Part shown: positions 1 to 64,000 of the stretch, one piece after another
Numbering within the stretch: position 1 is the stretch's first letter
Layout: each line of letters begins with the position of its first letter
Virus record (IMG/VR): IMGVR_UViG_3300028048_000052
Coordinates: 111,155 to 175,154 of that record
DNA length: 64,000 nucleotides
From: a virus
Taxonomy: Duplodnaviria > Caudoviricetes
Reading direction: 5' to 3' (one strand)
Program-made: the position numbers and the translations under genes
The notes under the pieces: generated by a model
The model's input: only the letters and a program-made list of their open reading frames with translations
The model's database searches: none
What the model was told of the DNA's origin: nothing

Positions 1-1
1 A

Positions 2-946
2 ACACAAATAGACGAGCCAAAAGACGAAGAAAAAGAAATTGCCGAGGTTGAGCCAGAACAGTGTATGGTTGTAATGTCTGAAAGCGGGTATATTAAGCGT
101 ATTCCTATTACTTCATTCCATGCTCAAAAAAGAAATGGTTATGGAGTTAAAACACAAGACGATATTACAATGGCAACCATTAGGACTAATACAATTGATA
201 ATTTATTAGTATTCACAGACAAAGGACAGTTATATAAATTATTAGTAAATGATATCCCTATTGGCACTAATTCAGCAAAAGGCACTTCAATTAAAGCACT
301 GGTTGAAATGGATGCCAACGAAAAAGTAGAAACTATTTATTCAATTTATCGTGGGACAGAAGCTCAATTTGTATTCTTTGTAACTCAAAATGGAATGATT
401 AAAAAGACCCCATTAGATGAATATACAAATATTAGAAAGAAAAAGGGGCTCGCGGCGTTAAAGTTAAAAGATGGAGATAGCCTTGTAAATGTCCTTATTC
501 TTAAAGACGAGGATGTGATTGTTTCTACGTATGGTGGAAAAATTATTAGAATTAAATCAACTGACGTAGGAATTTCAAGTAGAGTATCGCAAGGATTAGT
601 TGGTATTAAATTAGAAGAAGGAGATTATGTAACAAGTCTCGCTGCGATTAGAGATGCAAATGATGACGTGGCTGTATTTACGTCAAAAGGATATGGTAAA
701 AGAGTTCCACAAAAAGACATTTCATCACAAAAACGCGGGGGTAAAGGTTTAGTGATGTATAAACCAGATGAAACAAGAGGCGGTATTATTGCCCTTGCTC
801 TTGTAAATGATAGCGACTCTTTGCTATTGGTTGGTGAAAATAATTCAATTTGTATTGACGCTTCACAAATTCCAGTAACTTCTCGTGTTGCGAAGGGTAA
901 TATACTTATAAAAGGCAATAGCATTGTAAGCGTATCAAAAGTATAA
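2..946 (+). CDS. gyrA: Type IIA topoisomerase/gyrase subunit A, C-terminal beta-pinwheel domain (5' partial)
   Basis: Frame is open from base 2. Repeated pinwheel blades (GYIKR, GMIKKT, GYGKR) and GyrA-box-like QKRNGYG/QKRGGKG. Confidence 0.85.
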   Translation, partial: TQIDEPKDEEKEIAEVEPEQCMVVMSESGYIKRIPITSFHAQKRNGYGVKTQDDITMATIRTNTIDNLLVFTDKGQLYKLLVNDIPIGTNSAKGTSIKALVEMDANEKVETIYSIYRGTEAQFVFFVTQNGMIKKTPLDEYTNIRKKKGLAALKLKDGDSLVNVLILKDEDVIVSTYGGKIIRIKSTDVGISSRVSQGLVGIKLEEGDYVTSLAAIRDANDDVAVFTSKGYGKRVPQKDISSQKRGGKGLVMYKPDETRGGIIALALVNDSDSLLLVGENNSICIDASQIPVTSRVAKGNILIKGNSIVSVSKV

Positions 947-975
947 AGTAAAGGAGAAATCCTTTACTTTTTTTA
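947..975 (+). terminator. Intrinsic terminator overlapping the next promoter
   Basis: AGTAAAGGA-GAAA-TCCTTTACT hairpin followed by a T run. Confidence 0.7.
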
Positions 976-991
976 TTTTTTATGATATAAT
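963..991 (+). promoter_or_regulatory. Sigma-A type promoter with extended -10
   Basis: TTTACT-17 nt-TATAAT with TGn; AAGGAG RBS before ligA. Confidence 0.7.
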
Positions 992-1014
992 ATAAGTATA
1001 AGGAGAAAAACGTA

Positions 1015-2145
1015 ATGTATAACCGTGAAGAAGCATTAAAAAGAATAGAATATCTTATAGAACAATTAAATTATCATACGAAGTTATACGACGAAGGTAA
1101 GCCCATAATCTCTGACACAGAATGGGACTCTATGTATTTTGAATTACAAGAATTAGAAATGTTATTCAATATACACTTGCCAAATTCACCAACAAGTAAG
1201 GTTATTTTTGAAGTAAAGAATGAATTAAAGAAAGTTCATCACAATCATGATATGTTATCTCTTGGTAAAACAAAAGATATGAAAGAAGTCCATGATTTTC
1301 TTGGTTCAAAAGATTTTATAACAATGTTAAAAATGGACGGTCTAACTTGCTCTCTTTATTATAAAGATGGCGTTTTAGTTTCCGCAGAAACTCGTGGTGA
1401 TGGCTATATTGGTGAAGATGTTTTACATAATGTTTTAACCATTGATAATGTGCCAAAGAGAATTAGTTATAAAGATGAATTAATTATTGATGGTGAGATT
1501 ATTTGCACTTATCAAGATTTTGAAGAGTTTAAAGATGAATATCAAAACCCGAGAAACTTCGCCGCCGGATCGATTAGATTACTTGATAGTAAAGAGTGCG
1601 CCAAAAGAAAATTGACATTTGTTGCTTGGGACGTTATTAAGGGTTTTGATAATCTTAAATATCTAAATCAAAAGTTTCAAGAAATTGGTAAACTTAATTT
1701 TACAGTTGTACCTTGGTTAATGGGCGATGACTGGGATGCAAAAGAATTTTTAGTTAATCAAGCAAAAAAATTAGGCTATCCAATAGATGGTTTAGTTTTT
1801 AAATTTGATGATATTGAATATGGTAACTCACTGGGGCAAACTGATCATCATAAAAGAAATGCCATTGCTTTTAAATTTGAAGATGAGGTTTATGAAACAA
1901 AATTAAAAACAATTGAATGGACTATTGGGCGTACTGGTGTCTTAACCCCGGTTGCTGTTTTTGATCCAGTAGAAATAGACTTTACAAGAGTTGAAAAGGC
2001 AAGTTTACATAATGTAAGTGTTTTGCGAGATATTCTTGGAGAACATCCATGGGTTGGACAAAAAATAAAAATTAGTAAACGTAATATGATTATTCCACAA
2101 ATAGAATGGGCTGAAAAAGAAAATAATGGGGACAATTTGATATAA
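1015..2145 (+). CDS. ligA: NAD-dependent DNA ligase, N-terminal half (adenylation + OB domains) of a split ligA
   Basis: Motifs KMDG, TRGDG, NPRNFAAGS, DGLVFK, GRTG, ASLHN, IIPQI. Ends at TAA before the Zn finger. Confidence 0.9.
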   Translation: MYNREEALKRIEYLIEQLNYHTKLYDEGKPIISDTEWDSMYFELQELEMLFNIHLPNSPTSKVIFEVKNELKKVHHNHDMLSLGKTKDMKEVHDFLGSKDFITMLKMDGLTCSLYYKDGVLVSAETRGDGYIGEDVLHNVLTIDNVPKRISYKDELIIDGEIICTYQDFEEFKDEYQNPRNFAAGSIRLLDSKECAKRKLTFVAWDVIKGFDNLKYLNQKFQEIGKLNFTVVPWLMGDDWDAKEFLVNQAKKLGYPIDGLVFKFDDIEYGNSLGQTDHHKRNAIAFKFEDEVYETKLKTIEWTIGRTGVLTPVAVFDPVEIDFTRVEKASLHNVSVLRDILGEHPWVGQKIKISKRNMIIPQIEWAEKENNGDNLI

Positions 2146-2187
2146 TCAAATTATTCCGTTTTTCTTTATAAATAGGAGGAATAAAAA

Positions 2188-2790
2188 ATGTTTACAATTT
2201 ATTTACATAAAAATAAAATTAATAATAAAGTTTATATTGGACAAACATCGCAACCACCAATAGATAGATGAAAAAATGGTAAAGGTTATACGCAATGCTA
2301 TCATTTTAATAATGCAATACAAAAATATGGGTGAGATAATTTTGAGCATATTATTTTAGAGCAAGGAGATTGAACGCAAGAAGAGGCGAATTATAAAGAA
2401 CAATATTATATTAATTTATATGATAGTACAAATATAAATAAAGGTTATAATATTACTAATGGTGGAAGTAATAATATTTCACCAAATGCTTTGCCAAATG
2501 CAATAAATTGAATGCGAGCACATCCTGATTTTGGATTAGCGAGGGCCAATGATATGTTAAAATGACAAAAAGAACATCCAGATGACGTTAAAAAGCAAAG
2601 AGAAAGAGCACAAAAAAAAATGGCAGAAGCAAGAAAAAGAAAAGTATTATGTGTAGAAACTGGTGTTATTTATGAAAGTGCGTCAGAAGCAGCAAGACAA
2701 AACAAAGGAACAACACAAAGTAAAATTTGTATGGTGTGCAGAGGACAAAGAAAAACGGCGGGAAGATTACATTGGAAATATGCTGAATAA
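2188..2790 (+). CDS. Free-standing GIY-YIG homing endonuclease with NUMOD1-like C-terminus (5 TGA=Trp; absent from the ORF track)
   Basis: AGGAGG RBS; TIYLHKNKINNKVYIGQT; R-TGA-KNGKGY (2269) and KYG-TGA-DNFEH (2332) correspond to the conserved RWxNG and KYGWDNF motifs. Confidence 0.85.
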
Positions 2791-3070
2791 TATAAAACAA
2801 AAAATTTTAAAATATAAATATAAAAAAGCAAAAAATATTTATATTATAGGTTGTTGGGCTCATTGGGGGATACTAACCGCTAAATATAGCGGTCAAATGG
2901 ATAAAGATGGTAATCCATTAACAATTCATTTTACAGACCATAATGGGTTAAAAGAAGAATATTATATTGCTCCGTGGTATACAGAAACGACTGGGATTGT
3001 TATAGGATATTCTTTTAATGAAAAACAAGCAAAGAGTATTGTAGAAAGGATAATAAATAATAAATGGTAG
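2780..3070 (+). CDS. Hypothetical protein (96 aa)
   Basis: ATG at 2780 overlaps the endonuclease stop; the track start at 2663 lies inside the endonuclease gene. Confidence 0.6.
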   Translation: MLNNIKQKILKYKYKKAKNIYIIGCWAHWGILTAKYSGQMDKDGNPLTIHFTDHNGLKEEYYIAPWYTETTGIVIGYSFNEKQAKSIVERIINNKW

Positions 3071-3912
3071 AAAAAAAATATATAGAGCTTCCAGAGTTTT
3101 GTCCTTATTGCGGTCATGAAATAGATTATATAACTTCACCTGATGGAGTAATAATAGCAAAATGTTCTAATGATAATTGTATTGGTAAAAAAGTTTATAA
3201 AATTGATCATTTTTGTAGTAAAAAAGGCTTAGATATTAAACACATTTCTGAAAATATAATTGAAGATTTTATTGATGAAGGGTACCTTAATACTTTTAGT
3301 GATATTTTTACACTAAAAGAGCATAGAAAACAATTAATTAATATTGAGGGGTATGGCGCCAGAAGTATAGATAGAATATTGTCTATGATTGAAGAAGCTA
3401 AAAATACAACTCTTGACAAGTTTATATCTGCGCTTGGCATTGATTTAATTGGGTCTAGTGTTTCAAAAGATTTGTGTAAAATATTTAAAACATATGATGA
3501 TTTTAAATCTGCGTGCGTTAATGGATATAAGTTTGAAGAGTTAGAAAATTTTGGCGAAGCTAAGGCAAATAGTTTAAGAAGTTATAATTTTGATGAGGCT
3601 GATAAGGTTTATATGTATCTCAATGTTTCTAATCCGTTGTTTGAAACCAATGAGGAAAAACCGTTAAATGGTATTACCGTTGTTATAACAGGCTCACTTG
3701 GCATTTTTAAAAACAGAGACGCAATGAAAGAAATGATTGAAAAATATGGCGGAAAAGTAGCCGGTTCGGTTAGTAAGAATACCACCGTGCTTGTTAATAA
3801 TGATATTAATTCCACTACTGGTAAGAATAAACGGGCAAAAGAATTGAATATCCCAGTTATGAGTGAACCAGACTTTATAGCGAAATATCTTGACCCTTAT
3901 TTAGAAAAATAG
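3064..3912 (+). CDS. ligA: NAD-dependent DNA ligase, C-terminal half (Zn finger, HhH, BRCT)
   Basis: CPYCG..C....C Zn finger, GLDIK/EGYG/ALGI HhH motifs, BRCT VVITGS...GSVSKNT...KAKEL-like. Confidence 0.9.
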   Translation: MVEKKYIELPEFCPYCGHEIDYITSPDGVIIAKCSNDNCIGKKVYKIDHFCSKKGLDIKHISENIIEDFIDEGYLNTFSDIFTLKEHRKQLINIEGYGARSIDRILSMIEEAKNTTLDKFISALGIDLIGSSVSKDLCKIFKTYDDFKSACVNGYKFEELENFGEAKANSLRSYNFDEADKVYMYLNVSNPLFETNEEKPLNGITVVITGSLGIFKNRDAMKEMIEKYGGKVAGSVSKNTTVLVNNDINSTTGKNKRAKELNIPVMSEPDFIAKYLDPYLEK

Positions 3913-3918
3913 TATAAT
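3890..3918 (+). promoter_or_regulatory. Sigma-A type promoter
   Basis: TTGACC-17 nt-TATAAT. Confidence 0.7.
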
Positions 3919-3924
3919 AATAAT

Positions 3925-4128
3925 ATGAATAAAGAAAGAAAAAAACAAATAATCAACTTTTGCATTCAAATGGCAAGAGACGAACTTGATGAAAAATTAT
4001 CCGATACTGAAAAAATGGATAAAATGAATTCGACATTAAATGCTTTGCGTCCAAATCCGGTTGAATTTGCAATGATGACAGACCTCGTTGATGAGTTTGT
4101 AGATAAAATAAAAAAAGGAGAGATTTAA
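3925..4128 (+). CDS. Hypothetical protein, possibly on a leaderless mRNA
   Basis: ATG lies 7 nt after the TATAAT box; no RBS. Confidence 0.6.
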   Translation: MNKERKKQIINFCIQMARDELDEKLSDTEKMDKMNSTLNALRPNPVEFAMMTDLVDEFVDKIKKGEI

Positions 4129-4383
4129 ATGAAAGATAATACAAAGAAAGTTTTAATGTATTTAAAAAAAGCAAATGGTAAAAATTTAACATCCGCAGAC
4201 GTTGCAAAGGCCATTGGTTTAACAAAGAAACAGGTAGATGGTATCTTTACAATGGCAATCCAAAAGAAAGATTTAGGAGTAAGAACCCCGGCGCAAGTTC
4301 AGGATAAAGATGGTAAATATGTAAATGTAAATTACTTATCATTAACTGATGCTGGAATGGCTCTTAATTTAGACGCTGAATAA
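4129..4383 (+). CDS. Small winged-HTH DNA-binding protein
   Basis: LTSADVAKAIGLTKKQV helix-turn-helix pattern, YLSLTDAG wing; AAGGAG RBS. Confidence 0.6.
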   Translation: MKDNTKKVLMYLKKANGKNLTSADVAKAIGLTKKQVDGIFTMAIQKKDLGVRTPAQVQDKDGKYVNVNYLSLTDAGMALNLDAE

Positions 4384-5326
4384 TATATATATTAGTTGTG
4401 GCGTTGCGTTTGTTATAGGAATTTTATTTGCTTATTTAATTTTAAAATCCAAATTAGATCATGTAGTTAAAATTAATGAAGATAATATAAAAAGAAATAA
4501 ACAAATACAAAATGAGGTCATTTATTGAGAAAAGAAAAAAGAAGAACTAAATAGCGAATATATAGATTTAAAATCATCTGCTTCATCTCTTGATGCTGAA
4601 ATAAAAATAAAATCAGAAACGGCTCAAAATATTATTAATTCAAAAATTGAATTAATGAAAGAACAAATGGATAGAAAAGCAGAAGATTTAGCAAATCAAT
4701 ATCAATCTGCTATTGATGATGCAAATTCTCAATATTTAGAAATATTAGCAGATTTATCCAAAACATCAATCGATACAACGGAATCAATTATTGAATTAGA
4801 AAAAAAATTAAAGGAATTAAAATCAAAGCATGATGCAGTAGTTGAAGATTATAAACGAGCGCAAGAGATGAATAATAAAAAAGATTTCTATCGTTTACAA
4901 TTAACAGATATTGATTTAAAAGAAATAAAAAAATTGCGTGAGGTTGAGCCATATTTACGTGATGCGCGTCCACTTAATAAAGTCATTTGAAGTGTTTATT
5001 ATGAGCACCCATATACTGATTTAACTGGGCGTATTATGGGAAGAGAAAAAAGAACGGGTATTTATAAACTAACAAATCTTACTAATAATATGGTTTATAT
5101 AGGACAAGCTGTTAATATTGCAGAAAGATGAAAACAACATATTAAGTGCGCTATTGGGGCCGATAGTGCGCCTAATAATAAATTGTATCCGGTAATGCGG
5201 GCAATTGGCCCAGAAAATTTTACTTTTGAGATTATGGAAGAATGTTTGCCAGAAGAGTTAAATGAAAGAGAACAATATTGGCAAGATTTCTATAAGGCGA
5301 AAGAGTTTGGTTATAGTGTAAGATAG
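4376..5326 (+). CDS. Membrane-anchored coiled-coil protein with C-terminal GIY-YIG nuclease (3 TGA=Trp; start uncertain)
   Basis: Frame is open from CTG 4376 to TAG 5326 if TGA at 4526, 4988 and 5129 are read. N-terminal TM segment ISCGVAFVIGILFAYLIL; GIYKLTN...VYIGQAVNIAER-W-KQH. Confidence 0.75.
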
Positions 5327-5334
5327 GAGAAAAT

Positions 5335-5625
5335 ATGTATAGAGTTATCGCCGGCAATGATACCGGAAAAACTAAAAAATTACTAACTGAATGTGGAAGC
5401 AATGGTGTATTTGTTTGCGCTCATCCAGAGCGTATTAGTGAAAAATGTAGAGCATACAATATTCCATTAGTGAAAGCGATTGGATATGATGATTTTAAAT
5501 ATTTACTTATCGAAGGTGATTTGTATAATGAAAATGATGATAGACCGATTTATATTGATGAGTTAGAAAAATTTGTAAATTATTGTGTTCCATATTTAGC
5601 TGGCTATACATTAACAAACGATTAA
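5335..5625 (+). CDS. Hypothetical protein with degenerate P-loop (GNDTGKT ... IYIDE)
   Basis: ORF track; AGGAG RBS. Confidence 0.6.
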   Translation: MYRVIAGNDTGKTKKLLTECGSNGVFVCAHPERISEKCRAYNIPLVKAIGYDDFKYLLIEGDLYNENDDRPIYIDELEKFVNYCVPYLAGYTLTND

Positions 5626-5626
5626 T

Positions 5627-7421
5627 ATGAAATTAGAAAATGTAAGAGTATATAATATTTCAACAGCGTTATTTGGAATGAGAAATCCAAAAAATTCTTG
5701 GGATAGAAGAGATACCAAGAGTGGAATTGCAACTTATGATGAAGTTGTTAAAATGGCTGAAGATAGCGAATTTGATTTAAAAGATATCCTTTTGTATCAA
5801 GATGATAATGAAATGTGCGAATATTGTGTTATCGGCCCTAACGATATGAAGCTAGCAAAAGTATTAAAAGATGCTGGCACAGAACACCGTAAATATTTAA
5901 GACAAATCTTTGTTACAATGGATATTACTGCACCGTTATATTGGTAGACTTTCTGCCAAAAAATACTTTACCGCTTCATCAGCGGGGTCGCATTAGCGGC
6001 TAACGGGGAAGCCTAAACTGAAAAGCATGGTAATCCCGTGGGAAATATAAAAAATAATAAATTAAATGTGTCAAAATATATTAATTCTTATTATATGTTT
6101 CTTATATATAATAGGAGGATTAAATAATGAAACAAACAAGAAATTGTGGTCCACGAAAAGATTTAAGTGGAAAAAAATTTGGTAAATTAACTGCAATATA
6201 TTATGTTCCAAAAGGAAAATGACATTGCAAATGTGATTGTGGAAATGAATTAGATGTGGACACAAGAAATTTAAATAGTAATCATACACAAAGCTGTGGC
6301 TGCTTACAAAAAGAAAATGTAAGAAAAAATGCTATTGATATGACCGGGTATGAAAATAATGGTATTAAAGTTATATCAAAAGCCGAATCTGATAAAAATG
6401 GTTACGCTCATTGAAATTGTGAATGTAAAATATGTGGAAGAAAATTTACTTCTGCTGGTTCAGCTATTAGACAAGGTCTTGTTCAAAGTTGTGGATGCGT
6501 TCATTCATTAAACGAGCAATTAATAACAAAAATGTTATTAGAAAATAATATAGATTTTGCTAGAGAATATACTTTTGGAGATTTAAAAGGAGTTAATGGT
6601 GGGGCATTAAGATTTGATTTTGCGATATTTAAAGATAAAAAATTATCTCATTTAATTGAATTTAATGGAAAACAACATTACGAAAAATCAAAAGGTAGTT
6701 GAGAAAAAGAATTTGACACATTACAAAAAAATGATAAAATAAAAAAAGAATATTGTGAAAAAAATAATATTAAATTAATTATCATAAAATATGACCAACA
6801 ATATTCTTTAAAAGATTTATTATAATTATAAACCTGTAGAGACTATCCCGGGTGAGACTGGGAGTACGGCTTCTATTGATACGAAGTTGGAAATGGTATT
6901 CTCTTTAAATAAAGAGTAAAAGATAGTCCAATCTATTATGAAAATAATAGATAATTGGGAAAGAATTTGATACCTATAAAATCGGTACAACATCCAATAG
7001 CCAAAGTACGATGCATAAGATGGCGGCTAAACCAATTACATTAGATTGCTTTGAGATTGGTGATTATGAAAAAGATTTAGTTTTTGAAGAAAGCACAGCA
7101 GGTGAGCATTCTTGGGATTATCAGTGTAAAGTGGACCACGTTATAGGTGGAGAAAGCGAAGGCACTTATTATTGGGATAAATGCTACATTAAATTCTTGG
7201 AAATGTTGCGTTTAAAATATCTTGAAACAAAAGATATGCGCTACTGGAAAGAGTTAATTAGATGGCTTCCAGAAAGCTGGTTACAGACAAGAACAATTAC
7301 TTTAGATTATGAAGTATTGAGTAGAATGTACCAACAGAGAAAAGACCATAAATTAAGTGAGTGGCATTGGTTCTGTGACCGGATTGCTGATATGCCATAT
7401 GCAAAAGACTTGATTTTATAA
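5627..7421 (+). CDS. thyX: ThyX-like flavin-dependent thymidylate synthase, two exons (5627-5945 + 6958-7421, 260 aa)
   Basis: Splicing restores EHRKYLRQI...APLYW-W-KEFDTYKIGTTSNSQSTMHK and the C-terminal RKDHKLSEW typical of the phage ThyX-like family. Confidence 0.7.
5946..6957 (+). mobile_element. Group I intron in the thyX-like gene
   Basis: 5' exon ends in U and intron ends in G; P7 elements GAGACTA (~6840) and AAGATAGTCC (~6920); removal restores the frame; internal endonuclease ORF. Confidence 0.85.
6127..6825 (+). CDS. Intron-encoded homing endonuclease: Cys-rich W.C.C repeats + Vsr/DUF559-like nuclease (3 TGA=Trp)
   Basis: AGGAGG RBS; DLSGKKFGKL, TGA-HCKCDCGN, SCGC, LRFDFAI, LIEFNGKQHY. 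Confidence 0.8.
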
Positions 7422-7438
7422 AAAAAATATGATATAAT
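7410..7438 (+). promoter_or_regulatory. Sigma-A type promoter with extended -10
   Basis: TTGATT-17 nt-TATAAT with TGn. Confidence 0.7.
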
Positions 7439-7469
7439 TATTATAGTATAGGGGGAATTTATATAGGAA

Positions 7470-7826
7470 ATGAAAAAGGATTTTTTAGAATTTTTAGACA
7501 ACCTGATGGCAGCTGCGCCAGAACAGACAGCGAAGTACATGACGGATAATGCAAAAACTTATGTAGAAGCTTTGCGTATGGCGTCAGAGGAGGAAAAGGA
7601 GAAGCCAGAAATGACTGATAACGGTAAGTTAATTCTTGGCTACATGCAGACGTCTAATATTAATGCTCTTACGGCAAAAAGAATTTCCGAAGGAATTTTG
7701 GTTAGTTCAAGAGGAGTTTCTGGGGCAATGAGAAAATTAGTAACAGATGGCTACTGTGAAAAAGTGGGCACCAGCCCGTCCGTTTATATTTTGACAGAAA
7801 AAGGAAAAAATTATAAAATTAATTAA
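7470..7826 (+). CDS. Winged-helix DNA-binding protein
   Basis: TAKRISEG..SSRGVSGAMRKLVTDGYCEK...YILTEKG. Confidence 0.65.
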   Translation: MKKDFLEFLDNLMAAAPEQTAKYMTDNAKTYVEALRMASEEEKEKPEMTDNGKLILGYMQTSNINALTAKRISEGILVSSRGVSGAMRKLVTDGYCEKVGTSPSVYILTEKGKNYKIN

Positions 7827-7853
7827 GTATTAAGAAAGAGGAATTTAGTAAAA

Positions 7854-8825
7854 ATGAAGAAAATGATTAATGCAACACACGTGGAAGGTTTGTTATACGA
7901 CCACGCTTTAGAGGAAAAGGTGTCAGGTGCAAATTCTAAAAATCCCGGAACAAAATTTATCGCAGGAACTGTTGATGTAGCAACAGATAATGACGGTATT
8001 AATATTGTTTCAGTACATTATACCTATGTAACTCCAGTAACAGCAACAGGAAAAGAAAATGCAACCTATACAACTTTGTTAAACATTATTAATGGAACCT
8101 ATAAGACTGTTGTTAGAGACGGTTCTGATAATGCAACAAAGATTAGAATTGATTCTGCTATTGGTCTGAATGAATTTTATTCAGATAGAGATGGCACAGA
8201 AACACTTGTAAGTGTAAAGAGAAATGAGGGTGGATTTGTCCATACTAATGGAAACTTTACAGACGATGAAACATTAAGAAATACATTTGATGTTGATATT
8301 GTTATTACAGGTGTACGTCATGTTGATGGAGATGCTGATAAGGGAACTGATGATAAGAGTATTGTTAAGGGAGCAATTTTTGATTTCAGAAACAGTTTAT
8401 TACCAGTTGAATTTTCAGTAACAAATCCAGCAGCGATGAACTATTTTGAAGGATTAGATGCATCAAATAAAAATCCGATTTTCACAAGAGTAAGAGGTCG
8501 TCAGGTTTCTGAAACTATTACTCGTCAGATTACAGAAGAAGGTGCGTTTGGTGAACCGAGTGTAAGAGAAGTAAAAACCACTAGAAAAGATTTCGTTATT
8601 ACTTGGGCGAAAGCTGAACCATATCTCTTTGATGATGAATCAACTTTAACAGCAGAGGAATTTAAGAAAGCGATCGCCGATAGAGAAATGGCGTTAGCTG
8701 AACTTAAGAGGAGAAACGACGAATACAAAGCAAATAGAAAAGCAGGTAATGGTATGCCATTTGGTGATACAAGTTCTACTACCACCAATGTTGCCGCGCC
8801 AGCAATGGGCTCATTTGATTTTTAG
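7854..8825 (+). CDS. Putative single-stranded DNA-binding protein
   Basis: Beta-rich, flexible tail ending ...FDF, located before the Sak4-like ATPase. Function is inferred from context. Confidence 0.45.
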   Translation: MKKMINATHVEGLLYDHALEEKVSGANSKNPGTKFIAGTVDVATDNDGINIVSVHYTYVTPVTATGKENATYTTLLNIINGTYKTVVRDGSDNATKIRIDSAIGLNEFYSDRDGTETLVSVKRNEGGFVHTNGNFTDDETLRNTFDVDIVITGVRHVDGDADKGTDDKSIVKGAIFDFRNSLLPVEFSVTNPAAMNYFEGLDASNKNPIFTRVRGRQVSETITRQITEEGAFGEPSVREVKTTRKDFVITWAKAEPYLFDDESTLTAEEFKKAIADREMALAELKRRNDEYKANRKAGNGMPFGDTSSTTTNVAAPAMGSFDF

Positions 8826-8837
8826 GAGGTAAATTAA

Positions 8838-9830
8838 ATGTTAGATATTTTAAATTTACAACCTAATAAAGTTAGTCGTGATATGCGTGGATATTCGGTG
8901 TTGATGTATGGTACGCCAAAATCTGGTAAAACCACTACAGCATCTAAGTTTCCAAATGCATTACTTGTAGCTTTTGAAAAGGGCTATTCTGCTATTCCTA
9001 ATGTATTAGCAGCGCCTGTTAACAGCTGGAATGAATTTAGACAGTTGCTTAAACAGTTAGAAAAACCAGAAGCAAAAGCAAAGTATTCTACTATTGTTGT
9101 AGATACAGCTGATATTGCTTATGATTATTGTGTTAAATATATTTGCGCCAAAGCAAGTGACGCAAAAAATGATTATGAAAATATTGGAGATATCCCCTAT
9201 GGTAAGGGATATAAAATGGCTGAAACCGAATTTGATGAGTGCTTAAGAAAGATTCTTCAGATGGATTATGGTCTTGTGCTGATTAGTCATGCTACCGATA
9301 AAACTTTCACAGATACAAATGGTAATGAATATAACCAGATCGTGCCTACTCTTGACAATAGAGCAAGAAAGATTTGTGAAAGAACATGCGATATTATTGG
9401 TTATACCCATAGCGAGTACAATGCAGAGGGAGGCACTACCACTTATATGGAAATGCGTGGTACCCCAAGATATGTTGCCGGCTCAAGATTTAAATATACG
9501 CCAGATAGAATTGAATTAAGTTATGAAAATTTGTTAAATGCTATTAATCATTCAATTGATGAAGAAGCAAAGAATTTAGGTGATCAAGTTTTAACAAATG
9601 AAAAATCAAATGTTCATCAGCAAGTTGAAAAAGAATATGACTTTGATGCTATGATGGCAGAATTCCAAAACATTGTTGGTGCTTTAATGTCAAAGAACCA
9701 GAACAATGCGAAGAAGATTACTGCTATTGCTGATAAGTATCTTGGCAAGGGCAAGAAGGTTGGAGATTGCACTCCTACAAATGCCCCACAGCTTGACTTA
9801 ATTCTTATGGAATTAAGAGAATTAGTATAA
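8838..9830 (+). CDS. AAA_24 / Sak4-like ATPase (recombination)
   Basis: Walker A YGTPKSGKTT, TIVVDT, LVLISH, AGSR. Confidence 0.75.
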   Translation: MLDILNLQPNKVSRDMRGYSVLMYGTPKSGKTTTASKFPNALLVAFEKGYSAIPNVLAAPVNSWNEFRQLLKQLEKPEAKAKYSTIVVDTADIAYDYCVKYICAKASDAKNDYENIGDIPYGKGYKMAETEFDECLRKILQMDYGLVLISHATDKTFTDTNGNEYNQIVPTLDNRARKICERTCDIIGYTHSEYNAEGGTTTYMEMRGTPRYVAGSRFKYTPDRIELSYENLLNAINHSIDEEAKNLGDQVLTNEKSNVHQQVEKEYDFDAMMAEFQNIVGALMSKNQNNAKKITAIADKYLGKGKKVGDCTPTNAPQLDLILMELRELV

Positions 9831-9834
9831 AACA

Positions 9835-9870
9835 GTCAACCCTGAGGAAACTTGGGGTTGATTTTTTTTA
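9835..9870 (+). terminator. Intrinsic terminator
   Basis: TCAACCCTGAG-GAAA-CTTGGGGTTGA hairpin followed by a T run. Confidence 0.75.
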
Positions 9871-9886
9871 TATTTTATGGTATAAT
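9858..9886 (+). promoter_or_regulatory. Sigma-A type promoter with extended -10
   Basis: TTGATT-17 nt-TATAAT with TG. Confidence 0.7.
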
Positions 9887-9896
9887 ATAGGTGTAA

Positions 9897-10412
9897 ATGG
9901 CTAAGTTAATGGTTAAATGCCCCGTTTGTGGGAAAAGTTTTGATAGAAATAGTACGCCATATCATCAAGAGGGTAGAAGATATTTACACATGGAGTGTTG
10001 GGCAAGAAGAGAAGCCTCAAAAACTCAAGATGATAAGGATAGAGAGGCCCTTGAAGAATATATCAAGGAACTTTTTAAATTAACGGTCATTCCGATTAAA
10101 ATTGAAAAACAAATAAATAGTTTTCATAACGAATATGGTTATACTTATACCGGGATTAAAAAAGCATTAGTATATCAATTTGAAGTTAAAAAAGGTGATA
10201 TTAAACAAGCAAATGGTGGTATAGGTATTGTGCCATATGTTTATGAACAAGCAAGAAATTATTATTATCAAATATGGGTAGCTCAACAACAAAATAATGA
10301 TAAAATAATTAATGACTATATTCCTAGTGAGGTAAAAATAAAAATTAAAAATCCTCAAAAACAACCGAAAAGAAGAAAATTGTTTGAATTTTTAGATAAG
10401 GAGGGAGAATAA
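9897..10412 (+). CDS. Zn-finger replication protein, coupled to the helicase gene
   Basis: CPVC...HMEC; GIGIVPYVY; TAATG overlap with dnaB. Confidence 0.55.
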   Translation: MAKLMVKCPVCGKSFDRNSTPYHQEGRRYLHMECWARREASKTQDDKDREALEEYIKELFKLTVIPIKIEKQINSFHNEYGYTYTGIKKALVYQFEVKKGDIKQANGGIGIVPYVYEQARNYYYQIWVAQQQNNDKIINDYIPSEVKIKIKNPQKQPKRRKLFEFLDKEGE

Positions 10413-11947
10413 TGGCAACAAGTAAATATGTTGATCCGACCGCAATAATGCAAGTAGTTGGATGTGTGTATAATAATCCCTCTTTATTAGATGCAACAGA
10501 TAAATACACAATAACAGCTGACGATTTTGCAGATGAATTTCATAGAATTGCTTTTGGCTCAATTTATAAAATTCATGAATTAGGCGCAAAGAAAATTACA
10601 TTAGAAAATATTATGGATTTCTTATCAAGTCGTCCCAAGAGTGAAGCTATCTTCAAACAACAAAAAGGTGAAGAATGGTTATTAAAAGTGGCTGAAAACG
10701 CAATCCCGGCTTCATTTGATTATTATTATAATAGATTAAAAAAGTTTAGTTTATTAAGAGCTTATGATAACTATGGAATTGATGTAAAATTCATTTATGA
10801 CCCAGATAATATTCTTGATACAAAGAAAAAAGAATTACAAGAAGAGCAACTCGATAATTCAACATTGAACCAACTCGCTCAAAAAGTTGATGATATGATT
10901 GAGGGTATCCGGGCACAATATGTTGATGATGTATATCAAGAAGCAGTTCAAGCAAGCGATGGGCTTGAGGATTTGATTAAAAGTTTTAAAGAACGTCCAG
11001 AAGTCGGTGTACCAATGTATGGCCAATTAATCAATACAGTAACACGTGGCGCAAGGTTAGGAAAATTCTATTTACGTTCTGCGCCTACTGGTGTTGGTAA
11101 ATCAAGAACGATGATAGCAGATGCTTGTTATATTGCTTGTAATGAGATTTATAATGATACTATTGGAATGTGGGTTAAAAATGGAATTGTTCAACCGACT
11201 GTTTATATAACAACAGAACAAGATAAAAGTGAAATTCAAACCATGATGCTTGCATTCTTAGCAAGCGTAAATGAAGAGCATATTTTAAACGGGAGATATG
11301 AAGGAGATGAAGAAGAAAGAATTTATTATGCTTTAAAGGTATTACAAAATTCTCCTTTATATATAGTTGAACTACCAGATTTTTCTTTACAAGATATTGA
11401 AGATATAATTAAAAAGAATATAAGAGAACATGATGTTAAATTTGTGTTTCATGATTATATTCATACAAGTATTAAAATTTTAGAAGAAATTACTCGTCGT
11501 TCTGGTGGAGTAAAATTAAGAGAAGATAATATCTTATTTATGTTATCAACAAGATTAAAAGATATTTGTAATCAGTATGGAGTATTTATTTTATCAAGTA
11601 CCCAGCTAAATGCGGATTATCAAGTGTCTGAAACGCCGGATCAAAATTTATTAAGAGGAGCAAAAGCGATTGCTGATAAAATAGATTTTGGGTGTATATT
11701 GTTACCAGTTAAACAAGAAGATATTGAATCATTAGCAAAAGTTTTACAAAGAAGTAATTTTGAAAAACCAACTCATAAATTATCAATTTATAAAAACCGA
11801 AGAGGTAGGTATAATGGAATATATTTATGGTGTAAAGGTGATTTGGGCACTTGTAGAGTTAATCCAATTTTTGCAACAAATTGGAGTTATGAGTTAATAC
11901 AAATGGAAGATTTTCAAATTGAAGTAGAAAGTGATGGTGCGTTTTAA
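10412..11947 (+). CDS. dnaB: Replicative DnaB-like (SF4) helicase
   Basis: Walker A SAPTGVGKS, ITTEQ, FHDYI, STQLN, KNRRG. Confidence 0.85.
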   Translation: MATSKYVDPTAIMQVVGCVYNNPSLLDATDKYTITADDFADEFHRIAFGSIYKIHELGAKKITLENIMDFLSSRPKSEAIFKQQKGEEWLLKVAENAIPASFDYYYNRLKKFSLLRAYDNYGIDVKFIYDPDNILDTKKKELQEEQLDNSTLNQLAQKVDDMIEGIRAQYVDDVYQEAVQASDGLEDLIKSFKERPEVGVPMYGQLINTVTRGARLGKFYLRSAPTGVGKSRTMIADACYIACNEIYNDTIGMWVKNGIVQPTVYITTEQDKSEIQTMMLAFLASVNEEHILNGRYEGDEEERIYYALKVLQNSPLYIVELPDFSLQDIEDIIKKNIREHDVKFVFHDYIHTSIKILEEITRRSGGVKLREDNILFMLSTRLKDICNQYGVFILSSTQLNADYQVSETPDQNLLRGAKAIADKIDFGCILLPVKQEDIESLAKVLQRSNFEKPTHKLSIYKNRRGRYNGIYLWCKGDLGTCRVNPIFATNWSYELIQMEDFQIEVESDGAF

Positions 11948-12117
11948 TGGAAAATAAGATATGGATTGAAATTAATGTGTCTATTGCTGGTAACGGCGTT
12001 AGTGATGAGTATATGTTAAATAATATGGAAGATTATGGTTTGTATGATAATATTGATGACGCTATTGGCGCATTAATAGATATACAAAATATTATGGAGG
12101 AAGAAAATGAAATATAA
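11947..12117 (+). CDS. Small acidic hypothetical protein (56 aa)
   Basis: TAATG coupling to dnaB; open frame MENKIWIE...EENEI*. Confidence 0.55.
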   Translation: MENKIWIEINVSIAGNGVSDEYMLNNMEDYGLYDNIDDAIGALIDIQNIMEEENEI

Positions 12118-12562
12118 AATTTTACAACTTGACGCAAACGGAAGAATTAGCTTCACTAAAGAAGAATTAGAGAAGTTACTTGATGAAGTTTATAACAATG
12201 GATATGAAGATGGTAGAAAAACTTGCCAATATACGTATCCATATTGGTATTGGAAATCATATCTTACTACAACCCCAAATATTGTTTATACAGATAAAAC
12301 AACAAATCCAACACTTCCAAATGACTATATTTATGTTGGTGATGATCCAAATACGCTGGGAACAGTAACGACTGGAACGCCATTGAAAAATAATGGAAAT
12401 ACTGTCTGCACTGATATTCCAGATGATTCATCTCATTTTACACATGCAACTACAACAAACACAACCACAACCGCAAATACCGATTTTGCACCGCACTGGA
12501 CAGCTGAAAGAGTTGTATACGGAACTAAAAATACATCAACAGATAAAAAGTATACAGGATAA
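12107..12562 (+). CDS. Hypothetical Thr-rich protein
   Basis: ORF track; GGAGG RBS. Confidence 0.6.
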   Translation: MKYKILQLDANGRISFTKEELEKLLDEVYNNGYEDGRKTCQYTYPYWYWKSYLTTTPNIVYTDKTTNPTLPNDYIYVGDDPNTLGTVTTGTPLKNNGNTVCTDIPDDSSHFTHATTTNTTTTANTDFAPHWTAERVVYGTKNTSTDKKYTG

Positions 12563-12565
12563 AAT

Positions 12566-13672
12566 ATGGCAGGATATGATAAATTAGAAGTAAGAGAAAA
12601 ATTAGAAATAGAAGATATTTATAGTTTACTTCTTGAGTTTGGAGGTGAACCAGAATATTCTTCTTTTGGCATTATTTCAAGAACGATTTGTCATAATCCT
12701 GCGCATGAAGGAAGTCGCAAATTATACTATTATGAAAATAGTGATTTGTTTAGGTGTTATACTGATTGTGGCGATTCGTTTGACATATTTGAATTAGTCC
12801 AAAAGGTTAGTAGAATCCAATGGCATAAAGAAACAGATTTAAATGGGGCAATATATTATGTTGCGGTTAAATTTGGAATTGCGCCGAATTTTGGAACTGA
12901 TGATGATAACGTAGTTAATGCCGAAGATTGGGAAGCATTTGAAAAATATTCTCATATTAAAGATATTGAAATAAAAGATTTAAAAGTAACTCTTGAAGAA
13001 TATGATGATAGTATTTTAGATAAATTGAGATATGATTTAAAATTAACCCCATGGTTAAAAGAGCATATGACGCAAGAGGTTCTTGACAGCGCAAGGATTG
13101 GCTATTGGCTCGGTGGAGACCAGATAACAATTCCACATTATGATAAAGATGGTAGATTTGTTGGATTGCGTGGTAGAACCATGTGTAAAGATGAAGCCAT
13201 GGCTTATGGAAAATATCGTCCTATAAAAATTATGGACACTCAATATAATCATGCATTAAGTATGAATTTATATAATCTTAATTTTAGTAAAGATAATATA
13301 AAGAAAATGGGAAAAGCAATTATCTTTGAAAGTGAGAAAAGTTGTCTTATTTATAGAAGTTATTTTGGAAAAGATGCTGATATAAGTGTAGCGTGTTGTG
13401 GTAGTAATATCTCAGCATATCAAATTCAAATGCTTTTGGATGCTGGCGCAAAAGAAATTATAGTTGCATTTGATCGTGATTTTGAGGTCAAAGGCGATAA
13501 AACATATATGGCTCAAATTAATAAATATAAGAGGATATATAATAAATATCATATTTATTGCAATATTTCATTTATTTTTGATAAAAATAATTTATTACCA
13601 ATAAAAGCGAGTCCAATAGATAATGGTAAAGAAATATTTTTACAATTATTTAATGAAAGAATCTTTTTATAG
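12566..13672 (+). CDS. dnaG: DnaG-type primase
   Basis: Zn-binding CHN...RCYTDCG, IPHYD...GLRGR, TOPRIM IFESEKS and AFDRD. Confidence 0.8.
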   Translation: MAGYDKLEVREKLEIEDIYSLLLEFGGEPEYSSFGIISRTICHNPAHEGSRKLYYYENSDLFRCYTDCGDSFDIFELVQKVSRIQWHKETDLNGAIYYVAVKFGIAPNFGTDDDNVVNAEDWEAFEKYSHIKDIEIKDLKVTLEEYDDSILDKLRYDLKLTPWLKEHMTQEVLDSARIGYWLGGDQITIPHYDKDGRFVGLRGRTMCKDEAMAYGKYRPIKIMDTQYNHALSMNLYNLNFSKDNIKKMGKAIIFESEKSCLIYRSYFGKDADISVACCGSNISAYQIQMLLDAGAKEIIVAFDRDFEVKGDKTYMAQINKYKRIYNKYHIYCNISFIFDKNNLLPIKASPIDNGKEIFLQLFNERIFL

Positions 13673-13683
13673 GAGGTATCTTA

Positions 13684-14424
13684 GTGCCAAAATTAATTGA
13701 TTTGACCGGGAAAAAATTTGGAAAACTTATTGTAAAAGAAAGAGCACCAAATAAAAATAACCAAGTATGTTGATTATGTAAATGTGATTGCGGGAATGAA
13801 GTAATTGTCACAAGAAGAGAATTATTAACTGGACATACTAAATCGTGTGGGTGTTATCGTAAAGAGATTACCGCAAAAAGAAATAAAGAAATAAAACCTA
13901 AAAAATTAGATGGGTTAAGATTTGGCAAATTAACTGTTTTAAAGCCAACTGAATTACGAGATACAAATGGCGCAATAATTTGAGAGTGTGTTTGTGATTG
14001 TGGAACACATACAATGGTTCGTGGAAATTTATTAGTTAATGGAATGATACAGAGTTGTGGATGTGTAAAATCACAAGGAGAACAAAAAATTATTGACATT
14101 TTAAAAAAATATGATATAATTTATGAAAAAGAAAAAACTTTTGAAACATGCCGTTATCCAGAAACAAATTTCTTATGTCGTTTTGATTTTTATGTTAATA
14201 ATAAATATTTAATAGAATTTGATGGTGAACAACATTTTAAAAAAAGTAAATATAATAATAGTTGAAATACAGAACAACATTTAAAAGAAACTAAAATGCA
14301 TGATGAATATAAAAATAATTGGTGTAAAGAAAATAATATCCCATTAATTAGAATTCCTTACAACCATTTAAATGAATTAAAAATAGAAGATTTAATGTTA
14401 GAAACAAGTAAATTTGTTATTTAA
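13684..14424 (+). CDS. Free-standing homing endonuclease, Cys-rich repeats + Vsr/DUF559-like nuclease (3 TGA=Trp)
   Basis: AGGAGG RBS + GTG; DLTGKKFGKL, TGA-LCKCDCG, TGA-ECVCDCG, RFDFY, IEFDGEQH; same architecture as 6127-6825. Confidence 0.8.
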
Positions 14425-14442
14425 TGAAAGGGTGGTGTTATA

Positions 14443-16173
14443 ATGAAATATATAATGCGTGGAGATTGAAATGAAAATAATAAAACTGCGCTTGTACGGG
14501 TTTTATTGAATAGGGGAATGAAAGAAGAAGATATTGAGCATTATTTAAATACAACAGACGATGATTTAATTGACCCATCCTTAATTGAAAATATACAAGA
14601 AGGCACTCAAATGCTTTTAAAACATATTAATGCCAACAATGATATTTATATTCAAGTAGATTCAGACGTTGATGGTTATACAAGTTCAGCCATTTTAATT
14701 AATTACTTGTATAAAGCATATCCAGATTTTGCTAAAACGCATATTACCTATGGTCTTCATGAAAATAAAGAACATGGTATTGATATGGATGCTATTAAAG
14801 ATAATATTAAATTAGTTGTTGTCCCAGATGCTGGATCAAACGAATTTGATTTACATGCTGAACTTAAATATAATGGGATTGATGTATTAATTATAGACCA
14901 CCATAACGCAGAGGGCTATTCTGATTATGCGTGCGTAATTAATAATCAAATTGGTAACTACCCGAATAAAGATTTATCTGGGGCTGGCATGGTTTATAAA
15001 TTTTGTTGCTATCTTGATAAATATTTAGGTTTTGATTTTGCAGATGATTTTATTGATTTGGCGGTGTTTGGGATAATCGCTGATGTAATGCCACTTACCA
15101 ATTTTGAAACAAGAAGAATGATTGTTAAAGCAATAGATAATTTTAGAAGTCCATTTTTAAATGTTCTTGCTTCAGCTAATAGCTTTCAAAGTGGAGTTCA
15201 AATAGTTCCAAAGACATTCTCTTGGACTATGGCGCCAGCAATAAATGCTATTTGTAGAATGGGTAATTTAGAAGATAAAAAAATTGTATTTGAAGCAATG
15301 CTTGAAAAAAATAGCGAATTAGAAGTTCCATCAACCAAAAGAGGGCACAAAGGTGAAACAGAGTTATTAATTGAGCAGGCGGCAAGAGTTGCTAAAAATG
15401 TTAAAGCTGGACAAGACAGAGCAAGAGATAAATTATGTGAACAGTTTGAGCAATTAATTAATGATAAAAATTTACTTGAAAATCAAATCTTGGCTCTTAA
15501 AATGCCAGATTCAACCCAAGAGGATAGAAATATAACTGGGCTTGTTGCTAATAAATTAATGAGTAAATATCAAAGACCAGTTCTTGTACTGAGTAAAAAA
15601 GTATTAGAAGATGGCTCGGTTCATTGGGCCGGCTCTGGCAGAAATGGCGGAGATGGGTTAATTAGTTTTCAAAAATTCTTAATAGATTCAAATTTAGTAG
15701 ATTGGGCACAGGGGCACGACAATGCATTTGGCGTTTCTATTCCCGATGAAAATTTCTCTGCTTTGATACAATATGGGAATAAAGAATTGGCTAACTTTGA
15801 TTTTACTCCAAAATATAAAATAGATATAGTATATTATGGGACAAATATCGATATTGGTGATATTGCTTCTATTGCTGATAATAATGATTTATGGGGAGAG
15901 GGTCTTGAAGAACCGAAGATTCTTATAAAAGATTTACCCATCAATTCAGCGCTTGCTGATATATCACCGAGAGGTTATTTTAAAATATCACTTGGATCTG
16001 AGTTAGATATTGTTAAAATGCGAATGGATTTTGATGAGTTTGATAAAATTATAAAAGGACCAAATAGTAAATTAGATATTATTGGAACTTGTTTCCGTAA
16101 TGTTGGGTTTGGCGATGGTTTACAAATTAGAATTGAAGATTATGAATTAAAAACACAGCAATGGTATTTTTAA
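14443..16173 (+). CDS. recJ: RecJ-like DHH ssDNA exonuclease (576 aa; single TGA at codon 9)
   Basis: DSDVDG, PDAG, IIDHH, GSGR, GHDNAFG. RBS-preceded ATG at 14443 is in frame through TGA 14467. Confidence 0.85.
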
Positions 16174-16254
16174 ACCGTCGGCTATGTCTATTGGACATAA
16201 CCAGTTGATTTACATTTATGTTTTTTATATAATATATAAAGGAGAAAGATATAT

Positions 16255-16770
16255 ATGATTATAAAATGTAAATGTACTGTTTGCGGGAAAGAATTTGACG
16301 CATTAAAAAGTACTGCAAAATATTGTAGTAAAGAGTGTATGAATAAAGCGCGCAGAATTAGGGTGGCAGAAGAAAAAAATAATCCTAAAAAAAGAAATGA
16401 AAACGGGATGACAGAAAAAACATGCTTGCTTTGTGGGAAACCGTTTTCTCCTAAAACCGCTGCGGCGAATAATAGAAGCTGTTGCTATGAATGTATGCCA
16501 GATGGAGTTCAATTGAGACGTGGAGATTTTTTAGCAAAAATTAAAAAAATACGCGGAGGGCAATGTGAGCGATGCGGTTATCATACTTCTATAAAAGCGC
16601 TTGAATTTCACCATTTAGATCCAAACAAAAAAGATTTTACTATTAGTAATGATCATTTTAAATTAGAAGAGGCTTTAGAAGAAAGTAAAAAATGCGTATT
16701 GTTATGCGCAAATTGCCATAGAGAACTTCATGATGATGTTTGGAAAATTGAAGAATTAGGATATAAATAA
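16255..16770 (+). CDS. HNH endonuclease with N-terminal Zn fingers
   Basis: CERCG...LEFHHLDP...LLCANCHRELH. Confidence 0.85.
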   Translation: MIIKCKCTVCGKEFDALKSTAKYCSKECMNKARRIRVAEEKNNPKKRNENGMTEKTCLLCGKPFSPKTAAANNRSCCYECMPDGVQLRRGDFLAKIKKIRGGQCERCGYHTSIKALEFHHLDPNKKDFTISNDHFKLEEALEESKKCVLLCANCHRELHDDVWKIEELGYK

Positions 16771-16786
16771 GAAAGGGGGCGATATA

Positions 16787-17958
16787 ATGGAACTTACAGT
16801 AAAACAACAGGAAGCTCTTACGCTTGCTGTTTCTCGCTATGTCAATGGAGAAGCATACACATGTATTAGCGGGTATGCTGGAGTTGGTTAGGTAAAACAA
16901 CATTGATTAGTTTCATTATTTCCGCTCTTGGATTACAACCATGGGAAGTTTGCTATATTGCCTATACCGGTAAGGCAGCGCTGGTATTAAAAAGCAAGGG
17001 ATGCGAAAATGCCATGACAGCACATAGATTGTTATATATTTCTCATCCAAAAGCAGATGGAACTTTCTTTCATATGCCACGAAGACCTTTACCACCTTAT
17101 AAAATAATTGTATGTGATGAGATATCAATGTTACCAAAAGATATGTGGGAGCTTCTTTTATCTCATCATATTCATGTTATTGCGCTTGGAGATCCGGCCC
17201 AATTACCTCCTATCACAGAAGATAATGGGGTATTGGCAAATCCGCATATATTTTTGGATGAAATCGTACGTCAAGCCCAAGATAATGAAATCATTAAATT
17301 GAGCATGGATATTCGTGAAGGAAAACCTTTACAATTATTCAATGGTAACCAAGTTAAAGTAATTGATAAAAAAGATTTAAAATCGGGAATGTATACTTGG
17401 GCTGATCAAATTATTTGTGCTAAAAATGAAACACGACGCCAAATAAATGAGTATATGCGTGAAATGACATTGGGTATGAAAACACCCGACCCAGTGGAAG
17501 GTGATAAAGTCATCTGTTTAAAAAACGATTGGGATAGTATGAACGCTTATGGAGATATGTTAGTTAATGGCACCATTGGAACTATTTCTTATATTCGATA
17601 TGATGATAATAATAAATATTTAAAACCCCATGTTGAATGGGATTTATTACCAGATGGTTATATCCCATCTGAGTGTGCTGAAGATCCATATTTTAGAGAT
17701 TTGAATATTGACTATAAATTATTAACAACTGGTGAACCAACAGTTACACAAAAAAATTTTAGAAAATTTCCTCAAATTTGGAAACCAAAAGAATTTGATT
17801 ATGGTTATTGTATTACCTGTTGGAAAGCGCAGGGTGATCAGTATAATAAAGTATTATTATTTGAAGAGGGATTCCCTTTTGAGCCAGAAGAGCATAGAAG
17901 ATATCTCTATACTGGTATTACAAGAGCAGTTGAAAAATTGGTAGTCGTAAGGAAATAA
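16787..17958 (+). CDS. RecD2/Dda-like SF1B helicase interrupted in Walker A by a 5-nt insert (388 aa if bypassed)
   Basis: RBS + ATG 16787 gives ...ISGYAGVG then TAG. Skipping 16889-16893 gives GYAGVGKTTL. Downstream AYTGKAA, DEISM, GDPAQL, TCWKAQG, YTGITRA are intact. Confidence 0.8.
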
Positions 17959-17975
17959 CTTTGGGCATTTTAAGA

Positions 17976-18004
17976 TTGACTATTTTATAAAAAAATGGTA
18001 TAAT
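17976..18004 (+). promoter_or_regulatory. Near-consensus sigma-A promoter
   Basis: TTGACT-17 nt-TATAAT with TG. Confidence 0.8.
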
Positions 18005-18033
18005 AAATAGAGTAAGAAAGAGTAGAAAAACAT

Positions 18034-19398
18034 ATGAAAAATGAATATGGTTATCTTCCAAATGAGACGCCATCGTTAGGTAAATTACTTTTATATGCTT
18101 TACAGCAGGTAATTGTAATGTTTCCAGCGACAGTTACCGTAGCATTGATTACTGGTTTCCAAGTATCAACAACGATATTCGCGTCAGGTTTGGCGACTTT
18201 GTGTTTTATTTTAATTACACAAAAGAAAATTCCTTTGTACTACGGCTCAAGTTTTGCTTATTTATCTGCTGTTAGCGCAATGGTTATGGCAGAAGGAACT
18301 GCTGATCAAATTGCAAGTTGGCAGGCAACAGGAATTTTACCGACTGAATTAATTTCAAAAGCACAATTTGGAATTATTATGTCTGGATTTGTATCAATTG
18401 CGGCTGGATTGCTTGTAAAGAAATTTGGTAAAGACTCTGTTGAAAAAGTTCTCCCGGCTTCAATTACTGGTCCAGTATCTATGGTCATTGGTCTTACGTT
18501 AGCTGGAAACGCTTTAAGTGATGCTATTTCAGCTGGTAATACCGCATGGTGCATTGTCGCATTAATTACTTTAATTTCTACTATGATTTATTCAAGATAT
18601 TTAAAAGGATTATTGGGACAATTACCATTATTATTGGGTGCAGTTACTGGTTGTATTGTAGCTGGATTATTCGCATTATTTGGAATTAATTTATTTAGAA
18701 GTATTCCAACAGAAGCACTTAATTCACTTTGGTCTTTTGGCCCATTTGCAATTCCAGCTTTCAGTTTACCGAAATATAGTTGGGCGGCTTTAATTGGAAT
18801 TATGCCAATTGCTATTGCCACTATTCCAGAGTCAACTGCGCATGTTTATCAGTTAGATCTTTATGTGCAAGATATTGCAAAAAAGAAAGGTGTTGAAGCT
18901 GATAGAATTGAAAATCTATTAGATAAAAATTTAATTGGAGATGGTTTGTGCGACATGATTTCTGGACTTATCGGTGGTCCAGCTGGAACAAATTATGGCG
19001 AAAATATTTCCACAATGGCGATTACGAGAGTATTTAGTATTCCTGTGTTAATTGCCGCTAGTATTATTGCAATGATAATTTCTTGTTTTACGCCTTTAAT
19101 TCAAGGAATTTATGCTATTCCGTTAGCTGTAATTGGTGGTTTAGAGATTTATCTCTTTGGAGCAATCGCAGCGCAAGGTATGGCAATTATGATAGATAAA
19201 AAAGTAGATATGTTTGATAGTAAAAATATTGCTGTTATTGCCACAATTGTTATTGTTGGTATTGGTGGACAATATGCATTTGGTGGAAATATTCCATTGT
19301 TTGGAATGAATATTCCTTGCGTTGCTGGGGCAGCGATTGCTGGTATTCTAATTAATGCTTTATTATCGATAAAGAAAAAAGGAGTAATGAATGAATAA
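18034..19398 (+). CDS. NCS2/NAT family uracil-xanthine permease (UraA/PyrP-like)
   Basis: Multi-TM; LQQV..MF, YGSSFAY, signature GTNYGENIST. Confidence 0.85.
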   Translation: MKNEYGYLPNETPSLGKLLLYALQQVIVMFPATVTVALITGFQVSTTIFASGLATLCFILITQKKIPLYYGSSFAYLSAVSAMVMAEGTADQIASWQATGILPTELISKAQFGIIMSGFVSIAAGLLVKKFGKDSVEKVLPASITGPVSMVIGLTLAGNALSDAISAGNTAWCIVALITLISTMIYSRYLKGLLGQLPLLLGAVTGCIVAGLFALFGINLFRSIPTEALNSLWSFGPFAIPAFSLPKYSWAALIGIMPIAIATIPESTAHVYQLDLYVQDIAKKKGVEADRIENLLDKNLIGDGLCDMISGLIGGPAGTNYGENISTMAITRVFSIPVLIAASIIAMIISCFTPLIQGIYAIPLAVIGGLEIYLFGAIAAQGMAIMIDKKVDMFDSKNIAVIATIVIVGIGGQYAFGGNIPLFGMNIPCVAGAAIAGILINALLSIKKKGVMNE

Positions 19399-20755
19399 TC
19401 TTTTAGAGAAATGGTTTCATTTGAAAGAGAATGGCACTACATTAACAACCGAGTTAATTGCTGGTCTCACTACTTTTGCGGCAATGGCATATATTATTGT
19501 CGTAAATCCTGCTACATTGGCTGGGTTTGGAGAACCCGGAGCGATGTTTATTGCTACAATCTTTGCATCTGCGCTTAGTACGGCTCTGCTTGGTTTAATC
19601 GCTAATATCCCATACGCCGCGGCGCCGGGACTTGGGTTAAACAACACCGCCGCCAACATCCTTGCTGGCTATACAGCTTACCTCGTAGGACTTAGCCCAG
19701 AAGGCATTATCGCAGTTGTCTTGCTCTCTGGTTTAATTAATGTATTAATTACAGTTACAAATATTCGTAAGCATATTATTAAAGCAATTCCAGAGTCATT
19801 ACAGAATGCAATTAGTGCGGGTATTGGTATGTTTATTATCTATATCGCATTATGCAATGTTGGTTTGGTTCATTTCACTTTCGGTATTCCTGCTATTAGC
19901 ACGACAATTGATTTTAAAGTATTATTAGTATTCATTGTTGGCTTATGTTTAACGGTTTATCTCTTATTAAAAAATGTCAATGGCGCAATCTTAATCGGTA
20001 TTGTTGTTGCTACTCTCTTAGGTATTCCTCTTGGAGTAACTAATTTCAGCACTGGTTATAGTATTGGTGAAGCATTTACTGCTTATGGCCATTGGTTTGG
20101 AACTCCTATTACAAAGGGTCTGCCAGAATTATTTAGTGATTTAAGAAATATCATTCCTATCTTGATTGGTATTTTATCCTTCTCGTTGTCTGATATTTTT
20201 GATACAATTGGTACATTCATTGGTACTGGTAAAGTTAGTGGTATCTTTAATGACGCTGATTTAGAAGATATGGAAAGCGGTTCTGGTTTTGATTCAAAAA
20301 TGGATAAAGCATTATTCGCAGATGCAATTGCTACTCCTATTGGTGCTTTACTCGGCACATCTTCAACTACTACTTATGTTGAATCTGCGGCTGGTATCGG
20401 CGCTGGCGGTCGTACAGGATTAACCTCTATCGTTGTAGCATTATGCTTCTTATTATCATTACCATTCGCTGGTTTCGTTAGTGGTATCCCATCAGCGGCA
20501 ACAGCTCCTGCATTAATCGTAGTTGGTGTTATGATGATGGCATCATTAAGAGAGATTAATTGGAATGATTTAGAAGAAGCAATCCCTGCAATGTGTGCAA
20601 GCGTGCCTATGGCATTAACCTATGGTATTACAAATGGTATTATGTTAGGTTTCTGGGCATACACGTTTGTAAAACTTTGTAAAGGAAAGATAAAAGAAGT
20701 CCATCCAATCATTTTGGTAAGTGATATCTTGTTTATCTTAAACTACCTAATGTAA
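19391..20755 (+). CDS. NCS2 AzgA-like purine permease (PbuG/PbuO-like)
   Basis: ELIAGLTTFAAMAYIIVVNP, APGLGLN, DIFDTIGT, TTYVESAAGIGAGGRTGLT. Confidence 0.9.
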   Translation: MNNLLEKWFHLKENGTTLTTELIAGLTTFAAMAYIIVVNPATLAGFGEPGAMFIATIFASALSTALLGLIANIPYAAAPGLGLNNTAANILAGYTAYLVGLSPEGIIAVVLLSGLINVLITVTNIRKHIIKAIPESLQNAISAGIGMFIIYIALCNVGLVHFTFGIPAISTTIDFKVLLVFIVGLCLTVYLLLKNVNGAILIGIVVATLLGIPLGVTNFSTGYSIGEAFTAYGHWFGTPITKGLPELFSDLRNIIPILIGILSFSLSDIFDTIGTFIGTGKVSGIFNDADLEDMESGSGFDSKMDKALFADAIATPIGALLGTSSTTTYVESAAGIGAGGRTGLTSIVVALCFLLSLPFAGFVSGIPSAATAPALIVVGVMMMASLREINWNDLEEAIPAMCASVPMALTYGITNGIMLGFWAYTFVKLCKGKIKEVHPIILVSDILFILNYLM

Positions 20756-20759
20756 AAAG

Positions 20760-20798
20760 AATGGGTGGGGCTTAGGGCTCCACCCATTGATTTTTTTT
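20760..20798 (+). terminator. Intrinsic terminator overlapping the dnaE promoter
   Basis: AATGGGTGGGGC...GCTCCACCCATT hairpin followed by a T run. Confidence 0.75.
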
Positions 20799-20815
20799 AT
20801 AAAATATGATATAAT
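20787..20815 (+). promoter_or_regulatory. Sigma-A type promoter with extended -10
   Basis: TTGATT-17 nt-TATAAT with TG. Confidence 0.7.
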
Positions 20816-20856
20816 ATAAATGTAAAAATAGGAAGAAAGTGAGGTGATATAGAATA

Positions 20857-23800
20857 ATGAGAACATATTTTGGAGCACATAACCATACTCATTATTCCTA
20901 GGTAAGTCCAATTTGCGACTAATTGATTGTATCAATAAACCAAAGGATTTAATTAATAAAGCAATAGAGTTGGGGTTATCTGGTATCGCTATAACTGATC
21001 ATGAAAGTTTATCCGCAGGGATGGAAGTTAATCAATATGCAAAAAAGATTCACGAAAAAAATCCTAATTTTGTTATTGCATTAGGTAATGAAATTTATTT
21101 AACAGATGATAGAAGTAGTGGGCAGAAATATTATCATTTTATTATAACAGCAAAAAATAAAAGAGGTTATAGAGCATTAAAAGAATTAAGTTCAATCGCT
21201 TGGTATAATATGTATAGTGATAGAGGTATGGAAAGAGTTCCAACTTTAAAAAGCGAATTGAAAGAGGTAATGAAAAATTATAAAGGTGATGTAATAGCAC
21301 AAACTGCTTGTATTGGTGGTGAATTATCTCAATTAATTCTTGAAATGGAACATGCGAGAGAAATTAATGATAAAGAGAATGCGAATACATCTTATTTAAA
21401 GATTAGAGAATTTATTGATTTTTGTATTGATGTATTCGGCAAAGATGATTTTTTTATTGAGTGTGCGCCAGCGAATAATCCCGACCAGATTAAAGTAAAC
21501 AAGAAATTAATTCAAATAGCGAAAGTTTATGGATTAAGAATGATATTTGCGACAGACGCACATTATTTAAGACCAGAAGATAGAAGTGTTCATAAAGCAT
21601 TTTTAAATTCAAAAGATGGCGAAAGAGAAGTTGATGAATTTTATCAATATTCATATTTAATGAATAGTGATGAAGTTGAGGAATTATTAAGTTATAGTTT
21701 TGAAAAGAAAGATATAGATTGGTTATTTGAAAATACTTTATATTTACAAAATAAGATAGAAAATTATAGTTTAGAAAAACATCAAGATATTCCAGAAGTA
21801 AAAGTTAAAGATTATCCAAAAGTAAACAAGAAAGAAGAATATGCGGTTTTATCAAGTTTATATAACTCTGATAATATTCAAGAAAGATATTGGATTAATC
21901 AATGTGAAGAAGCATTAATTCAAAAAGGTTTAGATAAAGATAAAAGGTATTGGGATAGATTAGAAGAAGAAGCAACAACAAAAAGAATTGTTGGTGAGAA
22001 ACTTCAAACTTGTATGTTTAGTTATCCAAATACTTTACAACACTATATTGATTTGTTTTGGCGTTGTGGTTCAACGGTTGGCGCAGGAAGAGGTTCTGCG
22101 TGTAGTGGATTAAATCATTATCTGTTGGGTATAACTCAGTTGGATCCGATTAAATGGAATTTGCCGTTTTGGAGATATTTGAATCCAGAACGAGTTGAAT
22201 TAGGTGATATTGATTTGGATTTGGCGCCAAGTAGATTACAAACAATATTTGAAGAAATTAGAAAAGAAAGGGGAGAACTTGGTTTAGTTCAAGTTTGTAC
22301 TTTTGGAACAGAAGGTACAAAATCAGCAATTCAAACAGCTTGTAGAGGTTATAGAAGTGTTGATTATCCCGATGGTATAGATGTAGATGAAGCACAATAT
22401 TTATCATCGTTAATTCCAGTAGAAAGAGGATTTCAGTGGAGTATTAATGATGTTATAAATGGAGATGCGGAAAAAGGCAGAGTGCCTGTAACTCAATTTA
22501 TAAATGAGATTGAACAGTATCCGGGATTATTAGATATTGTCAAAGGCATTGAAGGATTAGTAAGTAGAAGAGGAAGTCATGCGTCGGGTGTAATTTTATT
22601 TGATGAAAATATTTATGATGATGCAGCGATTATGAGGACTCCATCTGGGGCGATTGTAACTCAGTGGGATTTACATATGCAAGAAGCCGCAGGTTCAGTT
22701 AAATATGATTTCTTATTAACATCAGTTCAAGATATTATTATTGAAACGATTAATCTTTTACAGAAAGATGGTAAGATTGAAAAAGATTTAACTTTAAGAG
22801 AAATATATAATAAGTATTTACATCCAGAAGTATTACCGCAAGATGATAATAAAATGTGGGATGCATTAGCAAATGGAACTGTTATAAATTGTTTCCAATT
22901 TGATAGTGCAGTTGGTTCTCAGGCAGCGAAAAAGATTAGACCTCATACGCCAATGGAAATGGCGGATGCTAATGGTTTAATGAGATTAATGGCAGCCGAG
23001 AAAGGCGCAGAAACTCCATTAGATAAATATGTAAGATTTAAAAATAATATTAATTTATGGTATCAAGAGATGAAGAAATGGGGATTAACCGAAGAAGAAA
23101 TGAAAACGGTTGAACCATATTTTAAATCATCTTATGGGGTACCACCATCACAAGAACAATTGATGATGATGTTAATGGATAAAAATATTTGCGGATTTGA
23201 TTTAAAAGAAGCAAACGCGGCGAGAAAAATCGTTGGTAAAAAACAGATGGATAAGATTCCAGAGCTTCATCAAAAAGTATTAGACCAAGCCAAGAGTAAA
23301 GCGTTAGGTAAATATATTTGGGCACAAGGTGTTGGCCCGCAGATGGGTTATTCATTTAGTATTATTCATGCATTAGCATATTCATTTGTTGGTATGCAAA
23401 CTTTATATTTAGCGACTCATTTTAATCCAATTTATTGGAATACGGCGTGTTTGATTGTTGACAGTGGGTCGTTAGAAGAAAGTAGTGATAGCACAAATTA
23501 TAGAAAGATAGCGATAGCGATTGGTAAAATGAGAAAAGCTGGTATTAATATTAGTTTAGTTGATATTAATAAGTCAGGTTTTGGATTTGAACCAGATGCA
23601 GAAAATAATAGAGTGTTATTTGGATTAAAAGCGGTAATGGGTGTTGGCGATGAAGTCACGAATAAAATTATTGAGAATAGACCTTATAGTTCAGTAAATG
23701 ATTTTATTGAAAAAGTTAATCCAAATAGGACAGCGATGGTTGCATTAATAAAAGGTGGAGCGTTTGATGTATTAGAGCCAGATAGAATCAAATGTATGAA

Positions 23801-24716
23801 AGATTATATTTGGGAAACTTGTGATAAGAAAAAGAGATTAACGATGCAGAATTTAGCGGCGTTAATGAAATATAATTTGTTCCCAAAGAATAAATATAAA
23901 CAAGAAAAAAGAGTTTATGAATTTACAAGATATTTAAAAGCAATGTGTAAGTTAGATAAAGAAACTTACAAACTTGATGACAGATGTATTAAATTCTTAA
24001 CTGAAATTGAAAGTGATGATTTAATAGAACAGAATGATAAGAATGAGTTTATATTAAAAGCGAAAGATTGGGATAAGGTTTATCAATTTAATATAGATAG
24101 TTTTAGAGATTATATTAATAGCCATAAAGATGAATTATTAGATAAGTTAAATAATATTATCTTCAATGAAGATATGGAAAAATATGCGAAAGGAAATATT
24201 TCATCTTGGGAAATGGAAACATTATGTTTCTATTATCACGATCATGAATTAATAAATGTTAATAATGATAAATATGGTTTAGTTGATTTCTTTGATTTAG
24301 ATACAGAACCAGAAGTGGAAAGAACTTATACAACAAAAACTGGGCATAAAGGAAATATATTTAAGTTATCAAAGATTGCGGGAACCTGTATCGCGAAAGA
24401 TAAAATAAGGTCAACTGTATCATTATTAACGGTTAATGGTGTTGTTGATGTTAAATTTAGAAAAGAATATTTTAGTTTATTTGACAAACAAATATCTGAA
24501 AGAATGCCAGATGGGACGAAACATGTGGTTGAAAAATCTTGGTTTAATAGAGGCCAGATGATTATAGTTCAAGGATTTAGAAGTGAAGATAATTTTATTC
24601 CAAGAAAATATGGAAATCAAGGTCATCAGTTATACAGAATAACAAATATTGATAAAGATAATAATTTAATGATTCAAACAGAAAGATATAATGGCGGTTT
24701 TGATGAAGAAAATTAA
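20857..24716 (+). CDS. dnaE: DNA polymerase III alpha (family C) interrupted in the PHP motif by an 11-nt insert (1282 aa if bypassed)
   Basis: GAGGTG RBS + ATG 20857 gives MRTYFGAHNHTHYS then TAG. Skipping 20899-20909 gives HNHTHYS-NLRLIDC. Downstream AITDHE, GAGRGS, DIDLD, HASGV, KYDFL, YSFSIIHA are intact. Confidence 0.9.
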
Positions 24717-24798
24717 AGGACATTTTAAGATAAAGTATTTTAAAGATTTCTTAATTAATTATGAAACCTAGAAATAATTTAACTACTTAGGAGGAATA

Positions 24799-27700
24799 AT
24801 GATGAAATATGTGATTAAACGAGATGGGCGAAGAAAGGATTTCAATGAGGCAAAAATTGAAGCGGCTATTTTAAAAGCATTTATTGCGGTTGACGGTGAA
24901 GCAACAGATTACGCAAAAGAGAAAGCAAAAAATATAGCTGATTATATTAATAATTTAGAACAAGAAGAATTAACAGTTGAGGAAATCCAAGATTTAGTAG
25001 AAAAAGGATTAATGAGCTGTAAAAGAAAAGATGTTGCAAAAGCCTATATTCTTTATAGAGAAGAAAGAAGCAAAGAAAGACAAAGAAAAACAAGATTAAT
25101 GGGCGTTATTAAAGAAAAATTAGATGCCTCTAATGTTGTTAATCAAAATGCTAATGTAGATGAGCACTCTTTCGGCGGAAGAAAAGGTGAAGCAACAAAC
25201 GAACTGATGAAGCAGTACGCCCTTGATTATTGCGTATCTGAATTATCAAGAAATAATCATTTAAATAATGAAATCTATATTCATGATTTAGATAGTTATG
25301 CTGTTGGTATGCATAATTGTCTTACAATCCCATTTGATAAATTATTAGCAGAAGGATTTAATACAAGACAAACTGATGTGCGCCCTGCTAGCAGCGTAAA
25401 TACTGCGTTTCAATTGGTAGCTGTAATTTTTCAATTACAATCATTACAACAATTTGGCGGTGTTAGTGCTAGTCATTTAGATTGGACTATGGTTCCATAT
25501 GTCAGAAAGAGTTTCTTTAAACATTGGCGAGATGGGCATAAATTTTTATTAAATGATAATGATGCAGATAACTTAATATTTTTTGCAGATAAGTCAATTG
25601 ATGATGAATATTATAAAGATGGTGCTTATGAATATGCTATGGCTATGACACAAAGAGAGTTAGACCAAGCTGTTGAAGGCATGTATCATAATCTTAATAC
25701 CCTTCAATCAAGAAGTGGTAATCAATTACCTTTTACCTCAATTAACTATGGTACTTGCACATTGCCAGAAGGAAGAATGGTTATTAAATCATTATTAGAT
25801 AAATCTATTGAAGGCGTTGGCAAAGTTAGAAAAACTCCAATTTTCCCTTGTGGAATTTTCCAATGCATGAAAGGCGTTAATAGGAAACCGGGAGATCCTA
25901 ACTACGATTTATTCCAGTTAGCCTTAAAATCAACTGCTAAGAGATTATATCCAAATTATGCCAATATTGATTGGAGCAATAACGCTGGATATGATATAAA
26001 TGATCCAAAAACTTATTTTAGCACGATGGGTAAGCGAAACTTAGCTCATCTAAAATCTTTTGAACCACGCTCGTGGGTGTTCGCTTAAAGCGAGCTAACG
26101 GTTAGGCCCCTCTGGGGTGAGACCGTGCTAAGATTTATCATAATACTCATATTGGAGAAAATATGTGAGTATATAAAATTACAAATATTCAAAATAATAA
26201 AGTTTATATTGGTCAAACAATAAGACCAATAGAGCAAAGATTTAATCGTCATATAAATGATGCATTAAACAATATATTAGATACTCATTTTGCAAGAGCG
26301 ATTAGAAAATATGGCAAAAACAATTTCAAAATTGAAATTATTGACATGGCTCAAACGCAAGATGAATTAAATAAAAAAGAACAATATTGAATTAAATATT
26401 ATAATTCTACTATTGATGGTTATAATGAAACGGATGCTATTTCTAAATGCGGTGGTAATACTTATAAAAGTAAAACTTTAAAAGAAATGGCAGATATAGA
26501 AGAAAAAATACGAAAAACAAAAATAGGAAAATTAAATCCTATGGCTCGTAAAATTAAAAGAATAGATGTTAATACCAATGAATTTGAAATTTATGATACG
26601 ATAATTGCTTGTGCAAAAGCTTGTGGTATAAAAAATGGGAAAACATCTATTTCGCAAAGATTAAATGGGAATATAAAAACACCCTATAAAGATAAATGAA
26701 TATTTGAGTATTATGATAAATAAAGTGTACAGACTATCCCTGATGAATGTAAGGGAGTAGGGGTGGAGATAAGCACCACTCCGAAGCGGAAGACTACTTA
26801 ATAGTAGAAGATATAGTCGGTACCAATGGTAACATTGGAAAAATACGTGCAGAACGGCAAATGGCGCTGATATTAATGCAGAACCGGGCACAAACCCACA
26901 AACAAAAGATGGTAGGGGAAATATATGCCCTGTTACCATTATTTTACCAACATTAGCAATGGAAGCAAAAGAAATTTCCGGAGATACTGTTGATAATTTC
27001 TTTGATATTTTAGAAAGAAAACTTGTTGAAGCAAAAGATATGCTTATCGAAAGGTATGAATATATCTGTTCTCAAAGTCCAGAAAGTGCAAAGTTTATGT
27101 ATGAAAATGGTACAATGTTAGGATACCACCCAGAAGAAGGAATTCGAAGTGCATTAAAGCACGGTACTCTTGCTCTTGGTCAATTGGGCTTGGCTGAAAC
27201 TTTACAAATTTTAATTGGTAAAGATCATACAACAAAAGAAGGCATGGATTTAGCAAAAGAAATTGAGGAATTGTTCCAAAAGAGATGTGCAGAATTTAAA
27301 CAAAAATATCATTTAAATATTGGTGTTTATTATACTCCTGCTGAAAACTTATGCTATACAGCAATGAAAAAGTTTAAAGCAAAATATGGGGAGATTCCAA
27401 ATGTAAGTGATAGGGAATATTTTACAAATTCAATTCATGTTCCTGTTTGGGTAAAGATTGACCCATTTACTAAAATTGATATTGAAAGTCAATTAACTGG
27501 CTATTCAAATGCTGGTTGTATCACTTATGTTGAATTAGAAGGCACGGCTGGTAATAACCTTGACGCATTAGAACAGTTAGTTAATTATGCCATGGATAAA
27601 GATATCCCTTATTTCGCAATCAATGTTCCAAATGATACTTGTCTTGACTGTGGTTATACCGGCGAATTTAATGATAAGTGTCCTGTTTGCGGAAGCACCC

Positions 27701-27831
27701 ATATCCAACAGTTAAGAAGGGTTACAGGGTACTTAACTGGTAATTATACAACGGCATTTAATCTTGGAAAACAAGCCGAGGTTCATGATAGAGTAAAACA
27801 CTCAGAGCAACTCTCAGATTGGAGACGATAA
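24799..27831 (+). CDS. nrdD: Anaerobic (class III) ribonucleotide reductase with ATP cone, two exons (24799-26031 + 26848-27831, 738 aa)
   Basis: VIKRDG ATP cone; IYIHDLD; splicing restores the catalytic TMG|CRT; PAENL, YFTNS, RRVTGYL glycyl-radical motif. Confidence 0.92.
26032..26847 (+). mobile_element. Group I intron in nrdD
   Basis: Exon ends ...GGU and intron ends ...ACG; P7 elements CAGACTA (~26730) and GAAGATATAGTCG (~26806); removal restores the frame. Confidence 0.88.
26163..26723 (+). CDS. Intron-encoded GIY-YIG homing endonuclease (3 TGA=Trp, first at codon 2)
   Basis: GGAG RBS; M-TGA-VYKITNIQNNKVYIGQT, RAIRKYG, EQY-TGA-IKYYNS, GYN. Confidence 0.8.
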
Positions 27832-28370
27832 TGAGAATTGCGGGGTTAATGAAAAATGATATGGTTGATGGGCAAGGCTTCTGCGTTTCTTTATGGATGC
27901 AGGGATGTCCCCACCATTGTAAAGGTTGCCAAAATCCCGAAACGTGGGATTTTAATGGCGGTACTGAAATTGGACTTATCCCCCTTTGAGATGAAATAGA
28001 CAATGCGCTTAACGCTAACAACGTTAAGCGCAATTTCTCTATTTTAGGGGGTGAGCCACTGTGCCCAGAGAATATATTAAATACAAACCCAATTGGTTTG
28101 TATGTAAAAAATAATTATCCAGATAGAAAAATATTTTTATGGACTGGATATACAATTGAAGAAATAATAAAAATGGGAGAACCATATAACCATTGTTTTG
28201 TATGGGCCGATGTAATTATAGATGGTAAATATATAGAAGAACAAAGAGATATAACTTTAAAATTAAGGGGAAGTAAAAATCAAAGAATTATAACAATAGA
28301 CCATTATGAAAATGGGCAGAATGTTTTAATGAATAAAGGAGATATAATTTATGTTTATGATCCTAACTAA
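27831..28370 (+). CDS. nrdG: Anaerobic RNR activating radical-SAM enzyme (179 aa; one TGA at 27987)
   Basis: TAATG coupling to nrdD; GCPHHCKGCQNPETW, ILGGEPL, DGKY, LRGSKNQR. Continuous only with TGA readthrough. Confidence 0.88.
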
Positions 28371-28528
28371 CATCTTAAAAATAATCCTTACATTTTTATC
28401 ATTATATTTAAGTAATTTACAATTTAAAAATGATAATAATAGAATGGGCGTATACTGAATCCTCGTGTCTTTTTATTGGCTTTTTAACTTTCTTTCTAGT
28501 TTGAATTTATAATAAAAATATGGTATAA
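28351..28528 (+). CDS. Small two-TM membrane protein (2 TGA=Trp; 3' end uncertain)
   Basis: AAGGAG RBS; hydrophobic MFMILTNILKIILTFLSLYL...GVY-W-ILVSFYWLFNFFLV. Confidence 0.5.
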
Positions 28529-28529
28529 T
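28501..28529 (+). promoter_or_regulatory. Sigma-A type promoter
   Basis: TTGAAT-17 nt-TATAAT with TG; ATG 7 nt downstream. Confidence 0.65.
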
Positions 28530-28535
28530 ATTAAT

Positions 28536-29042
28536 ATGATAAAAGTAAAAGATTTAAAAACATTATTGGCTTTGCCAAATCATTCACCAGAAGAATTAGC
28601 ATTAGTAGAAGATGAAAATAAAGTTTATGTCTATAAAGATGAGTGGGTTGAATATAACCCAGAAGACGGAGGACTAACTTTAACTTTATATGATGTAAAT
28701 AAATTAACTATGCCAAATCTTCCAGATTTAACCGATGAGCAAATTAAGGATGCGAAAAAGAAAATTGCTCAATTTATTCCTTCCAAGAGCAGATATTGGA
28801 TGTTATTAAATAATGAAAAGAGATATTATACAGTATTTCATCTGGTTGACAATAAATCAATTTGTCTTGTTCCTAAAATTGAAGATGAAATTATTGAATG
28901 TTTAAAGGAACTTGGGACTATCAAAAGTATTGAAAAAGTTGATGACGATGCAATTGAAGCTTGGGTAATTGACAAAAACGATGAAACTCCTTATGTATAT
29001 TATCTATTTAATTATGATAAGGGGGTAATAGAATGCAAGTAA
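28536..29042 (+). CDS. Hypothetical phage protein
   Basis: ORF track. Confidence 0.65.
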   Translation: MIKVKDLKTLLALPNHSPEELALVEDENKVYVYKDEWVEYNPEDGGLTLTLYDVNKLTMPNLPDLTDEQIKDAKKKIAQFIPSKSRYWMLLNNEKRYYTVFHLVDNKSICLVPKIEDEIIECLKELGTIKSIEKVDDDAIEAWVIDKNDETPYVYYLFNYDKGVIECK

Positions 29043-29296
29043 TTTATTGTAATATTAATATTTTTGATTATGAACAACAAGTTTATCTTGTTCGTGAAGG
29101 AGATTCAAAATTAATCGCTAAAATTCCTTTTGTTGAATTAGGAAAAGCTATGCCAGAGCTTTGTAATCAAAAAGAAATTTATACAGTTCATTTGTTCTGT
29201 AATGTGCCGGGTATGGCCGAACAGGCAGCCGACGCAATTGTTGAACAAGAAATAAAGAAATATGGAAAGTCTAAAATTGAGGTTAAAGTAAATTAA
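29033..29296 (+). CDS. Hypothetical protein
   Basis: ORF track; overlapping start and RBS. Confidence 0.6.
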   Translation: MQVIYCNINIFDYEQQVYLVREGDSKLIAKIPFVELGKAMPELCNQKEIYTVHLFCNVPGMAEQAADAIVEQEIKKYGKSKIEVKVN

Positions 29297-29297
29297 A

Positions 29298-29534
29298 ATG
29301 AAATATTTATTAAAGACAACGGATACTTACAGAGTTGATACCCTTGAAGAGGTTGAAAGATTAAGAGACGAAATGGAGCAGAGCGCTTGGTTTAATGTTA
29401 GCTCATTCTCCTATACTTATAAGTATAAGCCAAAACTTGATGAAGAATATTATGTAGTAACGGTAAAGAAAAATATTACCGCAGAAGATATGCCAGATAG
29501 ACAAGTTAAGGTTTCTTATGAGGTAGATGTATAA
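29298..29534 (+). CDS. Hypothetical protein
   Basis: ORF track; GAGG RBS. Confidence 0.6.
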   Translation: MKYLLKTTDTYRVDTLEEVERLRDEMEQSAWFNVSSFSYTYKYKPKLDEEYYVVTVKKNITAEDMPDRQVKVSYEVDV

Positions 29535-30133
29535 TGATTAAATTTGAAAAAGTCTCTAGGCTAGCTGATGTAGATTTTAATTTACCAGTTAGGAAAACAG
29601 CCAACAGCGCAGGATATGATTTTGAAGTCGCTGAAGATATTGTTATACCGCCGTATATGGAATTAATGAAATTTTTGGCAGAAAGAATTGCACAGATTGC
29701 AATGCTTGATAAAGAAAATCAAATCAAAGACGAAGAAGGCAATGTGACTTCAGTAAGAGTAACGCCGATGGATTTAAAAGAGCTTGGCGATATTGTAAAA
29801 ACATATAACGTAAAACCAACTCTTGTCTCTACTGGGGTTAAGTGCTATCTTGATCCCGGAACTTGTCTTGAATTATCTGTAAGAAGTTCTACCCCATTAA
29901 AATACTGGTTAGTTCTTGCCAATAGTGTAGGAATTATTGATGCTGATTATGCCGATAATCCTGATAATGAAGGCGAGATTTTCTTGCAATTAATTAACTT
30001 TGGGCCAGCGCCGATTTATCTTCACAAAGGAGATGTTATTGGTCAAGGAATTATTAAAAAATTTGAAATAACTGATGATGACACTGCCAAAGGTGAAAGA
30101 CTTGGTGGCTTTGGATCAACGACGAAAGAATAA
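29534..30133 (+). CDS. dut: Trimeric dUTPase with an insertion after motif I
   Basis: SAGYDF, RSS, GIIDADY, GQGI, RLGGFGST. Confidence 0.9.
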   Translation: MIKFEKVSRLADVDFNLPVRKTANSAGYDFEVAEDIVIPPYMELMKFLAERIAQIAMLDKENQIKDEEGNVTSVRVTPMDLKELGDIVKTYNVKPTLVSTGVKCYLDPGTCLELSVRSSTPLKYWLVLANSVGIIDADYADNPDNEGEIFLQLINFGPAPIYLHKGDVIGQGIIKKFEITDDDTAKGERLGGFGSTTKE

Positions 30134-30163
30134 ACTAGACAATTTGCTTGTCTAGTTTTTTTT
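30133..30163 (+). terminator. Intrinsic terminator
   Basis: AACTAGACAA-TTTGC-TTGTCTAGTT hairpin followed by a T run. Confidence 0.7.
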
Positions 30164-30193
30164 ATGTAAAATTTAATATAAGGAGATTATAAT

Positions 30194-30682
30194 ATGGAAA
30201 AATTATTAGCATTGGATCAAGCTTCAGTTATTACTGGCTATGCTATTTTTGAAAATGATAAATTAGTCACCTATGGAAAAATTAAATTAGAAGATGAAGA
30301 AATTGGTCCAAGATTAGTTACTTTAAGAAATGAAATAAAAAAATTAATAAATGAAAATAATATAACAACAATTGCATTTGAAGATATTCAAATGCAAGCC
30401 TCTGTTGGCAATAATGTTAAAACTTTTAAGGTTTTAGCTAATGTTTATGGAGTTATATTAGAATTATGTGAAGAATTACAGTTAAAATATAAAATTGTAT
30501 CTTCTAACACTTGAAAATCTACTTTAAAAATAAAAGGAAAAAGTAGATCAGAACAAAAAAAGAATGCACAAAACTATGTCCAAGAGACATATGGCGTTAA
30601 TTGCACGCAAGATGAGGCCGACGCTATTTGCATTGGATCCCATATGTGTATTGCGGAAGCCGGTATAAGTTGGGCAGATTAG
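30194..30682 (+). CDS. ruvC: RuvC-like Holliday junction resolvase (162 aa; TGA 30512 = Trp)
   Basis: LALDQAS..TGY and AFEDIQ; readthrough adds W-KS...K and the catalytic DEADAICIG. Confidence 0.8.
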
Positions 30683-30742
30683 TTAGAATAATACTCCTCG
30701 TTTTTTAATAATAATGATAGGCAAAAGGGGAGGAATAAACCA

Positions 30743-31345
30743 ATGAATATTAATGCAGATGCAATGTTATCATATATTTTGGTTGCTGTTGGGGGATTTT
30801 TAATTAAATATCTTTGAGATAAAATGGTTGAAAATGGCAAAGAAAAATCAGAAAAAGCTGAAGCGTATGATAAAAAAGTTTTAAGAGAGGTTGTAGAAGA
30901 CATTGTAAAAGAGTCTTGTATGCAATTTAAAGGCGGATTAGAAGAATCAATTAATGAATTTAAAGCTCATGCCGAAAATGAATTTAAAAGATATAGCGAA
31001 ATGTATTGGAAAGCTGTTGGTAATTTAGAAGATGTTGAAAAGAACTTCAAACATTTAAGAGAACAAGATTTAGCATTTTATAAATACCAATTAATTAATA
31101 GCTGTAAAAAATATATTTCACAAGGTTTTATTACACAATATCAATTTGATAGATTAAGTGAATTACATAAGATTTATCATGATTTAGGCGGTAATAGCCA
31201 AGGTGATATGTATTATGAAAAAGCAACTCAATTAAAAATTATTAGCGATAATTCTTATAAAGCAATTGATCAAATGGATGATGAATTATATGTTACGGAG
31301 GCCGATATGAAAGACCTGCACGTAAAAAAAGAGGAAGAACAATAA
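30743..31345 (+). CDS. Holin-like/lysis-associated membrane protein (200 aa; TGA at codon 25)
   Basis: GGGGAGG RBS + ATG 30743; N-terminal TM segment ending YL-TGA-DK; C-terminal IYHDLGGNS motif resembling holin-adjacent phage proteins. Confidence 0.55.
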
Positions 31346-31363
31346 AGTTCTTCCTCTTTTTTT
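31325..31363. terminator. Bidirectional terminator at the strand switch
   Basis: A run-GAGGAAGAAC-AATAAA-GTTCTTCCTC-T run. Confidence 0.75.
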
Positions 31364-31409
31364 ATTTATCTGGACCTTCTACATAGGCAGCCAGTTAGCC
31401 TCATGTTTA

Positions 31410-31715
31410 TGGCAGGGGGCGAAGGACTCGAACCCTCATAGCCGAGGTTGGAGCTCGGTTCGCGGTTTTGCGTACCACTGCAATTTTCATTGCCCTTGCG
31501 GTTTGTGGTCTGGACTATATCTTCACCATATATCTCTACTTAGGTGGCTGATTATCTAGTCTCTACGGGCCAAATTACTCTGTTCCCTCGGTGTTACCAG
31601 TTAAGGATTCACCGATATCATCAGCTCCACTATTACTGTTTCCAGTAATAGGCTCCAATTGAGTAAAATTACTCTTTTTAAAGACCGATTCCGTTCCCAA
31701 CGGTGAAAACCCCCT
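31410..31715 (-). tRNA. Intron-containing UGA-decoding tRNA (anticodon UCA, probably Trp); exons 31715-31681 and 31470-31410; 96 nt mature
   Basis: Acceptor AGGGGGU/GCCCCCU, discriminator G, encoded CCA. T arm GAGGG-UUCGAGU-CCUUC. Anticodon arm CGGU-CUU|CAAA-ACCG. Variable-arm stem CCGAG/CUCGG. Confidence 0.85.
31471..31680 (-). mobile_element. 210-nt ORF-less group I intron between anticodon positions 34 and 35
   Basis: Follows U and ends in G; P7 elements GAGACUAG and GAAGAUAUAGUCC; internal guide UUGGAG pairs with the ligated CUU|CAA with U.G at the splice site. Confidence 0.85.
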
Positions 31716-31717
31716 AT

Positions 31718-31906
31718 TTATTCTCCTAATGCATCTTCATCAGTAACTAACATCCATTTATTACGAAATAAAATCGTTTTATATGGATATAAAGTTTCTG
31801 TTTCTTTTATATAAATATATAATTTTATTTCTTCTGGAAATTCTTGCCCAAAAAGCCAAGTTTCTACTTTCTGGAATTGTTCCATGTTATCAACAGTTAA
31901 TATCAT
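31718..31906 (-). CDS. Hypothetical 62-aa protein directly upstream of the tRNA
   Basis: AAGGA RBS; stop codon lies 2 nt from the tRNA 5' end; Trp codons are TGG. Confidence 0.6.
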   Translation of the reverse strand: MILTVDNMEQFQKVETWLFGQEFPEEIKLYIYIKETETLYPYKTILFRNKWMLVTDEDALGE

Positions 31907-31929
31907 ATTCTTATTCCTTTTCTATTTAT

Positions 31930-31959
31930 ATTATACTATATTTTTTTTATTTTTACCAA
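31930..31959 (-). promoter_or_regulatory. Sigma-A-like promoter driving the 62-aa ORF and the tRNA
   Basis: TTGGTA-18 nt-TATAAT on the - strand, just downstream of the holin terminator. Confidence 0.5.
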
Positions 31960-31960
31960 T

Positions 31961-31996
31961 AAAAAAATGGGGAGCAAACGCTCCCCTTATTTTTTT
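31961..31996. terminator. Intrinsic terminator after holin
   Basis: A run-GGGGAGC-AAAC-GCTCCCC-T run. Confidence 0.7.
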
Positions 31997-32445
31997 TACT
32001 CTTCAATTGTAGACAATTCCGGTGCTACTTCAGGTGTAGGGACAATAACCGGAATGTATTTGTTTGCATTAACAGCAGCCTCAATTTGTTGCTTAATATA
32101 TAACTCTAAATCACCAACAATATTAGTAAGATAAACCTGCGCCTCATCTGTTAAAATCGCTAATACGGCATCATATGTCTTTTTAAAAGCTTCTTTTTGC
32201 GCTTCGGCATCAAAAGCATTTTTATCTTTTAAAGCATCGACATAAGTTTGATTTGTAGCAATAACACAAGTTTCAATGGTATTCATTAACAAATCCATAT
32301 ATTTTCTTGCTAATTCATTATCTGTAGAAGCAGCGGCCTCTGCCTTTTTAATCTTTAAATATTCAATTAAAAAATTACAGAGAATACCCAAAAGTGGAAT
32401 AATGCAAACCTGAAAAATCTTTTCTAATAATTCTACGTAGTTCAT
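31996..32445 (-). CDS. Putative holin (LL-H-like, single N-terminal TM)
   Basis: IFQVCIIPLLGILCNFLI TM segment; V.ATNQTYVD..K; IEAAV. Confidence 0.6.
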   Translation of the reverse strand: MNYVELLEKIFQVCIIPLLGILCNFLIEYLKIKKAEAAASTDNELARKYMDLLMNTIETCVIATNQTYVDALKDKNAFDAEAQKEAFKKTYDAVLAILTDEAQVYLTNIVGDLELYIKQQIEAAVNANKYIPVIVPTPEVAPELSTIEE

Positions 32446-32500
32446 TATAAAAATCCTCCTTATATACTATATTATATAAAAAAAATATAGATAAAACATA

Positions 32501-32529
32501 TTGATTTTGCTTATTTTTTATGATATAAT
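32501..32529 (+). promoter_or_regulatory. Sigma-A type promoter
   Basis: TTGATT-17 nt-TATAAT with TG. Confidence 0.65.
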
Positions 32530-32556
32530 ATAAATATAAAAGGAGAAAAAATATTT

Positions 32557-32754
32557 ATGAAATTTATAAACGATTTAAAAGAAAAAGGTTATTTATGGAT
32601 TATTATGCCGAAAAGAAACAGAAAAAGATTTTATGCAACAAAAGAAGATATTGGCCCAGATGGAAAATTTAAAGACGATGATAAATTTGATGAGTATTCT
32701 TTAGAAAAAGACGAAATTTGGGATTTAGAAAAAGGCCAATGGTTCAGAATATAA
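32557..32754 (+). CDS. Hypothetical 65-aa protein with its own promoter and terminator (moron-like)
   Basis: AAGGAG RBS; opposite strand to its neighbours. Confidence 0.65.
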   Translation: MKFINDLKEKGYLWIIMPKRNRKRFYATKEDIGPDGKFKDDDKFDEYSLEKDEIWDLEKGQWFRI

Positions 32755-32789
32755 AAAAATAGGGAGAACATAAAGTTCTCCCCTTTTTT
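32753..32789. terminator. Bidirectional terminator
   Basis: A run-GGGAGAAC-ATAAA-GTTCTCCC-T run. Confidence 0.7.
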
Positions 32790-32790
32790 A

Positions 32791-33426
32791 TTATAAAATC
32801 GTTCAATATAATTTTAATTCATGGTTTTCATCTTCAATAATACGTCTTAATTCTGTAAAAATTTCTTCCCATACAGATGGGGCAGCAATTTCTTCAAGAG
32901 GATTTTCCGCATCATTAAGATATGTATCGCCCATGCCTTTTAAAATTTTACTTTGAGCTACTTGGGTATTGATGATATAATCAAAATCATATTCATTTTC
33001 CCCATTTAATCTTTCAGTTTTATTTAAATGATAAAAACGAACGGCATATTTAATATTGCCAGCGGCGGCAGTCGCATTTCCTTGAATAACCCAAGGAATA
33101 AGCATTTTGCCCTCGCTCGCATATGTTTCTAAATCATAAACAGGAACAAGATATATATACGGTTCATCTTTTGCATTAATAAACTCAATAATGCAAGTAG
33201 ATTGGGCCAAATCATACGTTTCATAATATCTATCCACAATAAAGAATACTGTTTCAGCGGTATGATCGGTTTCTGTGCTTAAATATACTGGAGCATCAAC
33301 GGTTCTTGAATTAAGATCAATCGCATATATTAATTCATCAGATGGTATATTTAATGCCTCCGTGCGCAAATGCTCGTTTCTAATTTCCTGTAAATGGCTT
33401 AAATATTCTTGTGCGGATGTAATCAT
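32791..33426 (-). CDS. BppU-like baseplate protein (211 aa; TGA four codons before the TAA)
   Basis: DHTAETVFF.VDRYYE.YDL...W......AG.IKYAVRF; readthrough gives ...LYWTIL*; N-terminus similar to 33446-35347. Confidence 0.6.
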
Positions 33427-33445
33427 AACGATTTACCTCCTTATA

Positions 33446-35347
33446 TTATAAAGCAAATTTAATGACGTTAGAAGGCTTTGAATCCTCAGTATTTTCTACT
33501 TTATTAATAGCTTTGAAATAGAAATAACCATCATCATCTGGCACATAAACATCTGAATTTGCTCCTTCAATTAACAAGTCGTCGCTGGCTTCTGCCGGAT
33601 TTGGGTCCTGCTCATCAACAACTTTATACCATTGAATTTGTAATTCATCGCTTAAACCATTAATAACAATATTTGCTTTAATCTTATTTTCTCTTGCGAC
33701 AGAACCATCTTCAGCATCTAAAGGTTGGTTATCAGCTGTTAATAATGTCGCATTAACTTCATCAACTTTTGCTGGCTTAACAACTCTACAAATAACACTA
33801 GAAAGTGTATCTTCATGGTCACCATTTAATTTATTAATAATAGTAATCTTATAATATCCTTCTTCTGCTTTATGCATATCAATGCTAATTGTATTCTCAT
33901 TAACATCAAAGCTAATAGGTGGCTCATATCCTTCAACTGCTTCAACAGCAGGAACTTTAATATCGCCCTCAACAAAAGCAGGCTCTTCTCCAGCAGCAGT
34001 AGCTCTTTCAAGTTCAGCGGCTGCTTCTTCAGCAGTATAAAGAACTGCCTCTTGTGCTTCAACACCTTCAACAGGAACTAAGTCAACAGCTACAAATTCA
34101 GCTGAATCTAAATCTAAATCCTTTTCAGCGCTACTGGTCTTTTCAATTATTAAATCAATATCACCAACAATAGCATCATTAATCTTTTGTCTATTTACAA
34201 CAATAACAAGATTAGCGCCATCTTCAATAACCAATTTTTCTGCCATATCTTCAGTAATTTCAAGTTTAATTGGAGCAGGAATTTCACAAACCGTACTCTT
34301 TGAACTTGCAACAGAAGTATGATATTTAAATTTTACTGGTTCTTCGCTTACATTTTCGCCATCAAAAATGTACTCTTCATTATCAACAATTTCCTTCATG
34401 CCAAATACGACAACATAATATTGGCCAGAAGAGGTAACTGTCAATGCCGGAGAATATTCGCCATCAATCTGCGCGAAATCTGGGTCATTGGCACCTTTCT
34501 TGTACCACTTATAAGCCATTGCGTCATAAGAATCGCCCTCTGGCGCAGCCGCATTAACAGATAAAATTGCAGATGCTGGTGTGCCTTCTGGAGCGCCAGC
34601 CGGAACTTCTAAATCAATAACGTATGCAGGTAAGTCACCATCTTCTGCAAAAACAGGGCAATAAGCAATTTGTCCGCCCATTAATCTGCTAGCGATTTTA
34701 TCTGCAACATTTTCAAATTCAACATTTTCATCAGTTAAATCAAAGTCTAAACTTGCTTTGACAGCAACAGCGGCAGCCTGAGTAGCAAAGCTATACGCAA
34801 TCTTGCCACCTTCATCATATTGCATAATACGAACTGCAAATCTAATATTACCGGCTTTTGCTGTTAAATGATCGGCGGTTAATGCCCAACCAAAATAAAT
34901 ATATTCTGGGTCTGTATCAGCGTCAATAGCGTAAGCCCAAGAAGCGCCCTTAGCGCCATCTGGTGCTTCCCATTGAATTAAGATATGTAAATTACCATCT
35001 TTTAATTCTTCACCGACAACACCAGCTGCCTTACCGAAATCCTTAATATCAAAGTAACGGTTAATTCTGAACCAAACTGTTTCTGCTAATTCATCACTAA
35101 CAACGCCAACGCCATTTTTACTGAAAGAAGATGGAATTTTAATAGTTCTTTCATTCGCATCAATTAAAAAGATTTCTTCGTCTTCATGGCCTTCTTCATA
35201 TAAAGGTAAGCGTACATACTTAGGACTAATAGCTTTTAATTGCGCGAGACTATTTAAATATTGATCAATATCTAAACTTTCTACGCCTAAATCGGCCGCA
35301 GCCAATTCAAAAAGTTTAGCTTCCTTACTATTTACATAAGTAATCAC
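33446..35347 (-). CDS. BppU-like baseplate/tail protein with Ig-like domains (no TGA)
   Basis: DELAETVWFRINRYFD N-domain; YKWYK...GQYYVVV and IQWYK...GYFYFKA Ig-like motifs. Confidence 0.6.
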   Translation of the reverse strand: MITYVNSKEAKLFELAAADLGVESLDIDQYLNSLAQLKAISPKYVRLPLYEEGHEDEEIFLIDANERTIKIPSSFSKNGVGVVSDELAETVWFRINRYFDIKDFGKAAGVVGEELKDGNLHILIQWEAPDGAKGASWAYAIDADTDPEYIYFGWALTADHLTAKAGNIRFAVRIMQYDEGGKIAYSFATQAAAVAVKASLDFDLTDENVEFENVADKIASRLMGGQIAYCPVFAEDGDLPAYVIDLEVPAGAPEGTPASAILSVNAAAPEGDSYDAMAYKWYKKGANDPDFAQIDGEYSPALTVTSSGQYYVVVFGMKEIVDNEEYIFDGENVSEEPVKFKYHTSVASSKSTVCEIPAPIKLEITEDMAEKLVIEDGANLVIVVNRQKINDAIVGDIDLIIEKTSSAEKDLDLDSAEFVAVDLVPVEGVEAQEAVLYTAEEAAAELERATAAGEEPAFVEGDIKVPAVEAVEGYEPPISFDVNENTISIDMHKAEEGYYKITIINKLNGDHEDTLSSVICRVVKPAKVDEVNATLLTADNQPLDAEDGSVARENKIKANIVINGLSDELQIQWYKVVDEQDPNPAEASDDLLIEGANSDVYVPDDDGYFYFKAINKVENTEDSKPSNVIKFAL

Positions 35348-35447
35348 TCTTATTTCCTCCCTTTTTCATTAATATAGGTTGGTTAGAGAGCTTTCGCTCT
35401 CTAACCGTATTTTTTATCTATTATATTTTAGTTTTTCAAGGTGCTAA

Positions 35448-35663
35448 TTAGATGGATTTGCCCTTGACTTCCTTCCACTTAGATGCTTCTTCTTCGTCAG
35501 CGACTCTAACGGAATTAACAAAGGTTTTATTATCTTTTGTTAAGACTTTTCCTTCATCAGCAACTAAACTAATGGTTTTTACTGAATAAATTCCTTCAAG
35601 ATGGACAGGAGAATCAATAACTCCATTAGTTCCTAAATAACGATACATTATAGTTTGTCTCAT
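35448..35663 (-). CDS. Small tail-associated hypothetical protein
   Basis: AGGAGG RBS; LVADEGKVLT...WKEV. Confidence 0.6.
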   Translation of the reverse strand: MRQTIMYRYLGTNGVIDSPVHLEGIYSVKTISLVADEGKVLTKDNKTFVNSVRVADEEEASKWKEVKGKSI

Positions 35664-35681
35664 TTTGTTTTTAATCCTCCT

Positions 35682-38600
35682 TTATGGTTCACACCAAGTT
35701 ATTTGGTTATCCCCAACTATTTCTATAAATCTTGCTCATGGAGCATCTTCTTTGCCCTTATTTGTATAAATTATATAAGAATAAGGAACAGACGTTGTAC
35801 GGAATGGATTACCGCTACCATCTGGCAAAGTGGCTAAATTACTAGGATCATTAATATCACCAATTTGGAATGTTGTAATTGCGGTAGCACCACCAACAGT
35901 GTCATTATAGCTAAAGCTATTTGTGCCCAAGGCTTTTACACAACCCGGAATTATAAAGGTTGTATTAGTTGTAGGCTTTAAAGCGTGGTTAAATGCATTA
36001 GCGTCAATTGATATTAAATGAATACATTGAGCCAACGATCTATTTTCCAAACTTTCACATCTTCTAAATGCATTTTCTCTAATAACAGAAAGAGATGCCG
36101 GGAATTCTACATAAGCAAGGCTTGTGCAGTTTGCTAAACAATATTTGTCATAAACCTCAGGAACAGCTCCAGTTTCCCAGAAGATATGAGTAATTTCTGT
36201 ATTGTGGGAGAATCCGTTTAATGATTCATTTGAAGAGCTTATTGATAATCCACCAACTTTTACTCCACCAACTGTCTTCGGTAAAGTGACTTTTCCTCTT
36301 ACGCTATAACCTTCTTTTAATTTGATATAAACGCAAGGTTCACCTAAAGAGTAAGCGCCTCTAACATCATTGGTATAAGTATAGTCTTCTGTTTCAAAGA
36401 ATTCTTCGCTTATTGGATTATTGTGAACATCGCCAATTTCAAAAATTGGATAGTATGATAAATTAGAAGTAACTTTCTTTTGAGCGATATTTGCAAGATC
36501 TCCGTCTGGAGTTGTGGACCAGCCTCGTAAGATATAAGTATCTTCTAATGGTAAACTAAGGTCATTCTTATAAGGAGTTCTCTTTGGCGTTGGCACATAT
36601 TGTCCATAAGGTACGAGGACAGTAACTTGTTCTTGCTGATTAAGGCCAGTAATCAAATAAACAGGATTATTAGCATCTTCAACAAGTAAATTTCCATCAC
36701 CATCATAGAACTTAATACCAAATTTTTGTAATTCAAAAATTGCGTATAAAGTAATGACACTATTTGTTTCGCTAAATTTACATTCATCAGTAGAAAGGGC
36801 TTGACCATCTGTAAATGTTTGGGTAAGAAGATCATAATTCCAAACCATCTTATTTCCTTCTGGATCTAATGCCCATCCTTTAAATGTATAATTAGTTTTT
36901 GAAGGGATCTTTGTTGTTCTCGTCGGATTTTGATTTTCATACTGACTTGGCGCAAAACGAATTACATCAATTTCGTTTTCTTTACCACTATCAATAATTT
37001 GTACATACTTAGCAATGTATGATTCACTAATATTTTCAGCTCTAATTATTAAATTAGGCCAGTATTTACCGTATTTATTAGTTAATTCATCTTCTGCAAT
37101 AGCAGTACCATCTGCGTTAGCAACAAATAAGCTACCGGTAATTGTTGGAACAGTAGCCCTACTTGCCATTGAATCATTGTTATTTGTAAATTGATTAATA
37201 GCACCTCTACTAAGGCCATCTTCATAATCATCAATAAATTTATCTAATAATTCAAGACTTGTAATTGTTGATTTCGGTGCGCTTTCATCAAAGGTATAAA
37301 CTCTACCATTTAAGGTATCGTTTTCCCAAGTTGTTCTTGTGTATGGTTCATAAGTGCTATGGTCAGTTACATAATAGTAATTAACTCCGTCTTGTTTTGT
37401 TTCACCATACTCAACTTGCGTATATGGAGACCAATCAATTTCATCCATTCTGATCTTCAAACGACCACCAGCATTTTCTTTGATTTCAACGGCATTTCTT
37501 AATATTGTATAAGAATCATAACCAAGAGCATCGCCTTCAAATTCAATTATACCCAAATCACTAGCTACGATAGGAGCACCACTGACATAATCGGTTAATC
37601 CTTCGACATATAAACCAGCATATTCTGATTCTGGTCTATAAACTAATTTATTATCAACCACATCGGCAACAACTGGTGCAGTTTTTAAAATTCTTGTTAA
37701 ATTCTTATTTTGAATAAATTTTAATATTGTAACAGTTGATGGTAAATGTACAATTGTTAATGGAGCACCATCAGCAAATAACGCATATTTTAATTTAGTA
37801 TCTAATGCTCTAAATTCACGCAACTTCTTTGGATTTGTTATATCAAGGAATGTATCAAAGTTACGTAAGTGCGTTAAATTAATTTTTTGTAATAATGGTT
37901 TTTCATTGCTATTTGCACCAGTACCTAAGTCAAAGTTAGCAACCTTTAATTTATTGTTGTAATAATTAGGAGCATCACTACCAAGTGTAATATCTAATAA
38001 CTTAGCGCCTTGCGGCCAAGCAACTTCGGTAGCATACTTTGTACTTAAGTCACCGAAACTTGAAATATAATCAGCACCAGAGAAGTAGTTTAACTGCTCA
38101 TCAACGGTGCCGGACTTAAAGCTCTCTAAAACACCAGTAGAAACGATTGTATCCATTCCATCTGGGTATTTAATTGCGCTATAAGCTTCAGAGTTAGCAA
38201 ATGTATTTTCATCTGTAAACCAAGTAATATAGAAGTTCAAGTATGGAGTAATCTTATATACCGGATTTGCATCATAGAATGGTACTGGATAAGTTGCTTG
38301 AATTTGATTTTCAGCGTGATTAACGTTATCCAAGTATTTATCTGAGGTATTGGCAGGGTCATTACCAGAAACACGGAATGCAACCGCATTCATTGTTTGT
38401 TGGACTGTAAATGAGCCACTATGCCATTTTGAATCCATGTATAACAGACGGTTATTGATTAATAATTCTCTTGAAAGAATTCTATCACCTTGGCAAGCAT
38501 ATAAGTAATTAGCTGTACCATAAGTACCATCTTGCATCTTCCATTTTTCAGTAACAGGTAATACGTATTTATAATATTCATCTAATCCAATAGCAACGAT

Positions 38601-41600
38601 TGGTCTAACACCTCTCATAGCATATGAATTTGTGAATACATCTGGATTAAATGTATAAGCACCTTCAATTGTATTGTAAGTGATTTTTGTATTTCTTAAT
38701 GCTTTATAAGTAGCAATAATTTCACTTTGGAACATATCATAGAAATTAGTCCATAAAACACTATCGCCAGTTGAGAATGTCTTATTTTCAGTTGAATCTT
38801 CATCATAATCCCATAATAAAGCACCAACGTTATTTAAACCTAACTGAGTATCAATATCATAGAAAATTGGATACCAAATGTAATCTCCACCTTGCTCATG
38901 TGGACCGAACGATGCAATCATCATATTTTTACCACGTGAGTCGTAGCAGAGTAATAATTCAGTCATGATGAAGTAAATAGTGCAGTAATGCCTATCTAAG
39001 TGCTTATTAAATTCATTTCTGAATTTTTGTCTTCTATATTCAACGGTATCATTGTGGAATGTACCGAATAATTTTTCTGAACCGCCAACCATTTCTGTCG
39101 TATAAGTAACAGTTGGATCATCAGAACGAGCAGTAACGCTCATCTTAATTGGCGTATCAAATACGAAATCTGGGCGAGCATGGGTTGTATCTGTGCTGTC
39201 TAACCAGTCAAATAAAACTTTAAGGTTGGCCATCTTTCTATTCATATAAGCACAAATATCTGCGTTAGATGTACCACCAATAACTTCAGACCAGTCATCG
39301 CCACCATCATCAATTGTTTTATAGCTCTGCGCAGTTTTGAATGCGTCTGCTTCGGCGTTATATCTTGCTTCAAAGTGTTGAGCGACTTCAATCTTTGGAT
39401 TTTCATTCGTTGAGTCAGCGGTTGGAGTCATAAAGCCTAATTCTCTCGCCGCGTCGTTTGGATAACGGAATGAACACCAAGTACCTTGGTTATCTCTTAA
39501 TTCCCAGCATTCTGAAATATCAGCTACTGTTTCGCCATTCATGTATGGCTGTTCATAATCTTCTTTAAAGCCATAATATTCATTAGAACCCTTGTCTAAG
39601 TTCCAATTATAACGGCCAATATAGGTAATAGAACCATCAGCACGTTTGTGGAAACACAAGTATGGGAAACCATAAACAGAAGTTCTATAATTCTTTTGAG
39701 AAGCATCAAAGCCGATATCGTCCAATGGGTGTTTATTGTAAATACCACTACCCATTAAATTAGCAAAACCAGAGTTATATGAGCCAGAAGATTCCATATA
39801 GTCAATCTTCCAAGTAAATACGTTTGTTGCTAAATCGACATTATCCATATGCCAATTTTTAGCTAATTTATTACCATCAGCGAGGGTAAAATCTTTATAT
39901 TTAATTTTGCCATCTGGTTGTTCTTGCGGAACACCCATAACTGATTGACCAGCCAATTCACCTTTTGTATAATTCCAATTTTTAGCTTTTTTGAACTTAG
40001 TTTTGAAATTACGTCTTGGGTATTTCTGTGAAGAAGTACCTTGAACATTGATATCTACATTGTCAGCCGTAAAGCTTGGGCAATGAGTATAATACTCATA
40101 ATCACTAATTAAGCCATCTTCTAATAATTTATCAGCAGTTGGGTTAACAAATGTAATTGAAACTTTTTTATTACCGCCTTTAAAGTGAGGTAATTCATCA
40201 TCATTCGGTGTGCCAGAAGAGTCAATCAATACATAAGGCATTGTTAAGTTATCTGGGTGGTCAATGTTATGTTGAACCAATTTAGCATATGATAATTTTG
40301 TTGCGTCATTAACATCTGTTAACTGGTTTTCATCATATAAATTAATATCTTTAATATCTGCGAGATAGTTATGAATAACTTCTGGCATTGTTAAAGCGAT
40401 TGTGTAAATTCTAAATTTGTATAAATCAAAATCACAATAATTGGAATTAATCTTAAATGGAATATTTTCCATCGTGATCGCAGCGATACCAGTTAAATTA
40501 ACTGCGCCAGATAAGATACCATTTAAGTAAATTGATAATGTGTCTTTTGCTTTATCAACAACAAAAGTAATATTGATAATTTCGCCTTCTTTATATCTAA
40601 CATTAACTGTTTTACCAGCAGTGTTAAAGTAAGCTTCTTGAGTACCAATACAGAAACCTTCATTGTTGGAATTTAAATATTTAAATACAACATTGTTTTC
40701 AGTTTCAACAATTTTACGAGTTGTATTAGACTCTTCCATTTCCATGTTACCATCGCTATCAAGTTTTACTTCATAACCATTTTGTCTAATCCAATCAATT
40801 GTTTGTTCTTCACCAATATTGTTTAATGTACCGGCAATTGCTCTACCATTTGCGTCCCTTTCGGTAACAGAAGTCCAATATTTATATAATGGAATTTCAG
40901 TAACCAACGTAGCATATTTTTGAGCATTTTTAATTCTAAAACGAATTTCAAAAGTATACTGGGTTGAACCGGTATTCATTGTAATTGTCTTATATGGAAT
41001 TTGAACACTCGCGCCATTCGCAATAGACAAATATGAACCTAAGCCATCTTTATCATCTTTCCAACCGTTATTATACCAATTGAAATTATTAAGAACAGCA
41101 GAGTAATCTTTTACTTTTGATTTCCAAATGCCTCTAGTCGCAGCGATTTCTGTGCTAGAACGACCCATAGAATCAAAGTTAATATCTAATGCAGACTGGT
41201 TGACTAAAGACAAGTCTCTCGAACCTTCTGTCGTTACAGAGAAATTAATTCTTTTGCTTGTTGCGCCAGAACTAATCATAAATTCATTTTCACCAACGTC
41301 ATACAAGGTCGTAACATCCCAGTATAACCAACCATCCGCAGAATATCTAACCAATTCTGAACTAACCTGACTTCCATTTTTATAAAAATCAACGGTTGTA
41401 GGAGCGCCATTTCTTTCATTTACGGAGTCATAGACCATATAAGGAATAATAGCAGATTCATATTGAATTACTACTGGAGTAATATCACCAACCCAAATTA
41501 AAGGTGTATCTTCTTCATCATCAGCCCAAGAGGCTTCAAAAGAAATTGGGTCAGATGATAATGTTACTCTATTAACATCTGCGCTTAACCATAAATCAAT

Positions 41601-42569
41601 GGTATGTTGACCATGAGATTGTCGAGGAATAGCCACGGTTTGCGCATTTTCCATATTATCATCAATTAATTTGACATTGTTATCAAACTCTTCTCCGTCA
41701 ACTGCTGTATGAAGTTTTACATTTAAGCCTTTGCCATAAGGAATATAACGGAGTTGTAAATCTCCACTTTGAACAGCAATATAATTTGTACCAGATTGCT
41801 TATCAATATGCATGTCTACAACTTTAATATTTCTTTTCCTTGTGGAAGGTAAAACGGCCATACCGGCGTTATCAGAATCGACACTTACTGTCATTGTAAT
41901 ATTTGAATTAATAGGTAAGAAATTTAAATTTAATTTATAAGGTTCACCAGAACGAATACCACTTTGAGTAAAAGCTTCTGAATAACCATCGTTTCCTGTA
42001 AATTCAAAGTTTAAAGAAACATATCTATCGGTATTTCCATTAATTGCTTCACCAGTTACGGAAACATAATAATTTTGTCCTTGTACTAATGTAGCATTTG
42101 AATCAAGCGTTGATGAATCAATGGTAACTTTTAATGTCGGTTCAACGATGCCTCCACCGCCTCCTCCGCCACCACCAGAACCACTGATGGCCATACGAGT
42201 ACAGAAGTAATTTCCTTCTGCGTTAACCTTTACAAAGCGATAAAAAGCTCCATCTGTGCCAATAATTAAATCATCAACTTTAATTTCAGCTTCGCCTGTA
42301 TCAACGTAAGCCGAATCAAGTACATAATAATTAGTACCATCATCGTCATCCATCGTACCAATCGGCATTTCTTCGCTTGTTGGTTGTGAGCTATAAAATA
42401 AGGAAGCTCCCGCGCTTGAACTACCAACTTTAACTCTTTCGTCTTTTGTATCTAAAAAGATTTCTCCAGAGTCCGTCGAAAAATAAATAAATCCCGGCGA
42501 TATATTGGTTTGATCAATTTTTTGCCTTGTACCATACGCAGGTTTAAAAGCTATTTTCTGTTCGCTCAT
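35682..42569 (-). CDS. Giant tail fibre/adhesin (2295 aa): LamG-like, CotH-kinase-like, InlB B-repeat-like and BspA-type LRR regions; one TGA near the C-terminus
   Basis: QGTSSQKYPRRNF, YNWNLDK, YDIDTQLG (CotH-like); YTFKGW, YILRGW; IRENAF/IDANAF LRRs. Readthrough of TGA 35736 ends at TAA 35682, adjacent to the next RBS. Confidence 0.7.
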
Positions 42570-42590
42570 TATTATCTCCTTTCCTCTATC

Positions 42591-42640
42591 AAAAAAAAGA
42601 GGAAGAAAGTTTATAAAAAAGCTTTCTTCCTCAAAGTTTT
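42591..42640 (-). terminator. Probable intrinsic terminator
   Basis: GAGGAAGAAAG...CTTTCTTCCTC inverted repeat with a flanking A run on +. Confidence 0.55.
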
Positions 42641-42703
42641 TATTATTTCTTTCTAATACATATTAAAAAGATAAAAGATTGATTAATAGGGTTTGCCCGT
42701 TAA

Positions 42704-44251
42704 TTAAAATTGACCCCAAACGATATCAATTGTTGTGGTATCGCCAGAACCAGAAATTGCAATGCTACCAGTAGAAGCTAACTTCAAACTGATCGTGCCT
42801 AAATCTCCATCATTGGTATGAGTAATTGTAGCAACATTGTTTGCAACAGATGAAGTTGTCGTCCAAGCACCAGCATCAAGCTGTGTATCAACAACAGTAA
42901 CTGTCTTAGTAGCAACAGCAGTAACATGCCCTTGTGCATTAGTGGTAACACCAGTAACAACATCAAAGACTAAGTTAGTACTAGGAGACTGAGTTTCAGC
43001 ACCCTTTGTTGGATCAGTACGAGTAACATTAGCATGCTTAACTTCAATACTATTACCATTAGTTGATGTAGTATCTGTTAATTCAATACTCGTTCCAGCA
43101 GTAAGAGCGATCTGTGCAACAGGATCATCATCACTATTGTTAATTACAATACCATGAGTAGTTGCGCTTCCAGCATAAGTGGTATCAGTATCATTGCCCT
43201 TAACTACATCAAAAGTTGCACTAGCAGAAGGAATTACACCATCTGTTTCAGTGCCCTGAACAATGACTAAATAACCCGGCTTAACTGCTTTTCCACCAAT
43301 TGTGAATTCTTGATCAGCTAACCATACATCACCATTGTGAAGTGTAGAACCAGTGATCGTAGCAGCGGAAGAAGCAACGCCTCTATAAGTCATTGCATTG
43401 ATTGTCTTTTCAAGATTATCAATAGCATTAGTTAATTCAGCACTTGTCGGTACACTTAAAGTAGCAACGCCATTTACAAAATGAACTGTCTGATTTGCGC
43501 TATTACCATAGACAATAGTTGGATCTAATGTTACTGGGAAGTCAGTTCCACCACCAGTGCTAATTTCCCATTTAAAGCCAGTAGCTTCGTTTGAAGCAGT
43601 AAAATCATCAATACCACTAACGCCATCTTCCTTAACTTGGAACTTAATGCTACCATCTGCTTCACGAGAAACGTTAATACTAGTACTATCAACTAATTTA
43701 ACAAAGCTATCGCCACTAGCAAGAGCAGTACCATTCTGAGAAGGTGTTAAATTAATTCTAACATCATTATTATCCGCAGCTGTACTAACAGCATAAGTTG
43801 TATCAGGAGCAACGCCAATAGTTAACTCGCCATTTGCGCCCTGACCAATCGTTACATTGTTTGTCGCAGCGGCGACAGTGAAACTACCATTGACCTCATT
43901 ACCATGAGTATCTTCTGCATGGAAAGAAACTACACCATTATTTACAGATAAAGCATCATTTGCAGCTTCTAATTGAGTATCAACATTTGTTTGTAACCAA
44001 GTAGTACCATTGCTCCAAGCTAAAATATTGCCATCTGTTACATAATAGAATTCGCCCTGATGTTGAGCAGCGGCTGGTAATACACTTACGCTTGTAACAG
44101 TTGTAATACCTTCGGCAATTGGTAATAACTCGTTGCCATTACCCAAGAATAAACGCTTGCTATCGGTTGTGATATATAACGCACCATCTTGAATACTACT
44201 ACCAGAAGGTAAATTAGCTTGTAAGCCACGTAAAAACTTTACATTTGCCAT
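42704..44251 (-). CDS. Tail fibre-like protein (no TGA)
   Basis: N-terminal VKFLRG..ANLP...GALYITTD..RLFLG fibre-attachment motif; Thr/Ala/Gly-rich; ends IVWGQF. Confidence 0.6.
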   Translation of the reverse strand: MANVKFLRGLQANLPSGSSIQDGALYITTDSKRLFLGNGNELLPIAEGITTVTSVSVLPAAAQHQGEFYYVTDGNILAWSNGTTWLQTNVDTQLEAANDALSVNNGVVSFHAEDTHGNEVNGSFTVAAATNNVTIGQGANGELTIGVAPDTTYAVSTAADNNDVRINLTPSQNGTALASGDSFVKLVDSTSINVSREADGSIKFQVKEDGVSGIDDFTASNEATGFKWEISTGGGTDFPVTLDPTIVYGNSANQTVHFVNGVATLSVPTSAELTNAIDNLEKTINAMTYRGVASSAATITGSTLHNGDVWLADQEFTIGGKAVKPGYLVIVQGTETDGVIPSASATFDVVKGNDTDTTYAGSATTHGIVINNSDDDPVAQIALTAGTSIELTDTTSTNGNSIEVKHANVTRTDPTKGAETQSPSTNLVFDVVTGVTTNAQGHVTAVATKTVTVVDTQLDAGAWTTTSSVANNVATITHTNDGDLGTISLKLASTGSIAISGSGDTTTIDIVWGQF

Positions 44252-44276
44252 ATATTATTTTTTCCTCCGTTATTTA

Positions 44277-45053
44277 TTATTCTTCTTCTGACCCATCGAT
44301 TCTCATTCATCTTAAACGACTATCTAGGTCATCAATCTGATCTTGTAAATCAGTATCTTTTGCCTTTAAGGCATTGATTTCATCTTCTAAATTGCCAACA
44401 CTTGTTTCAACAACAGTTAATCTTGAATTGATTTCTGATGCACTATCTGGGTGGTCAGCAATTCAATCTGCGATTTCTTTGAGAGTATCGAAATCTTCGC
44501 TTGCGCCAGCCACAATCTTTGCAACTTCTTCAGCGGCGACTTCTCTCATTGATAAGGCAGAGTCTTCACCCCTAATAGTATTAACATCTGTCCTCAGTTG
44601 GACAAGCTCTTGCGCCTGTATCTCTGATAACCCAGCGACCTCTGCCCAAGTGCCATCTCCACGCAAGAATTTTTCTTGATCTCCAGCGCGTGGGGCAGGA
44701 ACAATACCAGCAACACCGTCAACAGTTGCAGTAGCTCCAACCATTTGGACCAAACTGCCGGTAATATCATCAAAGACTTCACTAAATGGTTTATTTACCC
44801 ATTTTTGCTGTTCCCCATCATATACCAAAATAGAATTTGGTGATATATTACCACTTAACAGTATATCTTCTAAATCAGATAACGAAATATTAGAAGTTAA
44901 ACTTCCGCTAATTAATTTGTCACCTAAATATAGAAGGCCAGTAATCGCATTATTTTCAGAAATAAAATACAAGCAATCAGCATCTTTTGTGGCTAATGCC
45001 TGAAACTGTGCAGGAGTGCCACGTCTAAATTTTACATAATTTGCTAATGCCAA
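44277..45053 (-). CDS. Tail fibre-associated protein (258 aa; 2 TGA=Trp)
   Basis: VKFRRGT; GIVPAP...KFLRGDGTW; DTLKEIAD-TGA-I matches the recurrent phage DTLKEIADWI motif; ends at TAA 44277. Confidence 0.7.
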
Positions 45054-45155
45054 GGTAATATTCCTCCTTCATTTTATCTCTTTCACTCTTATTTAATAAA
45101 TATAAACAAAAAAATAAACTGGCTTGCCCAAAGGACAAGCCAGTTCAATATTTTT

Positions 45156-48100
45156 TTATTGCCATGCATTGAGTAATTCTCAATAATTACGGTCTATATT
45201 ATCGGTAAAACTTCCTGTTTTTACGCCATTCTTTGTTTTGATATAAATGTAATTCTTTTCTGGTTGTGGAGCAACATAATTTGACTCACCTTGAGTTCCA
45301 GATTCTGCGACTGCGTCTGAATGACATACCCAAATCCATCCAGATTTTACATCAGGAACAGACATTTCATTACTACCTAAACCTGTTGTTAAATTCGTAG
45401 GGATATGGTCTGGATCAGAACGAATAATACCGCAATAGTTATTAATAATACCGCTTTCATTACCACTGCCTTCAATAGTCTGATTATTAATATTATTAAT
45501 CTGCGCTTGAAGTTTATTCAAACCTTGCCCTAAAGTATCTGTCGCCGCGATTGGCGTATTAGATCCTCTATTGCTAGGACTATCTAAATCAGTTAATGGT
45601 CTATTGGCGATATGATCTAATTGCCATTGCAATTTAGCAATTGCTTCGGTAAGATTATCGTTGTCATCAACGTTATCGCCCATCGATTCATTAATGTCAT
45701 TAATATAATAATTATCATAATCATTTAACGTTATGTTGTTAGCACCGGCGTTAATATGAGTAATTAATTTATTAAATGCATCACGCACAGTATCAGCAGA
45801 AGTAATTGAAACATTTCCAGAAGGAGAAGTTAAAGTACCAATTGTTGCACTACCATTTGTTTCTAATAAAATATCAGCAACTTTAACAGTGGTTTCTTTT
45901 TCTCCAATCACGTGTCCTGCGTTATCAATAACAGGGCTATGAAGAACTATCCTATTGCCAGTAGCATCATCTGGGACAAAACCAAATGGATCATGGGCTC
46001 TATCATTATTGGCTTCATCAGCCTCTAATGTATCTTTTAAAGCATCTACGTAACCACTTAATTCATCATTACGATCTGCGTCTTCGCTTAATGGCAAATG
46101 GGTTGAATTTTCTCCATCAAAATCATTAACATTGTCATGCACAATATCTAATATCATTTGACCAGTTTCTTCATCAAAACTAGGAGTAAGACTAACTCAA
46201 GATTCGCCATTATCATTTTCAGAATTTAAAGCGACTGGCCCAAGTTTACCATATTCATTAACTCCATATAATTGGCCCGGAATTAATGGTTGTTCAAATC
46301 CATCAATAATATCGTGCAATTGGTTAAGGCAACCCTGAACGGTATTATTATCACGAGTTCTTGTATTACCAGATTGCAAAACCTCATTTATTCTTAATAA
46401 TAAGCCATGTAAAGTATTAATATTTCTAGCAAAATCATTTAATTCTTTAAAGACTTTTGAATCTTGTTTAATGCCAATCTTTAATTTTGGATTTTCTCCG
46501 CCAAAATATTTTTCGATATCAGAATCTTCTAAAATAATTTGTGTATTTAACTTTTGATATTTTGTAAAATCATCTTCTACTGATTCATCAACATCTATAA
46601 TATAATACTCATTACCAGCGACATATAAATTCATTGGCAATTGCCCAGTAGAGAAATCAGGCCTATCAGCTGGCATATACTTATTACCATCTTTGTAATA
46701 AAGAGTAAATTCTGTATAATATCCATTTTTTCCTGCGGTGATATACTCATTATCTACATCAAAGTTACTCGTTAATCCGAAGCCTACAAAACTTTCATCT
46801 TCAAGTTTTCCTCAATTTGGTTGATCTTTAATTTGCCAATAAGTATATTCTTCACTAACTCCATTGAAATCTAAATCTTCTTCTCTTAAAGAAACTCTAT
46901 TAAATGAAATAATTGGATTATTTTGTTCATCTATAGTACTTAAATTAAATTCTTCACTTACATCTTCACCAGCCTCAATTGCCAATGCCCTTGCTTTTAA
47001 TGGATCGTCTTCAGGGTGCCTAAAGTCAGCATAATAACATCCAGTAGTTGGTAAAGTTACCTTTTTCTTTGTGGCTGTTGCATAATGACTCTCACTTGGA
47101 TCATGATTATAATATAACGGCCAGCCTAATTCTATTTTTCCTTCAGTACCATAATCTTTGTAATAACTTCTATTATTAAATAATATCCTATTTAAATCAA
47201 TATGGCCAAATTCAGAAGTAACGGTTTCTCCTTCTGGGGATAGCTCTGGTGCGTGTTCATAATAATAGTGGACTTGAATTGGCTCGTTTAAATTAATTTC
47301 TGAGCTATTGGTTGCATTTCGCAATGCTTCCTTAAATTCATCAGCACTCTTTATATCACCGTTGCTATATTTTACTCATAGATTATCTGTACCAATTTTA
47401 ACTTCTGATAATTTTATATAGTTATTTCTATTAGGATCTGCGTTTTTATCTGCTTTAAGGACATACCAACGTTCATTGTCTAACATGTATCCACTAACTT
47501 CATGGAAATCTAATAACTCATACCATTTATCTGCTATTTGAGCCCCTTGTTTTCATTGATTTATTAAATATTCTCCATTATGTGCTTCATAAAAATGCTT
47601 TGGTGCACTTGGTTCTTGCGCGTCAGTGTAACCAGTAGGAATTTCTGTTTTTTCTAAATAATAAATTTCATTTTTATTAATTTTACTAGCACTTCCGACG
47701 TATTTTAATGTACTTGGTAATGTGTAGTATTTCCAACCTTCAGAAGCAATACCACTTCCATTAACACGTTTATAAATATTGCCGTTAATTTCATTACTAT
47801 AAACATTGTCTGGCATCTTATTTGCCATAACTTCAAAGTAATTATCATTACCGGTCTCATAATTTTCTTTAAATTGTTCAGCTGTTAAAGTTTCAAGCTC
47901 AGTATAAGGTATTTCTTTAAAGCCAACACTTTTTGAAACATAGTAGTAATGACCTTGCTGAATATTTTTATCTGCTGGTTCGCCGTCTTCATTTAAAGCG
48001 TTATAATCTTTTGTTGCATAATAAATTTGCCAAGTATGCGCTTTTTGAGGATCGGCATAATCATCAGTAGTTGGAATATCCTCGTTTGTAATAATCATAC

Positions 48101-49709
48101 CCATTAAATCATGAGCACTATTAATTGTTCCAACTAAAGAATCGCCCTCTTCTGGAACGTATTCTGTATAGTCATCTTCTCTTGTATAATGTACTAAGTG
48201 CTGTTTTTCATTATGAGCTGTTAAAATATCATTTGCATCTTCCCACGCATGAAGAGTTTTTCTTTTATTGGTTTGCTTATAAAGTCCAGATTTAAATTCT
48301 TCACCTTTATATTCAATATATTTTTCTTCATTTGGGTCAAGTTTTTCATAATAAGATTCATTCGCGTCAAAATCTTCTTCTAAAATCGGCTCATAACCAC
48401 TCACGCCATAAATTATATCCCACATTTCTGCGACAGTATCGCCAAGAGCAGGCAAAATAACGCTTAAACCTTTCATATCATCATAAGGTTTGTTTTCAAA
48501 GTTTGTTGTAGAATCTTCATCTTGATTTGCATATTTTGTGCCAGATTGATAATTGTCTATTTGAATAACGTTTTTGTCTTTGCCAACTCCAGAATAAACA
48601 CTATTATCTCTGCTGAAGCCTATTTTATTAAAATATATAGCTCCATTATAACTCTTTATAGTAGACTCATTTATTTTATGTTGTGTATCTAATTCAGTTC
48701 TTTTTAACTCTAATAAGCCAACATCTGTTTTTCCATCCAAATGAGGAATATCTTCTTTTAATTCATCAACATCTGCAATCATAAAACCCCAAGGAGTTTG
48801 CATATGTAAATTATAATAAACATTTGTACTATCTTTATCAAAATGCAATGTCCTTGGTACATCGCTTGGTGAATCAGAGGTTAATGCAAATGTTGGAACC
48901 ACTGAATTTAATTCAGCGATATTCACATATTTTGCTTTACCGTCATTACCATAAACTTTGCGCCAAACGGTTGAATCATAGCCTCTACCTAAGCCATAAA
49001 CAGCCTTATCAATAGCAAAGTTTGTTGTATAAGCATCTTCCGTTTCTACAACATTATCGCTATTCCAAGGAAGGCCAATTTCTTCGCCCTCTTTCCCATA
49101 TAAGAACCATCTATTTCTTAATGCATCAATATAATGATATGGTTTTGAATAAATATCATTTTCATTAGAAGATGAATAAATATCGCTTTCTTGAACATAA
49201 CAATAAACAGGTATTTCAGTAATTTCTTGGGTAATTTGATCTTTTGTATAAAGAACTATTCCTTCTTCATTTTCTCAATCAATGGTTTTTATTAAGTGAT
49301 CGCCATGCTCATCAGCTTCTTTGGCTCTATAAGCAATAGTAGGGGTCATTTCATAAATAACTTTTGAATAATTACCACTTTCCCAATTAACTTCTTCTTT
49401 TATATCATTAAATTCTTCGCTTAAATATAAATAATAACAAAGATCACTTAAATTATCTCCATCATCTTTCGTTTTATAAGCACTAAGAATTTCTGCTTTT
49501 GCATAGTATTTACCATTTTTATTATAAACAGTTTTAACCGCTTCGACAGGATTTTCATTTAATGGTTGATCATATTCAACTAAAACATATCTACCACCAA
49601 AAACGCTATCAGTATTAGCGTTTTGTTCCATTATAGTTCTATTAGAATAAATTCTATCAAACTTAAAAGAATTACTTGTGGTATTCCTTATATTTCCATA
49701 GAAACCCAT
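45156..49709 (-). CDS. Large virion/tail protein (1517 aa; 6 TGA=Trp)
   Basis: Five track fragments share one frame with no TAA/TAG between them; TGA at 49275, 47553, 47376, 46812, 46197, 45180. Confidence 0.75.
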
Positions 49710-49712
49710 AAA

Positions 49713-50069
49713 TTACTCCTCCTCTCCTTCATACACTATATCAACAATCAAAAATCCATTACCAGCTTCGCCAGCCTCTTCAATTGTTTTCATAGATTTG
49801 GCGTCAAAACGCAAAGCACTAATTGATGCCTTATCTTGTAAATCTAATTCATAAATACCAGTAGCGCCAACAATTATAGGATCAATTCCTCCATTTAAGA
49901 AAAATTTTGTTCCCGGCAAAGCTTGAATACCTAATTGATAAATTGGCGTTTTATCTGCAAATAAACTACCAGTAAAAAAGGATTCAATTGTGGCACCTTC
50001 TGGGAAAACATTAGTGCTATTGGGGTCAACATTATTTTTAACTCATCTATATTGATAAGCCTTTCTCAT
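49713..50069 (-). CDS. Hypothetical virion protein (118 aa; TGA at codon 9)
   Basis: AGGAGG RBS; MRKAYQYR-W-VK...QLGIQALPGTKF. Confidence 0.65.
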
Positions 50070-50083
50070 TCTCCATTTCCTCC

Positions 50084-53000
50084 TTAATATATTATTTCAG
50101 CGCTCTTAACCGCAGAAACGGACATAATTCCATTAAATGTTAATGGAATTGTAATTCTGTTAACTAAATATTCTCCATTTATCTTACTATCTTCATCATA
50201 AACCATTACTTTTGTATTTGGCTGTAAATGATAAATAGGTATTGAATTAATTGAAATTGATTCAATACAATATAAATAAAGATTGATATATTCTTCCATA
50301 ACGTCATACGCGCTCTTGCCTTGCGAACTTATATTAAATACAGACGCTAATTCATCATTGTATTGCAAATAAGTATAGCCAGATTTTCTATCTACAGTTG
50401 AAATATCTGTGGTATATAAAGCCGTAGGCGTTTCTCTAAAGTATATGGCTTTAACCATATTATCATTAACAGATTTTGACCTATCTCCAATAGCAGGGAC
50501 TGAATATTTAACTAAATCTGTGCTTTCATCAGCTTCTAAAAAATCAAATCAGAAATTAAGATTTTCTGGCGCATTTAAAATTTCAACATTTCAACCATCA
50601 TTGGTATCTTGGTCTTCTATTCACGAATCAACCCATTTAAAAGTTTGTCAATCATCGTAACTCATATTTAATCCATAAACAATACCATTTGGATTACTAA
50701 AATATATTCCTTGCTCGCTATCTGGTTTTATCGCATCAGTAGTAAATACCCATCCACCGCTAGTATTTCTCTCTGTTCATACGCCAGAAGGATAAAGAAC
50801 TTCCATTAATTGCGGCGGACAATATAATTGACGCCAAAATCCTTCCATATCAACATAATATTGTTCATATCCTGTTCTACCAGAAGGATAATACCATTGA
50901 TTATTTAAATCAAGCCCATTATTTGTTCTTACTTTAAGATAAAAATCATCATCATGATTATGCTTTCTATAGTCAAGTGCCATTTGGAAAATAATTTCAC
51001 GCCAATCGCATACATATATTGTATTATCTTCACTTATTTTTCCATTTTCGCCCACTTTTGGCATTCTGTCAACAAATCGATATCCTTTTTCTGCAATTAA
51101 CGCATCGATTTCTTCATCGCTTAATTGTTTTTCTACTTCTTCTTCAATGTATTCTATAAAAGTTTCATCGTTTGTTTTAGTAGGGAAATTAGGAGAATAA
51201 AAATAAGCATAAGCTTCTACAACTTTTTTATTCCTATGTATTCTTTCTTCTTCTGGTTTATCCATAATAGAAAATCAATCTTCAAAATCTTCATAAGTAT
51301 GTATAGAACAACCGCTGAAAGGAGCAATATATCATCTAGTAATTCCATCATCATCTTGAATATTTTTATCTTCAGTGCCATTATGTTCAACAGAAACATA
51401 AAAACTTCCATCTTCATATTTATAAGCATTAAATAATCATATATTATTAGTTGATGTAGAATTCCTTATTATTTGGCCATTAAAAAATGTAGAAAAATCC
51501 AAATTCTCAACATAGCCTTTTGGCTGTGTTACATCTCCACTCGGATTTGTAGCATACATCCGCATATGATTTATAGGATCATTGCCGGTTAAATATTTAT
51601 AATAAGTATGTCAATCTCGCAAATCTCACCATCCAGCAGTTCATGAGCCATCTTTATTTTTTGTTGGTTTTTGGAGGCCATCAATCACTTTATGAGTTGG
51701 TTCAAAATTTTCTATATTTCTCTTTATTCTTTTACGAATTTTTTCACGAGCCTCGTCTTTAACCATTTCAACTAATTGATCATAGGTAACATCAACAATA
51801 CCTTCGTCCTTTTTAACTCACCATTGTCCGGTTTTAGTTACCCACTCTTTTCCATCGAATGCTTTGTAATAAGTTGGTTTTTTATCCACAGCATATCTCA
51901 AGTGAACTGGGAGTTCAGACCCGGTGACAGATGCTTTTGTCCCTCATATTGAAAAATCATTTCTTACATTACTTAAAGCTGGGTTATTAGCGTAACTTGT
52001 TACTAAAAAACTATCACCAAAAGTCCATGTAATTGGGGATGAATAAAACGCGCTTTCTACATAAGTTTCATCAATTGTTGTTACATAAGAATTTTGATTC
52101 CCTGTTTTTATATTATTTCAAGTTTTATCAATAAAAGTTGGTTTTCTTTGGAAAATAAATCTTCCATCAATATCGTAAAAATATTCAAAGTTGCCTAACA
52201 TGGCTACTAATTTATCTAACATTGCCGTAATAGGTTCTCCAACAGAAAGAATTAAGTCTCCGGGATATGTAATATCTGTTAAACGGTAACCACATGTTTG
52301 GCCATTTTCAACTTTTACAACAGTATAAATATAATTATAATTTATTATACTTTCTTTGTTTTCATCAATATCTGATAAGAAAAATTTAGTAGCAGTAATT
52401 GAGTGCACTCCACCCAGATCCAATTCTATTCTTGGGTCATAATTTAACACATTGCCATCTTCGTCTTTATAATTAGCAATTTCACTAATTGAAATACCAT
52501 GAGTATTATCAACAGGTTCGCCATCAATTGTTTGAATATTTGCTAAAATATATTGGCCATCTTTTAATTTTGCTGGATAAACTTTCTGCTCTCCATTAAA
52601 AAAACTTTGATAACAATCTTTTGTATTATCTTCTGCATTTAGTCTAAAGAGTAAATACATTGGATCATTGCCGTTGTAATCAAGTAATTCTATTCCATAA
52701 TCATCTAAATCATTAACAACAATATTTTCTCAAGGTTCATCAGCATAAGCATGCACTGCTTCTCTGATAATATTCTTAATAGGAATATAGCTAATTGTGG
52801 TTATACCGTTTTGATAATATTCTTCTTTACCAAAATCAACAGACGCAAATAAAGACCCACTTAATTCACCATTAAGTAAAGTCATTTTGTCTTTACCGGT
52901 TATATTAATTGTATAACTGCTCACAGCCTGAGAAGTCGTAAAAGCAGATATCACATAAGTTCCCATAGGAAACCAAATAATATCTTCATAGCCATACCCA

Positions 53001-53284
53001 ACGGTATTGCGTAATCCTACATATAATTTAAATCTATTTTTTAATCCCCAATAATATTGATTAATATTTAAATCTTTTGCGACAAGACTTAATGTACAGG
53101 TACGACGGACACTAGAGGATCCATCTAAACTAACGGATCCCCCAGTCACCTGTCCTTGTATTTCTTCTATTGGGTCATTTTGCAAAGTTAAAGCAATAAT
53201 CTTTGCAAATACTTCTTTTTCTCTATGACGATATAATTCTTTTAAGAACTCGTCATCTAATAATGGATTTTTATTCAATGCCAC
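50084..53284 (-). CDS. Tail/baseplate protein, DUF5048-like N-terminus (1066 aa; ~15 TGA=Trp)
   Basis: Four fragments in one frame with no TAA/TAG; GGSVSLDGSSSVRRTCTL, EYFYDIDGRFIFQ, NDFSI-W-G, LNF-W-FDFL. Confidence 0.75.
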
Positions 53285-56200
53285 GTTCCTCCTTATATCG
53301 TTCTATTTCTTTGTCTAAAAGATCAAGATATTCTTCTTTTAAAGGATCAATTTGCTTCCTGCAAGCCTCAGAAATATCTAATCTTTGTTCATAATCTTCT
53401 TTTCATTCATCATCATAATAATCATATAACTCTTCTGCGGTATCTTTTCTTGTGTAGAAGAGTCCTGTATAATTATCGATTGCTTCTTGCAATTCTTCAC
53501 GTTTACTTCGAAGATTATTATTTGTATTTTCAACACTATATTCAATTTCTCTTGCTTGATAAGAAAGATTTAATATAACACCATCACCAACATAAATATC
53601 AGTAATTTGTGGTATAAGATCAGTTTTAAATTTACCAGTATTTGCTAAATCAATGTAAGGTTGTAAGATTTCTCCATCTGGTTTATATAACTCACCATTG
53701 TGATAAACTATCCCTTCACTAACTCCGGTATTAATATAAATTCTTGAAGAATATCCATCAACAACATAATAATATCCATCTTTATAAATTAAATAATAGT
53801 CTCCATTTTCAAAAGTATAATATTTATTATATTCAACGTATGGATCAGCGGTATAATATGTCGCATCAACATAATATCCTTCATTTTTATGATATTCAAC
53901 AGGAATTAAAACTCATTGACCATTTTGATAAACACTAACGATATGAGCACCCGCAGGATCTTCTCCAGAAGTATTATAATTAAATTCTTCTTTTCCATAA
54001 TACTCTTCCAAAAGTAAGAAATCTTCCGGAACAAGTTTAATTTGCTTAATTTTTTGGGCAACTGCTTCATCATTTTTATAACGAACATAATTGCTAACTT
54101 GCGCCAATGTTAAATTATATTTATTTAACATTTCTATAACTTGTTTTTTCAATTCTTTTAACTCTCATGGGGATAATGTATCAATATAATTATGAGGAAT
54201 ATCTCCGTCTATACTGCCACCATGGTGGAAGATTGGATGAATTTTATAAATATATAAAGAATTCTCCAATGGACTAAATGTTTCTCCGGTAATATCACCA
54301 TAAGAATGTCCCTTATTTTCACCCGGCATTTTTACCTTATCGAAAGAGAACCAATCATTGAATTCATCTGGAGGAATAGGGCGTTTAAGATCTGGAATTG
54401 CACCATCGTTCCAAGTATAAATATTTTCAACCTGTTTTAATTCAGCTTGAATGCTTAAAACATTAATTAATTCTGTTTTTGTATCGGTAATTTCATCTAA
54501 TACATTGGATGAAATGTCTCCTCCAATAAATTGTTTGCATGGAACATCAATAAGCTTTTGTCCGACAATTAAATCAAAACTATTAGCGTACATATCTGTA
54601 TATTTATAAGTAAATAAGCCATTATAATCTTCAAGAATATAATTAGATGAAGTACTTTCAATGGGTTTTATTTTTACAGAATTAATATTTTCTGGTCTTT
54701 CTAAAATAAGTTGCCCAGTATTTCCAATAATATATGGTTTATCATTAATTAATATCATATCTCCAGAATTCATATCGTCAAAATAAATTGCATAAGCATG
54801 CAATGTATTATTGCTATATGGATCTTTTAATAATTCTATATATCCATCTTCTCCAACGGGATAATCTTTATTTAATCCTGTAATAATTGGGATATAGGTT
54901 TTATCTCCTTCATGAGTTTGATATCCAAGAGGAATAGTTCTATAATATTTTCTTTGCTTCTCTTCATCGCTTAACCCATTATTAATAAAACCAAAATTAA
55001 CTAAATTTTCATAAACACAATCCGCAACTTCGTAAGCCGTACAAGAAAAAGTATGAAGCATACGCCCAAGAGAATCAGTTGGCGTTAAATTTGTATTAAG
55101 TAAACGCACAATATAATTACCTTCAGTTGGAGATCTAAATAATTTTGGTTTACCATTAGTTAGCCATTCCAGCACCTCTAATTTAAATCTGCGCTCAGAC
55201 GCAATATTGTGACTTGTTAAATTAGTGGTTTTTGCGTTAATTGGTAGCTCATCATCAGAATTTGTTTTATTCCTGCTCCGATTAGTAATATCAATAACCC
55301 CAATTTCATCATTAGTTAAAAATAACTCTTGCTCATCCCCCAAATATGAGATAAGCCCAGAAATTGGAAATTCTTTATAATTAACATGCCCATTTCTAAA
55401 TATAAATGGATATTTACTACCAATCGTGTCTGTTTTTGCTTCTGGAATATCATTTTTAAAATTTGATACTTTTGGATTAAATCTAATTTTTAATTGGCGC
55501 TGACCATCAAATAAAAACGCATCTTCAAAATCAGCAAAAACTTCATTTGATAATACTCGGTCAGTATAAATACCAGCTTCATTAAATTGCCTAATAGCAT
55601 ATTGATAAGTTTCACCATGAGTTATAGTGAAATCTCTTCAGAATGTTTTCGTGGCAACTTCATTTTGTAAAATAAATAAATCTATGACTTCCCAATGTCT
55701 TGGGTTTTTCATATTTCTTCTACTAATTTCAAATGCGCCGGTTAATGTTGCATTTTCACCAGCAGAGCCAAGACTCTTTAATTTTAAAAGCATAAAACCG
55801 TTATCATAATCTGGTGTTGCGGTAAACTCCAATTTTAATGTCGTGCCAATACTGTTCTTTTGGAGAATGTTATATTTAGGACTTGAACACTCCATTTTAT
55901 TAGAAGTAATAACTTGATATTGTAAATAATAAGTTGTGTCATCATCTAAATCATCAGTATATTTAAAAATATCATTCGCACTTAATGAATTAACATCATT
56001 TATTGTATTATGCAAGACCCATCCGGTATCATAGAATACTTCACCAGAAGTAGTATACGTAATTATGAAACGATATTGCGCAATTTTTTCCATTGGGTCA
56101 TCTTCATGTTCAAAAACACCTAAATAATATCCGGCAAAAAGATTGCTCTTTTTATCAGAAAGACCATCAATATAAATCTTTGGTCCATTTAATCCATAAT

Positions 56201-56516
56201 ATTTAACTACTCCGACAGTAGAGTAATACCCAACTGTTGAATATTCATCATTGCCAATATAAGCAAGTTGTATTTTATAATATTGGCCCGGAGTTAATTC
56301 AACTTTTTCAATATTAAATTTTGCTTGAGAGGTAGTATAGCTAGTACTCTCTATATTTGCAACAAAAGTATTTGTTTGTATTGTTTTTATTTTTAAAGAA
56401 AAGCCTTTAATATCAGCTTTACTAACTGCCCTGTTCATAGAAAACGGGACAACCAAAGTTGTCCCGTAAAAAGCTGGTATTGTGCCTTCTATGACAGGAG
56501 GATACAATTTTGCCAT
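53271..56516 (-). CDS. Distal-tail/baseplate-like protein (1081 aa; 4 TGA=Trp)
   Basis: Fragments fuse via TGA 55638, 54165, 53913, 53403; WLTNGKPKLFRSPTEGNYIV; stop overlaps the next GTG. Confidence 0.72.
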
Positions 56517-56519
56517 AAT

Positions 56520-56708
56520 TTATTCTCCTTCCACAACCGGTTCTGTATTAGAAGCCATAATAGGTTCTTCTTTTATTTCAACAGTATTAGCAAGTTGCTC
56601 CATGAGCGCTAAGATTTTTGCCATTGTTTTTGTATCTTCGCCTTTGGTAGAAATTGTTAATAAAGCGTTGTAAATATTAATAAATTGTTCTGCCTGTTGT
56701 TTTGTCAT
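56520..56708 (-). CDS. Small hypothetical protein
   Basis: AGGAGG RBS; tight packing with neighbours. Confidence 0.6.
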   Translation of the reverse strand: MTKQQAEQFINIYNALLTISTKGEDTKTMAKILALMEQLANTVEIKEEPIMASNTEPVVEGE

Positions 56709-56742
56709 AGTATGACCTCCTTTTTCTCTATATATTATTATA

Positions 56743-59700
56743 CTAATTTGCGACTGTTAAAGTCAAATAATTTGTTCCAAAACTATTTAAAACACCAACG
56801 TTATAAGTGATATCATTAATGGTAATTTGTGTTAAAACCGCATTTGTTCCATTTAAAGCACTATAATTATTTTCCACTATTGTTTTTACAGCATTTTCAA
56901 AATTTGTAATATCACTAACAGCGTGATTATGTGAATTATTAGCTTTACTACTCAAAGCAGTATAAACACCTCCAGAAGTAATAAGATTAGTGCTATTATT
57001 TATTGGGATGGCATCTGCGCTTTTTCATATCGGTGCAGAATTTTCACCAGATGATGCTAAAAATTGACCCGATGTTCCTGCGCTTAATGCGCTAATTGCA
57101 TTCGTACCATGCCCTATAAGTAAACTATTGGGGCTAAGAGTTGTTGCACCCGTGCCGCCTCTACCAACCGGTAATATCCCGCTAGTGGCATTTAACGATA
57201 TTTCTAAATTACCATTATCAGTTATTTTAATTTCTTTACCTTTACCTAAAAATCCAGTTCCATCGCTAAATAAGCCATAAGTTTCATTATCATTTAAATA
57301 TCCAAGAATTCCACTTCTTTCGGTTGCGTTTTCGCCAGTGCCTTCAGCTGGTAAATCTCCTATAACAATACCGCTAAGTTGCCCAGAATCATTTGCGGTT
57401 GTAATGCTCATAATACTGGCAATAGTTTTATTTTTATTAGTACTTGTTTTAATTGGCTTATCTCCAGAAAGATTGTTAATAGCTGTATTACCATAACTAT
57501 TCAAAATTATTAAGATTGGCTGATACCATACTTCATCATTTTGTGTTGGTATTTTTATATAAAATTTATAATCTACCCCAATAGTAAATGAAGAAGTTGG
57601 AATCAAGTTGCCATTTTCTATTGTAGGAAAAAATTTTTCATTAGTTTGATCAAAAATTTTTCTAGTTATTTCATTTGATGAAATAGCAATATTTTGATTT
57701 TCAATATCTTTTAATGAATAAGCTATATTATAATATTCTGGTTTTACACCATTAGCATCATAAGCAATAGTGTCCGGGCCATCAACATACATAATATTCC
57801 TGTTTGTTCTAACTGGTAAAATATAATATTGCGTAATTGAATTAATACCAGTTTCTCCTTGTTTTGGCGTCGCAACACATTTTATAATGCCACCGATATA
57901 TTGATTTTCATTAATACTGCCTCAATCATTGTCTGATTTAATCGATGCAGATGCCCCATCGCTATCTAGGGATAATTTTTGTCCTTGGAAAAGCCATCTA
58001 TACTCAAAATCAAAATTATTTGTTTTTAATTCATCATTACTATTATAAACCATTGCTGTAAGTTTATATTCCGTTGTGGAATTAAAAGTTCAAGCATTTG
58101 GAGAATTATTTATTGTTTCATCACCATTATCATCAATATATTTTTCAAATGTTGGAATTATTGATAAAGCATAATCTGCCCCATTGGTGCCTTTTACGCC
58201 AAAAAATAATTCTATGGATGCTGTATATATTTGTCCATTTTTATAAATTACCGCTATAATGGTATTATTAGTTAAAGATCTTCTATAAAATTGTTTTATT
58301 TGATAAACCAAAGAAGCCGTTTTTAATCTATTTTGTTCATCAGTCCTATCTTCAACAATAACCCAAAAATTAGGTCTATCATTTAAAAATTGTTTTTCAT
58401 CATTTGTTATTTCATTAATATCGTCATACTCAACAACACTTTCATCACTGGTATTTTCTGGGCGAGCTTCTTGGTCTCTTAATAAAAGTCTTTCTTGCGT
58501 TTTTATATAATATTTTGTAGTTGCTGAATATTCAGCTTCTTCTTTTTTTACTAAATTATATTTTCCGCCACTAAGAACATATAAAACCCTTTTATCTTCT
58601 GAATTATTTTTTCATTGTTGGAATTCAGATTCAGTATATGGAACTAAAACATAATGTCCATCCCCAAATCCAACGCCCTCTGCTGGTTCTTTTATCATTG
58701 TATTTGCTTTTGGAATTAATCAATAAATACGTTCAGCCGCGTCAAAATCATCAGAGCCGGTTATAAACGAAGTAAAAGATGCTTCAATAGTTCTTTTTAT
58801 TAATGCATCACTAGGCTTAATCAATTCACTATTTGCGTTTTCTGTCGCTTTATAAATTGTATATATGCCTTTTTTATCATCAGTGGCTGTTAATTTTAAT
58901 CCTTGAATCAAATCAGCAATTTGGGACTCTTGCGTAACAGAGTTTGTAAAAACTAAAGCTGGTGAAACATAAAACGTTTCTAATCGAAATTTGTTTTGTT
59001 CAAAATTTTTCCAAGGATCTGTTTCATAGCTCGTATACTTTTTATATATATCTTTTTGTGCTAAATATTTTGCAATGTTAACAGAATTACCATCAATTTT
59101 AAGATTATTATTAAAATATTTTTTACTAATTAAAGTAACATAATTTCATAAAATTTCTACTCTTGTTGGTAAATTTGAGTTATAATCCCATTCTTCATCT
59201 CAAAATTCAGTGCCTATTAATTCTTGGAGGTAACCACCTGTGTATTCATCATTTTCATTTTTTACTCCAAAAATATCGTCTGAAGTATAAGTCGCATCTA
59301 CAAATAACTGAATTGCTGCCTTATCATCATTTGTATATTTAAAATTTTCTCCAATAGTAGAAGCTAATGCTTCTAATCTACTTGATACAGTATAAGCGTT
59401 ATCTTTTTTAAAAATGAATGCAACCTTAAATAATTCTTTTGATTTATTATCTAATTGAACCGTTTTTTGGAAATTGTCTATATCATAATATGGTTCATCG
59501 TTATTTCAATCTATTTCATGGTAGAAATCACCCGCTCTTTTATCTGAATAGCCAACGCTTAAATCTTGTTTATAAAATTTTATTTTAGGATATTCTTCAA
59601 GCGGATCAGTAACGTTAAGCCCATTAATTTCTCTATTTAATTCTTTAAAATTGTTAAAATTATTTATATATTTATAAGTGCCATTCTCTCTTCTATAAAC

Positions 59701-60675
59701 TAAACGAGGATGTAAAGTTCTTGTAAAATCGCTTTTATTTGTTGACACTATAAAAGTGGTTGGGGTTGACCATAACATTGCAGTCGTTCCAGAAATTTTA
59801 CTAGATGAGTAACCTAATTTTATGGTTAAATTATTTACAAAAATATTATGCGGTATAACTTTATCATTTAAAGTATATGGAAATTTTGTCGCCCCAGCAT
59901 AAAAATCACAGTTTTGATAAAAATAACAAGATATATCCTTTATATTACCTTGTTCTTCTGGATTAAAAGTAAAAACATAAGATTGGTCTAAAAAAGTTTC
60001 ATAGTTATACGGATTACCAATCATTTCACTACTATCAAAATCAAAACTAATTTCATTTTCCCCTATTTTCCCAGTATCATTAGAAAGCATTTCTTTATCA
60101 GTAGTTATAACAAAATGCAAACCAAAGGAGCCTTTTGTAGGATAATCCCCAATAGAAGAAAAAGTTTTAAAACTTGCCGTAATTGCTATTTTATCGAGCC
60201 CCTCAAAACCACCTCTATCTAAATCTGACTTGATAATTGAAAAGCCGTCATTTAAATATTTCTTTTGAGCGCTCGGGTTTTCATTTGTTTCTGGCTCATT
60301 TGCTGTAAGCCCAAATAAATCTTTTGCTGAATTTTCACAAATATCACCAGTCATATCGACAAAACCAAGTAATGGATTAACCCATATAAAGCTATCTGCA
60401 TCGTATCTTATATTTTTGCCAATAATCATTTTTGTATTTTCATAATCACCATTTGGGATTAAAACCCATACACTTTCACCAACAACATAATCTGTTTTTT
60501 CTGTAAAAGCTGTAAACTTTAATCCATTATTTGATACAATATATTTTCCTTTTGCTGCGTCGGTATCATCATCTATATTACAAAGAATCGTAATATCTTT
60601 ATTTAATGCTTGAAGGCGCTTGTCAATAATCGTATCAATAGCACCAAATAATTCTTCACTATATTTATTTGTCAT
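56743..60675 (-). CDS. Large tail protein with fibre-like C-terminus (1310 aa; 8 TGA=Trp)
   Basis: Five fragments in one frame with no TAA/TAG; AAGGAG RBS before ATG 60675; GILPVGRGGTGAT and HNHAVSDITNF fibre motifs. Confidence 0.72.
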
Positions 60676-60760
60676 CGCGCAGATCTCCTTTTTCACATAA
60701 ATTCTATTCTAATTTATTATCAAAAACAAGTGGGCAAAATTACCCAAACACACCCAATAT

Positions 60761-60793
60761 AAAAAAAGAAGGGTAGAAAATTCTACCCTTCTA
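60761..60793 (-). terminator. Intrinsic terminator after the tape measure gene
   Basis: AGAAGGGTAGAA-AA-TTCTACCCTTCT with an A run on +. Confidence 0.7.
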
Positions 60794-60795
60794 AT

Positions 60796-63700
60796 TTATT
60801 GTTTTCGTCCTGCGTATTGTCCCGCAAGTCCTATTAAATTATTAAATGCTTCTTCAATTTCGCTATGGTTAGTAGCGTTAGGGAATTCAGCATGAATGGT
60901 AACGTTTTGATCTAAATAATTACCGCCAGCATTAACTCCGCCCGCAATAAGATTACCTAAACCATTACCTGAAATATTAGCATTTGCCCCAATCATTTGA
61001 ACAAGGTCTCTTACAAACCCAACAGCTTGGAGCATATTAGCAGTATCTTGTTTATTAAGGACAAGCTCCTTTTCATGAAGAATTGCCTGTCTGCCTTCTG
61101 GACCCCAAGAGCCAGTATAACCGCCGGAGTCAAATTTAACGTCTATTGGCTTTGACGGCCCATTTGATTGAACAGTCTTTTTGTAGCCACAAGCTTCACA
61201 TCGATAATATACATAAGTACCATGAATTCCAGTTTGCACTCAAGCATGCCGTTCATTAGTACTTTTAGTTTGTGTGTTCCCTTTATTACTTACTCGCTTT
61301 CAATAAGTTGTATGCGTATCAGCTCCGCTTGCAACATAACCAGTTCTTTGCCAACTTCCTCATGTTTCTGGTGTAATTGGATTTCCGCTATCACCACCGG
61401 GACTACCACTATCTCCTCCCGGATTGCCTCCACCACCTCCACTGGGGCTACTGCCGCTACCTCCCGGATTAGAAGGAGTATTATCTTTAACTTTGGTATT
61501 ATTTAATTTACCATAAGCATCAATAATATCTAAAATTGTTTTTTGCCATTTTTTATTTTTATCAATAATTCCATCGATAAGTTTTGAAAGACCATCTTCG
61601 CCAGTAAACCAAGTTTTAAGATTATTAAGAATTTCAGTAAATTCTTCATCCATTTTATCTGATAAATCCTCGGCTTCTTCTTCTGCATCTTCCATTGCTT
61701 CGGTAATTTGACCAATTTCATTAGATACCTGATCAGCAAAATCTTCTATCGATTGTTTTGCTTCATTAAGAATTCTTTCTCTATTTTCATACCATTCCTC
61801 GTATGAAACAGTGAGTTCTTGGTCAGCGTTTAAAGCATTTTCTCTAAAGGCATCTAACATTTCATTTAACGAATTGAAATTACCCTCAATCGCTAAAGTT
61901 GTTTCACCAAAAGCATCAATTAAATTATGATTTTGAACGCCATATTCATCGGTAATCCAAGCGCCATCTTCAATTGCTTGATTAAGAAATTGCCCATAGA
62001 TTTCTTGTAATTCTTGTTGTCTTCCAAGCATACGCCGAGCTCTTTCTTCATCACTAATATCTAATCCAGATAAATAATTAGAATAATCACGCAAATTTTG
62101 CAAATATGAAGCTTGCATTTTTGCTACTTGATCTTGATTCCATTTTTCAAGCTCATATAATTTATCTTCATAATTTTGTTGAGCTTTATCCATCTCTTCT
62201 GGATTTTGAGTATAAGTATAGCTCCAGTTACCTTCATTATCACGGGTCATACGAACCATGTTTTTAGCATCTCTAGCTTCTTCCATAGCAATTCTTGCCT
62301 GTTCAAGTTCAAGACGTCTTTGTAAAAGTCCAACATCATACTCATTTAATTTAGTGCCTTCTCGTTGTGCTTTTAAGATATCTTCTTGTAATTTCTTTAA
62401 TCTTTCTTTACCTTTAATATTATTTGTATTATTTATAGAGTTGTTTACATCACGAGTTAATTTACTTAAATCATAAATTTGTTGATATGTAGGTAAATAT
62501 TGCTCATCTATTTTATTCTGCATATCAAAATATTCTTGTAAATTTTCTAAAGTTCCAGCAGTGCCAGAAACAGCTTGGCTGAAAGCATCCGCGATCATCT
62601 GCATTGAATCTTTAAAGTTATCCGCGGCGACTTTAAGAGCATTTTCTTCTCTTTCTAAATATTCATTTTGAGCTTCCAGAAGTGCATCGTAGTAATTATC
62701 CACTTGTTGTTTCATTAATTTTATATCTTCTTCGCTTGCATCTGGATTTAATAACATTGAGTTATATTCTGCGTTAAGTCGCTCATATTCCGCGGCGATT
62801 GTGTCGTATTGGCGCCTGCTGATGATTAGTTGCTTTTCAGCGGCGTCAAGAGATACTTTATTCATTTGCTTTAATAAAGCATCGCTAATGCCTAAAACAT
62901 CTTTACCAACAATATCAATAACATTGCGGTAGTGTTTCATTACATCGCCAAGTTCTTCAATAATATCTTTTTGGCGATCTATTTTATCATTAAACTCTTC
63001 TAAACTCTTTGTTAATTCTTCATAAGCTTCTTTGCGTAATTCTTCTAAAGTTTCTTCTAATTTTAATAACTCTGAACGGTAATCACGCAATTGCTGTTGT
63101 TCTTTATCTGTTAAATGGCCAATTTTCTCAAGCATTTCTTCAAGAGAAGTTTCACCATTTAAATAACTTTCTACTAAATCAGCTGTTAATTCCGGATGAT
63201 TTTCATTAGAAAGCATTTCAATAATACCATTTTGAATATTTGAAATTTGTTCAAGGGTATTACCAGCCTTTTGGCCCAATAAAGCAACGGTTTCACCGAT
63301 ATCATACATACTATCATCTAAACGCTTAATAAGATGATCAAGATATTCAGTGCCATCTTCAATTAATTCATTAAGATATTTTACTTTATAGGTGACTATT
63401 TCAAGACGCTCGTCATAGATTTTATTCAAAGCGTCCATACGACCTTTTTCAGCTTCATCAACTTTATCTAATGCAGTTTCATACTTTTTAATGGCATCTT
63501 CAAATTTCTTCCATCAATCATCATCAACAGATCCGCTATTATATTTGTCAACCCAAGAGTCATACCAAGATTCAAAATTCTTAATGGTACCATCATCATT
63601 AAATTTTGCGCCATAACCGAGCAATACTTTTTGGTCTTGAGCTAAATAGTTATTTGCTTCTTTCGCTAATCTTTCGTAATATTGAGCTTGTTGTTTAAGG

Positions 63701-63999
63701 AGTTCAATTTCCTCCTTCATGTAGTCAATACGACTTTGACCAAAAGCACGATCTTTTGATTTATTAAGTAAATCTAATGCAGCTTTGTTTTGCTTTAATT
63801 GAGCAGAAACCTCATGGTAACGTTGCGTATCTTTATCTTTGGTTTTCTTTTCAGAACCATGACCACCGCCACCGCCCTTATTGCCTTTACTGCCACCTTT
63901 ACTTGCACCATTAACGGCACCGCCTTTAATAAAATTAAAATTACCACCAGAAGTTTTTGTGGCAGAATCCATTTCAATAGCATAATGAGTTACCTTTTT
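60796..63999 (-). CDS. Tape measure protein, C-terminal part (5' partial; 4 TGA=Trp)
   Basis: Long coiled-coil; C-terminal FDSGGYTG.WG...AILHEKELVLN; fragments fuse via TGA 63514, 61360, 61300, 61240. Confidence 0.78.
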
Positions 64000-64000
64000 T

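Follow-up and report, generated by a model that had tools for sequence, protein, structure and literature searches.

In bacteriophage T4, the bypass insert of the mobA/gene 60 region blocks self-cleavage by MobA (Manning & Atkins, bioRxiv 10.1101/2022.08.31.505936). The same authors report that the gene 60 bypass accompanies the nuclease in all phages that have it and persists in several that have lost it, that the bypass starts with a stop or a hungry codon and that most insertions of this type are recent. To our knowledge, gene 60, together with the homologues of its cassette, has for more than 30 years been nearly the sole natural efficient bypass in bacteria or phages. Synthetic stop-hops were described in Escherichia coli by Weiss et al. 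in 1987 and reviewed by Atkins et al. in 2016 (PMC5009743), who stated that natural in-frame stop hopping was not known and that shorter counterparts of gene 60 were "long presumed". Two further systems are relevant, namely the mobile "byp" elements of Magnusiomyces capitatus mitochondria (PMC5009743) and the free-standing Seg and Mob homing endonucleases of T-even phages (intronless homing). Byps are 27–55 nt long, while self-immunity in the Seg/Mob systems usually relies on silent substitutions.

Here, we analysed a window of 64,000 nt, which is the final 64 kb of the 175,154-bp record of an uncultured phage, and in which a helicase gene is interrupted within its Walker A codons. The locus resembles T4 gene 39/mobA/gene 60 in several ways. 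An HNH gene lies just 5' of a gap, which interrupts a replication gene where an essential motif is encoded; the Gly take-off codon is followed at once by a stop (or hungry) codon, and a matched landing codon closes the gap. As in gene 60, the gap is found in every nuclease-bearing genome and in some without the nuclease, a diverged flank of the target gene is carried along, and the insertions are mostly recent and recurrent. In contrast to the 50 nt of gene 60, the helicase gap has 5 nt and its family 5–10 nt, no significant or conserved take-off stem-loop was found, and the target is the P-loop of a Dda/RecD-like SF1 helicase instead of the Toprim domain of a topoisomerase. As the HNH gene is intergenic, the helicase gene, unlike the gene 60 target, has not become two ORFs with added tails. 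A search of phage DNA, which did not include a direct comparison of the HNH protein with MobA, showed no homology to the gene 60/MobA element, and we regard the proposed helicase hop as an analogue of gene 60 and not as a member of that element.

Matched codons flanking a stop, a short forward hop (+5, +6), re-pairing of the peptidyl-tRNA and a slow A site are shared with the synthetic stop-hops; unlike these, the helicase arrangement occurs in nature, is conserved and seems necessary for enzyme activity, the hop itself being inferred. As with the byps, there are many short skipped inserts which are mobile, and the match between take-off and landing is often imperfect (two-out-of-three pairing); byps differ in that they belong to mitochondrial translation, place an unused codon in the A site and have no link to an endonuclease. 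With the Seg/Mob systems the locus shares an intergenic endonuclease gene, presence or absence between near-identical phages, co-conversion of the flank and a target in a conserved neighbouring gene, whereas the immunity of the helicase cassette appears, by inference, to rest on a frame-breaking micro-insert. No description of the helicase gap element was found in the literature searched; what we consider new is the gap position after GYAGVG, where take-off is at Gly and the two GGT codons match perfectly, its presence in four lineages, and the statistics on the HNH gene and the boundaries.

A five-base gap in the Walker A codons of a helicase gene

An ORF at 16787–16888 (MELT...CISGYAGVG, in full MELTVKQQEALTLAVSRYVNGEAYTCISGYAGVG), preceded by a strong Shine-Dalgarno sequence, ends with GGT at 16886–88 and is terminated by TAG at 16889–91, as read directly from the window. 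In the +2 frame, GGT at 16891–93 is followed by AAA (16894), ACA, ACA and TTG (16903), which encodes GKTTL, and this frame remains open for 355 codons, up to TAA at 17956–58. Deleting the 5 nt at 16889–93 (TAGGT) gives GYAGVGKTTL, as in 74/74 distinct intact relatives. The features of the locus, in window coordinates, are as follows.

16255–16770, plus strand: free-standing HNH endonuclease gene (171 aa), between recJ (14443/14506–16173) and the helicase gene
16772–16779, plus strand: Shine-Dalgarno sequence AAAGGGGG, 7 nt ahead of the helicase ATG, read from the sequence
16787–16888, plus strand: helicase 5' segment, 34 codons, cassette-borne, ending with the first six Walker A residues
16880–16883, plus strand: Shine-Dalgarno-like GGAG, 2 nt ahead of the take-off codon, which may act as a stimulator (inferred only)
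16886–16888, plus strand: proposed take-off codon GGT (Gly34)
16889–16893, plus strand: 5-nt coding gap TAGGT, in which the stop TAG (16889–91) overlaps the proposed landing GGT (16891–93)
16894–17958, plus strand: helicase 3' segment (KTTLISF...), 354 codons to TAA, with the Walker A Lys-Thr, Walker B and UvrD_C_2

TAG is a genuine terminator in the window's phage, where it ends 26 of 127 long ORFs (read with TGA as Trp, 66 of them having an in-frame TGA). The first-pass annotation, made without database searches, had read the site as GGT-[TA-GGT]-AAA-ACA-ACA, with removal of 5 nt restoring GYAGVGKTTL, and this reading held exactly. Its statement that the remainder of the gene is intact held as well, the downstream frame being open to its TAA. 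It had also claimed that initiation at TTG 16903 would lose the catalytic Lys, which we confirmed: separate initiation of the downstream segment was rejected, as the sole upstream in-frame ATG (16861) is closed by TAG at 16867, and TTG 16903, the first usable start, lies past the Lys-Thr codons.

A weak hairpin proposed in the same annotation to enclose the stop is not supported, since the 60-nt fold at the window gap is not significant (z = -0.24; one relative reaches z = -2.9) and a consensus stem over four relatives has one compensatory pair only. A longer stem spanning the gap was rejected too, being neither significant nor clearly conserved. GGAG, GGGG or GGGAG precedes the take-off codon in all four gapped relatives, while the intact L003 has GGTG. 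It is possible, on weak evidence and by analogy, that the GGAG aids the hop as the Shine-Dalgarno sequence does in prfB +1 frameshifting. No tRNA-Gly or tRNA-Ala that might aid hopping, and no obviously odd anticodon loop, was seen among the ten predicted tRNAs of the phage. The 34-aa N-terminal segment is ordinary helicase sequence, found in intact relatives too. As synthetic stop-hops in E. coli reportedly run at about 1%, efficiency at the helicase gap could be low.

The downstream part is a Dda/RecD-like SF1 helicase (PHROG phrog_325, Dda-like helicase, E 2e-80) with the Pfam domains AAA_30, AAA_19 and UvrD_C_2, and its family is single-copy in the window's phage genome. Its 3' segment is 98% identical to the intact 388-aa protein P0003, and the closest intact relatives of the helicase are L003 (96% aa) and P0003/L236 (98%). 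A helicase-seeded scan of viral contigs returned 100 loci, of which 84, representing 74 distinct sequences, have an intact G[YFW]AGxGK[ST]; all 74 read exactly G-x-A-G-x-G-K, and in intact relatives G[AV]G runs directly into AAA with no insert. By blastn against deposited phages, two weak helicase matches were obtained, both in Enterococcus phages, and nothing else. The protein database contains many N-terminally truncated calls of 348–369 aa for this family, and gapped helicase genes are currently annotated as truncated or split ORFs. A search of viral contigs for exact copies of the 16-mer GGTTAGGTAAAACAAC was discarded, its 55 matches all being chance in-frame G-L-G-K-T-T P-loops of unrelated ATPases.

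Related gaps and selection on the helicase

The DNA behind N-terminally truncated calls was examined, in NCBI GCA_963425925.1 and four Logan runs. A 5-nt gap at the identical position was found in three further lineages from independent assemblies, whose helicases are 76–90% identical to that of the window: L231–L233 (90%; one NCBI assembly and two Logan runs) read GCT GGT [TAAGT] AAA, L234 (77%) reads GTT GGT [TAGGA] AAA and L235 (76%) reads GTT GGT [TAGGT] AAA. In this window-type gap, the first triplet is always a stop (TAG/TAA) and the last is Gly-like (GGT, GGA, AGT). The same gap in separate lineages indicates that it is genuine and recurring. Between gapped genes, downstream dN/dS values (Nei-Gojobori) are 0.04 for window-L231, 0.13 for window-L235 and 0.08 for L231-L235; in the 34-codon 5' segment they range from 0.08 to 0.13 among gapped relatives, with synonymous sites near saturation. 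Further stops or frameshifts were absent from all of the approximately 40 gapped helicase genes.

The gap is thus real, recurrent and conserved, and both halves of the gene are under purifying selection. The first-pass annotation had named two outcomes that would refute it, namely a sequencing indel, or absence of the insert from all relatives together with relaxed selection on the gene (a recent pseudogene). Neither applies, as the gap recurs across independent assemblies, the insert is present in L231–233, L234 and L235, and dN/dS is 0.04–0.13 with no second lesion. Homing can carry the gap into diverged genes, so that shared gaps do not provide strict dating and the selection signal may partly predate the gap. 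Moreover, the closest relatives of the window's helicase (96–98% identical) are free of the gap, and the window's own copy may therefore be young.

A sister gap is located three codons upstream, directly after the Ala of GYA, with about 30 variants of 5–10 nt. It was found at twelve distinct loci in the helicase-seeded scans and at many more in later scans. When all scans were pooled and a variant was defined as take-off codon, gap and next codon, 33 distinct variants were obtained, with gaps of 5 nt (n=9), 6 nt (n=5), 7 nt (n=6), 8 nt (n=12) and 10 nt (n=1), among them the in-frame 6-nt TAAGCT and the 8-nt TAAATGCA. A stop codon (TAA, TAG or TGA) opens 32 of the 33, and excision of the gap restores a canonical G[YF]AGxGK[ST] in every one. 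Of the 19 variants with gaps of 7–10 nt, 14 end in GCN, their final triplet encoding Ala as the take-off codon does. In the 5-nt gaps the final triplet is ACT, ACC or AGT, or a perfect GGT if the stop is TAG, as in the window; its first base is fixed by the stop codon. The landing triplet does not always match the take-off codon in full: agreement is limited to one or two positions in, for example, AGT (L231), ACT (many loci) and GTA (L159). For sister-type (GYA) pairs of closest relatives, dN/dS is 0.05–0.075 at pS 0.15–0.42.

On a tree of 97 helicases, the window-type gap is confined to a single well-supported clade with four gapped and two intact members, and the sister-type gap requires at least 10–13 gains or losses. 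This scatter fits what is expected of a mobile element.

Two observations concern individual relatives. The sole variant without a stop, GCC [CGGTG] GGT, is at about 490–510 of L105; it opens with CGG, which we take to be a rare "hungry" codon, its zero frame runs on for eight more codons, and it offers a natural test case for hopping driven by a hungry codon. In L122, L123, L082, L093, L099, L109, L113, L128, L134 and L136, an in-frame TAG occupies conserved Gln positions (GDPF*LPP, WAD*), which suggests that TAG is read as Gln in these relatives; the stop in their gaps is TGA or TAA, while the window's phage instead reads TGA as Trp.

The neighbouring HNH gene and the cassette boundaries

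The first-pass annotation had overlooked the gene adjoining the helicase. It encodes a protein whose N terminus has two Cys-rich repeats resembling zinc ribbons and whose C terminus has an HNH motif; the protein matches PHROG phrog_2255 (HNH endonuclease, E 2.9e-25) and PHROG HNH families more generally (E 3e-25 to 1e-7), while the Pfam HNH match falls just under the cutoff (E 4e-4). The HH...N...H and CxxC motifs are invariant in the HNH alignment. A sequence search of the PDB with this protein was uninformative (best E 0.24). The gene is single-copy in the window's genome and is missing from the closest intact relatives, L003 and L236.

When the HNH protein was compared by tblastn to all helicase loci, only gapped loci matched (L023, L105, L110/111 and L159–163, and L231 and L234 of the window type). 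In a metagenome scan seeded with the HNH alignment alone, 24 loci also contained the helicase and 24/24 were gapped. Altogether, every one of at least 28 distinct loci with both genes has a broken Walker A, while the HNH gene occurs in 0/74 distinct intact loci. The reverse does not hold, as neither an HNH gene nor another recognisable endonuclease was found beside the gap at L235 and at ten sister-type loci; a Pfam search near these ten revealed only a 3D/SH3 protein, a tail lysozyme and unknown ORFs.

The extent of the unit is seen by comparing gapped and intact loci. L159 (gapped, with HNH) and L120 (intact, without HNH) are 95–100% identical on both flanks, and they differ by the HNH gene, by a stretch of 80% identity over the first 31 helicase codons and by a 7-nt gap, directly past which identity returns to 92–100%. 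Similarly, the window and the intact L236 show pS 0.83 and pN 0.18 in the 5' segment, and pS 0.41 and pN 0.014 downstream. Because similarity breaks at the gap in both pairs, the mobile unit comprises the HNH gene, the gap and, between them, the unit's own copy of the helicase 5' end. Linkage of the gap to the HNH gene is strict, and the cassette boundaries lie at the gap.

Two other observations were made on insertions in or near this region. At about 2400–2500 of L108, an intein interrupts the P-loop of the same helicase (...VTHN|TTT after GK), which suggests that the Walker A codons attract different selfish elements. In the window, an ORF at 13684–14424 (246 aa), between a primase-like gene and recJ, contains three in-frame TGA and stays open only with TGA as a Trp codon; its product is Cys-rich with repeated CxCDCG-like motifs and has no Pfam match, and L236 and L003 lack the whole segment. 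This ORF may, tentatively, be another free-standing mobile nuclease gene.

The stop-hop reading, its rivals and neighbouring observations

We consider it likely that the locus is a mobile homing-endonuclease cassette, that its gap abolishes the cassette's own target, and that ribosomes cross this gap by a stop-hop from GGT to GGT; the hop, its efficiency, the nuclease target and the immunity are all inferred. In this model, TAGGT would be the 3' end of the cassette, after the HNH gene and the diverged first 34 helicase codons. In a co-infecting relative whose helicase allele has no gap, the HNH protein would cut the conserved sequence coding for Walker A, and the cassette would be copied in when the break is repaired from the genome that carries it. 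By analogy with MobA and gene 60, the gap would break the target and leave the carrier immune to its own nuclease, with the gap presumed to fall within the true HNH recognition site. The adjacent HNH gene would, in our reading, explain why the gap exists at all. The phage still needs the helicase, so the gap would have to be skipped during translation: while UAG, which is slow to decode, occupies the A site, the peptidyl-tRNA-Gly on GGU would unpair from the mRNA, the mRNA would slide by 5 nt, the tRNA would re-pair with the identical GGU, and decoding would resume at AAA to give GYAGVG-KTTL in one chain, with the predicted tryptic junction peptide YVNGEAYTCISGYAGVGK.

A matched GGT/GGT stop-hop is the only reading that yields the P-loop of all 74 distinct intact relatives, and because the gap travels with the HNH gene and the helicase stays under strong selection, ribosomes most likely hop it. 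The claim of the first-pass annotation that stop-hopping is needed for an active helicase is thus supported, the hop being inferred from sequence alone, with no protein or ribosome data.

The rival that survives best, although unlikely, is a dead helicase, in which the gap is a nuclease-resistance scar or repair error in a dispensable gene, whose clean reading frames would reflect a recent event or repeated gene conversion from intact alleles. It is favoured by the intact state of the nearest relatives L003, L236 and P0003, which would allow the window's gap to be recent, and by the frequent gains and losses of gaps on the tree. T4 Dda is non-essential, which is also in its favour. Against it are the dN/dS of 0.04–0.13 between gapped genes at saturated or high pS, the lack of any second lesion in about 40 gapped genes, the absence of another helicase of the same family from the genome, and the retention of a stop and an Ala/Gly-like landing triplet while the gap drifts, which is unlike a neutral scar. 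A dead gene is thus disfavoured, although the window's copy, which may be young, could still be one.

Also improbable is a +2 or -1 frameshift, or readthrough of the stop, by which the P-loop would gain 1–3 extra residues (GYAGVG-G-KTT, GYAGVG-LG-KTT). The -1 product ...AGVGLGKT would still fit the loose PROSITE pattern [AG]-x4-G-K-[ST], and GGTTAGGTAAAAC encodes an in-frame G-L-G-K-T in many other ATPases. Against this, GTT GGT TAG offers no slippery site and tRNA-Gly cannot re-pair at -1 (UGG) or +2 (UUA). Furthermore, gaps of 5, 6, 7, 8 or 10 nt would place variable insertions in the most conserved motif, which is exactly G-x-A-G-x-G-K in 74/74 distinct intact relatives, while excision is always canonical. 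As the five 6-nt variants are in frame, frameshifting cannot explain them.

Removal of the gap before translation, either by replication or transcription slippage between the GGT repeats or by an unknown RNA excision, is very unlikely. TTGGT|TAGGT is a near-tandem 5-nt repeat, and the 6-nt TAGGCT and TAAGCT resemble mutated TACGCT duplications, so that slippage is plausible as the origin of the gaps and not as the route of expression. Repeats of sufficient length for slippage are absent from the flanks of most gaps, loss of the gap from the DNA would restore the presumed HNH target, and assemblies from several samples are all gapped; moreover, no mechanism is known to splice out 5–10 nt. A sequencing or assembly indel is all but excluded by the same 5-nt gap in five other independent assemblies and by P0004, which represents 25 member sequences.

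Returning to the stop-hop, the helicase locus and its roughly 33 variants form a minimal natural system in which to study what a hop requires, reduced to a 5-nt gap, identical Gly codons and one stop, and natural variants differing in gap length, stop codon and landing match are available for reporter constructs. The locus also illustrates that a selfish nuclease needs neither introns nor inteins to enter essential genes at their most conserved codons. A bolder reading, towards which we lean with some reserve, is that stop-hops of 5–10 nt are a widespread natural recoding device in the homing-endonuclease cassettes of phage replication genes, where a micro-gap made up of take-off codon, stop and a landing codon resembling the take-off would block the cassette's own nuclease and ordinary bacterial ribosomes would skip it efficiently without the elaborate signals of gene 60. 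If true, this would cover in-frame stop hops, of which the 2016 review knew no natural case, and the window's phage would possess two such gaps, in the helicase gene and in dnaE.

The dnaE gene (window 20896–20909) is broken after codon 14, CAT TAT TCC [TAGGTAAGTCC] AAT TTG, by a gap of 11 nt that opens with TAG and ends by repeating the take-off codon TCC, which makes it a second hop-like gap in this genome. It has no adjacent HNH gene, a permease gene being located upstream. TAGGTAA was considered as a conserved element common to the helicase and dnaE gaps and rejected: this 7-mer is shared in the window's genome, but the helicase relatives have TAAGTAA or TAGGAAA.

Between the helicase gene and dnaE (window 18034–20755) lie two adjacent Xan_ur_permease (NCS2) transporter genes; the pair is conserved in L231 and L236, and the second gene has 94–99% nucleotide identity to L236. 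Finally, outside the window (G000:C1:64519-64811), ARAGORN with introns allowed predicts a tRNA-Lys(UUU) with a 212-nt intron, next to nine ordinary phage tRNAs.

Follow-up and report, generated by a model that had tools for sequence, protein, structure and literature searches.

Stop-containing gaps in the helicase and dnaE genes of an uncultured phage are probably crossed by ribosomal stop-hopping

The helicase and dnaE genes of an uncultured phage with a 175-kb genome are both interrupted, within DNA coding for a catalytic motif, by a few nucleotides that open with a stop codon. The sequence leads us to think that both genes are probably decoded by programmed stop-hopping of the ribosome (short-range translational bypassing) and that the gaps being crossed are scars or immunity inserts from homing-endonuclease cassettes. 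At the same two places dozens of related phages carry gaps of different construction, often beside a selfish nuclease gene, which makes a ribosomal hop the most likely reading. The junction peptides of the predicted full-length helicase and DnaE are GYAGVGKTTLISF and HTHYSNLRLIDC, respectively. All positions refer to the 64,000-nucleotide stretch of DNA that was analysed, hereafter called the window.

Table 1. Features of the helicase and dnaE loci in the window.
Feature	Position	Strand	Remarks
Segment of about 610 bp with HNH gene and promoter-like site	16174..16783	+	Present in the window, missing from the closest relative
HNH homing-endonuclease gene, 171 aa	16255..16770	+	Pfam HNH, phrog_2255; directly upstream of helicase
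Helicase ORF part 1	16787..16888	+	34 codons, MELTV...GYAGVG; ATG at 16787; last codon is take-off GGT 16886-16888
Predicted hairpin	16868..16926	+	5' arm holds take-off codon, stop and landing codon; -17.5 kcal/mol, z = -2.3
Helicase coding gap TAGGT, 5 nt inside Walker A	16889..16893	+	Stop TAG 16889-91, landing GGT 16891-93
Helicase ORF part 2, KTTLIS... to stop	16894..17958	+	Dda/RecD-like SF1 helicase; Pfam AAA_30 and UvrD_C_2, phrog_325
Foreign-sequence patch at the dnaE gap	20830..21060	+	79% identity to L001; flanks 97-99%
dnaE ORF part 1	20857..20898	+	14 codons, MRTYFGAHNHTHYS; ATG 20857; last codon is take-off TCC 20896-20898
dnaE coding gap TAGGTAAGTCC, 11 nt inside PHP motif	20899..20909	+	Stop TAG 20899-901, Shine-Dalgarno-like AGGT/AAG, landing TCC 20907-09
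dnaE ORF part 2, NLRLID... to stop	20910..24716	+	Remaining PHP domain, Pol III alpha core, finger domain, HhH motif

The zero frame of the first helicase part ends in GGA GTT GGT (16886-88) TAG (16889-91), and the downstream frame reads GGT (16891-93) AAA ACA ACA TTG (16903-05). The zero frame of dnaE ends in TAT TCC (20896-98) TAG (20899-901), followed by GTAAG, TCC (20907-09), AAT and TTG (20913-15). Deletion of the 5-nt insert restores the Walker A motif of the helicase (GYAGVG-KTTLIS), and deletion of the 11-nt insert restores the PHP motif of DnaE (HNHTHYS-NLRLID). As expected for bypassing, take-off and landing codons are matched at both sites (GGT/GGT and TCC/TCC), and TAG comes next, where it would occupy the A site at take-off. 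The N-terminal pieces of both genes keep a start codon, a ribosome-binding site and protein conservation; that of dnaE is preceded by the ribosome-binding site GAGGTG (20841-46), a promoter-like site (20787-20815) and a terminator (20760-20788).

We propose that the take-off codon, GGU in helicase and UCC in dnaE, would be decoded first and that the true stop UAG would then enter the A site. The peptidyl-tRNA would unpair, the mRNA would slide by 5 nt (helicase) or 11 nt (dnaE), and the tRNA would re-pair with a landing codon identical to the take-off codon, translation resuming at the next codon. In the hop products, Walker A would read GYAGVG-KTT and the PHP motif HNHTHYS-NLR, both intact. 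The hairpin predicted at the helicase site was equalled in folding by 4 of 200 shuffled sequences; RNA folding of the dnaE site revealed no strong stimulator (z = +0.35).

The helicase survey covered 176 loci, 172 of them scorable. Walker A was intact in 132, and 20 had inserts of 5-8 nt after the Ala codon of G-Y-A/G-x-G-K, 19 of which open with a stop codon. In dnaE alleles the gaps fall at four nearby codons and measure 1, 4, 5, 7, 8, 10, 11 or 14 nt; codon 14, where the gap of the window lies, is the site of six other distinct gapped alleles. The gaps of the window itself are missing from L004 and 132 other homologues (helicase) and from L001 and 94 other homologues (dnaE). Among GenBank phages, the best 60 of 400 DnaE matches all start at residues 1-8 and are uninterrupted.

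One design recurs across the 28 distinct alleles, namely a take-off codon, a true stop, a short and often G-rich gap, and a landing codon resembling the take-off codon. Landing and take-off codons agree at 58 of the 71 free positions (p about 3e-19 for 28 alleles that are not all phylogenetically independent), and the match is perfect in 10 of the 18 inserts of at least 6 nt. Of the 27 alleles with room for a stop in the gap, 26 have one right after the take-off codon; L183, with CGG, is the exception. With a gap of a single nucleotide, dnaE in L136 and L175 acquires its stop from the inserted T, which makes the TGA of CTT TGA C. Three pairs of close helicase alleles differ solely by exchange of one stop for another (TGACC/TAACC, TGACT/TAACT and TAGGCT/TAAGCT). 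In several relatives the landing codon is imperfect (GCA to GTA, CAT to AAT, GCC to ACT); these cases and the stop-free L183 allele speak against hopping.

These findings bear on a preliminary description of the window, according to which the two interruptions share a motif that suggests a common recoding element. Re-reading the sequence confirmed that both sites read TAGGTAA, that a TTG lies 14 nt after the T of TAG at each, and that the inserts fall in catalytic motifs, Walker A in helicase and PHP in dnaE. The view that the two breaks are not independent errors also stands, as both have the same recoding design and non-standard decoding is most likely needed; with the relatives added, the arrangement of codon, stop and same codon goes far beyond chance. 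Yet the proposed common element, TAGGTAA-NN-C-N-A-NN-TTG, is missing from all 26 other distinct alleles, and the word TAGGTAA is not enriched in the window (12 occurrences, 9.9 expected). At the helicase site its GGT serves for landing, and the AA falls within a Lys codon. The position of TTG is not conserved: L004 has CTA (Leu) at this residue and L001 has ATC (Ile). The TTGs of the window are ordinary Leu codons and TAGGTAA is not the signal. That the inserts are 2 mod 3 is true of both sites in the window but fails as a rule, since the gaps of relatives measure 1, 4, 5, 6, 7, 8, 10, 11 or 14 nt and three are in frame. The suggested pairing of AGGU with the anti-Shine-Dalgarno sequence survives in a weaker form: G makes up 19 of the 39 interior bases of the gaps, and G-rich, Shine-Dalgarno-like bases recur after the stop in many of them (e.g. 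UAGG, UAGUGGG, UAGAGGGG).

We considered other ways of decoding the two genes. For a programmed -1 or +1 frameshift, no X XXY YYZ site was found, and the -1 product at the helicase site would read ...WSWLGKT, with a broken Walker A. Furthermore, some helicase relatives have in-frame gaps of 6 nt (GCT TAG GCT and GCT TAA GCT), which rules out a simple frameshift and fits a hop. Readthrough or reassignment of TAG was rejected: the genome reassigns TGA, not TAG, further stops follow within 5 to 30 codons in the zero frame, and the downstream ORF is in a different frame. A self-splicing or BHB-type intron was rejected as well, the inserts being only 5 and 11 nt long and Rfam giving no match in 12000-33000. 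Removal of the 5 and 11 nt from the RNA before normal translation, by a micro-intron or through cleavage and religation by phage RNA-repair enzymes, would have to be nucleotide-exact, in a genome with many introns and nuclease genes. We regard it as very unlikely: besides the lack of Rfam intron matches in the region, no known splicing system excises 1 to 14 nt, and splicing gives no reason to expect that a zero-frame stop must directly follow the last sense codon, or that the 3' end of the gap should repeat that codon.

Purifying selection acts on both halves of the genes (dN/dS 0.03-0.15), and the protein sequence of the N-terminal pieces is conserved. Together with the motifs restored on removal of the gap, this selection is indirect evidence for one full-length protein from the two frames. 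Part 1 of the helicase shares 67% of its nucleotides with L004, yet 27 of its 34 residues are identical (dN 0.21, synonymous sites saturated). The dN/dS ratio is 0.03 for helicase part 2 against L004 and 0.04-0.06 for dnaE part 2 against L001. These values bear on the possibility that the genes are dead or dying, broken by a selfish nuclease or by random indels, while the phage uses other enzymes or fragments restarted at TTG. Dda-type helicases are dispensable in T4, and the exact junctions of the window rest on one assembly, because neither was matched in any other IMG/VR contig. Yet all of the approximately 30 interrupted loci keep a full-length downstream frame, dN/dS is 0.03-0.06, and start, ribosome-binding site and protein conservation are retained in the N-terminal pieces. 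Identical gapped loci also recur between metagenomes, namely L186 with L187 and the 8 contigs of the L246 group, which come from gut or rumen samples. Restart at TTG, a codon that is not conserved, would lose the Lys of the Walker A GKT. Death of the genes is on these grounds highly improbable.

Foreign-sequence patches surround both gaps of the window. Inside the dnaE patch, dS against L001 is 1.0-2.6, versus 0.195 for the rest of dnaE, and the gap probably came in on this recombination patch of about 230 bp. A search for a donor of the helicase N-terminus gave L085 as best match, which is uninformative because L085 is uninterrupted. The genome being a single metagenomic assembly, we also considered a sequencing or assembly artefact at both sites and give it next to no chance: an artefact would neither put a stop and a copy of the preceding codon into two catalytic motifs, nor fall in foreign-sequence patches, nor recur, differently built, in dozens of independent assemblies.

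Stop-hopping across the traces of homing endonucleases, which we favour, is further supported by the distribution of HNH genes. The closest relative is devoid of the HNH gene and of both gaps, and in L004 the recJ stop is joined directly to the helicase start; the segment present in the window also carries a promoter-like site (TTGATT-17-TATAAT, 16205-16233). Homologues of the HNH gene (54-67% identity) were found only in L088, L120, L127, L183, L186 and L187, each time directly upstream of an interrupted helicase. They accompany 6 of the 20 interrupted and none of the 132 intact helicases (Fisher p = 2.5e-6), so that Walker A is interrupted in all seven HNH-bearing loci, the window included. 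On the tree, the six HNH rows require 6 changes, and the link with interruption agrees in 6 of 6 independent pairs. As in a homing-endonuclease cassette, the nuclease gene is sporadic beside its target and constantly linked to the altered target. No nuclease gene was recognised (Pfam, PHROGs) alongside 13 of the 20 interrupted helicases, nor next to dnaE in the window and at most gapped dnaE loci, which counts against the favoured reading.

In other phages a second HNH family is found upstream of dnaE genes with a gap, although some have lost the gene or keep just a remnant of it. One 10-nt dnaE allele illustrates this, with an upstream HNH gene in L254 (4157-4819) and L261, a 28-aa remnant in L255 and no HNH gene in five contigs. 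The suggestion in the preliminary description, offered as a fallback, that the motif is the footprint of a mobile element was close to the mark, except that at least two HNH families, one upstream of helicase and one upstream of dnaE, take the place of a single element. We suppose that an HNH gene inserts directly upstream of its target gene and that a few bases added to the most conserved, motif-coding DNA would abolish the nuclease target; the inserts that survive would be only those that ribosomes can hop across.

The preliminary description had favoured a control layer acting at UAG and sensitive to RF1. Such specificity does not hold, since the alleles of relatives use TAA (13), TAG (9) and TGA (4). 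A broader version is that stop-hops are kept because they respond to release-factor activity and so tune or time the replication enzymes, as a complement to the switch of TGA to Trp, the homing endonucleases being incidental. These phages recode TGA or TAG, and the hop stop still appears to be a stop in each phage's own code, a rough estimate from 4-kb loci. The CUU UGA C in dnaE of L136 and L175 is the frameshift site through which the RF2 gene regulates itself, and gaps in helicase and dnaE co-occur beyond chance when counted per genome (both in 6, helicase only in 12, dnaE only in 1, neither in about 90; Fisher p = 6e-5). However, a phylogeny-aware test of this co-occurrence gave only 3:0 pairs and was not significant. 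Moreover, the gap-free state suffices for most relatives, all three stops are used, and the interrupted state tracks HNH cassettes; it is also sporadic (20 interrupted rows, 16 changes on the helicase tree) and not clade-wide as a regulatory device would be. Regulation as the reason for the gaps is thus unlikely.

To our knowledge, natural translational bypassing has so far been demonstrated in few systems, T4 gene 60 with its homologues and yeast mitochondria. The bypass of phage T4 gene 60 reportedly takes place within the mobA HNH homing-endonuclease cassette. This cassette is a precedent for a bypass gap beside an HNH gene (Manning and Atkins, bioRxiv 10.1101/2022.08.31.505936). It shares with the window the matched take-off and landing codons and the stop right after take-off, and with these phages in general the Shine-Dalgarno-like tract in the gap, the HNH gene just upstream, a gap thought to protect against the nuclease, and a sporadic, mobile character with hit-and-run loss of the nuclease gene. 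In contrast, the gap of gene 60 measures 50 nt, versus 5 or 11 nt in the window and 1-14 nt in relatives, and the one conserved cassette of T4 faces highly diverse gaps here. A take-off hairpin is suggested here at the helicase site only. Homology to the gene 60/mobA cassette was not found at the two sites: there is no sequence homology, the targets are the Walker A of an SF1 helicase and the PHP motif of DnaE instead of a topoisomerase, whose context is absent, gap lengths differ, and the HNH gene belongs to phrog_2255. The short stop-hop gaps are an analogue and not a member of this cassette, and the system is, by this comparison, best read as its miniature.

The +1 frameshift of prfB (RF2) at CUU UGA C likewise has a stop in the A site and forward re-pairing of the P-site tRNA, and the prfB sequence is found literally in dnaE of L136 and L175. 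In prfB a Shine-Dalgarno-like sequence is spaced 3 nt before the shift site; the GGAG at 16880-16883 lies 2 nt before the helicase take-off codon, a close spacing. The shift of prfB is by +1, versus +5 and +11 onto non-overlapping codons in the window, and no sign of autoregulation was seen here.

Synthetic +5/+6 stop-hops in E. coli (Weiss, Dunn, Atkins and Gesteland 1987, as cited in PMC5009743) have the same geometry: a codon is followed by a stop and, a few nucleotides on, by its own copy, with which the peptidyl-tRNA re-pairs. The helicase site, GGU-UA-GGU, is a +5 hop, and relatives have +6 in-frame stop-hops, as in the synthetic series. The synthetic hops are engineered and of low efficiency, whereas those proposed here are natural and in replication genes under selection. 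According to the same 2016 review (PMC5009743), short matched-codon counterparts had long been presumed and no natural in-frame stop-hop was known. Another candidate bypass, of 10-nt (and 7-nt) blocks, is in the terminase gene of Streptomyces phage Hau3 (PMC10732093). There too, short non-coding blocks in a phage gene require an exact junction, a landing codon is nearby and a slow A-site codon acts as trigger. In Hau3 the trigger is the rare sense codon UUA, linked to host physiology, and there is no nuclease cassette, while here a stop codon plays that part and the gaps are associated with HNH genes. The byp elements of Magnusiomyces capitatus mitochondria are 27-55 nt long. Like the phage gaps, they are many short, mobile inserts in coding sequences that are corrected by translational bypassing (cited in PMC5009743). 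They differ in being mitochondrial and GC-clustered and in having neither the minimal design of stop plus matched codon nor a nuclease cassette.

Synthetic stop-hops have an efficiency of about 1%, which looks low for a replicative polymerase and counts against hopping, as does the missing strong stimulator at the dnaE site. As a tentative extension, less likely than the hop itself, minimal natural stop-hop elements (codon, stop, 0-11 nt, same codon) might be a widespread, recurrently evolved way in which phages keep essential replication genes functional once a homing endonuclease has struck. Hopping would then be efficient enough in stop-codon-recoding phages to supply the replicative polymerase, perhaps because ribosomes, with the termination machinery altered, dwell longer on the stops that remain. 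If true, a change of genetic code, selfish nucleases and translational bypassing would be joined in one system. The gaps also point to what the contest of phages with homing endonucleases generally leads to, namely tiny "saviour" inserts within catalytic-motif DNA. With dozens of natural variants whose gaps span 1 to 14 nt at two defined positions, these phages offer a ready mutational series for what ribosomes require to hop. Helicase and polymerase genes of this kind will be cut in two or dropped by gene callers, a pattern that annotation pipelines for uncultured phages should know.

Genome-wide scans for hop sites in G000 and G001 comprised searches for matched codons, start-less ORFs, split HSPs versus four relatives, in-frame stop-hops and N-terminal truncations. 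They recovered only helicase, with dnaE recognised by eye, and their output was swamped by antisense and junction noise; made without a proper gene caller, they do not allow us to claim that further hop sites are absent. Candidates at 15.7 kb and 60.2 kb in G000 and at 125.4 kb and 131.3 kb in G001 proved to be antisense artefacts. The scans also revealed, in G001, one frameshift at an A-run within a GIY-YIG gene.

The source record is a single contig of 175,154 bp (33% G+C), of which the window is the final 64 kb. Many late genes have an open frame only if TGA codes for an amino acid, and the phage is therefore TGA-recoding. Its replication module runs primase, an HNH-like mobile ORF, recJ, an HNH homing-endonuclease gene, a Dda/RecD-like helicase, two NCS2 permeases, dnaE and nrdD. 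Two of these genes are interrupted. In the helicase, the zero frame reads GGA GTT GGT and stops at TAG, while the long downstream frame (GGT AAA ACA ACA TTG) begins on the last base of that stop, so that the gene carries five extra bases; skipping these gives GYAGVG-KTTLIS, a canonical Walker A. In dnaE, 14 codons (MRTYFGAHNHTHYS) are followed by TAG, and the long frame resumes after the gap to give HNHTHYS-NLRLID, the PHP motif. The last sense codon before each gap (take-off codon) recurs as the gap's last three bases (landing codon), GGT..GGT in the helicase and TCC..TCC in dnaE. A GGAG stands 2 nt 5' of the helicase take-off codon, a spacing similar to that in prfB, and a predicted hairpin encloses this site (-17.5 kcal/mol, z = -2.3); the fold prediction for the dnaE site was not significant.

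Features of the window in and around the replication module
Feature	Position	Description
Segment between primase and recJ	13660-14416	757 bp; missing in closest relative
HNH-like mobile ORF	13684-14424	three in-frame TGA
HNH gene	16255-16770	phrog_2255
Helicase ATG	16787	
Helicase gap	16889-16893	TAGGT, 5 nt
Helicase long frame	from 16891	
NCS2 permease pair	18034-20755	tandem xanthine/uracil permease genes, 454 aa each
Terminator	20760-20788	strong; follows permease pair
dnaE ATG	20857	
dnaE gap	20899-20909	TAGGTAAGTCC, 11 nt
nrdD	24799-27831	interrupted by insert
nrdD insert	about 26031-26847	817 bp; missing in closest relative
GIY-YIG ORF in nrdD insert	26163-26723	three TGA

The closest relative, IMG/VR contig 3300021387_002356 (loci L001 and L004; 96-98% protein identity), has both genes uninterrupted. 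The first 102 nt of the helicase are 67% identical to it, versus 88-96% just past the gap, and the dnaE gap lies inside a ~230-bp patch of 79% identity with flanks at 97-99% (dS 1.0-2.6 in the patch versus 0.195 in the remaining gene). These diverged patches indicate that both gapped alleles were recombined in from diverged donors. The interrupted genes are alive. Full-length downstream frames were kept in all interrupted loci, dN/dS against the closest relative was 0.03 in the body of the helicase and 0.04-0.06 in dnaE, and the N-terminal helicase piece (34 codons), in spite of its low DNA identity, is 79% identical as protein. The same gapped loci were also recovered from separate metagenomes (L186 and L187; the L246 group, eight contigs).

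A survey of 176 helicase loci, taken from IMG/VR and from metagenome contigs, showed 132 to be intact and 20 to carry inserts of 5, 6, 7 or 8 nt; 4 were unscorable, and another 20 that had been flagged proved to be distant homologues whose alignments were offset, not gapped. All 20 inserts directly follow the Ala codon of G-Y-A/G-x-G-K, and 19 open with TAA, TGA or TAG. The sole gapped allele without a stop, GCC-CGGTG-GGT in L183, has an HNH gene upstream; there the A site would hold CGG, which may be a rare 'hungry' codon. For dnaE, 112 loci and an added pattern scan showed gaps at four neighbouring codons: 4 nt following HN; 5 and 11 nt following HNH; 5, 7, 7, 8, 10, 11 and 14 nt following HNHTxYS, which is codon 14 in the window; and 1 nt following SNxRLL (CTT TGA C, literally the RF2-gene shift site). 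The last lies ~60 nt into dnaE of L136 and L175 (TTA CTT TGA CTG TAT), where the classic RF2 +1 frameshift at CUU UGA C restores RLL-DCIN; the helicase of L175 is intact. In a distant 174-kb, TAG-recoding relative, whose helicase is 49% identical, both genes contain gaps built differently from those of the window, GCA-TAAGAGTA-GGT in Walker A and CAT-TAAAT-ACT in the PHP motif. The dnaE of this relative (62.5-69 kb, L024-L026) falls into three homology blocks separated by two ~1.2-kb inserts with GIY-YIG matches, which are inteins or introns. At about 23,700-23,800 the same genome carries a GIY-YIG endonuclease gene with a 1-nt frameshift in the A-run GAAAAAGA, which could be decay, sequencing error or slippage. 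Helicase codon 7 is an in-frame TAG in six loci (L005-L009, L012) and CAA or CAG (Gln) in others, so the phage group holds both TAG-to-Gln and TGA-to-Trp recoders.

Across 28 distinct alleles, leaving out landing positions fixed by the stop, the landing codon equalled the take-off codon at 58 of 71 free positions (binomial p about 3e-19), and the match was perfect in 10 of the 18 inserts of at least 6 nt versus ~0.5 expected. The stops were TAA (13), TAG (9) and TGA (4); as far as could be judged from the 4-kb loci, the gap stop was always one still read as stop in the phage's own code. In three pairs of near-identical loci, the sole difference inside the gap was a stop-to-stop change. Gaps fell in all three frame classes, three being in-frame 6-nt gaps, so that the 2 mod 3 length, noted for both window inserts in the preliminary description, is no rule and plain frameshifting is insufficient for the whole set. 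The sequence statements of that description were all correct. The shared recoding element TAGGTAA that it proposed did not stand: the heptamer occurs 12 times in the window versus 9.9 expected from shuffles, all 26 other distinct alleles, found in relatives, lack the motif, its helicase copy consists of stop, landing codon (GGT) and part of a Lys codon (AA), and the TTG 14 nt downstream falls on a residue encoded as Leu (CTA) in L004 and as Ile (ATC) in L001. Of the suggested anti-SD pairing, the one element with some support is the G-richness of the gap interiors (19 of 39 bases, p = 5e-5), which give UAGG, UAGUGGG and UAGAGGGG. The observation is confirmed and its interpretation partly supported.

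Ribosomal hopping, in which the peptidyl-tRNA would re-pair past the gap, could read both helicase and dnaE. It is favoured because it is the sole known process predicting a zero-frame stop immediately behind the last sense codon, a gap with a copy of this codon at its 3' end, any frame class and exact restoration of the protein, and on these sequence features a hop probably takes place at these sites. Neither dead genes, nor artefacts at both junctions, nor excision of the gaps from RNA would do as well: each leaves either the stop with its matched codon or the selection data unaccounted for. Peptidyl-tRNA re-pairing has been shown with synthetic stop-hops and T4 gene 60 (PMC5009743; bioRxiv 10.1101/2022.08.31.505936), and bench support exists for the short blocks of phage Hau3 (PMC10732093). 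A 2016 review expected short natural counterparts, then unknown, as were natural in-frame stop-hops (PMC5009743); the in-frame Walker A gaps of L170, L171 and L172 (GCT TAG GCT, GCT TAA GCT and GCC TGA ACT) are candidates for the latter. Our literature search found no paper describing short stop-hop gaps in phage replication genes. The gaps of the window and its relatives would work like T4 gene 60/mobA, yet they stand outside that cassette family, with other target genes, no homology and lengths of 1-14 nt versus 50 nt.

Compared with the closest relative, the recJ-helicase interval of the window carries a 610-bp insertion consisting of the HNH gene and its own promoter-like site. Among all loci fetched, tblastn with this HNH protein matched six others only, in each case directly upstream of the helicase and with that helicase interrupted (6/20 interrupted versus 0/132 intact, Fisher p = 2.5e-6). 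On the helicase tree, six independent contrasts all agreed in direction (sign test p = 0.03); 16 changes were required for the 20 interrupted rows and six for the six HNH rows. Gaps and HNH genes thus have a sporadic, mobile distribution. That helicase and dnaE gaps co-occur (Fisher p = 6e-5; phylogeny-aware pairs only 3:0) lends some support to a purely regulatory role, with the gaps sensing release factor, but such a role fits this cassette-linked distribution poorly. No neighbouring nuclease gene was recognisable at thirteen interrupted helicase loci, and none adjoins dnaE in the window. Other phages show the 10-nt dnaE allele TCT-TAGTGGGTCT in three states, indicating that gaps outlive their nuclease genes: L254 and L261 have, 20 nt upstream, a 221-aa HNH gene, L255 retains just its final 28 codons, and five contigs have no HNH gene. 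From the association and the gene 60/mobA precedent, we infer that the gaps may provide immunity to the nuclease.

The ORF between primase and recJ matches phrog_374, 559 and 9084, which carry HNH or homing-endonuclease annotations; these matches resemble DNA-binding repeat modules of such enzymes, and a Pfam search returned no domain. Since many relatives have homologues of it in the helicase-dnaE interval, it is another mobile gene. The nrdD insert looks like an intron; in an Rfam search, no group I model reached its gathering score. The NCS2 permease pair, present also in the closest relative, is unusual cargo for a phage.

Follow-up and report, generated by a model that had tools for sequence, protein, structure and literature searches.

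The dnaE gene of a 175-kb uncultured phage, its sole replicative DNA polymerase gene, is split after codon 14 by 11 nt. As judged from comparison with relatives, this gap is probably crossed by a short translational bypass, in which peptidyl-tRNA-Ser would leave a UCC codon and re-pair at the next UCC. The site lies in a window of 64,000 nt, which is the whole stretch of phage DNA that was analyzed, and all features given below are located on the plus strand. The phage is represented by a single metagenome-derived record, which is rated 100% complete, and no second sample was found to contain the exact 11-nt gap of the window.

The upstream permease operon ends with a terminator-like hairpin and T-run (20760..20798; 13-bp stem with seven GC pairs). 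A promoter-like site, TTGATT-17-TATAAT with an upstream TG, is present at 20787..20815, and its motif has 11 further copies in the genome. A strong Shine-Dalgarno sequence, GAGGTGAT (20841..20848), positioned inside 14 nt that are missing in the uninterrupted relative L005, serves a mini-ORF of 14 codons, MRTYFGAHNHTHYS (20857..20898, ATG at 20857-59), which bears PHP motif I (H-x-H). The last codon of the mini-ORF, TCC (20896-98), is the candidate take-off codon and is directly followed by TAG. The 11-nt coding gap, TAGGTAAGTCC (20899..20909), opens with UAG (20899-901), contains a Shine-Dalgarno-like AGGU (20900-03) and has at its 3′ end the candidate landing codon, a TCC (20907-09) matching the take-off codon. 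The dnaE frame resumes with NLRLID from AAT (20910-12) and comprises 1268 codons (20910..24716, the stop ending at 24716). This long frame is -1 relative to the mini-ORF, is open from 20883 and has a TTG at 20913. It encodes the rest of the PHP domain followed by DNA_pol3_alpha, finger and HHH_6, a domain order pointing to a YorL-like phage DNA polymerase III alpha (DnaE), and PHP profile positions 3-9 are provided by the mini-ORF alone. TAG is a genuine stop in this code-4 phage and terminates 40 of 186 ORFs; neither a phage-encoded tRNA-Ser(GGA/UGA) nor an unusual "hopper" tRNA was found. The preliminary description of this DNA had reported a ribosome-binding site and ATG, a mini-ORF ending in TCC-TAG, a second TCC 11 nt further on and resumption of the dnaE frame at AAT, all of which was confirmed from the sequence.

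Deletion of 20899-20909 restores HNHTHYS-NLRLID, and the joined protein aligns colinearly and gap-free with SPbeta YorL and with about 100 relatives. The alignment with homologous phage dnaE genes that had been proposed as a check thus gave colinear joined frames, and the nearest relative, L005, whose protein is 98% identical, lacks exactly 11 nt: in the DNA alignment the window has exactly 11 extra bases at this place. Two relatives with 86% identity carry 11-nt gaps at the matching position (TAGATAGGTCT and TAAATAGGTCT). These gaps and that of the window have diverged at 4 of 11 positions, yet both the stop codon and a Ser codon for landing are retained. In total, 28 distinct gap types with lengths of 5-14 nt were found in related phages at one S/N boundary, among them TAACC, TAGTCT, TAGGTCT, TGATGTCT, TAGTGGGTCT and a 14-nt hairpin type. 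All 28 open with a stop codon (TAG in 16, TAA in 8, TGA in 4), a feature that was not imposed by the search for those loci found via homology; since common descent links part of the gap types, they do not count as 28 independent trials. The landing codon is TCN (Ser) in 22 gap types, and the other six (ACC, ACT, TTT twice, GCT twice) match Ser UCN at two of three positions and are near-cognate only. The gap length modulo 3 is 0 in 5 types, 1 in 12 and 2 in 11, and two of the five in-frame types have TAA.

These data bear on an alternative in which ribosomes undergo a -1 frameshift at UCC-UAG or immediately ahead of it. Leu would then be decoded from C-UA in the A site, and the PHP loop would be longer by four residues (...HTHYS-LGKS-NLRLID), with a junction peptide ...HYSLGKSNLR, whereas a hop predicts TYFGAHNHTHYSNLR. 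The -1 frame is indeed open from 20883 across the gap in the window and likewise open in L006 and L007, shifting is known to be stimulated by an A-site stop codon, and natural insertions of one residue are seen at this position in L040, L043 and P0117. Yet the stretch ACT CAT TAT TCC TAG has no slippery heptamer X XXY YYZ, and tRNA-Ser would be unable to re-pair at UUC. Moreover, the same site in the relatives would need a +1, -1 or zero shift. The frame class is not conserved, since L220 has a 13-nt gap and L210 a 14-nt gap although their proteins are 98% identical. In the 13- and 14-nt gaps a resume-frame TAG stands immediately 5′ of the landing codon, and therefore shifting by +1 or -1 at the stop codon is unworkable there. 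A frameshift also gives no reason for Ser as the last gap codon in 22 of the 28 types, and the would-be gap residues vary non-conservatively (G/D/N, K/R). We therefore consider a -1 shift to be quite improbable.

A second alternative is termination at UAG and restart at TTG 20913, aided by AGGT (20900-03). It would yield a free 14-residue peptide and a DnaE starting at Leu16, without residues 1-15 and hence without the metal ligands of H-x-H. An AGGT-N9-TTG arrangement is present at the dnaE gap and recurs with the same spacing at the helicase site described below, and some relatives have a resume-frame ATG or GTG in the gap (TGATGTCT, TAATGTCT, TAGTGTCT, TAGGTGTCA), TAGTGTCT being the gap of L226, which stems from the assembly of a Lachnospiraceae isolate. 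In favor of a restart it also counts that not every DnaE PHP domain requires its metal ligands, that of E. coli DnaE being an example. Against it stands the loss of the H-x-H motif: H8, H10, S14 and N15 do not vary in the dnaE family, and the first His was retained by each of the 22 confirmed family members of a pattern scan in which this His was not required. The mini-ORF with its own Shine-Dalgarno sequence and ATG is retained in every interrupted lineage, the TTG start is not conserved (TTA in L006, ATA in L007), and most gap types have no start codon. At the helicase, a TTG start would delete the Walker A lysine. Reinitiation at TTG 20913, which the preliminary description had offered as an alternative, thus fares badly, and we assign it a low probability.

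Small frame breaks in about 90 homologous genes of about 1280 codons each were found only at residue 14 or, in one lineage, at residue 19, and this concentration is not due to chance. Dozens of assemblies, independent of one another and made from different samples, show the interrupted design. Both observations argue against a dead or defective allele, or an assembly artefact of 11 nt, in which case full-length enzyme would not be made. Such an explanation draws on the genome being a single metagenome-derived record, but the remaining 1268 codons are intact in a record rated as complete, and a random error would not twice give the same genome a stop together with a matched codon. It appears very unlikely to us. 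Near-identical DNA was not found in cultured phages, and the interruption is absent from all of the best 60 cultured-phage homologues. A viral scan without a required stop codon gave noise among the matches listed. N-termini of the type MIVNKYAKE..., considered as further interruptions, were rejected, as most of them are missed TTG starts (L011, L013).

It was also considered that the 11 nt might be removed or ignored in the RNA, whether through a micro-intron, through editing or through transcriptional realignment. Nothing direct speaks for it, apart from the presence of GTAAGT and the palindrome CCTAGG in the gap TAGGTAAGTCC. No Rfam family matched at the site, nor anywhere in the window at the gathering score, a homopolymer run for transcriptional slippage is absent, and matched codons and a stop would serve no purpose in splicing. 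We know of no self-splicing intron of 5-14 nt. This explanation is extremely improbable. A group I intron in particular was rejected: the insert has 11 nt, whereas the catalytic core with its P3-P9 helices takes about 200 nt or more. The "vestigial group I intron" proposed earlier is unsupported, because Rfam finds nothing at the site.

With respect to stimulatory elements, no take-off hairpin in the element of the window was better than those of shuffled controls (z=+0.94; fraction 0.31), and the consensus fold of 46 interrupted sequences (RNAalifold) contained 0 pairs. Stem-loops were found in other lineages (L190, L191, L206, L210, L220), and in some lineages an 8-bp hairpin holds the take-off codon in its loop or atop its 5′ arm and shows compensatory changes between lineages.

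Taken together, the comparative data support a bypass as the reading that fits them better than any rival, with 28 gaps at one boundary that are all stop-first, 22 Ser TCN landing codons and three frame classes. They thus support the bypass proposed in the preliminary description; its qualification as "programmed" is still conjectural, and a search of the window's element for a stimulatory structure gave none. The hop itself and its efficiency are what we infer from these alignments. Ribosomes would start at ATG 20857, read 14 codons and stall there, UCC 20896-98 being paired with peptidyl-tRNA-Ser and the A site being occupied by UAG, a stop specific for RF1. In some of them the peptidyl-tRNA would unpair, the mRNA would slide by 11 nt and the same tRNA would re-pair with UCC 20907-09. 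Decoding would be resumed at AAU 20910, leading to a single DnaE chain with the intact PHP motif HNHTHYS-NLRLID. Non-hopping ribosomes would release the 14-residue peptide, so that the gap would also throttle DnaE output.

A gap site of the same design was found in a gene for a RecD-like helicase (16788..16893). Here, a 33-codon ORF ends with GGT (16886-88) followed by TAG; the gap has 5 nt (TAGGT), and the landing codon GGT (16891-93) matches the take-off GGT. The codons AAA ACA ACA after the landing GGT rebuild the Walker A motif GYAGVG-KTT, and by its sequence GGT-TAG-GT in Walker A would work by hopping only. A genome-wide scan (G000) for more junctions of a stop and matched codons recovered the helicase site, the remainder being noise. 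A Walker A pattern scan for helicase gaps gave matches due to chance only.

An HNH or homing-endonuclease ORF was located directly upstream of dnaE in 13 of 41 interrupted but only in 4 of 68 uninterrupted contexts (p=6e-4), a comparison open to bias because interrupted loci came mostly from the pattern search and uninterrupted ones from the protein search. The PHROG HNH or homing-endonuclease matches in the relatives reached down to 1e-48; the endonucleases of the relatives include an HNH type in L006 and a further type in L227. In the window, no homing endonuclease gene is present between the permease gene and dnaE, and genes of the PHROG families seen in the relatives are located elsewhere (13684-14424). 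The insert of the window is spanned by a divergent patch of about 270 bp (20790..21060) with 55-78% identity to L005/L008, the flanks on both sides showing 98-100%. We read this patch as a gene-conversion tract. Its nearest interrupted allele is L006 with 85% identity, and this was the best match among the fetched loci, none of which was an exact donor. As far as these identity values can tell, the insert most likely arrived in this genome via gene conversion. It is probably a scar or an immunity mark of the traffic of homing endonucleases at the dnaE 5′ end, the role in immunity being one that we infer.

Several features of the dnaE site are reminiscent of T4 gene 60, for which a 50-nt bypass with a mobA HNH homing-endonuclease cassette is described in the accounts cited here (Bonocora 2011, cited in bioRxiv 10.1101/2022.08.31.505936; PMC5009743) and whose relatives have wobble-matched codons and UAG or UGA (bioRxiv 10.1101/2022.08.31.505936). 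Common to both are a stop, mostly UAG, after the take-off codon, a take-off hairpin (in some dnaE lineages) and probably an association with free-standing homing endonucleases and spread by gene conversion, and the position of the insert in the roughly 270-bp conversion patch parallels the situation of gene 60 and mobA. The differences concern the interrupted gene, which is the PHP motif region of dnaE here and the large subunit of topoisomerase II there, and the gap length, 5-14 nt versus 50 nt (20 in Aeromonas phages). They also include the nascent peptide, which has only 14-22 residues at take-off, so that a KKYK-type tunnel signal cannot operate, and the window, where the gap has no stable hairpin and no homing endonuclease gene adjoins dnaE. 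With no stable hairpin and a nascent chain of just 14 residues at take-off, the element of the window is devoid of the known gene 60 stimulators. No homology of the dnaE element to the MobA element was seen. Membership in the homologous gene 60/MobA family was rejected in view of the host gene (a PHP-domain Pol III alpha), the 11-nt gap, the lack of an adjoining homing endonuclease gene and the 14 residues before take-off.

In the terminase of Streptomyces phage Hau3, 10-nt inserts are bypassed at a slow A-site codon, and the junction peptide was detected by mass spectrometry in E. coli after replacement of UUA by UAA (PMC10732093). As at the dnaE site, an essential phage gene carries a block of about 10 nt, and a slow A-site codon and a landing codon followed by resumption are involved. 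In Hau3, however, the slow codon is UUA, a rare sense codon linked to the supply of bldA tRNA, and not a true stop as in dnaE, gene and host phylum are different, and a link to homing endonucleases is unreported. The mitochondrial "byp" elements of Magnusiomyces capitatus, as summarized in a review, have 27-55 nt, occur in many genes and place an unassigned codon in the A site (PMC5009743). They too are many short inserts skipped in translation, with take-off and landing codons that do not always match perfectly, but are scattered over many sites of one mitochondrial genome rather than confined to one hotspot in dnaE. For E. coli, synthetic +5/+6 hops and stop-hops (work from Weiss et al., 1987, onward) are presented in that review as laboratory constructs of low efficiency (PMC5009743). 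In these, peptidyl-tRNA re-pairs at a nearby cognate codon over a stop, across distances equal to the 5-11-nt gaps of dnaE. Unstimulated hops of this kind are inefficient, and the gap of the window has no stable take-off hairpin. In the L081/L082 lineage, a 1-nt insert five codons downstream in dnaE gives exactly CTT TGA C, the +1 frameshift site CUU UGA C of prfB (RF2), with an HNH gene alongside. Unlike prfB, it has no upstream Shine-Dalgarno sequence, and both site and mechanism are distinct from the 11-nt gap of the window.

To our knowledge, natural bypassing is limited to a few systems, namely T4 gene 60 and its relatives, one yeast mitochondrial lineage and one Streptomyces phage terminase. 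Gene callers truncate or mis-start the interrupted polymerase genes, and therefore phage annotation pipelines miss the catalytic N-terminus. According to the 2016 review, short-distance counterparts of bypassing were long expected but not found, and a natural use of in-frame stop hopping was not known (PMC5009743). The dnaE site offers dozens of natural minimal-hop variants differing in gap length, stop, landing codon and presence of a hairpin, and hence a ready mutational series for the minimal requirements of the ribosome in hopping. It is a speculative and rather unlikely possibility that the stop-hop is a regulatory device beyond a tolerated scar: with RF1-specific UAG hops in dnaE and the RecD-like helicase of a phage that reads TGA as Trp, hop efficiency and replisome output might track release-factor activity or the timing of a genetic-code switch, and homing-endonuclease arms races may repeatedly create minimal bypass sites without a dedicated stimulator. 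The dnaE site suggests that bypassing is a recurrent evolutionary response to homing-endonuclease attack on essential genes.

The 5′ end of dnaE in the window consists of a mini-ORF with the codons MRTYFGAHNHTHYS, which starts at ATG 20857, is preceded by a promoter-like site and a strong Shine-Dalgarno (SD) sequence (GAGGTGAT), and ends with the Ser codon TCC (20896-98) followed by TAG. The gap TAGGTAAGTCC (20899-20909) separates it from the remainder of the gene, for which the gene caller set an ORF of 1267 codons in the -1 frame, starting at TTG 20913. The strong RBS with ATG, the TCC-TAG end, the second TCC and the resumed frame of about 1270 codons, which had been named in the preliminary description, are all present in the sequence. 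Its proposal that the PHP motif is rebuilt across the gap was also borne out, as deletion of 20899-20909 fuses HNHTHYS with NLRLID, ungapped as in relatives. An AT-rich promoter-like element upstream of dnaE (20784-20841) has 11 further copies in the genome with 79-96% identity, which probably form a phage promoter family.

The encoded protein is a YorL/SPbeta-type Pol III alpha subunit with the domains PHP, DNA_pol3_alpha, finger and HHH_6. The N-termini of its relatives follow the ungapped pattern M..YF..H.HT.YSN.RL.D, in which H8, H10, S14, N15, R17 and D20 are invariant. The Pfam PHP profile matches from position 3 in P0006, the protein of the nearest uninterrupted relative L005, and from position 10 in the TTG-started ORF, so the mini-ORF is the sole source of the H-x-H metal-ligand motif, which corresponds to LHQHTQFS in an alignment with Taq Pol III alpha. 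With 1282 residues, P0006 (98% identical) has exactly the length predicted for a product of bypassing (14+1+1267). The alignment with homologous phage dnaE genes, suggested at the outset as a check, showed relatives that are either ungapped or split at the same boundary, and the DNA of L005 lacks precisely the 11 nt.

Gap variants were collected by protein-homology searches and DNA-pattern searches of viral, metagenome and genome collections. Gaps of 11 nt, as in the window, split the same boundary in two relatives with 86% identity: TCC-TAGATAGG-TCT in L006 and TCC-TAAATAGG-TCT in L007. A 68% relative, L012, has TCT-TAAA-TCT. In total, the searches yielded 28 different gap sequences, 5, 6, 7, 8, 9, 10, 11, 13 or 14 nt in length, all between Ser and Asn codons. 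The first gap codon is a stop in 28 of 28 types (TAG 16, TAA 8, TGA 4); the DNA-pattern searches demanded T-R-R after the Ser codon, but the immediate stop is also present in loci found by homology alone, which are free of that demand (the window, L006, L007, L012, L027, L073 and L384). The codon at the 3′ end of the gap is TCN in 22 of the 28 types, and the other six (ACC, ACT, TTT twice and GCT twice) each share two of their three bases with a Ser UCN codon. When about 90 homologous genes were surveyed with tblastn, small frame breaks occurred at residue 14 only, except in one lineage at residue 19 (L081/L082). The break in dnaE is a genuine feature, with a design conserved much more widely than chance would allow.

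Several individual loci deserve mention. In L081 and L082 (1380-1600 in both), a 1-nt insert five codons 3′ of the hop site creates CTT TGA C, an RF2-type +1 site, and in this lineage dnaE is directly preceded by an HNH gene of the L006 type. For L384 (1501-1540; protein P0018), the caller chose a resume-frame TTG inside the mini-ORF, giving the spurious N-terminus MKFTHTLITRRS; the true layout is MEMIMSSSRFEVHAHTHYS-TAG-GTCT-NIRLID. The dnaE of L010 (2799-3806), otherwise unbroken, carries roughly 1 kb of extra sequence at residue 436, which is probably an intron or an endonuclease element.

Of the mechanisms considered, a short stop-hop has the best support and is quite probably the one used at the dnaE gap: the peptidyl-tRNA-Ser would re-pair at the downstream Ser or near-cognate codon. 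Judged from the sequences, such re-pairing would be the sole model fitting all gap variants. A -1 shift is possible for the window allele, where this frame is open back to 20883, but a slippery heptamer is absent. Moreover, gap lengths fall into all three frame classes (modulo 3: 0 in five types, 1 in 12, 2 in 11), and the proteins of L220 (13-nt gap) and L210 (14-nt gap) are 98% identical over 350 residues, so a mechanism shifting in one direction could not serve both. The 13- and 14-nt gaps also contain a TAG in the resume frame immediately 5′ of the landing codon (TAG-TCA or TAG-TCG); a ribosome that shifted by ±1 at the first stop would run into this inner TAG and terminate, and only landing 3′ of it would work. 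In five gap types the length preserves the frame; two of these have TAA, a codon for which readthrough or reassignment is not known. Restart at TTG 20913 is likewise possible in the window allele; however, this codon is replaced by TTA in L006 and by ATA in L007, and only a minority of types have a resume-frame start codon in or just after the gap. Restart would also forgo the H-x-H motif encoded by the mini-ORF alone, which is retained together with SD and ATG in every interrupted lineage; its first His is present in 22 of 22 confirmed family members, though not demanded by the first search pattern.

The virus record (175,154 bp, rated 100% complete, GC 33%; the window covers 111155-175154) was also analyzed for its genetic code. 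When TGA was read as Trp, ORFs of ≥100 aa in the whole genome summed to 53.4k residues instead of 39.0k, which fits a code-4 phage. TAG terminates 40 of 186 ORFs and is therefore a genuine stop. ARAGORN found nine tRNAs, all outside the window, plus a call at 64519-65162 of the genome that is either tmRNA-like or an intron-containing tRNA-Lys(UUU). Within the window neither a tRNA (ARAGORN) nor an Rfam family was found, leaving the intron-containing suppressor tRNA previously suggested at 31410-31715 unconfirmed.

RNA folding differs between lineages. In L190 and L191 the 10-nt gap gives rise to an 8-bp hairpin whose tetraloop holds the take-off UCU and whose pairs vary compensatorily (ACUUGUUA/UAGCAAGU vs ACCCAUUA/UAGUGGGU), and the 13/14-nt gaps fold as GCUACUCC-UAGR-GGRGUAGU. 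Randomisation of gap interiors gave a combined p of 1.5e-6 (16 sequences). The window element folds no better than shuffled controls (z=+0.94), and a single consensus fold over all 46 sequences was not found. The take-off hairpin is thus an optional enhancer, and the window represents the minimal form.

A second site breaks the Walker A motif of a RecD-like helicase (16788-16905). There, GGT (16886-88) is followed immediately by TAG, and after a 5-nt gap ending in a matched GGT (16891-93; GGT-TAGGT-AAA) the codons AAA ACA ACA restore the Walker A sequence GYAGVGKTT. The helicase of a 96% relative, L251, reads GYAGAGKTT without interruption, and restart at TTG 16903 would lose the P-loop lysine. 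A search revealed no large family of gaps at this site. A distant helicase relative, L260 (355-415), has an 8-nt TAA-led insert in Walker A one codon earlier (GCA-TAAGAGTA-GGT), with take-off codon GCA and a merely near-cognate landing codon, GTA.

Interrupted dnaE alleles are dispersed across the DnaE tree, whose 118 leaves require no fewer than 17 changes under parsimony. ORFs directly 5′ of interrupted dnaE genes match PHROG endonuclease families (HNH, homing or intron-encoded), reaching E-values as low as 1e-48, and Pfam matches are weaker. Among distinct interrupted contexts, 13 of 41 have such an ORF adjoining dnaE upstream, vs 4 of 68 contexts without interruption (p=6e-4 by Fisher's test, the two sets being sampled by different routes). 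In the window, no endonuclease gene adjoining dnaE was found. The ORF at 13684-14424, 246 aa long and with three TGA codons in frame, matches the same PHROG families (HNH/homing endonuclease, E 3e-37) and is closely followed by a 576-aa ORF (14443-16173) earlier called recJ. The nrdD gene (24799-27831) is split into an N-part (24799-26088, Pfam profile 2-265) and a C-part (26959-27831, 296-562), separated by an ORF for a GIY-YIG endonuclease (26163-26723) that contains three TGA codons; Rfam detected no group I intron there at gathering score.

Compared with uninterrupted L005 and L008, the window is 98-100% identical on both flanks and 55-78% identical across 20790-21060, where L006 is the closest match. 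This patch appears to be the footprint of a gene-conversion tract that delivered the gap and the stronger SD. Within it, 14 extra nt (20826-20850 vs L005:2975-3000) create the SD, the site in L005 being weaker and purine-rich; the stronger SD may offset inefficient hopping.

A description of dnaE bypassing was not found in the literature. Most similar are gene 60 with its relatives, the Hau3 terminase, and the mitochondrial byps and synthetic stop-hops, the last two as presented in PMC5009743. Relatives of gene 60 use wobble-matched codons, UAG or UGA, and in one clade a gap down to 20 nt (bioRxiv 10.1101/2022.08.31.505936), and the terminase of Streptomyces phage Hau3 contains a 10-nt bypass whose junction peptide was detected by mass spectrometry in E. 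coli (PMC10732093). In T4 gene 60/mobA, the gap guards against the endonuclease (bioRxiv 10.1101/2022.08.31.505936). The dnaE case parallels that system in its endonuclease link and in gene conversion, and by this analogy we infer that the dnaE gap would confer immunity against a homing endonuclease.

Follow-up and report, generated by a model that had tools for sequence, protein, structure and literature searches.

A tRNA gene on the minus strand of the window (the whole 64,000-nucleotide stretch of phage DNA that was analysed) is interrupted by a group I intron within the triplet that becomes its anticodon, UCA. The question raised by this locus is whether the ribozyme, by creating a UGA-decoding tRNA only after splicing, times a change from genetic code 11 to code 4, or whether it is a mobile passenger in a gene that can function without it. 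The reading that we consider quite probable is that the locus is the phage's sole UGA-decoding tRNA gene, that it is derived from tRNA-Trp, and that its group I intron is a passenger from a homing lineage without a role in code timing.

The split tRNA gene and its intron-less orthologues

The gene comprises two exons and one intron, and the 3' exon contains an additional hairpin in the position of the variable arm.

31681-31715, minus strand: 5' exon of the tRNA, 35 nt (from the sequence reading and the intron-less orthologues)
31471-31680, minus strand: group I intron, 210 nt, ORF-less, IC3-like tRNA type (from the RF00028 match, alignment A1 and RNAalifold covariation)
31410-31470, minus strand: 3' exon of the tRNA, 61 nt (from the sequence reading and in silico splicing)
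31442-31458, minus strand: variable-arm hairpin CCGAG-CUCCAAC-CUCGG (from comparison with the phage's own tRNA-Trp and 30 relatives)

The 5' exon (AGGGGGU...CGGUCUU, 31715-31681) supplies AGGGGGU to the acceptor stem and CGGU to the anticodon stem, in each case as the 5' strand, with a D arm of unusual form (CCGUU-GGG-AACGG, 31703-31691) between them; C32, U33 and U34 follow, the last of these being base 31681. The intron is inserted between tRNA positions 34 and 35. The 3' exon (CAAAACCG...GGUUCGAGUCC...GCCA, 31470-31410) begins with C35, A36, A37 and A38 and continues with the 3' strand of the anticodon stem (ACCG), the variable arm, a T arm (GAGGG-UUCGAGU-CCUUC, 31437-31421), the 3' strand of the acceptor stem (GCCCCCU), the discriminator G73, and an encoded CCA (31412-31410).

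In silico splicing gave a cloverleaf that ends in CCA. Its acceptor and T stems have 7 and 5 bp, the T arm carries a GUUCGA loop, and the anticodon loop is 7 nt long and includes U33. The anticodon stem has 4 bp with a mismatch at 27-43, and the D arm has a 5-bp stem and a 3-nt loop. The minimum free energy fold of the spliced window tRNA is not the cloverleaf (-32.4 versus -31.4 kcal/mol for the cloverleaf), a gap of 1 kcal/mol that we treated as within the error of the method. For the intron-less orthologue at locus L176, the minimum free energy fold is the five-arm cloverleaf.

The splice junction was located by means of the orthologous genes without the intron. These read exactly ...GGTCTTCAAAACC... 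straight through the site, which sets the junction at CUU|CAA and the anticodon as UCA. The site is polymorphic: the intron is present in the window and absent from all 13 orthologous genes, found on 12 different contigs. They comprise the IMG/VR locus L176, three syntenic loci (L214, L215 and L216) and nine genes from a metagenome scan, with L233 of that scan and L176 being one 70,349-nt contig. L176 is identical to the spliced gene at 86 of 96 positions and has compensatory changes in acceptor pair 6-67 and in two variable-arm pairs; in the three syntenic genes, such changes are found in the D stem, the anticodon-stem pair 28-42 and the variable arm. The original prediction had given the two tRNA halves, the 210-nt insert, the junction and the anticodon on the minus strand, and all of these lie where it had placed them. 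Sister phages that carry the tRNA(UCA) gene uninterrupted at the same position, with NrdG 82-93% identical, also have in-frame TGA codons, and the recoding lifestyle can therefore do without the intron.

Three further elements flank the gene.

31718-31906, minus strand: 62-aa ORF, TGA-free and without a family match, with its stop 2 nt ahead of the tRNA
31930-31986, minus strand: upstream of the ORF and the tRNA, a terminator-like hairpin (31986-31969) and then a match to a sigma-70-like promoter (31959-31930)
31331-31356, no strand assigned: hairpin of 10 bp between runs of A and T, 54 nt past the CCA, conserved in sister contigs

The same 62-aa ORF is found upstream of the tRNA in sister contigs, and because they share this order the ORF and the tRNA are probably co-transcribed. 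The upstream hairpin and promoter match may mark where a small transcription unit of its own begins, a suggestion only, since sigma-70-like promoter matches were no commoner than in shuffled sequence. The hairpin past the CCA is likely a two-way terminator between converging gene blocks. As to the phage itself, the genome size, the introns and the TGA recoding had led to a first guess of the crAss-like Zeta group, which was rejected because the DnaE-type polymerase is nearest to those of Enterococcus and SPbeta-like Bacillus phages (about 40%). The host is probably a Firmicute, and the phage may fall in one of the clades described in Borges 2021, for example Agate or Jade.

A tRNA-type group I intron, probably from a homing lineage

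The following elements, all on the minus strand, were assigned within the intron.

31661-31674: small P1-loop hairpin GAGUAAUUUUACUC, at the spot where relatives have a homing-endonuclease ORF
31650-31658: internal guide UUGGAGCCU (from the Rfam alignment and direct reading)
31630-31651: P2, a 9-bp hairpin with GAAA as its loop, all 7 aligned pairs covarying among 12 introns
31557-31566: GUAGAGACUA, J6/7 with the 5' strand of the guanosine-binding helix P7, the same in all 12 introns, Rfam core
31512-31523: AAGAUAUAGUCC, J8/7 and the 3' strand of P7, nearly invariant in the 12 introns, Rfam core
31480-31493: P9 extension hairpin GCAAU-GAAA-AUUGC within P9 (CCAC/GUGG), with covarying pairs

The Rfam model Intron_gpI (RF00028) matched the intron from end to end, as the original prediction of a group I element implied, with 28.1 bits and an E value of 2.4e-5; this E value refers to a 431-nt search (31350-31780), and the score is below the gathering cut-off of 50 bits. 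The tRNA-Leu intron of the same genome likewise stays below that cut-off, with 45.4 bits. According to Williams 2020 (bioRxiv 10.1101/2020.01.27.920355), no bacterial sequence is among the 12 seeds of the Rfam group I model.

In P1, C32, U33 and U34 of the exon pair with G, A and G of UUGGAGCCU, U34 forming a wobble pair with G, and the helix is extended by pairing of UAA of the intron with UUG. The UUG of the guide is also able to pair with CAA of the 3' exon (P10). The terminal G (omega G) lies at 31471, and its column is invariant in all 12 related introns of alignment A1, in which 56 columns are invariant. RNAalifold on the 12 introns predicted 36 pairs, 25 of them with compensatory change, and the helices recovered by covariation were P2, P3, P4, P5, P6, P9 and the P9 extension; P7 was neither supported nor contradicted, since it is invariant. 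The full-length Rfam match, the invariant columns and the compensated pairs indicate that the intron match is not a chance one. We infer that the intron self-splices and that splicing is constitutive.

The window intron encodes no homing endonuclease and has a P1 loop of only 22 nt. The nearest intron cores, 82% and 79% identical, are housed in different tRNA(UCA) bodies. In the relatives L010, L011/L013, L136 and L137, a PDDEXK_5 ORF of 130-150 aa occupies the P1-loop position, beginning just past the 5' splice site (Pfam PDDEXK_5, E 8.9e-13; match to PDB 2OST, known as I-Ssp6803I, E 5e-4). This predicted PD-(D/E)XK homing endonuclease of the nearest intron relatives is a mobile-element signature. 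The same genome also has a group I intron at the equivalent anticodon position of tRNA-Leu(UAA), 54% identical to the window intron.

The window intron would thus be a degenerate member of a homing lineage that has the anticodon loop in tRNA(UCA) genes of phages as its target, with its endonuclease gene lost or never present. It would have been gained in this phage's lineage and tolerated because splicing is efficient, and would not have been built for code timing. A mobile passenger is favored over a code timer because the sister phages carry the same gene in the same place without the intron. The intron would be confined to the U34 form of the gene, since P1 requires the U-G wobble.

Decoding of UGA and probable tryptophan identity

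The principal client genes of the tRNA lie in one block.

45156-63999, minus strand: tail and tape-measure block, five long frames with 37 in-frame TGA codons

The same five frames contain 52 TGG codons, and the adjacent minus-strand genes at 33446-44254 have no in-frame TGA. In-frame TGA is therefore real, and that it stands for tryptophan, as originally proposed, is supported by GIY-YIG nucleases, three of which have TGA aligned with the conserved Trp of I-TevI at the xW-K-xH and E-x-x-W-I motifs; a fourth GIY-YIG TGA, beside the start codon, aligns with Gly of the GIY motif and is ambiguous. The accompanying statement that TGA is confined to nucleases and late genes holds roughly, the exceptions being NrdG, RuvC and a RecJ-like gene with one or two in-frame TGA codons each. 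NrdG had been considered as further evidence for tryptophan, since relatives 91-93% identical have W at its TGA site, but it was dropped because their translations had been made with TGA = W and more distant relatives have Leu there. For RuvC, no PDB relative was found by sequence for comparison at its TGA site.

Bacterial tRNA-Trp is identified by G73, the A1-U72 pair and the anticodon CCA. The window tRNA has both A1-U72 and G73, which are shared by every orthologue and by the tRNA-Trp(CCA) that the phage itself encodes, and its acceptor and T arms agree with those of the ordinary tRNA-Trp(CCA) genes that the same 28-nt pattern picked up in the metagenome scan. The tRNA departs from tRNA-Trp in its anticodon, UCA instead of CCA, and in its variable arm, a 5-bp hairpin instead of a short loop. 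Tryptophan is probably the amino acid charged, a statement kept conditional because the molecule is unlike tRNA-Trp in its D arm, in its 4-bp anticodon stem (mismatched at 27-43) and in its long variable arm. Neither a TrpRS nor a release factor was found in the phage genome, and since the phage encodes no TrpRS, that of the host would be needed.

The original prediction named a second, intron-less tRNA(UCA) gene in the genome as a finding that would argue against a gating role. No second UCA tRNA was found in the 175-kb record, and UGA decoding in this phage would therefore depend on splicing. Dependence on splicing is, however, different from regulation by splicing.

The variable-arm hairpin has the loop CUCCAAC, letter-identical to that of the anticodon arm in the tRNA-Trp(CCA) encoded by the phage itself. 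All 30 distinct phage tRNA(UCA) genes of the G73 type with a long arm retain the UCCA loop while their stems covary, and it occurs in none of the 14 Sec-like tRNA(UCA) genes of the same scan. We tentatively suggest that the spliced tRNA might present two anticodon-type hairpins, the UCA arm decoding UGA and the variable-arm loop (N-UCCA-A-A/C) serving as a substitute TrpRS identity element, although we would not count on this reading. With two such hairpins, the host TrpRS would still accept a tRNA whose true anticodon has lost C34. If true, this would be a new route to keeping a suppressor chargeable and would be relevant to genetic-code engineering.

Detection of the gene by standard searches

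It had been foreseen that standard tRNA scans would miss this gene, and they did. ARAGORN, in default and in intron mode on the window, did not call the intron-split tRNA(UCA), and Rfam at gathering scores gave no match anywhere in the window; at curated or default thresholds the gene was detected neither by ARAGORN nor by the Rfam tRNA clan CL00001. When ARAGORN was given the gene spliced in silico, the 96-nt tRNA(tca) was called, but only at a relaxed threshold, with the label SeC taken from the anticodon. In intron mode ARAGORN also mis-splits the tRNA-Leu(UAA) gene of the genome, calling Lys(UUU).

The best Rfam model for the intron-less orthologues was RF01852 (tRNA-Sec), with 40.1-40.2 bits against a cut-off of 47. 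In that alignment model pairs 8 and 9 were flagged as non-canonical, and the acceptor has 7 bp, not the 8 bp of tRNA-Sec. The D stem of 5 bp with its 3-nt loop, versus 6 bp and 4 nt in tRNA-Sec, is a resemblance only and leaves the gene outside the definition of tRNA-Sec. An exact search of IMG/VR with 25 nt of the 3' end gave no match, and blastn against deposited phage genomes gave short core matches only. Searches with the exons or the intron core readily recover such split genes. In the literature, no publication was found on this intron-split arrangement of a phage tRNA(UCA).

Proposed mechanism and alternative explanations

In the mechanism that we propose, the gene would be transcribed, probably together with the upstream 62-aa ORF, and the ribozyme would fold such that P1 sets U34 in the U-G wobble. 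Free guanosine would attack after U34, and the 3'-OH of U34 would then attack after the terminal G at 31471, so that CUU is joined to CAAA in the 7-nt loop CUUCAAA. RNase P would trim the 5' end, and the 3' trailer would be removed to the encoded CCA. The host TrpRS would charge the mature tRNA, and Trp would be inserted at the UGA codons of the tail genes, at least 37 in number, and at those of several nucleases.

Slow or conditional splicing, dependent on guanosine, Mg2+ or a phage factor, would delay UGA decoding and hence the expression of tail and lysis genes. A regulated group I ribozyme does exist, under the control of c-di-GMP, in Clostridioides difficile (PMC3984707). No UCA tRNA other than the spliced product was found in this genome, so that decoding depends on splicing, and its gene sits in a TGA-free block adjoining the TGA-rich late block, yet the intron is absent from the same gene in sister phages that also use TGA, and a delay could come from transcription timing alone. 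The intron relatives with a homing endonuclease and the like intron in tRNA-Leu(UAA) of the same genome also speak against gating. Small tRNA group I introns are fast, constitutive self-splicers. Rfam found no aptamer adjoining the intron, nor any riboswitch or other RNA family beside the ribozyme in 31350-31780 at E values up to 10. We consider such gating very unlikely, and on these grounds (sisters, endonuclease, tRNA-Leu intron and lack of a sensor) the splicing-gated switch from code 11 to code 4, the central proposal of the original prediction, was not sustained.

It is even less probable that the interrupted gene is dead, UGA being read by a host suppressor or by the near-cognate phage tRNA-Trp(CCA). 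In favor of this explanation, the phage encodes a tRNA-Trp(CCA), reading of UGA by tRNA-Trp at a low level is known in Bacillus, and the gene scores under curated cut-offs. Against it, the 37 in-frame TGA codons in essential tail genes demand efficient decoding, the U-G wobble of P1 and the terminal G are preserved, as are both exons, the stems are as in the orthologues, and the window copy keeps all invariant core positions of the 12-intron alignment (by construction of the invariant set). We give equally little credence to a tRNA charged with serine, or one of the selenocysteine type, which could be read from the long variable arm, G73 and the Sec-like D arm. SerRS recognizes long variable arms, tRNA-Sec was the best Rfam model for the orthologues at 40 bits, and ARAGORN gave the label SeC from the anticodon. 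The acceptor and T stems are nevertheless 7/5 and not 8/5, A1-U72 is a mark of tRNA-Trp, and ordinary tRNA-Trp(CCA) genes have these same acceptor and T arms; moreover, three GIY-YIG genes have TGA in alignment with conserved Trp, and the Sec-like tRNA(UCA) genes of the same scan are without the UCCA loop (0/14). The least credible reading takes the CCA hairpin as the working anticodon arm of an ordinary UGG reader, with the UCA hairpin and its intron as an insertion between the D arm and that arm. We know of no tRNA in nature whose position 26 and anticodon stem are separated by an arm, and the order of acceptor, D, anticodon, extra and T arms is the standard layout of a tRNA with a long variable arm. 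The loop of the CCA hairpin equals a tRNA-Trp anticodon loop, and the 3-5 nt that follow the hairpin are as many as a short variable loop normally has, but the genome already has a normal tRNA-Trp(CCA), and the phage would be left without a UGA decoder despite at least 37 in-frame TGA codons.

Comparison with known systems

To our knowledge, the allosteric ribozyme of Clostridioides difficile is the only natural case of group I splicing as a regulatory gate. That ribozyme has a fused ligand-binding aptamer (PMC3984707), whereas none was found at the window intron, and the sister phages are without the intron. The window locus, with an essential decoding function placed behind a ribozyme step, offers a test bed for the coexistence of intron and host, even if the evidence speaks against a regulatory role.

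The reading of UGA by a tRNA-Trp body with U34 that is charged by TrpRS is familiar from Mycoplasma and mitochondria (code 4), which have a tRNA-Trp(UCA), and from tRNA-Trp-derived opal suppressors of E. coli. Borges 2021 (10.1101/2021.08.26.457843) likewise cites tRNA-Trp(UCA) as reading UGA as Trp. Unlike the Mycoplasma and mitochondrial tRNAs, the window tRNA has a remodelled D arm and a second hairpin, with the wild-type CCA loop, in the variable-arm position.

The gene resembles the suppressor tRNA(UCA) genes of TGA-recoded phages (Yutin 2021, PMC7886860; Borges 2021, 10.1101/2021.08.26.457843) in its UCA anticodon, in the use of TGA for Trp mainly in late genes, and in its location in a stretch readable by the standard code. 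It differs from them in being split by a ribozyme and in having an extra arm, and the tools of those surveys would miss it because of the split. A suppressor was found in 35% of the code-4 genomes, and many recoded genomes have no detectable suppressor, for which non-canonical tRNAs were suspected (PMC7886860; 10.1101/2021.08.26.457843). The window locus would be one concrete reason for such "missing" suppressors, as a ribozyme-split gene with a non-canonical body evades both ARAGORN and Rfam.

With regard to mobility, the closest parallel is the Synechocystis tRNA-fMet group I intron with its PD-(D/E)XK homing endonuclease (Bonocora and Shub 2001, as cited in PMC3984707). The relatives of the window intron (79-82% core identity) carry a 2OST-related PDDEXK_5 ORF, whereas the window copy is ORF-less, and the target is the UCA anticodon loop rather than that of tRNA-fMet.

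In structure, the intron is most like that of cyanobacterial and plastid tRNA-Leu(UAA) ("Leu.3Ug", IC3), which is inserted between U34 and position 35 according to Williams 2020 (bioRxiv 10.1101/2020.01.27.920355), a survey of bacterial and archaeal genomes with 21 site classes. Both have the U-1 wobble in P1, a terminal G, a length of about 200 nt without an ORF, and the core motifs GUAGAGACUA and AAGAUAUAGUCC, and the window intron is 54-63% identical to phage tRNA-Leu(UAA) introns. Because the 3' exon starts with C35, P10 pairs CAA here and not the AAA of tRNA-Leu(UAA), and the host gene is a phage Trp-type opal suppressor rather than a cellular sense tRNA. Phage suppressor tRNAs are thereby added to the hosts of the classical group I introns of tRNA anticodon loops.

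Structure of the split tRNA(UCA) gene

The window has a G+C content of 32% and comprises bases 111155-175154 of a 175,154-bp record rated complete. The coordinates computed for the two halves of the tRNA(UCA) gene and its insert were equal to those of the original prediction.

31715-31681, - strand: tRNA 5' half, 35 nt, ending CGGUCUU; read from the sequence
31680-31471, - strand: insert (intron), 210 nt; read from the sequence
31470-31410, - strand: tRNA 3' half, 61 nt, starting CAAAACCG, with an encoded CCA at its end

The stop codon of a 62-aa ORF lies 2 nt upstream of the tRNA; a family match was sought for this ORF and none was found. The arrangement is the same in three syntenic sister phage contigs (L214-L216). 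The ORF-tRNA pair is preceded by a hairpin resembling a terminator and by a match to a sigma-70-like promoter, both weak evidence. With the ORF before it and these flanking signals, the tRNA appears to lie in a small unit readable in the standard code, with the replication genes on one side and the late block on the other. A trailer of about 54 nt (31357-31409, - strand, GAGGCUAACUGGCUGCCUAUGUAGAAGGUCC...) separates the CCA from a strong downstream hairpin that is likely a two-way terminator. The trailer is conserved in L214-L216 beyond the need of a spacer, and may hold a processing signal or small RNA.

Rfam at curated thresholds gave no match anywhere in the window. In a sensitive Rfam scan of 31350-31780, the predicted group I intron was matched over the full length of the Intron_gpI model (model positions 1-253), but only below the curated cut-off (28.1 bits, E 2.4e-5). 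The alignment places the last exon base, U34, opposite a G of the guide UUGGAGCCU in P1 and contains GUAGAGACUA and AAGAUAUAGUCC, which are strands of the core; the terminal G (31471), just before the 3' exon, lies outside the match and was read from the sequence. Intron relatives were then gathered from IMG/VR by pattern search, and 12 introns were aligned, eight of them in tRNA(UCA) and four in tRNA-Leu(UAA) genes; the tRNA-Leu(UAA) intron of the phage's own genome is among the four. The alignment has 56 invariant columns, and RNAalifold recovered P2, P3, P4, P5, P6, P9 and the P9 extension, with compensatory change in 25 of 36 pairs. As this covariation supports the core, the low score points to a shortcoming of the model rather than of the call; judged by its conserved core, the insert is a group I intron. 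The Intron_gpI model has 12 seed sequences, none bacterial, according to Williams (2020, bioRxiv 10.1101/2020.01.27.920355).

Other features in the phage genome (G000:C1) and related split genes

G000:C1:64519-64811 (L004:1658-1950), + strand: tRNA-Leu(UAA) with a 205-nt group I intron following U34; RF00028 score 45.4 bits, likewise under the Rfam cut-off
G000:C1:64817-65162, + strand: tmRNA, directly after the tRNA-Leu gene; RF00023, 81.6 bits, above cut-off
G000:C1:68094-68168, + strand: tRNA-Trp(CCA) with a U11-A24 pair
G000:C1:83767-83994, + strand: third match to a group I intron; RF00028, 40.6 bits, E 4.6e-10
L208 (G001:C1, about 5400-5830), + strand: intron-split Trp-like tRNA(UCA), short variable loop, 3' exon CAACACC
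L045:760-965: intron-split Trp-like tRNA(UCA), short variable loop, 3' exon CAACACC

ARAGORN in intron mode mis-splits the tRNA-Leu(UAA) gene and calls it Lys(UUU). The tmRNA tag peptide read by ARAGORN, AKFIKNIIANIKSLFATPTMAYTFA, is unusually long, and its end is not the usual ALAA.

Splice junction and tRNA identity

An orthologue from IMG/VR, L176, is identical to the in silico spliced gene at 86 of 96 positions and reads GGTCTTCAAAACCG uninterrupted; its acceptor pair 6-67 is A-U instead of G-C, and both sides of two variable-arm pairs are changed. The three sister contigs, located via the NrdG of the window phage (82-93% identical), keep the window's gene order (dUTPase, RuvC, a 200-aa ORF, then a small ORF on the other strand) and carry an uninterrupted tRNA in a gap of 150 nt, which corresponds to 306 nt in the window. 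Further compensatory changes were found in their D stem, anticodon-stem pair 28-42 and variable arm. A metagenome scan with the tRNA 3' end added nine orthologous genes, all uninterrupted (intron in 0/9), one of which, L233, shares a 70,349-nt contig with L176. The search of related phages thus recovered the predicted gene and not its intron, which is present in none of 13 orthologous genes on 12 different contigs. Comparison with these genes proves the CUU/CAA junction, in agreement with the original prediction, and gives a spliced loop of C-U-U-C-A-A-A with anticodon UCA.

ARAGORN called the spliced gene solely at a relaxed threshold, with the label SeC taken from the anticodon. The Rfam tRNA-Sec model gave the intron-less orthologues 40 bits against a cut-off of 47, and a Sec tRNA was rejected on acceptor/T stems of 7/5, not 8/5. 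Bacterial tRNA-Trp is marked by A1-U72 and G73, and the tRNA(UCA) bears both; it shares its acceptor and T arms with ordinary tRNA-Trp(CCA), ten such genes being matched by the same 28-nt pattern. It departs from tRNA-Trp in its D arm (5-bp stem, 3-nt loop), in its anticodon stem, which has 4 bp and a pyrimidine-pyrimidine mismatch at 27-43, and in a variable arm that forms a 5-bp hairpin. The orthologue has a five-arm cloverleaf as its minimum-energy fold, and for the spliced window tRNA the cloverleaf lies at most 1 kcal/mol above the minimum-energy fold. In three GIY-YIG genes of the window, in-frame TGA aligns with Trp of I-TevI, a homologue of solved structure, in two different motifs; one more TGA, beside a start codon, aligns ambiguously with Gly. 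The database relatives (P0003-P0009) of the window NrdG (27792-28370, + strand) were translated with TGA=W, so that W in those matches is not independent evidence on TGA.

Requirement for the UGA decoder

Five long - strand frames of the tail and tape-measure block (45156-63999) contain 37 in-frame TGA codons versus 52 TGG, and the neighboring - strand genes at 33446-44254 contain none. Besides the split gene, the genome contains 12 tRNA genes, a tmRNA and a tRNA-Trp(CCA). ARAGORN, the Rfam tRNA and tRNA-Sec models, and an anticodon-loop shape search found no other UCA tRNA in the whole genome, nor were TrpRS or release factor genes found there. UGA decoding in this phage therefore very probably depends on the spliced product and host TrpRS. 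The tRNA-Trp(CCA) might add some UGA reading without the spliced tRNA: its U11-A24 pair is the state that the Hirsh UGA-suppressor mutation produces in E. coli and that Bacillus tRNA-Trp has natively.

Role and relatives of the intron

The original prediction proposed that splicing could gate a switch to UGA decoding. We consider this very improbable, although a kinetic effect of splicing on decoding may exist. The sister phages also use in-frame TGA (a translation of their NrdG requires TGA=Trp), yet their tRNA gene is uninterrupted. An intron of the same type occupies the same 34/35 site of the phage's own tRNA-Leu(UAA), where code-switch logic is inapplicable, and the sensitive Rfam scan of 31350-31780 found no sensor RNA beside the ribozyme. 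The nearest intron relatives, with core identities of 82% (L137), 79% (L136) and 75% (L012), sit in non-orthologous tRNA(UCA) genes with quite different bodies. Four relatives carry a homing-endonuclease-type ORF, with a ribosome-binding site and ATG directly past the 5' splice site; it is a member of the Pfam family PDDEXK_5 (E 8.9e-13) with a match to PDB 2OST, the endonuclease of the tRNA-fMet intron in Synechocystis. By its sequence relationships, the window intron is an ORF-less member of a lineage of homing introns that is specific for the UCA anticodon loop. It and the tRNA-Leu intron, being only 54% identical, are not recent copies of each other.

Group I introns seem to be common and unannotated in phage tRNA genes. 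The L176 contig has an intron-split short-loop gene about 1 kb from the uninterrupted long-arm tRNA(UCA), and thus two opal suppressor genes. A long-variable-arm tRNA in L111 (- strand, core motif near 2829 on the reverse strand) is apparently split by a group I intron; with exon ends read by eye, its spliced loop would be CUCUAAA with anticodon CUA, a possible intron-split amber suppressor. In L125, a Leu(UAA) gene, the intron lies one base earlier (CU/UAAAA), with a 3' exon, UAAAAUCC, common to L125, L099 and L110. L017 has an Ile(UAU) gene split at 34/35.

The variable arm

The 7-nt loop of the variable-arm hairpin, CCGAG-CUCCAAC-CUCGG (31458-31442, - strand), is identical to the anticodon loop in the phage's own tRNA-Trp(CCA). 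We compared the 69 loci from a scan for uninterrupted GGTCTTCAAAACCG...GTTCRA together with the intron-bearing genes. UCCA was present in this loop in all 30 distinct G73 long-arm tRNA(UCA) genes and in 0 of 14 Sec-like tRNA(UCA) genes; the relatives lie within L139-L206, L011, L012, L136, L137, L214-L216 and L221-L237. Loop variants include CUCCAAA, GUCCAAA, UUCCAAC and similar (N-UCCA-A-A/C), and the stems differ freely while covarying. The likeliest meaning of this pattern is that the arm may be a substitute identity element, a decoy, for TrpRS; the plain alternative is a relic of anticodon-arm duplication.

Comparison with known systems

Suppressor tRNAs of recoded phages are well described (Yutin 2021, PMC7886860; Borges 2021, 10.1101/2021.08.26.457843). 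The full-text literature searched gave no account of a group I intron interrupting a suppressor tRNA, nor of a CCA-loop arm. Of the features of the locus, the second anticodon-like arm, which is conserved, has the greater novelty; the split suppressor is of practical value in the hunt for suppressors that are "missing" from recoded phages. Position 34/35 of the tRNA anticodon loop is a classical site of group I introns, as in tRNA-Leu(UAA) ("Leu.3Ug"). Williams (2020, bioRxiv 10.1101/2020.01.27.920355) brought the bacterial site classes to 21. Unlike the classical tRNA introns, the one described here is placed in a phage opal suppressor gene.

Follow-up and report, generated by a model that had tools for sequence, protein, structure and literature searches.

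An intron-split phage opal-suppressor tRNA-Trp with a second, CCA-bearing anticodon-like arm that may serve as a handle for the host tryptophanyl-tRNA synthetase

A phage with in-frame TGA codons in its late genes encodes a 96-nt, intron-split tRNA(UCA) in which the position of the variable arm is occupied by what looks like a complete second anticodon arm with a CCA loop. We propose that this RNA is an opal-suppressor tRNA-Trp and that its CCA arm serves as a cis-acting handle for the host TrpRS, a reading whose probability we put at about 0.6. The window analysed here covers the final 64 kb of an IMG/VR phage record of 175,154 bp, for which CheckV gives a completeness of 100%.

Results

In-frame TGA codons align with tryptophan

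The window falls into two convergent gene blocks, and the strand switch between them is visible both in the GC skew and in the map of open reading frames (ORFs). The plus-strand block holds the replication genes (a DnaE-type polymerase, a DnaB-like helicase, RecJ and NrdD), which mostly keep to the standard code, and the tRNA(UCA) gene sits where both blocks meet, just upstream of a hairpin.

31325 to 31366, no strand assigned: perfect GC-poor hairpin flanked by A/T runs, between the convergent blocks and just downstream of tRNA(UCA)
45156 to 63972, minus strand: tail and tape-measure (late) genes, with 4-15 in-frame TGA each on the ORF map

The hairpin, which gives spurious matches to hairpin families of Rfam on both strands, likely works as a bidirectional terminator. 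The in-frame TGA of the late genes would be the codons that tRNA(UCA) must read, and ORF length (frames of at least 100 aa) grows from 57.5 to 77.3 kb once TGA is treated as sense.

When used as a query for related loci, the neighbouring 633-aa protein gave no match, and DnaE brought up three relatives, two of which are 67% identical and recode TAG, not TGA; tRNA(UCA) is absent from both. We aligned 190 non-overlapping gene models, predicted under code 4, to these two TAG-recoding relatives by tblastn. The models contain 501 TGG and 208 in-frame TGA, the latter distributed over 74 of them, and Trp was found opposite TGA at 53 of 110 aligned sites and opposite TGG at 180 of 338, while Ser stood opposite TGA at four of the 110 sites and Cys at one. 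The TrpRS/TyrRS family, RF-1/RF-2, SelA and the SelB winged helix were searched for in the complete phage genome and gave no match. That Trp is found opposite TGA as often as opposite TGG, together with the lack of SelA, SelB and release factors, argues that UGA would be read as Trp by ordinary elongation. A first-pass annotation of this DNA, made from the letters, had seen the protein motifs point to Trp, had left room for charging with Ser and had proposed a genome search for trpS and release factors; the alignment bears out Trp and speaks against Ser, and the search found neither a TrpRS nor a release factor gene. Because the complete genome encodes no TrpRS, a host enzyme must charge tRNA(UCA), which is the only cognate UGA decoder for about 200 in-frame TGA.

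The spliced tRNA(UCA) and its intron

The gene runs on the minus strand from 31715 to 31410 and comprises two exons separated by an intron.

31681 to 31715, minus strand: exon 1 of tRNA(UCA), 35 nt, colinear with the intron-less relatives L125/L149, L244 and L234
31715 to 31709, minus strand, in exon 1: 5' strand of the acceptor stem, followed by a 5-nt linker
31703 to 31691, minus strand, in exon 1: D hairpin; the 3' part of the exon after it holds the 5' strand of the decoding anticodon stem and then C32 U33 U34
31471 to 31680, minus strand: predicted group I intron, 210 nt, no ORF, between U34 and C35
31410 to 31470, minus strand: exon 2 of tRNA(UCA), 61 nt, with covariation in relatives
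31470 to 31462, minus strand, in exon 2: C35 A36 and the remainder of the decoding arm
31442 to 31458, minus strand, in exon 2: second anticodon-like arm in the variable-arm position, with a 5-bp stem CCGAG/CUCGG and the loop CUCCAAC at 31453-31447
31437 to 31421, minus strand, in exon 2: T arm
31420 to 31410, minus strand, in exon 2: 3' strand of the acceptor stem (31420-31414), G73 (31413) and CCA (31412-31410)

Joining the two exons yields a 96-nt RNA with the anticodon UCA and confirms the outline given by the first-pass annotation, namely a 7+5 fold with A1-U72, G2-C71, G3-C70 and G73 and a long arm CCGAG/CUCGG. The acceptor stem has 7 bp (A1-U72, G2-C71, G3-C70, G4-C69, G5-C68, G6-C67 and U7.G66) and is followed by G73 and an encoded CCA; the T arm has 5 bp (GAGGG/UUCGAGU/CCUUC, loop UUCGAGU), and U8 cannot pair with C65. 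The resulting 12-bp (7/5) acceptor/T helix is like that of ordinary elongators, and the earlier idea of an opal decoder of non-canonical build, its acceptor end being of the Trp type, is borne out. The decoding anticodon arm reads UCGGU-CUUCAAA-ACCGC, with U27.C43 unpaired, and the D hairpin CCG(UU)-GGG-(AA)CGG is preceded by five unpaired nucleotides. Bacterial Trp identity is known to depend on G73, C34C35A36 and the 1-72 pair, and in B. subtilis also on the pairs 2-71 to 4-69 (PMC9976931). The full bacterial acceptor set (G73, A1-U72, G2-C71, G3-C70, G4-C69 and G5-C68) is present in the spliced RNA, while C34 is missing from the decoding arm (U34 C35 A36) and a full CUCCAAC loop is found in the second arm instead.

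ARAGORN called no tRNA at 31715-31410, whether given the window, the whole region or the spliced sequence, and Rfam at gathering score called no family at the locus. Thermodynamic folding gave -31.4 kcal/mol for the five-helix fold versus -32.4 kcal/mol for the minimum free energy structure, with a pair probability of 0.04 for the second arm; as the five-helix fold thus lies 1 kcal/mol above the computed minimum, its support is comparative. We also considered an extra helix UUC(9-11)/GAA(45-47) that would close the D hairpin and the UCA arm and rejected it, since the relatives, compared by eye, need other registers or cannot form the pairs.

The group I model RF00028 matches the full length of the intron with 28.1 bits (E 2.8e-5 in a 501-nt search; gathering score 50), a U precedes the 5' splice site and the last intron nucleotide is a G. 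The splice junction is fixed by the intron-less alleles L149/L125, L244 and L234, of which L149/L125 occupies the syntenic position in a related phage, flanked by genes whose proteins are 80-88% identical. In other members of the family the 34/35 site is likewise occupied by homologous introns, 185-633 nt long, and about two thirds of 62 distinct relatives, among the matches listed, are intron-less. The tRNA-Leu(UAA) of the phage is interrupted at that position by a related intron, too. We predict the 210-nt intron to be self-splicing.

A second anticodon-like arm in the variable-arm position

The loop of the second arm, CUCCAAC, recurs unchanged as the anticodon loop of the tRNA-Trp(CCA) that the phage itself encodes (genome positions 68094-68168), and with this tRNA the RNA is colinear over 49 nt from the second arm to the 3' end. 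Linkers of 3 and 4 nt flank the arm, and the 4-nt linker after it stands where a class I tRNA-Trp has its variable loop. When the UCA arm and its linker were removed in silico, ARAGORN called a tRNA-Trp(CCA), both for the window RNA and for a typical member of the family. Judged by its sequence, the body of tRNA(UCA) is a tRNA-Trp with two anticodon arms in tandem and does not have a variable arm of the Ser/Sec type.

Exact searches of viral contigs, with the T arm and 3' end or with exon 1, gave no match, and blastn against GenBank phages returned no match to tRNA(UCA). A degenerate structural pattern made up of loop and T-loop motifs only recovered the same architecture in IMG/VR, and a tighter pattern gave at least 119 stretches in metagenomes. 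More than 80 distinct relatives of the two-armed tRNA(UCA) were found in viral and metagenome contigs, and the CCA-anchored scan, after parsing, left at least 62 distinct sequences with the same layout; because the scans fixed the motifs CUUCAAAAC and GGUUCGA, they sample part of the diversity only. Among the matches listed, no relative out of 62 lacks G73 or U72 (A1-U72 in 54, G1.U72 in 8), pairs 2-5 of the second arm form in 60-62 of 62 with three to four pair types each, and loop 2 is separated from the T stem by 9 nt in 59 of 62. When 44 intron-less relatives were aligned with MAFFT, 97.4% of cells were paired and 15 of 24 pairs changed on both sides, including all five pairs of the extra arm; none of 500 shuffles reached this level of pairing and no slid register came close. 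Compensatory changes also separate close relatives from the window, such as A6-U67 for G6-C67 and, in L244, CCUGG/CCAGG for CCGAG/CUCGG. We also compared ORF coverage at 73 short loci around family members, where code 4 was favoured in 38 and code 15 in 9, and set this comparison aside as weakly informative, since control loci were inflated too.

An unbiased scan, in which no CCA was demanded, searched for GTCTTCAAAAC followed by 26-34 free bases and then the T loop. Its matches were divided into selC and Trp-type by a rule on nucleotides 72 and 73 (N72/N73); the D-arm hairpin or an 8-bp acceptor misclassified many when used as criteria. A U-CCA-A/U motif was present in the free region of 49 of 50 distinct tRNA(UCA) with a 7/5 frame, U72 and G73 (loops GUCCAAA, CUCCAAA, UUCCAAC and others), and a U-CCA-A loop in 0 of 27 true selC with an 8/5 frame. 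Two further matches, which have C72, carry the loop GUCCAUA. The spliced RNA of the window has all elements of the family: the 7/5 Trp-type frame, the UCA arm, the 5-bp arm with an N-U-CCA-A-N loop and about 4 nt before the T stem.

The second arm and the charging enzyme

The best-supported reading of the CCA arm is a cis-handle function, which we would credit with a probability of about 0.55-0.6. TrpRS genes accompany a single-arm G73 tRNA(UCA) in 3 of 17 records and the two-armed form in 0 of 33 (Fisher p ~0.035), a contrast that rests on three records, two of which are related and share one tRNA; 13 of the 33 two-armed records are at least 90% complete, and the single-arm records include many fragments. 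The need for a dedicated synthetase, which the first-pass annotation had considered, finds no counterpart here, as none is encoded by the phage and every phage in which a TrpRS gene was seen has a tRNA(UCA) with no second arm. Since no TrpRS accompanies the single-arm Trp-type tRNA(UCA) in 14 of 17 phage records, many of which are fragments, the second arm is not indispensable.

A parallel is provided by long-arm Gln-type tRNA(CUA), in which the loop of a small hairpin copies the Gln anticodon loop (CUCUGAA, UUCUGAG, CUUUGAA). The full 7-nt loop match, U-CUG/UUG-A, was found in 20 of 29 such tRNAs and a match of at least YUGA in 9 more, and among seven class II-type CUA suppressors from the same scan the full match occurred once and YUGA twice. 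One Gln-type tRNA(CUA) belongs to a TAG-recoding relative of the window phage. The triplet of the spare arm tracks the amino acid assigned to the stop codon, which argues for a synthetase and not for a nuclease or a purely structural role, and the Gln parallel, this tracking and the contrast in TrpRS genes together point to the synthetase. Whether an extra arm with the cognate anticodon is a general cis identity device of phage suppressors (UCA with CCA for Trp, CUA with CUG/UUG for Gln), possibly with a toggle between two stackings and with the window as a diverged lineage, we regard as an even bet.

It is also conceivable, if unlikely, that tRNA(UCA) inserts Trp but that its CCA arm has another purpose, be it as a second head that reads UGG, as a docking site for a modification enzyme or phage factor, as a decoy against host anticodon nucleases or as a D-loop partner that shapes the core. 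Consistent with such a purpose, both arms are complete (5 bp, 7-nt loop with U33 and A37, 3-5 nt after the arm) and either can be drawn as 'the' anticodon arm, and the D loop UUGGGAA is complementary to the CCAA of loop 2 (UUGG versus CCAA). However, the phage already encodes a normal tRNA-Trp(CCA), and the Gln suppressors repeat the design with a different triplet that again matches the amino acid assigned to the stop codon; moreover, the ribosomal A site is not known to accept a tRNA with an extra hairpin at position 26. We consider it improbable that the second arm is a leftover of a tandem duplication of the anticodon arm in a tRNA-Trp gene, of which the helix is needed and the loop has no role. 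The two arms and their 3' linkers do resemble each other in many members (for example xxGGU-loop-ACCxx followed by GGUA or GGGU), and a few loops are degraded, as in GUCCAUA or in L247, which is without CCA. Yet the stem of the second arm has been turned over often, with four pair types at two positions, while U-CCA-A was kept in those 49 of 50 tRNAs; the CCA loop is moreover kept across at least three types of D arm, including class II-like bodies, and the same pattern arose in the Gln suppressors.

D arm, position 27.43 and likeness to tRNA-Sec

In most relatives the D arm is that of a plain tRNA-Trp (UA-GUGU-AAUGGUA-GCAC-A), and the Rfam tRNA model scores them at 56-62 bits. The window belongs to a smaller lineage (WIN, L244, L234, L125, L278, L215, L250, L251/L284, L200 and L207), in which the D region consists of two bases, three more that are unpaired, a covarying 3-bp stem and the loop UUNGGAA. 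Other lineages have class II-like D arms (GGC-AGAGUGGUUAAAU-GC), again together with the CCA loop. The D arm CCGUU/AACGG drawn in the first-pass annotation stands in its 3-bp core, which covaries (CCG/CGG, CAG/CUG, CCC/GGG, CUA/UAG, CCA/UGG, CAU/AUG); the two U-A pairs beyond the core never vary. These pairs may extend the D stem to 5 bp, or to 6 bp where 12-26 pairs, as it does by eye in 5 of 9 members of the lineage; the window has A.A at this position and a D loop of 3 nt, where bacterial tRNA-Sec has a 6-bp D stem and a 4-nt loop. Likewise, the U27.C43 mismatch, and with it a 4-bp anticodon stem, is real and kept in the four closest relatives (U.C, U.C, C.U and C.A) but is not a feature of the family at large, where 27.43 is paired, often as G.U. 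The phage's own tRNA-Trp(CCA) is unpaired at 27.43 as well (C27.U43). A 4-bp anticodon stem is unnecessary for a cognate UCA anticodon. With a rebuilt Sec-like D arm, this shortened stem and an optional group I intron, the lineage of the window appears to be a diverged one.

The tRNA-Sec model RF01852 is the best Rfam model for the intron-less L244, L125 and L234, with 40.1-41.8 bits at a gathering score of 47; its score is 19.3 bits in the window, whose gene is interrupted by the intron. In the alignment of L244 to this model, which draws the D stem in its extended form, 7 of the model's 9 acceptor pairs form, and the fit comes via the long D stem with its tiny loop and via the long arm. ARAGORN calls one intron-less family member 'tRNA-SeC'. 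The 'Sec-like body' of the first-pass annotation thus holds as a likeness, with a sub-threshold score and an incomplete acceptor. Descent from selC or tRNA-Ser, which it had considered possible, is contradicted by the long arm, which is a second anticodon arm that carries CCA and has behind it the 4-nt linker of a class I tRNA-Trp, and by the plain tRNA-Trp D arm of most relatives; the covariance-model comparison with selC that it had suggested separates this tRNA from an ordinary selC by score and by its 7/5 frame.

A serylated body derived from selC or tRNA-Ser, used for conversion to Sec, for Ser insertion or with a dedicated synthetase, would account for UCA, G73, G2-C71, the long extra arm, the long D stem with a 3-nt loop and the top rank of RF01852 (40-42 bits) among intron-less relatives, and SerRS is known to sense the size of the arm and not its sequence (PMC9976931). 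This explanation is nevertheless very improbable: the frame is 7/5 and not 8/5, the score stays below the gathering value, the 208 in-frame TGA in 74 models correspond to Trp, not Ser or Cys, in the alignments, SelA, SelB and any aaRS of the TrpRS/TyrRS family are absent from the phage, the CCA loop is absent from all 27 true selC and the linkers of 3 and 4 nt are not class II-like. We give just as little credence to an inactive tRNA(UCA) gene, disrupted by its intron or decaying, with UGA being read by, for example, the phage's tRNA-Trp(CCA): neither ARAGORN nor Rfam calls the tRNA, the intron is below its gathering score and C27.U43 in tRNA-Trp(CCA) recalls the shortened stem said to favour UGA reading in trypanosomatids, but all helices of tRNA(UCA) are intact and kept by compensatory changes relative to close relatives, CCA is encoded, other members have homologous introns at the same site and no other cognate decoder serves the UGA codons of this complete genome.

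Discussion

We propose the following course for a tRNA(UCA) with a handle for the host TrpRS. The primary transcript would run off the end of the minus-strand gene block, and the group I intron would excise itself between nucleotides 34 and 35, thereby creating the UCA anticodon. Host TrpRS would charge the 96-nt product, which has kept the Trp acceptor set and lost C34 from its decoding anticodon, and the 'variable arm' would present the missing anticodon determinant to the enzyme in cis; in our model this arm is a tRNA-Trp anticodon stem-loop that was either retained or duplicated, with U33-C34C35A36-A37 above a 5-bp stem and a 4-nt linker behind it. Since the loop of a variable arm lies far from the place where TrpRS grips the anticodon of an ordinary L-shaped tRNA, the handle model requires either a bent complex or a change of stacking partner between the two arms. 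A change of this kind is compatible with the spacing, as each arm is canonically spaced relative to one of its neighbours, and the CCA arm may swap with the UCA arm under the D stem while TrpRS is bound. With its normal 7/5 acceptor/T helix, the charged RNA should travel with EF-Tu and would read UGA as sense at about 200 in-frame TGA; on the ribosome the UCA arm would be stacked and the CCA arm would project like a class II variable arm. More speculatively, the Sec-like D stem with its tiny loop and the open 27.43 position likely represent an adaptation of the core to two arms.

If true, this model would add a new tRNA architecture, with two anticodon arms in one cloverleaf. No description of a tRNA with two anticodon arms was found in the literature searched, which covered few subscription journals, and no two-armed form is included in a review of non-canonical tRNAs (PMC7609411). 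Borges et al. detected suppressors in 35% of code-4 phages, suspected non-canonical structures and proposed charging by host TrpRS (10.1101/2021.08.26.457843). How recoding phages get standard-code hosts to charge their suppressors is the question raised by that work, and identity provided by a spare arm would, if true, answer it. The odd shape and the intron also help explain why suppressors were found in only about one third of recoded phages, because standard finders miss the tRNA(UCA) gene. In E. coli extract, 13 phage tRNA(UCA) all inserted Trp, a result reported with no structural comment (10.1101/2025.10.30.685624). For annotation, two-armed tRNA(UCA) genes are easily mislabelled as selC, and for engineering, the arrangement would, if true, offer a natural design for suppressor tRNAs that remain well accepted by anticodon-reading synthetases.

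Among known systems, the TGA-to-Trp recoded phages of gut and rumen, which encode suppressor tRNA(UCA) (bioRxiv 10.1101/2021.08.26.457843; PMC7886860), resemble the window phage in having a standard-code host, TGA in late and structural genes, their own UCA tRNA, Trp as the amino acid and, mostly, charging by host TrpRS. The papers on these phages list the tRNAs and describe no second anticodon arm, whereas the tRNA of the window has two arms, an intron and an odd D arm.

The tRNA-Trp(UCA) of Mycoplasma, Spiroplasma and mitochondria (code 4) is a class I tRNA with a variable loop of 4-5 nt and a co-evolved TrpRS. It shares with the phage tRNA the Trp identity and the reading of UGA by normal elongation; unlike it, the phage tRNA(UCA) must use a host enzyme tuned to CCA and carries a CCA loop in an extra arm. 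Kachale and colleagues are said to have described in 2023 that in trypanosomatids a tRNA-Trp(CCA) whose anticodon stem has 4 bp reads UGA by mispairing. As in the phage tRNA(UCA), the top pair of the anticodon stem is open there in a Trp tRNA linked to UGA decoding, but the trypanosomatid anticodon is still CCA, whereas that of the phage is the cognate UCA and the open pair is limited to four close relatives and to the tRNA-Trp(CCA) of the phage itself. The intron resembles that of cyanobacterial and plastid tRNA-Leu(UAA), a self-splicing group I intron between nucleotides 34 and 35; unlike there, it resides in a suppressor tRNA and is present or absent among close alleles.

Bacterial tRNA-Sec (RF01852) is like the lineage of the window in its UCA anticodon and G73, in the long extra arm and in a long D stem that closes a very small loop. 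Its acceptor/T helix has 13 bp (8/5), however, whereas the phage tRNA(UCA) is 7/5 and its relatives score below the RF01852 threshold; the extra arm of the phage tRNA is a copy of an anticodon arm with a 7-nt loop, while true selC never had the CCA loop in the same scan, and the phage, unlike a selC system with its rare UGA sites decoded via SelB and SECIS, has hundreds of Trp-aligned TGA and no SelA or SelB. Allo-tRNAs and selC*-tRNA-Cys, found in metagenomes during searches for selC, likewise have long variable arms and in some cases stop anticodons (PMC5389517; PMC7609411), but allo-tRNAs are 8/4 or 9/3 and of Ser identity, in contrast to the 7/5 frame, Trp acceptor set and CCA loop of the phage tRNA. 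A functional likeness may lie outside tRNA, where synthetases bind mimics of anticodon loops in the E. coli thrS operator and in yeast AspRS mRNA (PMC9976931). Like the second arm, these are hairpins that copy the cognate anticodon loop, and there the anticodon-binding domain of the synthetase recognises them according to identity rules; they regulate translation from within an mRNA, whereas the phage mimic, placed inside a tRNA, would serve charging.

Spare anticodon arm and tRNA-Trp(CCA)

Outside the window, the phage genome (G000:C1) also encodes a conventional counterpart of its opal suppressor:

G000:C1:68094-68168, tRNA-Trp(CCA)

The loop CUCCAAC is common to this tRNA and the spare arm of tRNA(UCA). 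In the phage tRNA-Trp(CCA), C27 and U43 are unpaired, which means that its anticodon stem is also 4 bp long, and this tRNA might itself misread UGA. The two-armed tRNA(UCA) at loci L199, L209, L261, L274, L201 and L108 possess class II-like D arms (GGC-AGAGUGGUUAAAU-GC), and the CCA arm thus occurs on no fewer than three kinds of tRNA body.

Introns, tmRNA and a partial OLE RNA match

Two RNA genes on the phage genome and one RNA match on a viral contig rich in tRNA genes lie outside the window:

G000:C1:64519-64811 (L002:1361-1653), tRNA-Leu(UAA) with intron
G000:C1:64817-65162 (L002:1659-2004), tmRNA (Rfam RF00023, 81.6 bits)
L062:8205-8376, partial match to OLE RNA (RF01071, 78.7 bits, model positions 437-594)

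ARAGORN wrongly labels the tRNA-Leu(UAA) gene as an intron-containing tRNA-Lys(ttt). A group I intron interrupts this gene at 34/35, the identical site to that in tRNA(UCA), and the two introns share 75% identity across ~70 nt. Introns of 590-633 nt occupy the same site in family members L020, L036, L065, L079, L093, L094, L141 and others. In at least one of these, L020, an open frame extends into the intron core and includes a Cys motif of HNH-like type, suggesting a homing endonuclease. The phage tmRNA immediately follows the tRNA cluster, and tmRNA matches likewise adjoin tRNA arrays in L064 and L062, both family-bearing contigs.

Single-arm tRNA(UCA) and amber suppressors

Other phages carry related or analogous suppressors:

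L360, L365 and L342 (records G007, G008 and G009), single-arm tRNA(UCA)
L009:10388-10475 (L320, relative phage G003), Gln-type amber suppressor tRNA(CUA)

The three single-arm tRNAs have an unusual D arm, UCGGUAAGUGGUUAUGCC. A gene of the TrpRS family (E about 1e-64) is present in each of the phages bearing them, and tRNA and gene likely constitute self-contained synthetase/tRNA pairs. In long-arm Gln-type tRNA(CUA) (L320; loci L288-L339), a mini-hairpin copies the Gln anticodon loop, U-CUG/UUG-A. Relatives whose DnaE is 67% identical to that of the window's phage have recoded TAG rather than TGA and use a tRNA of this type.
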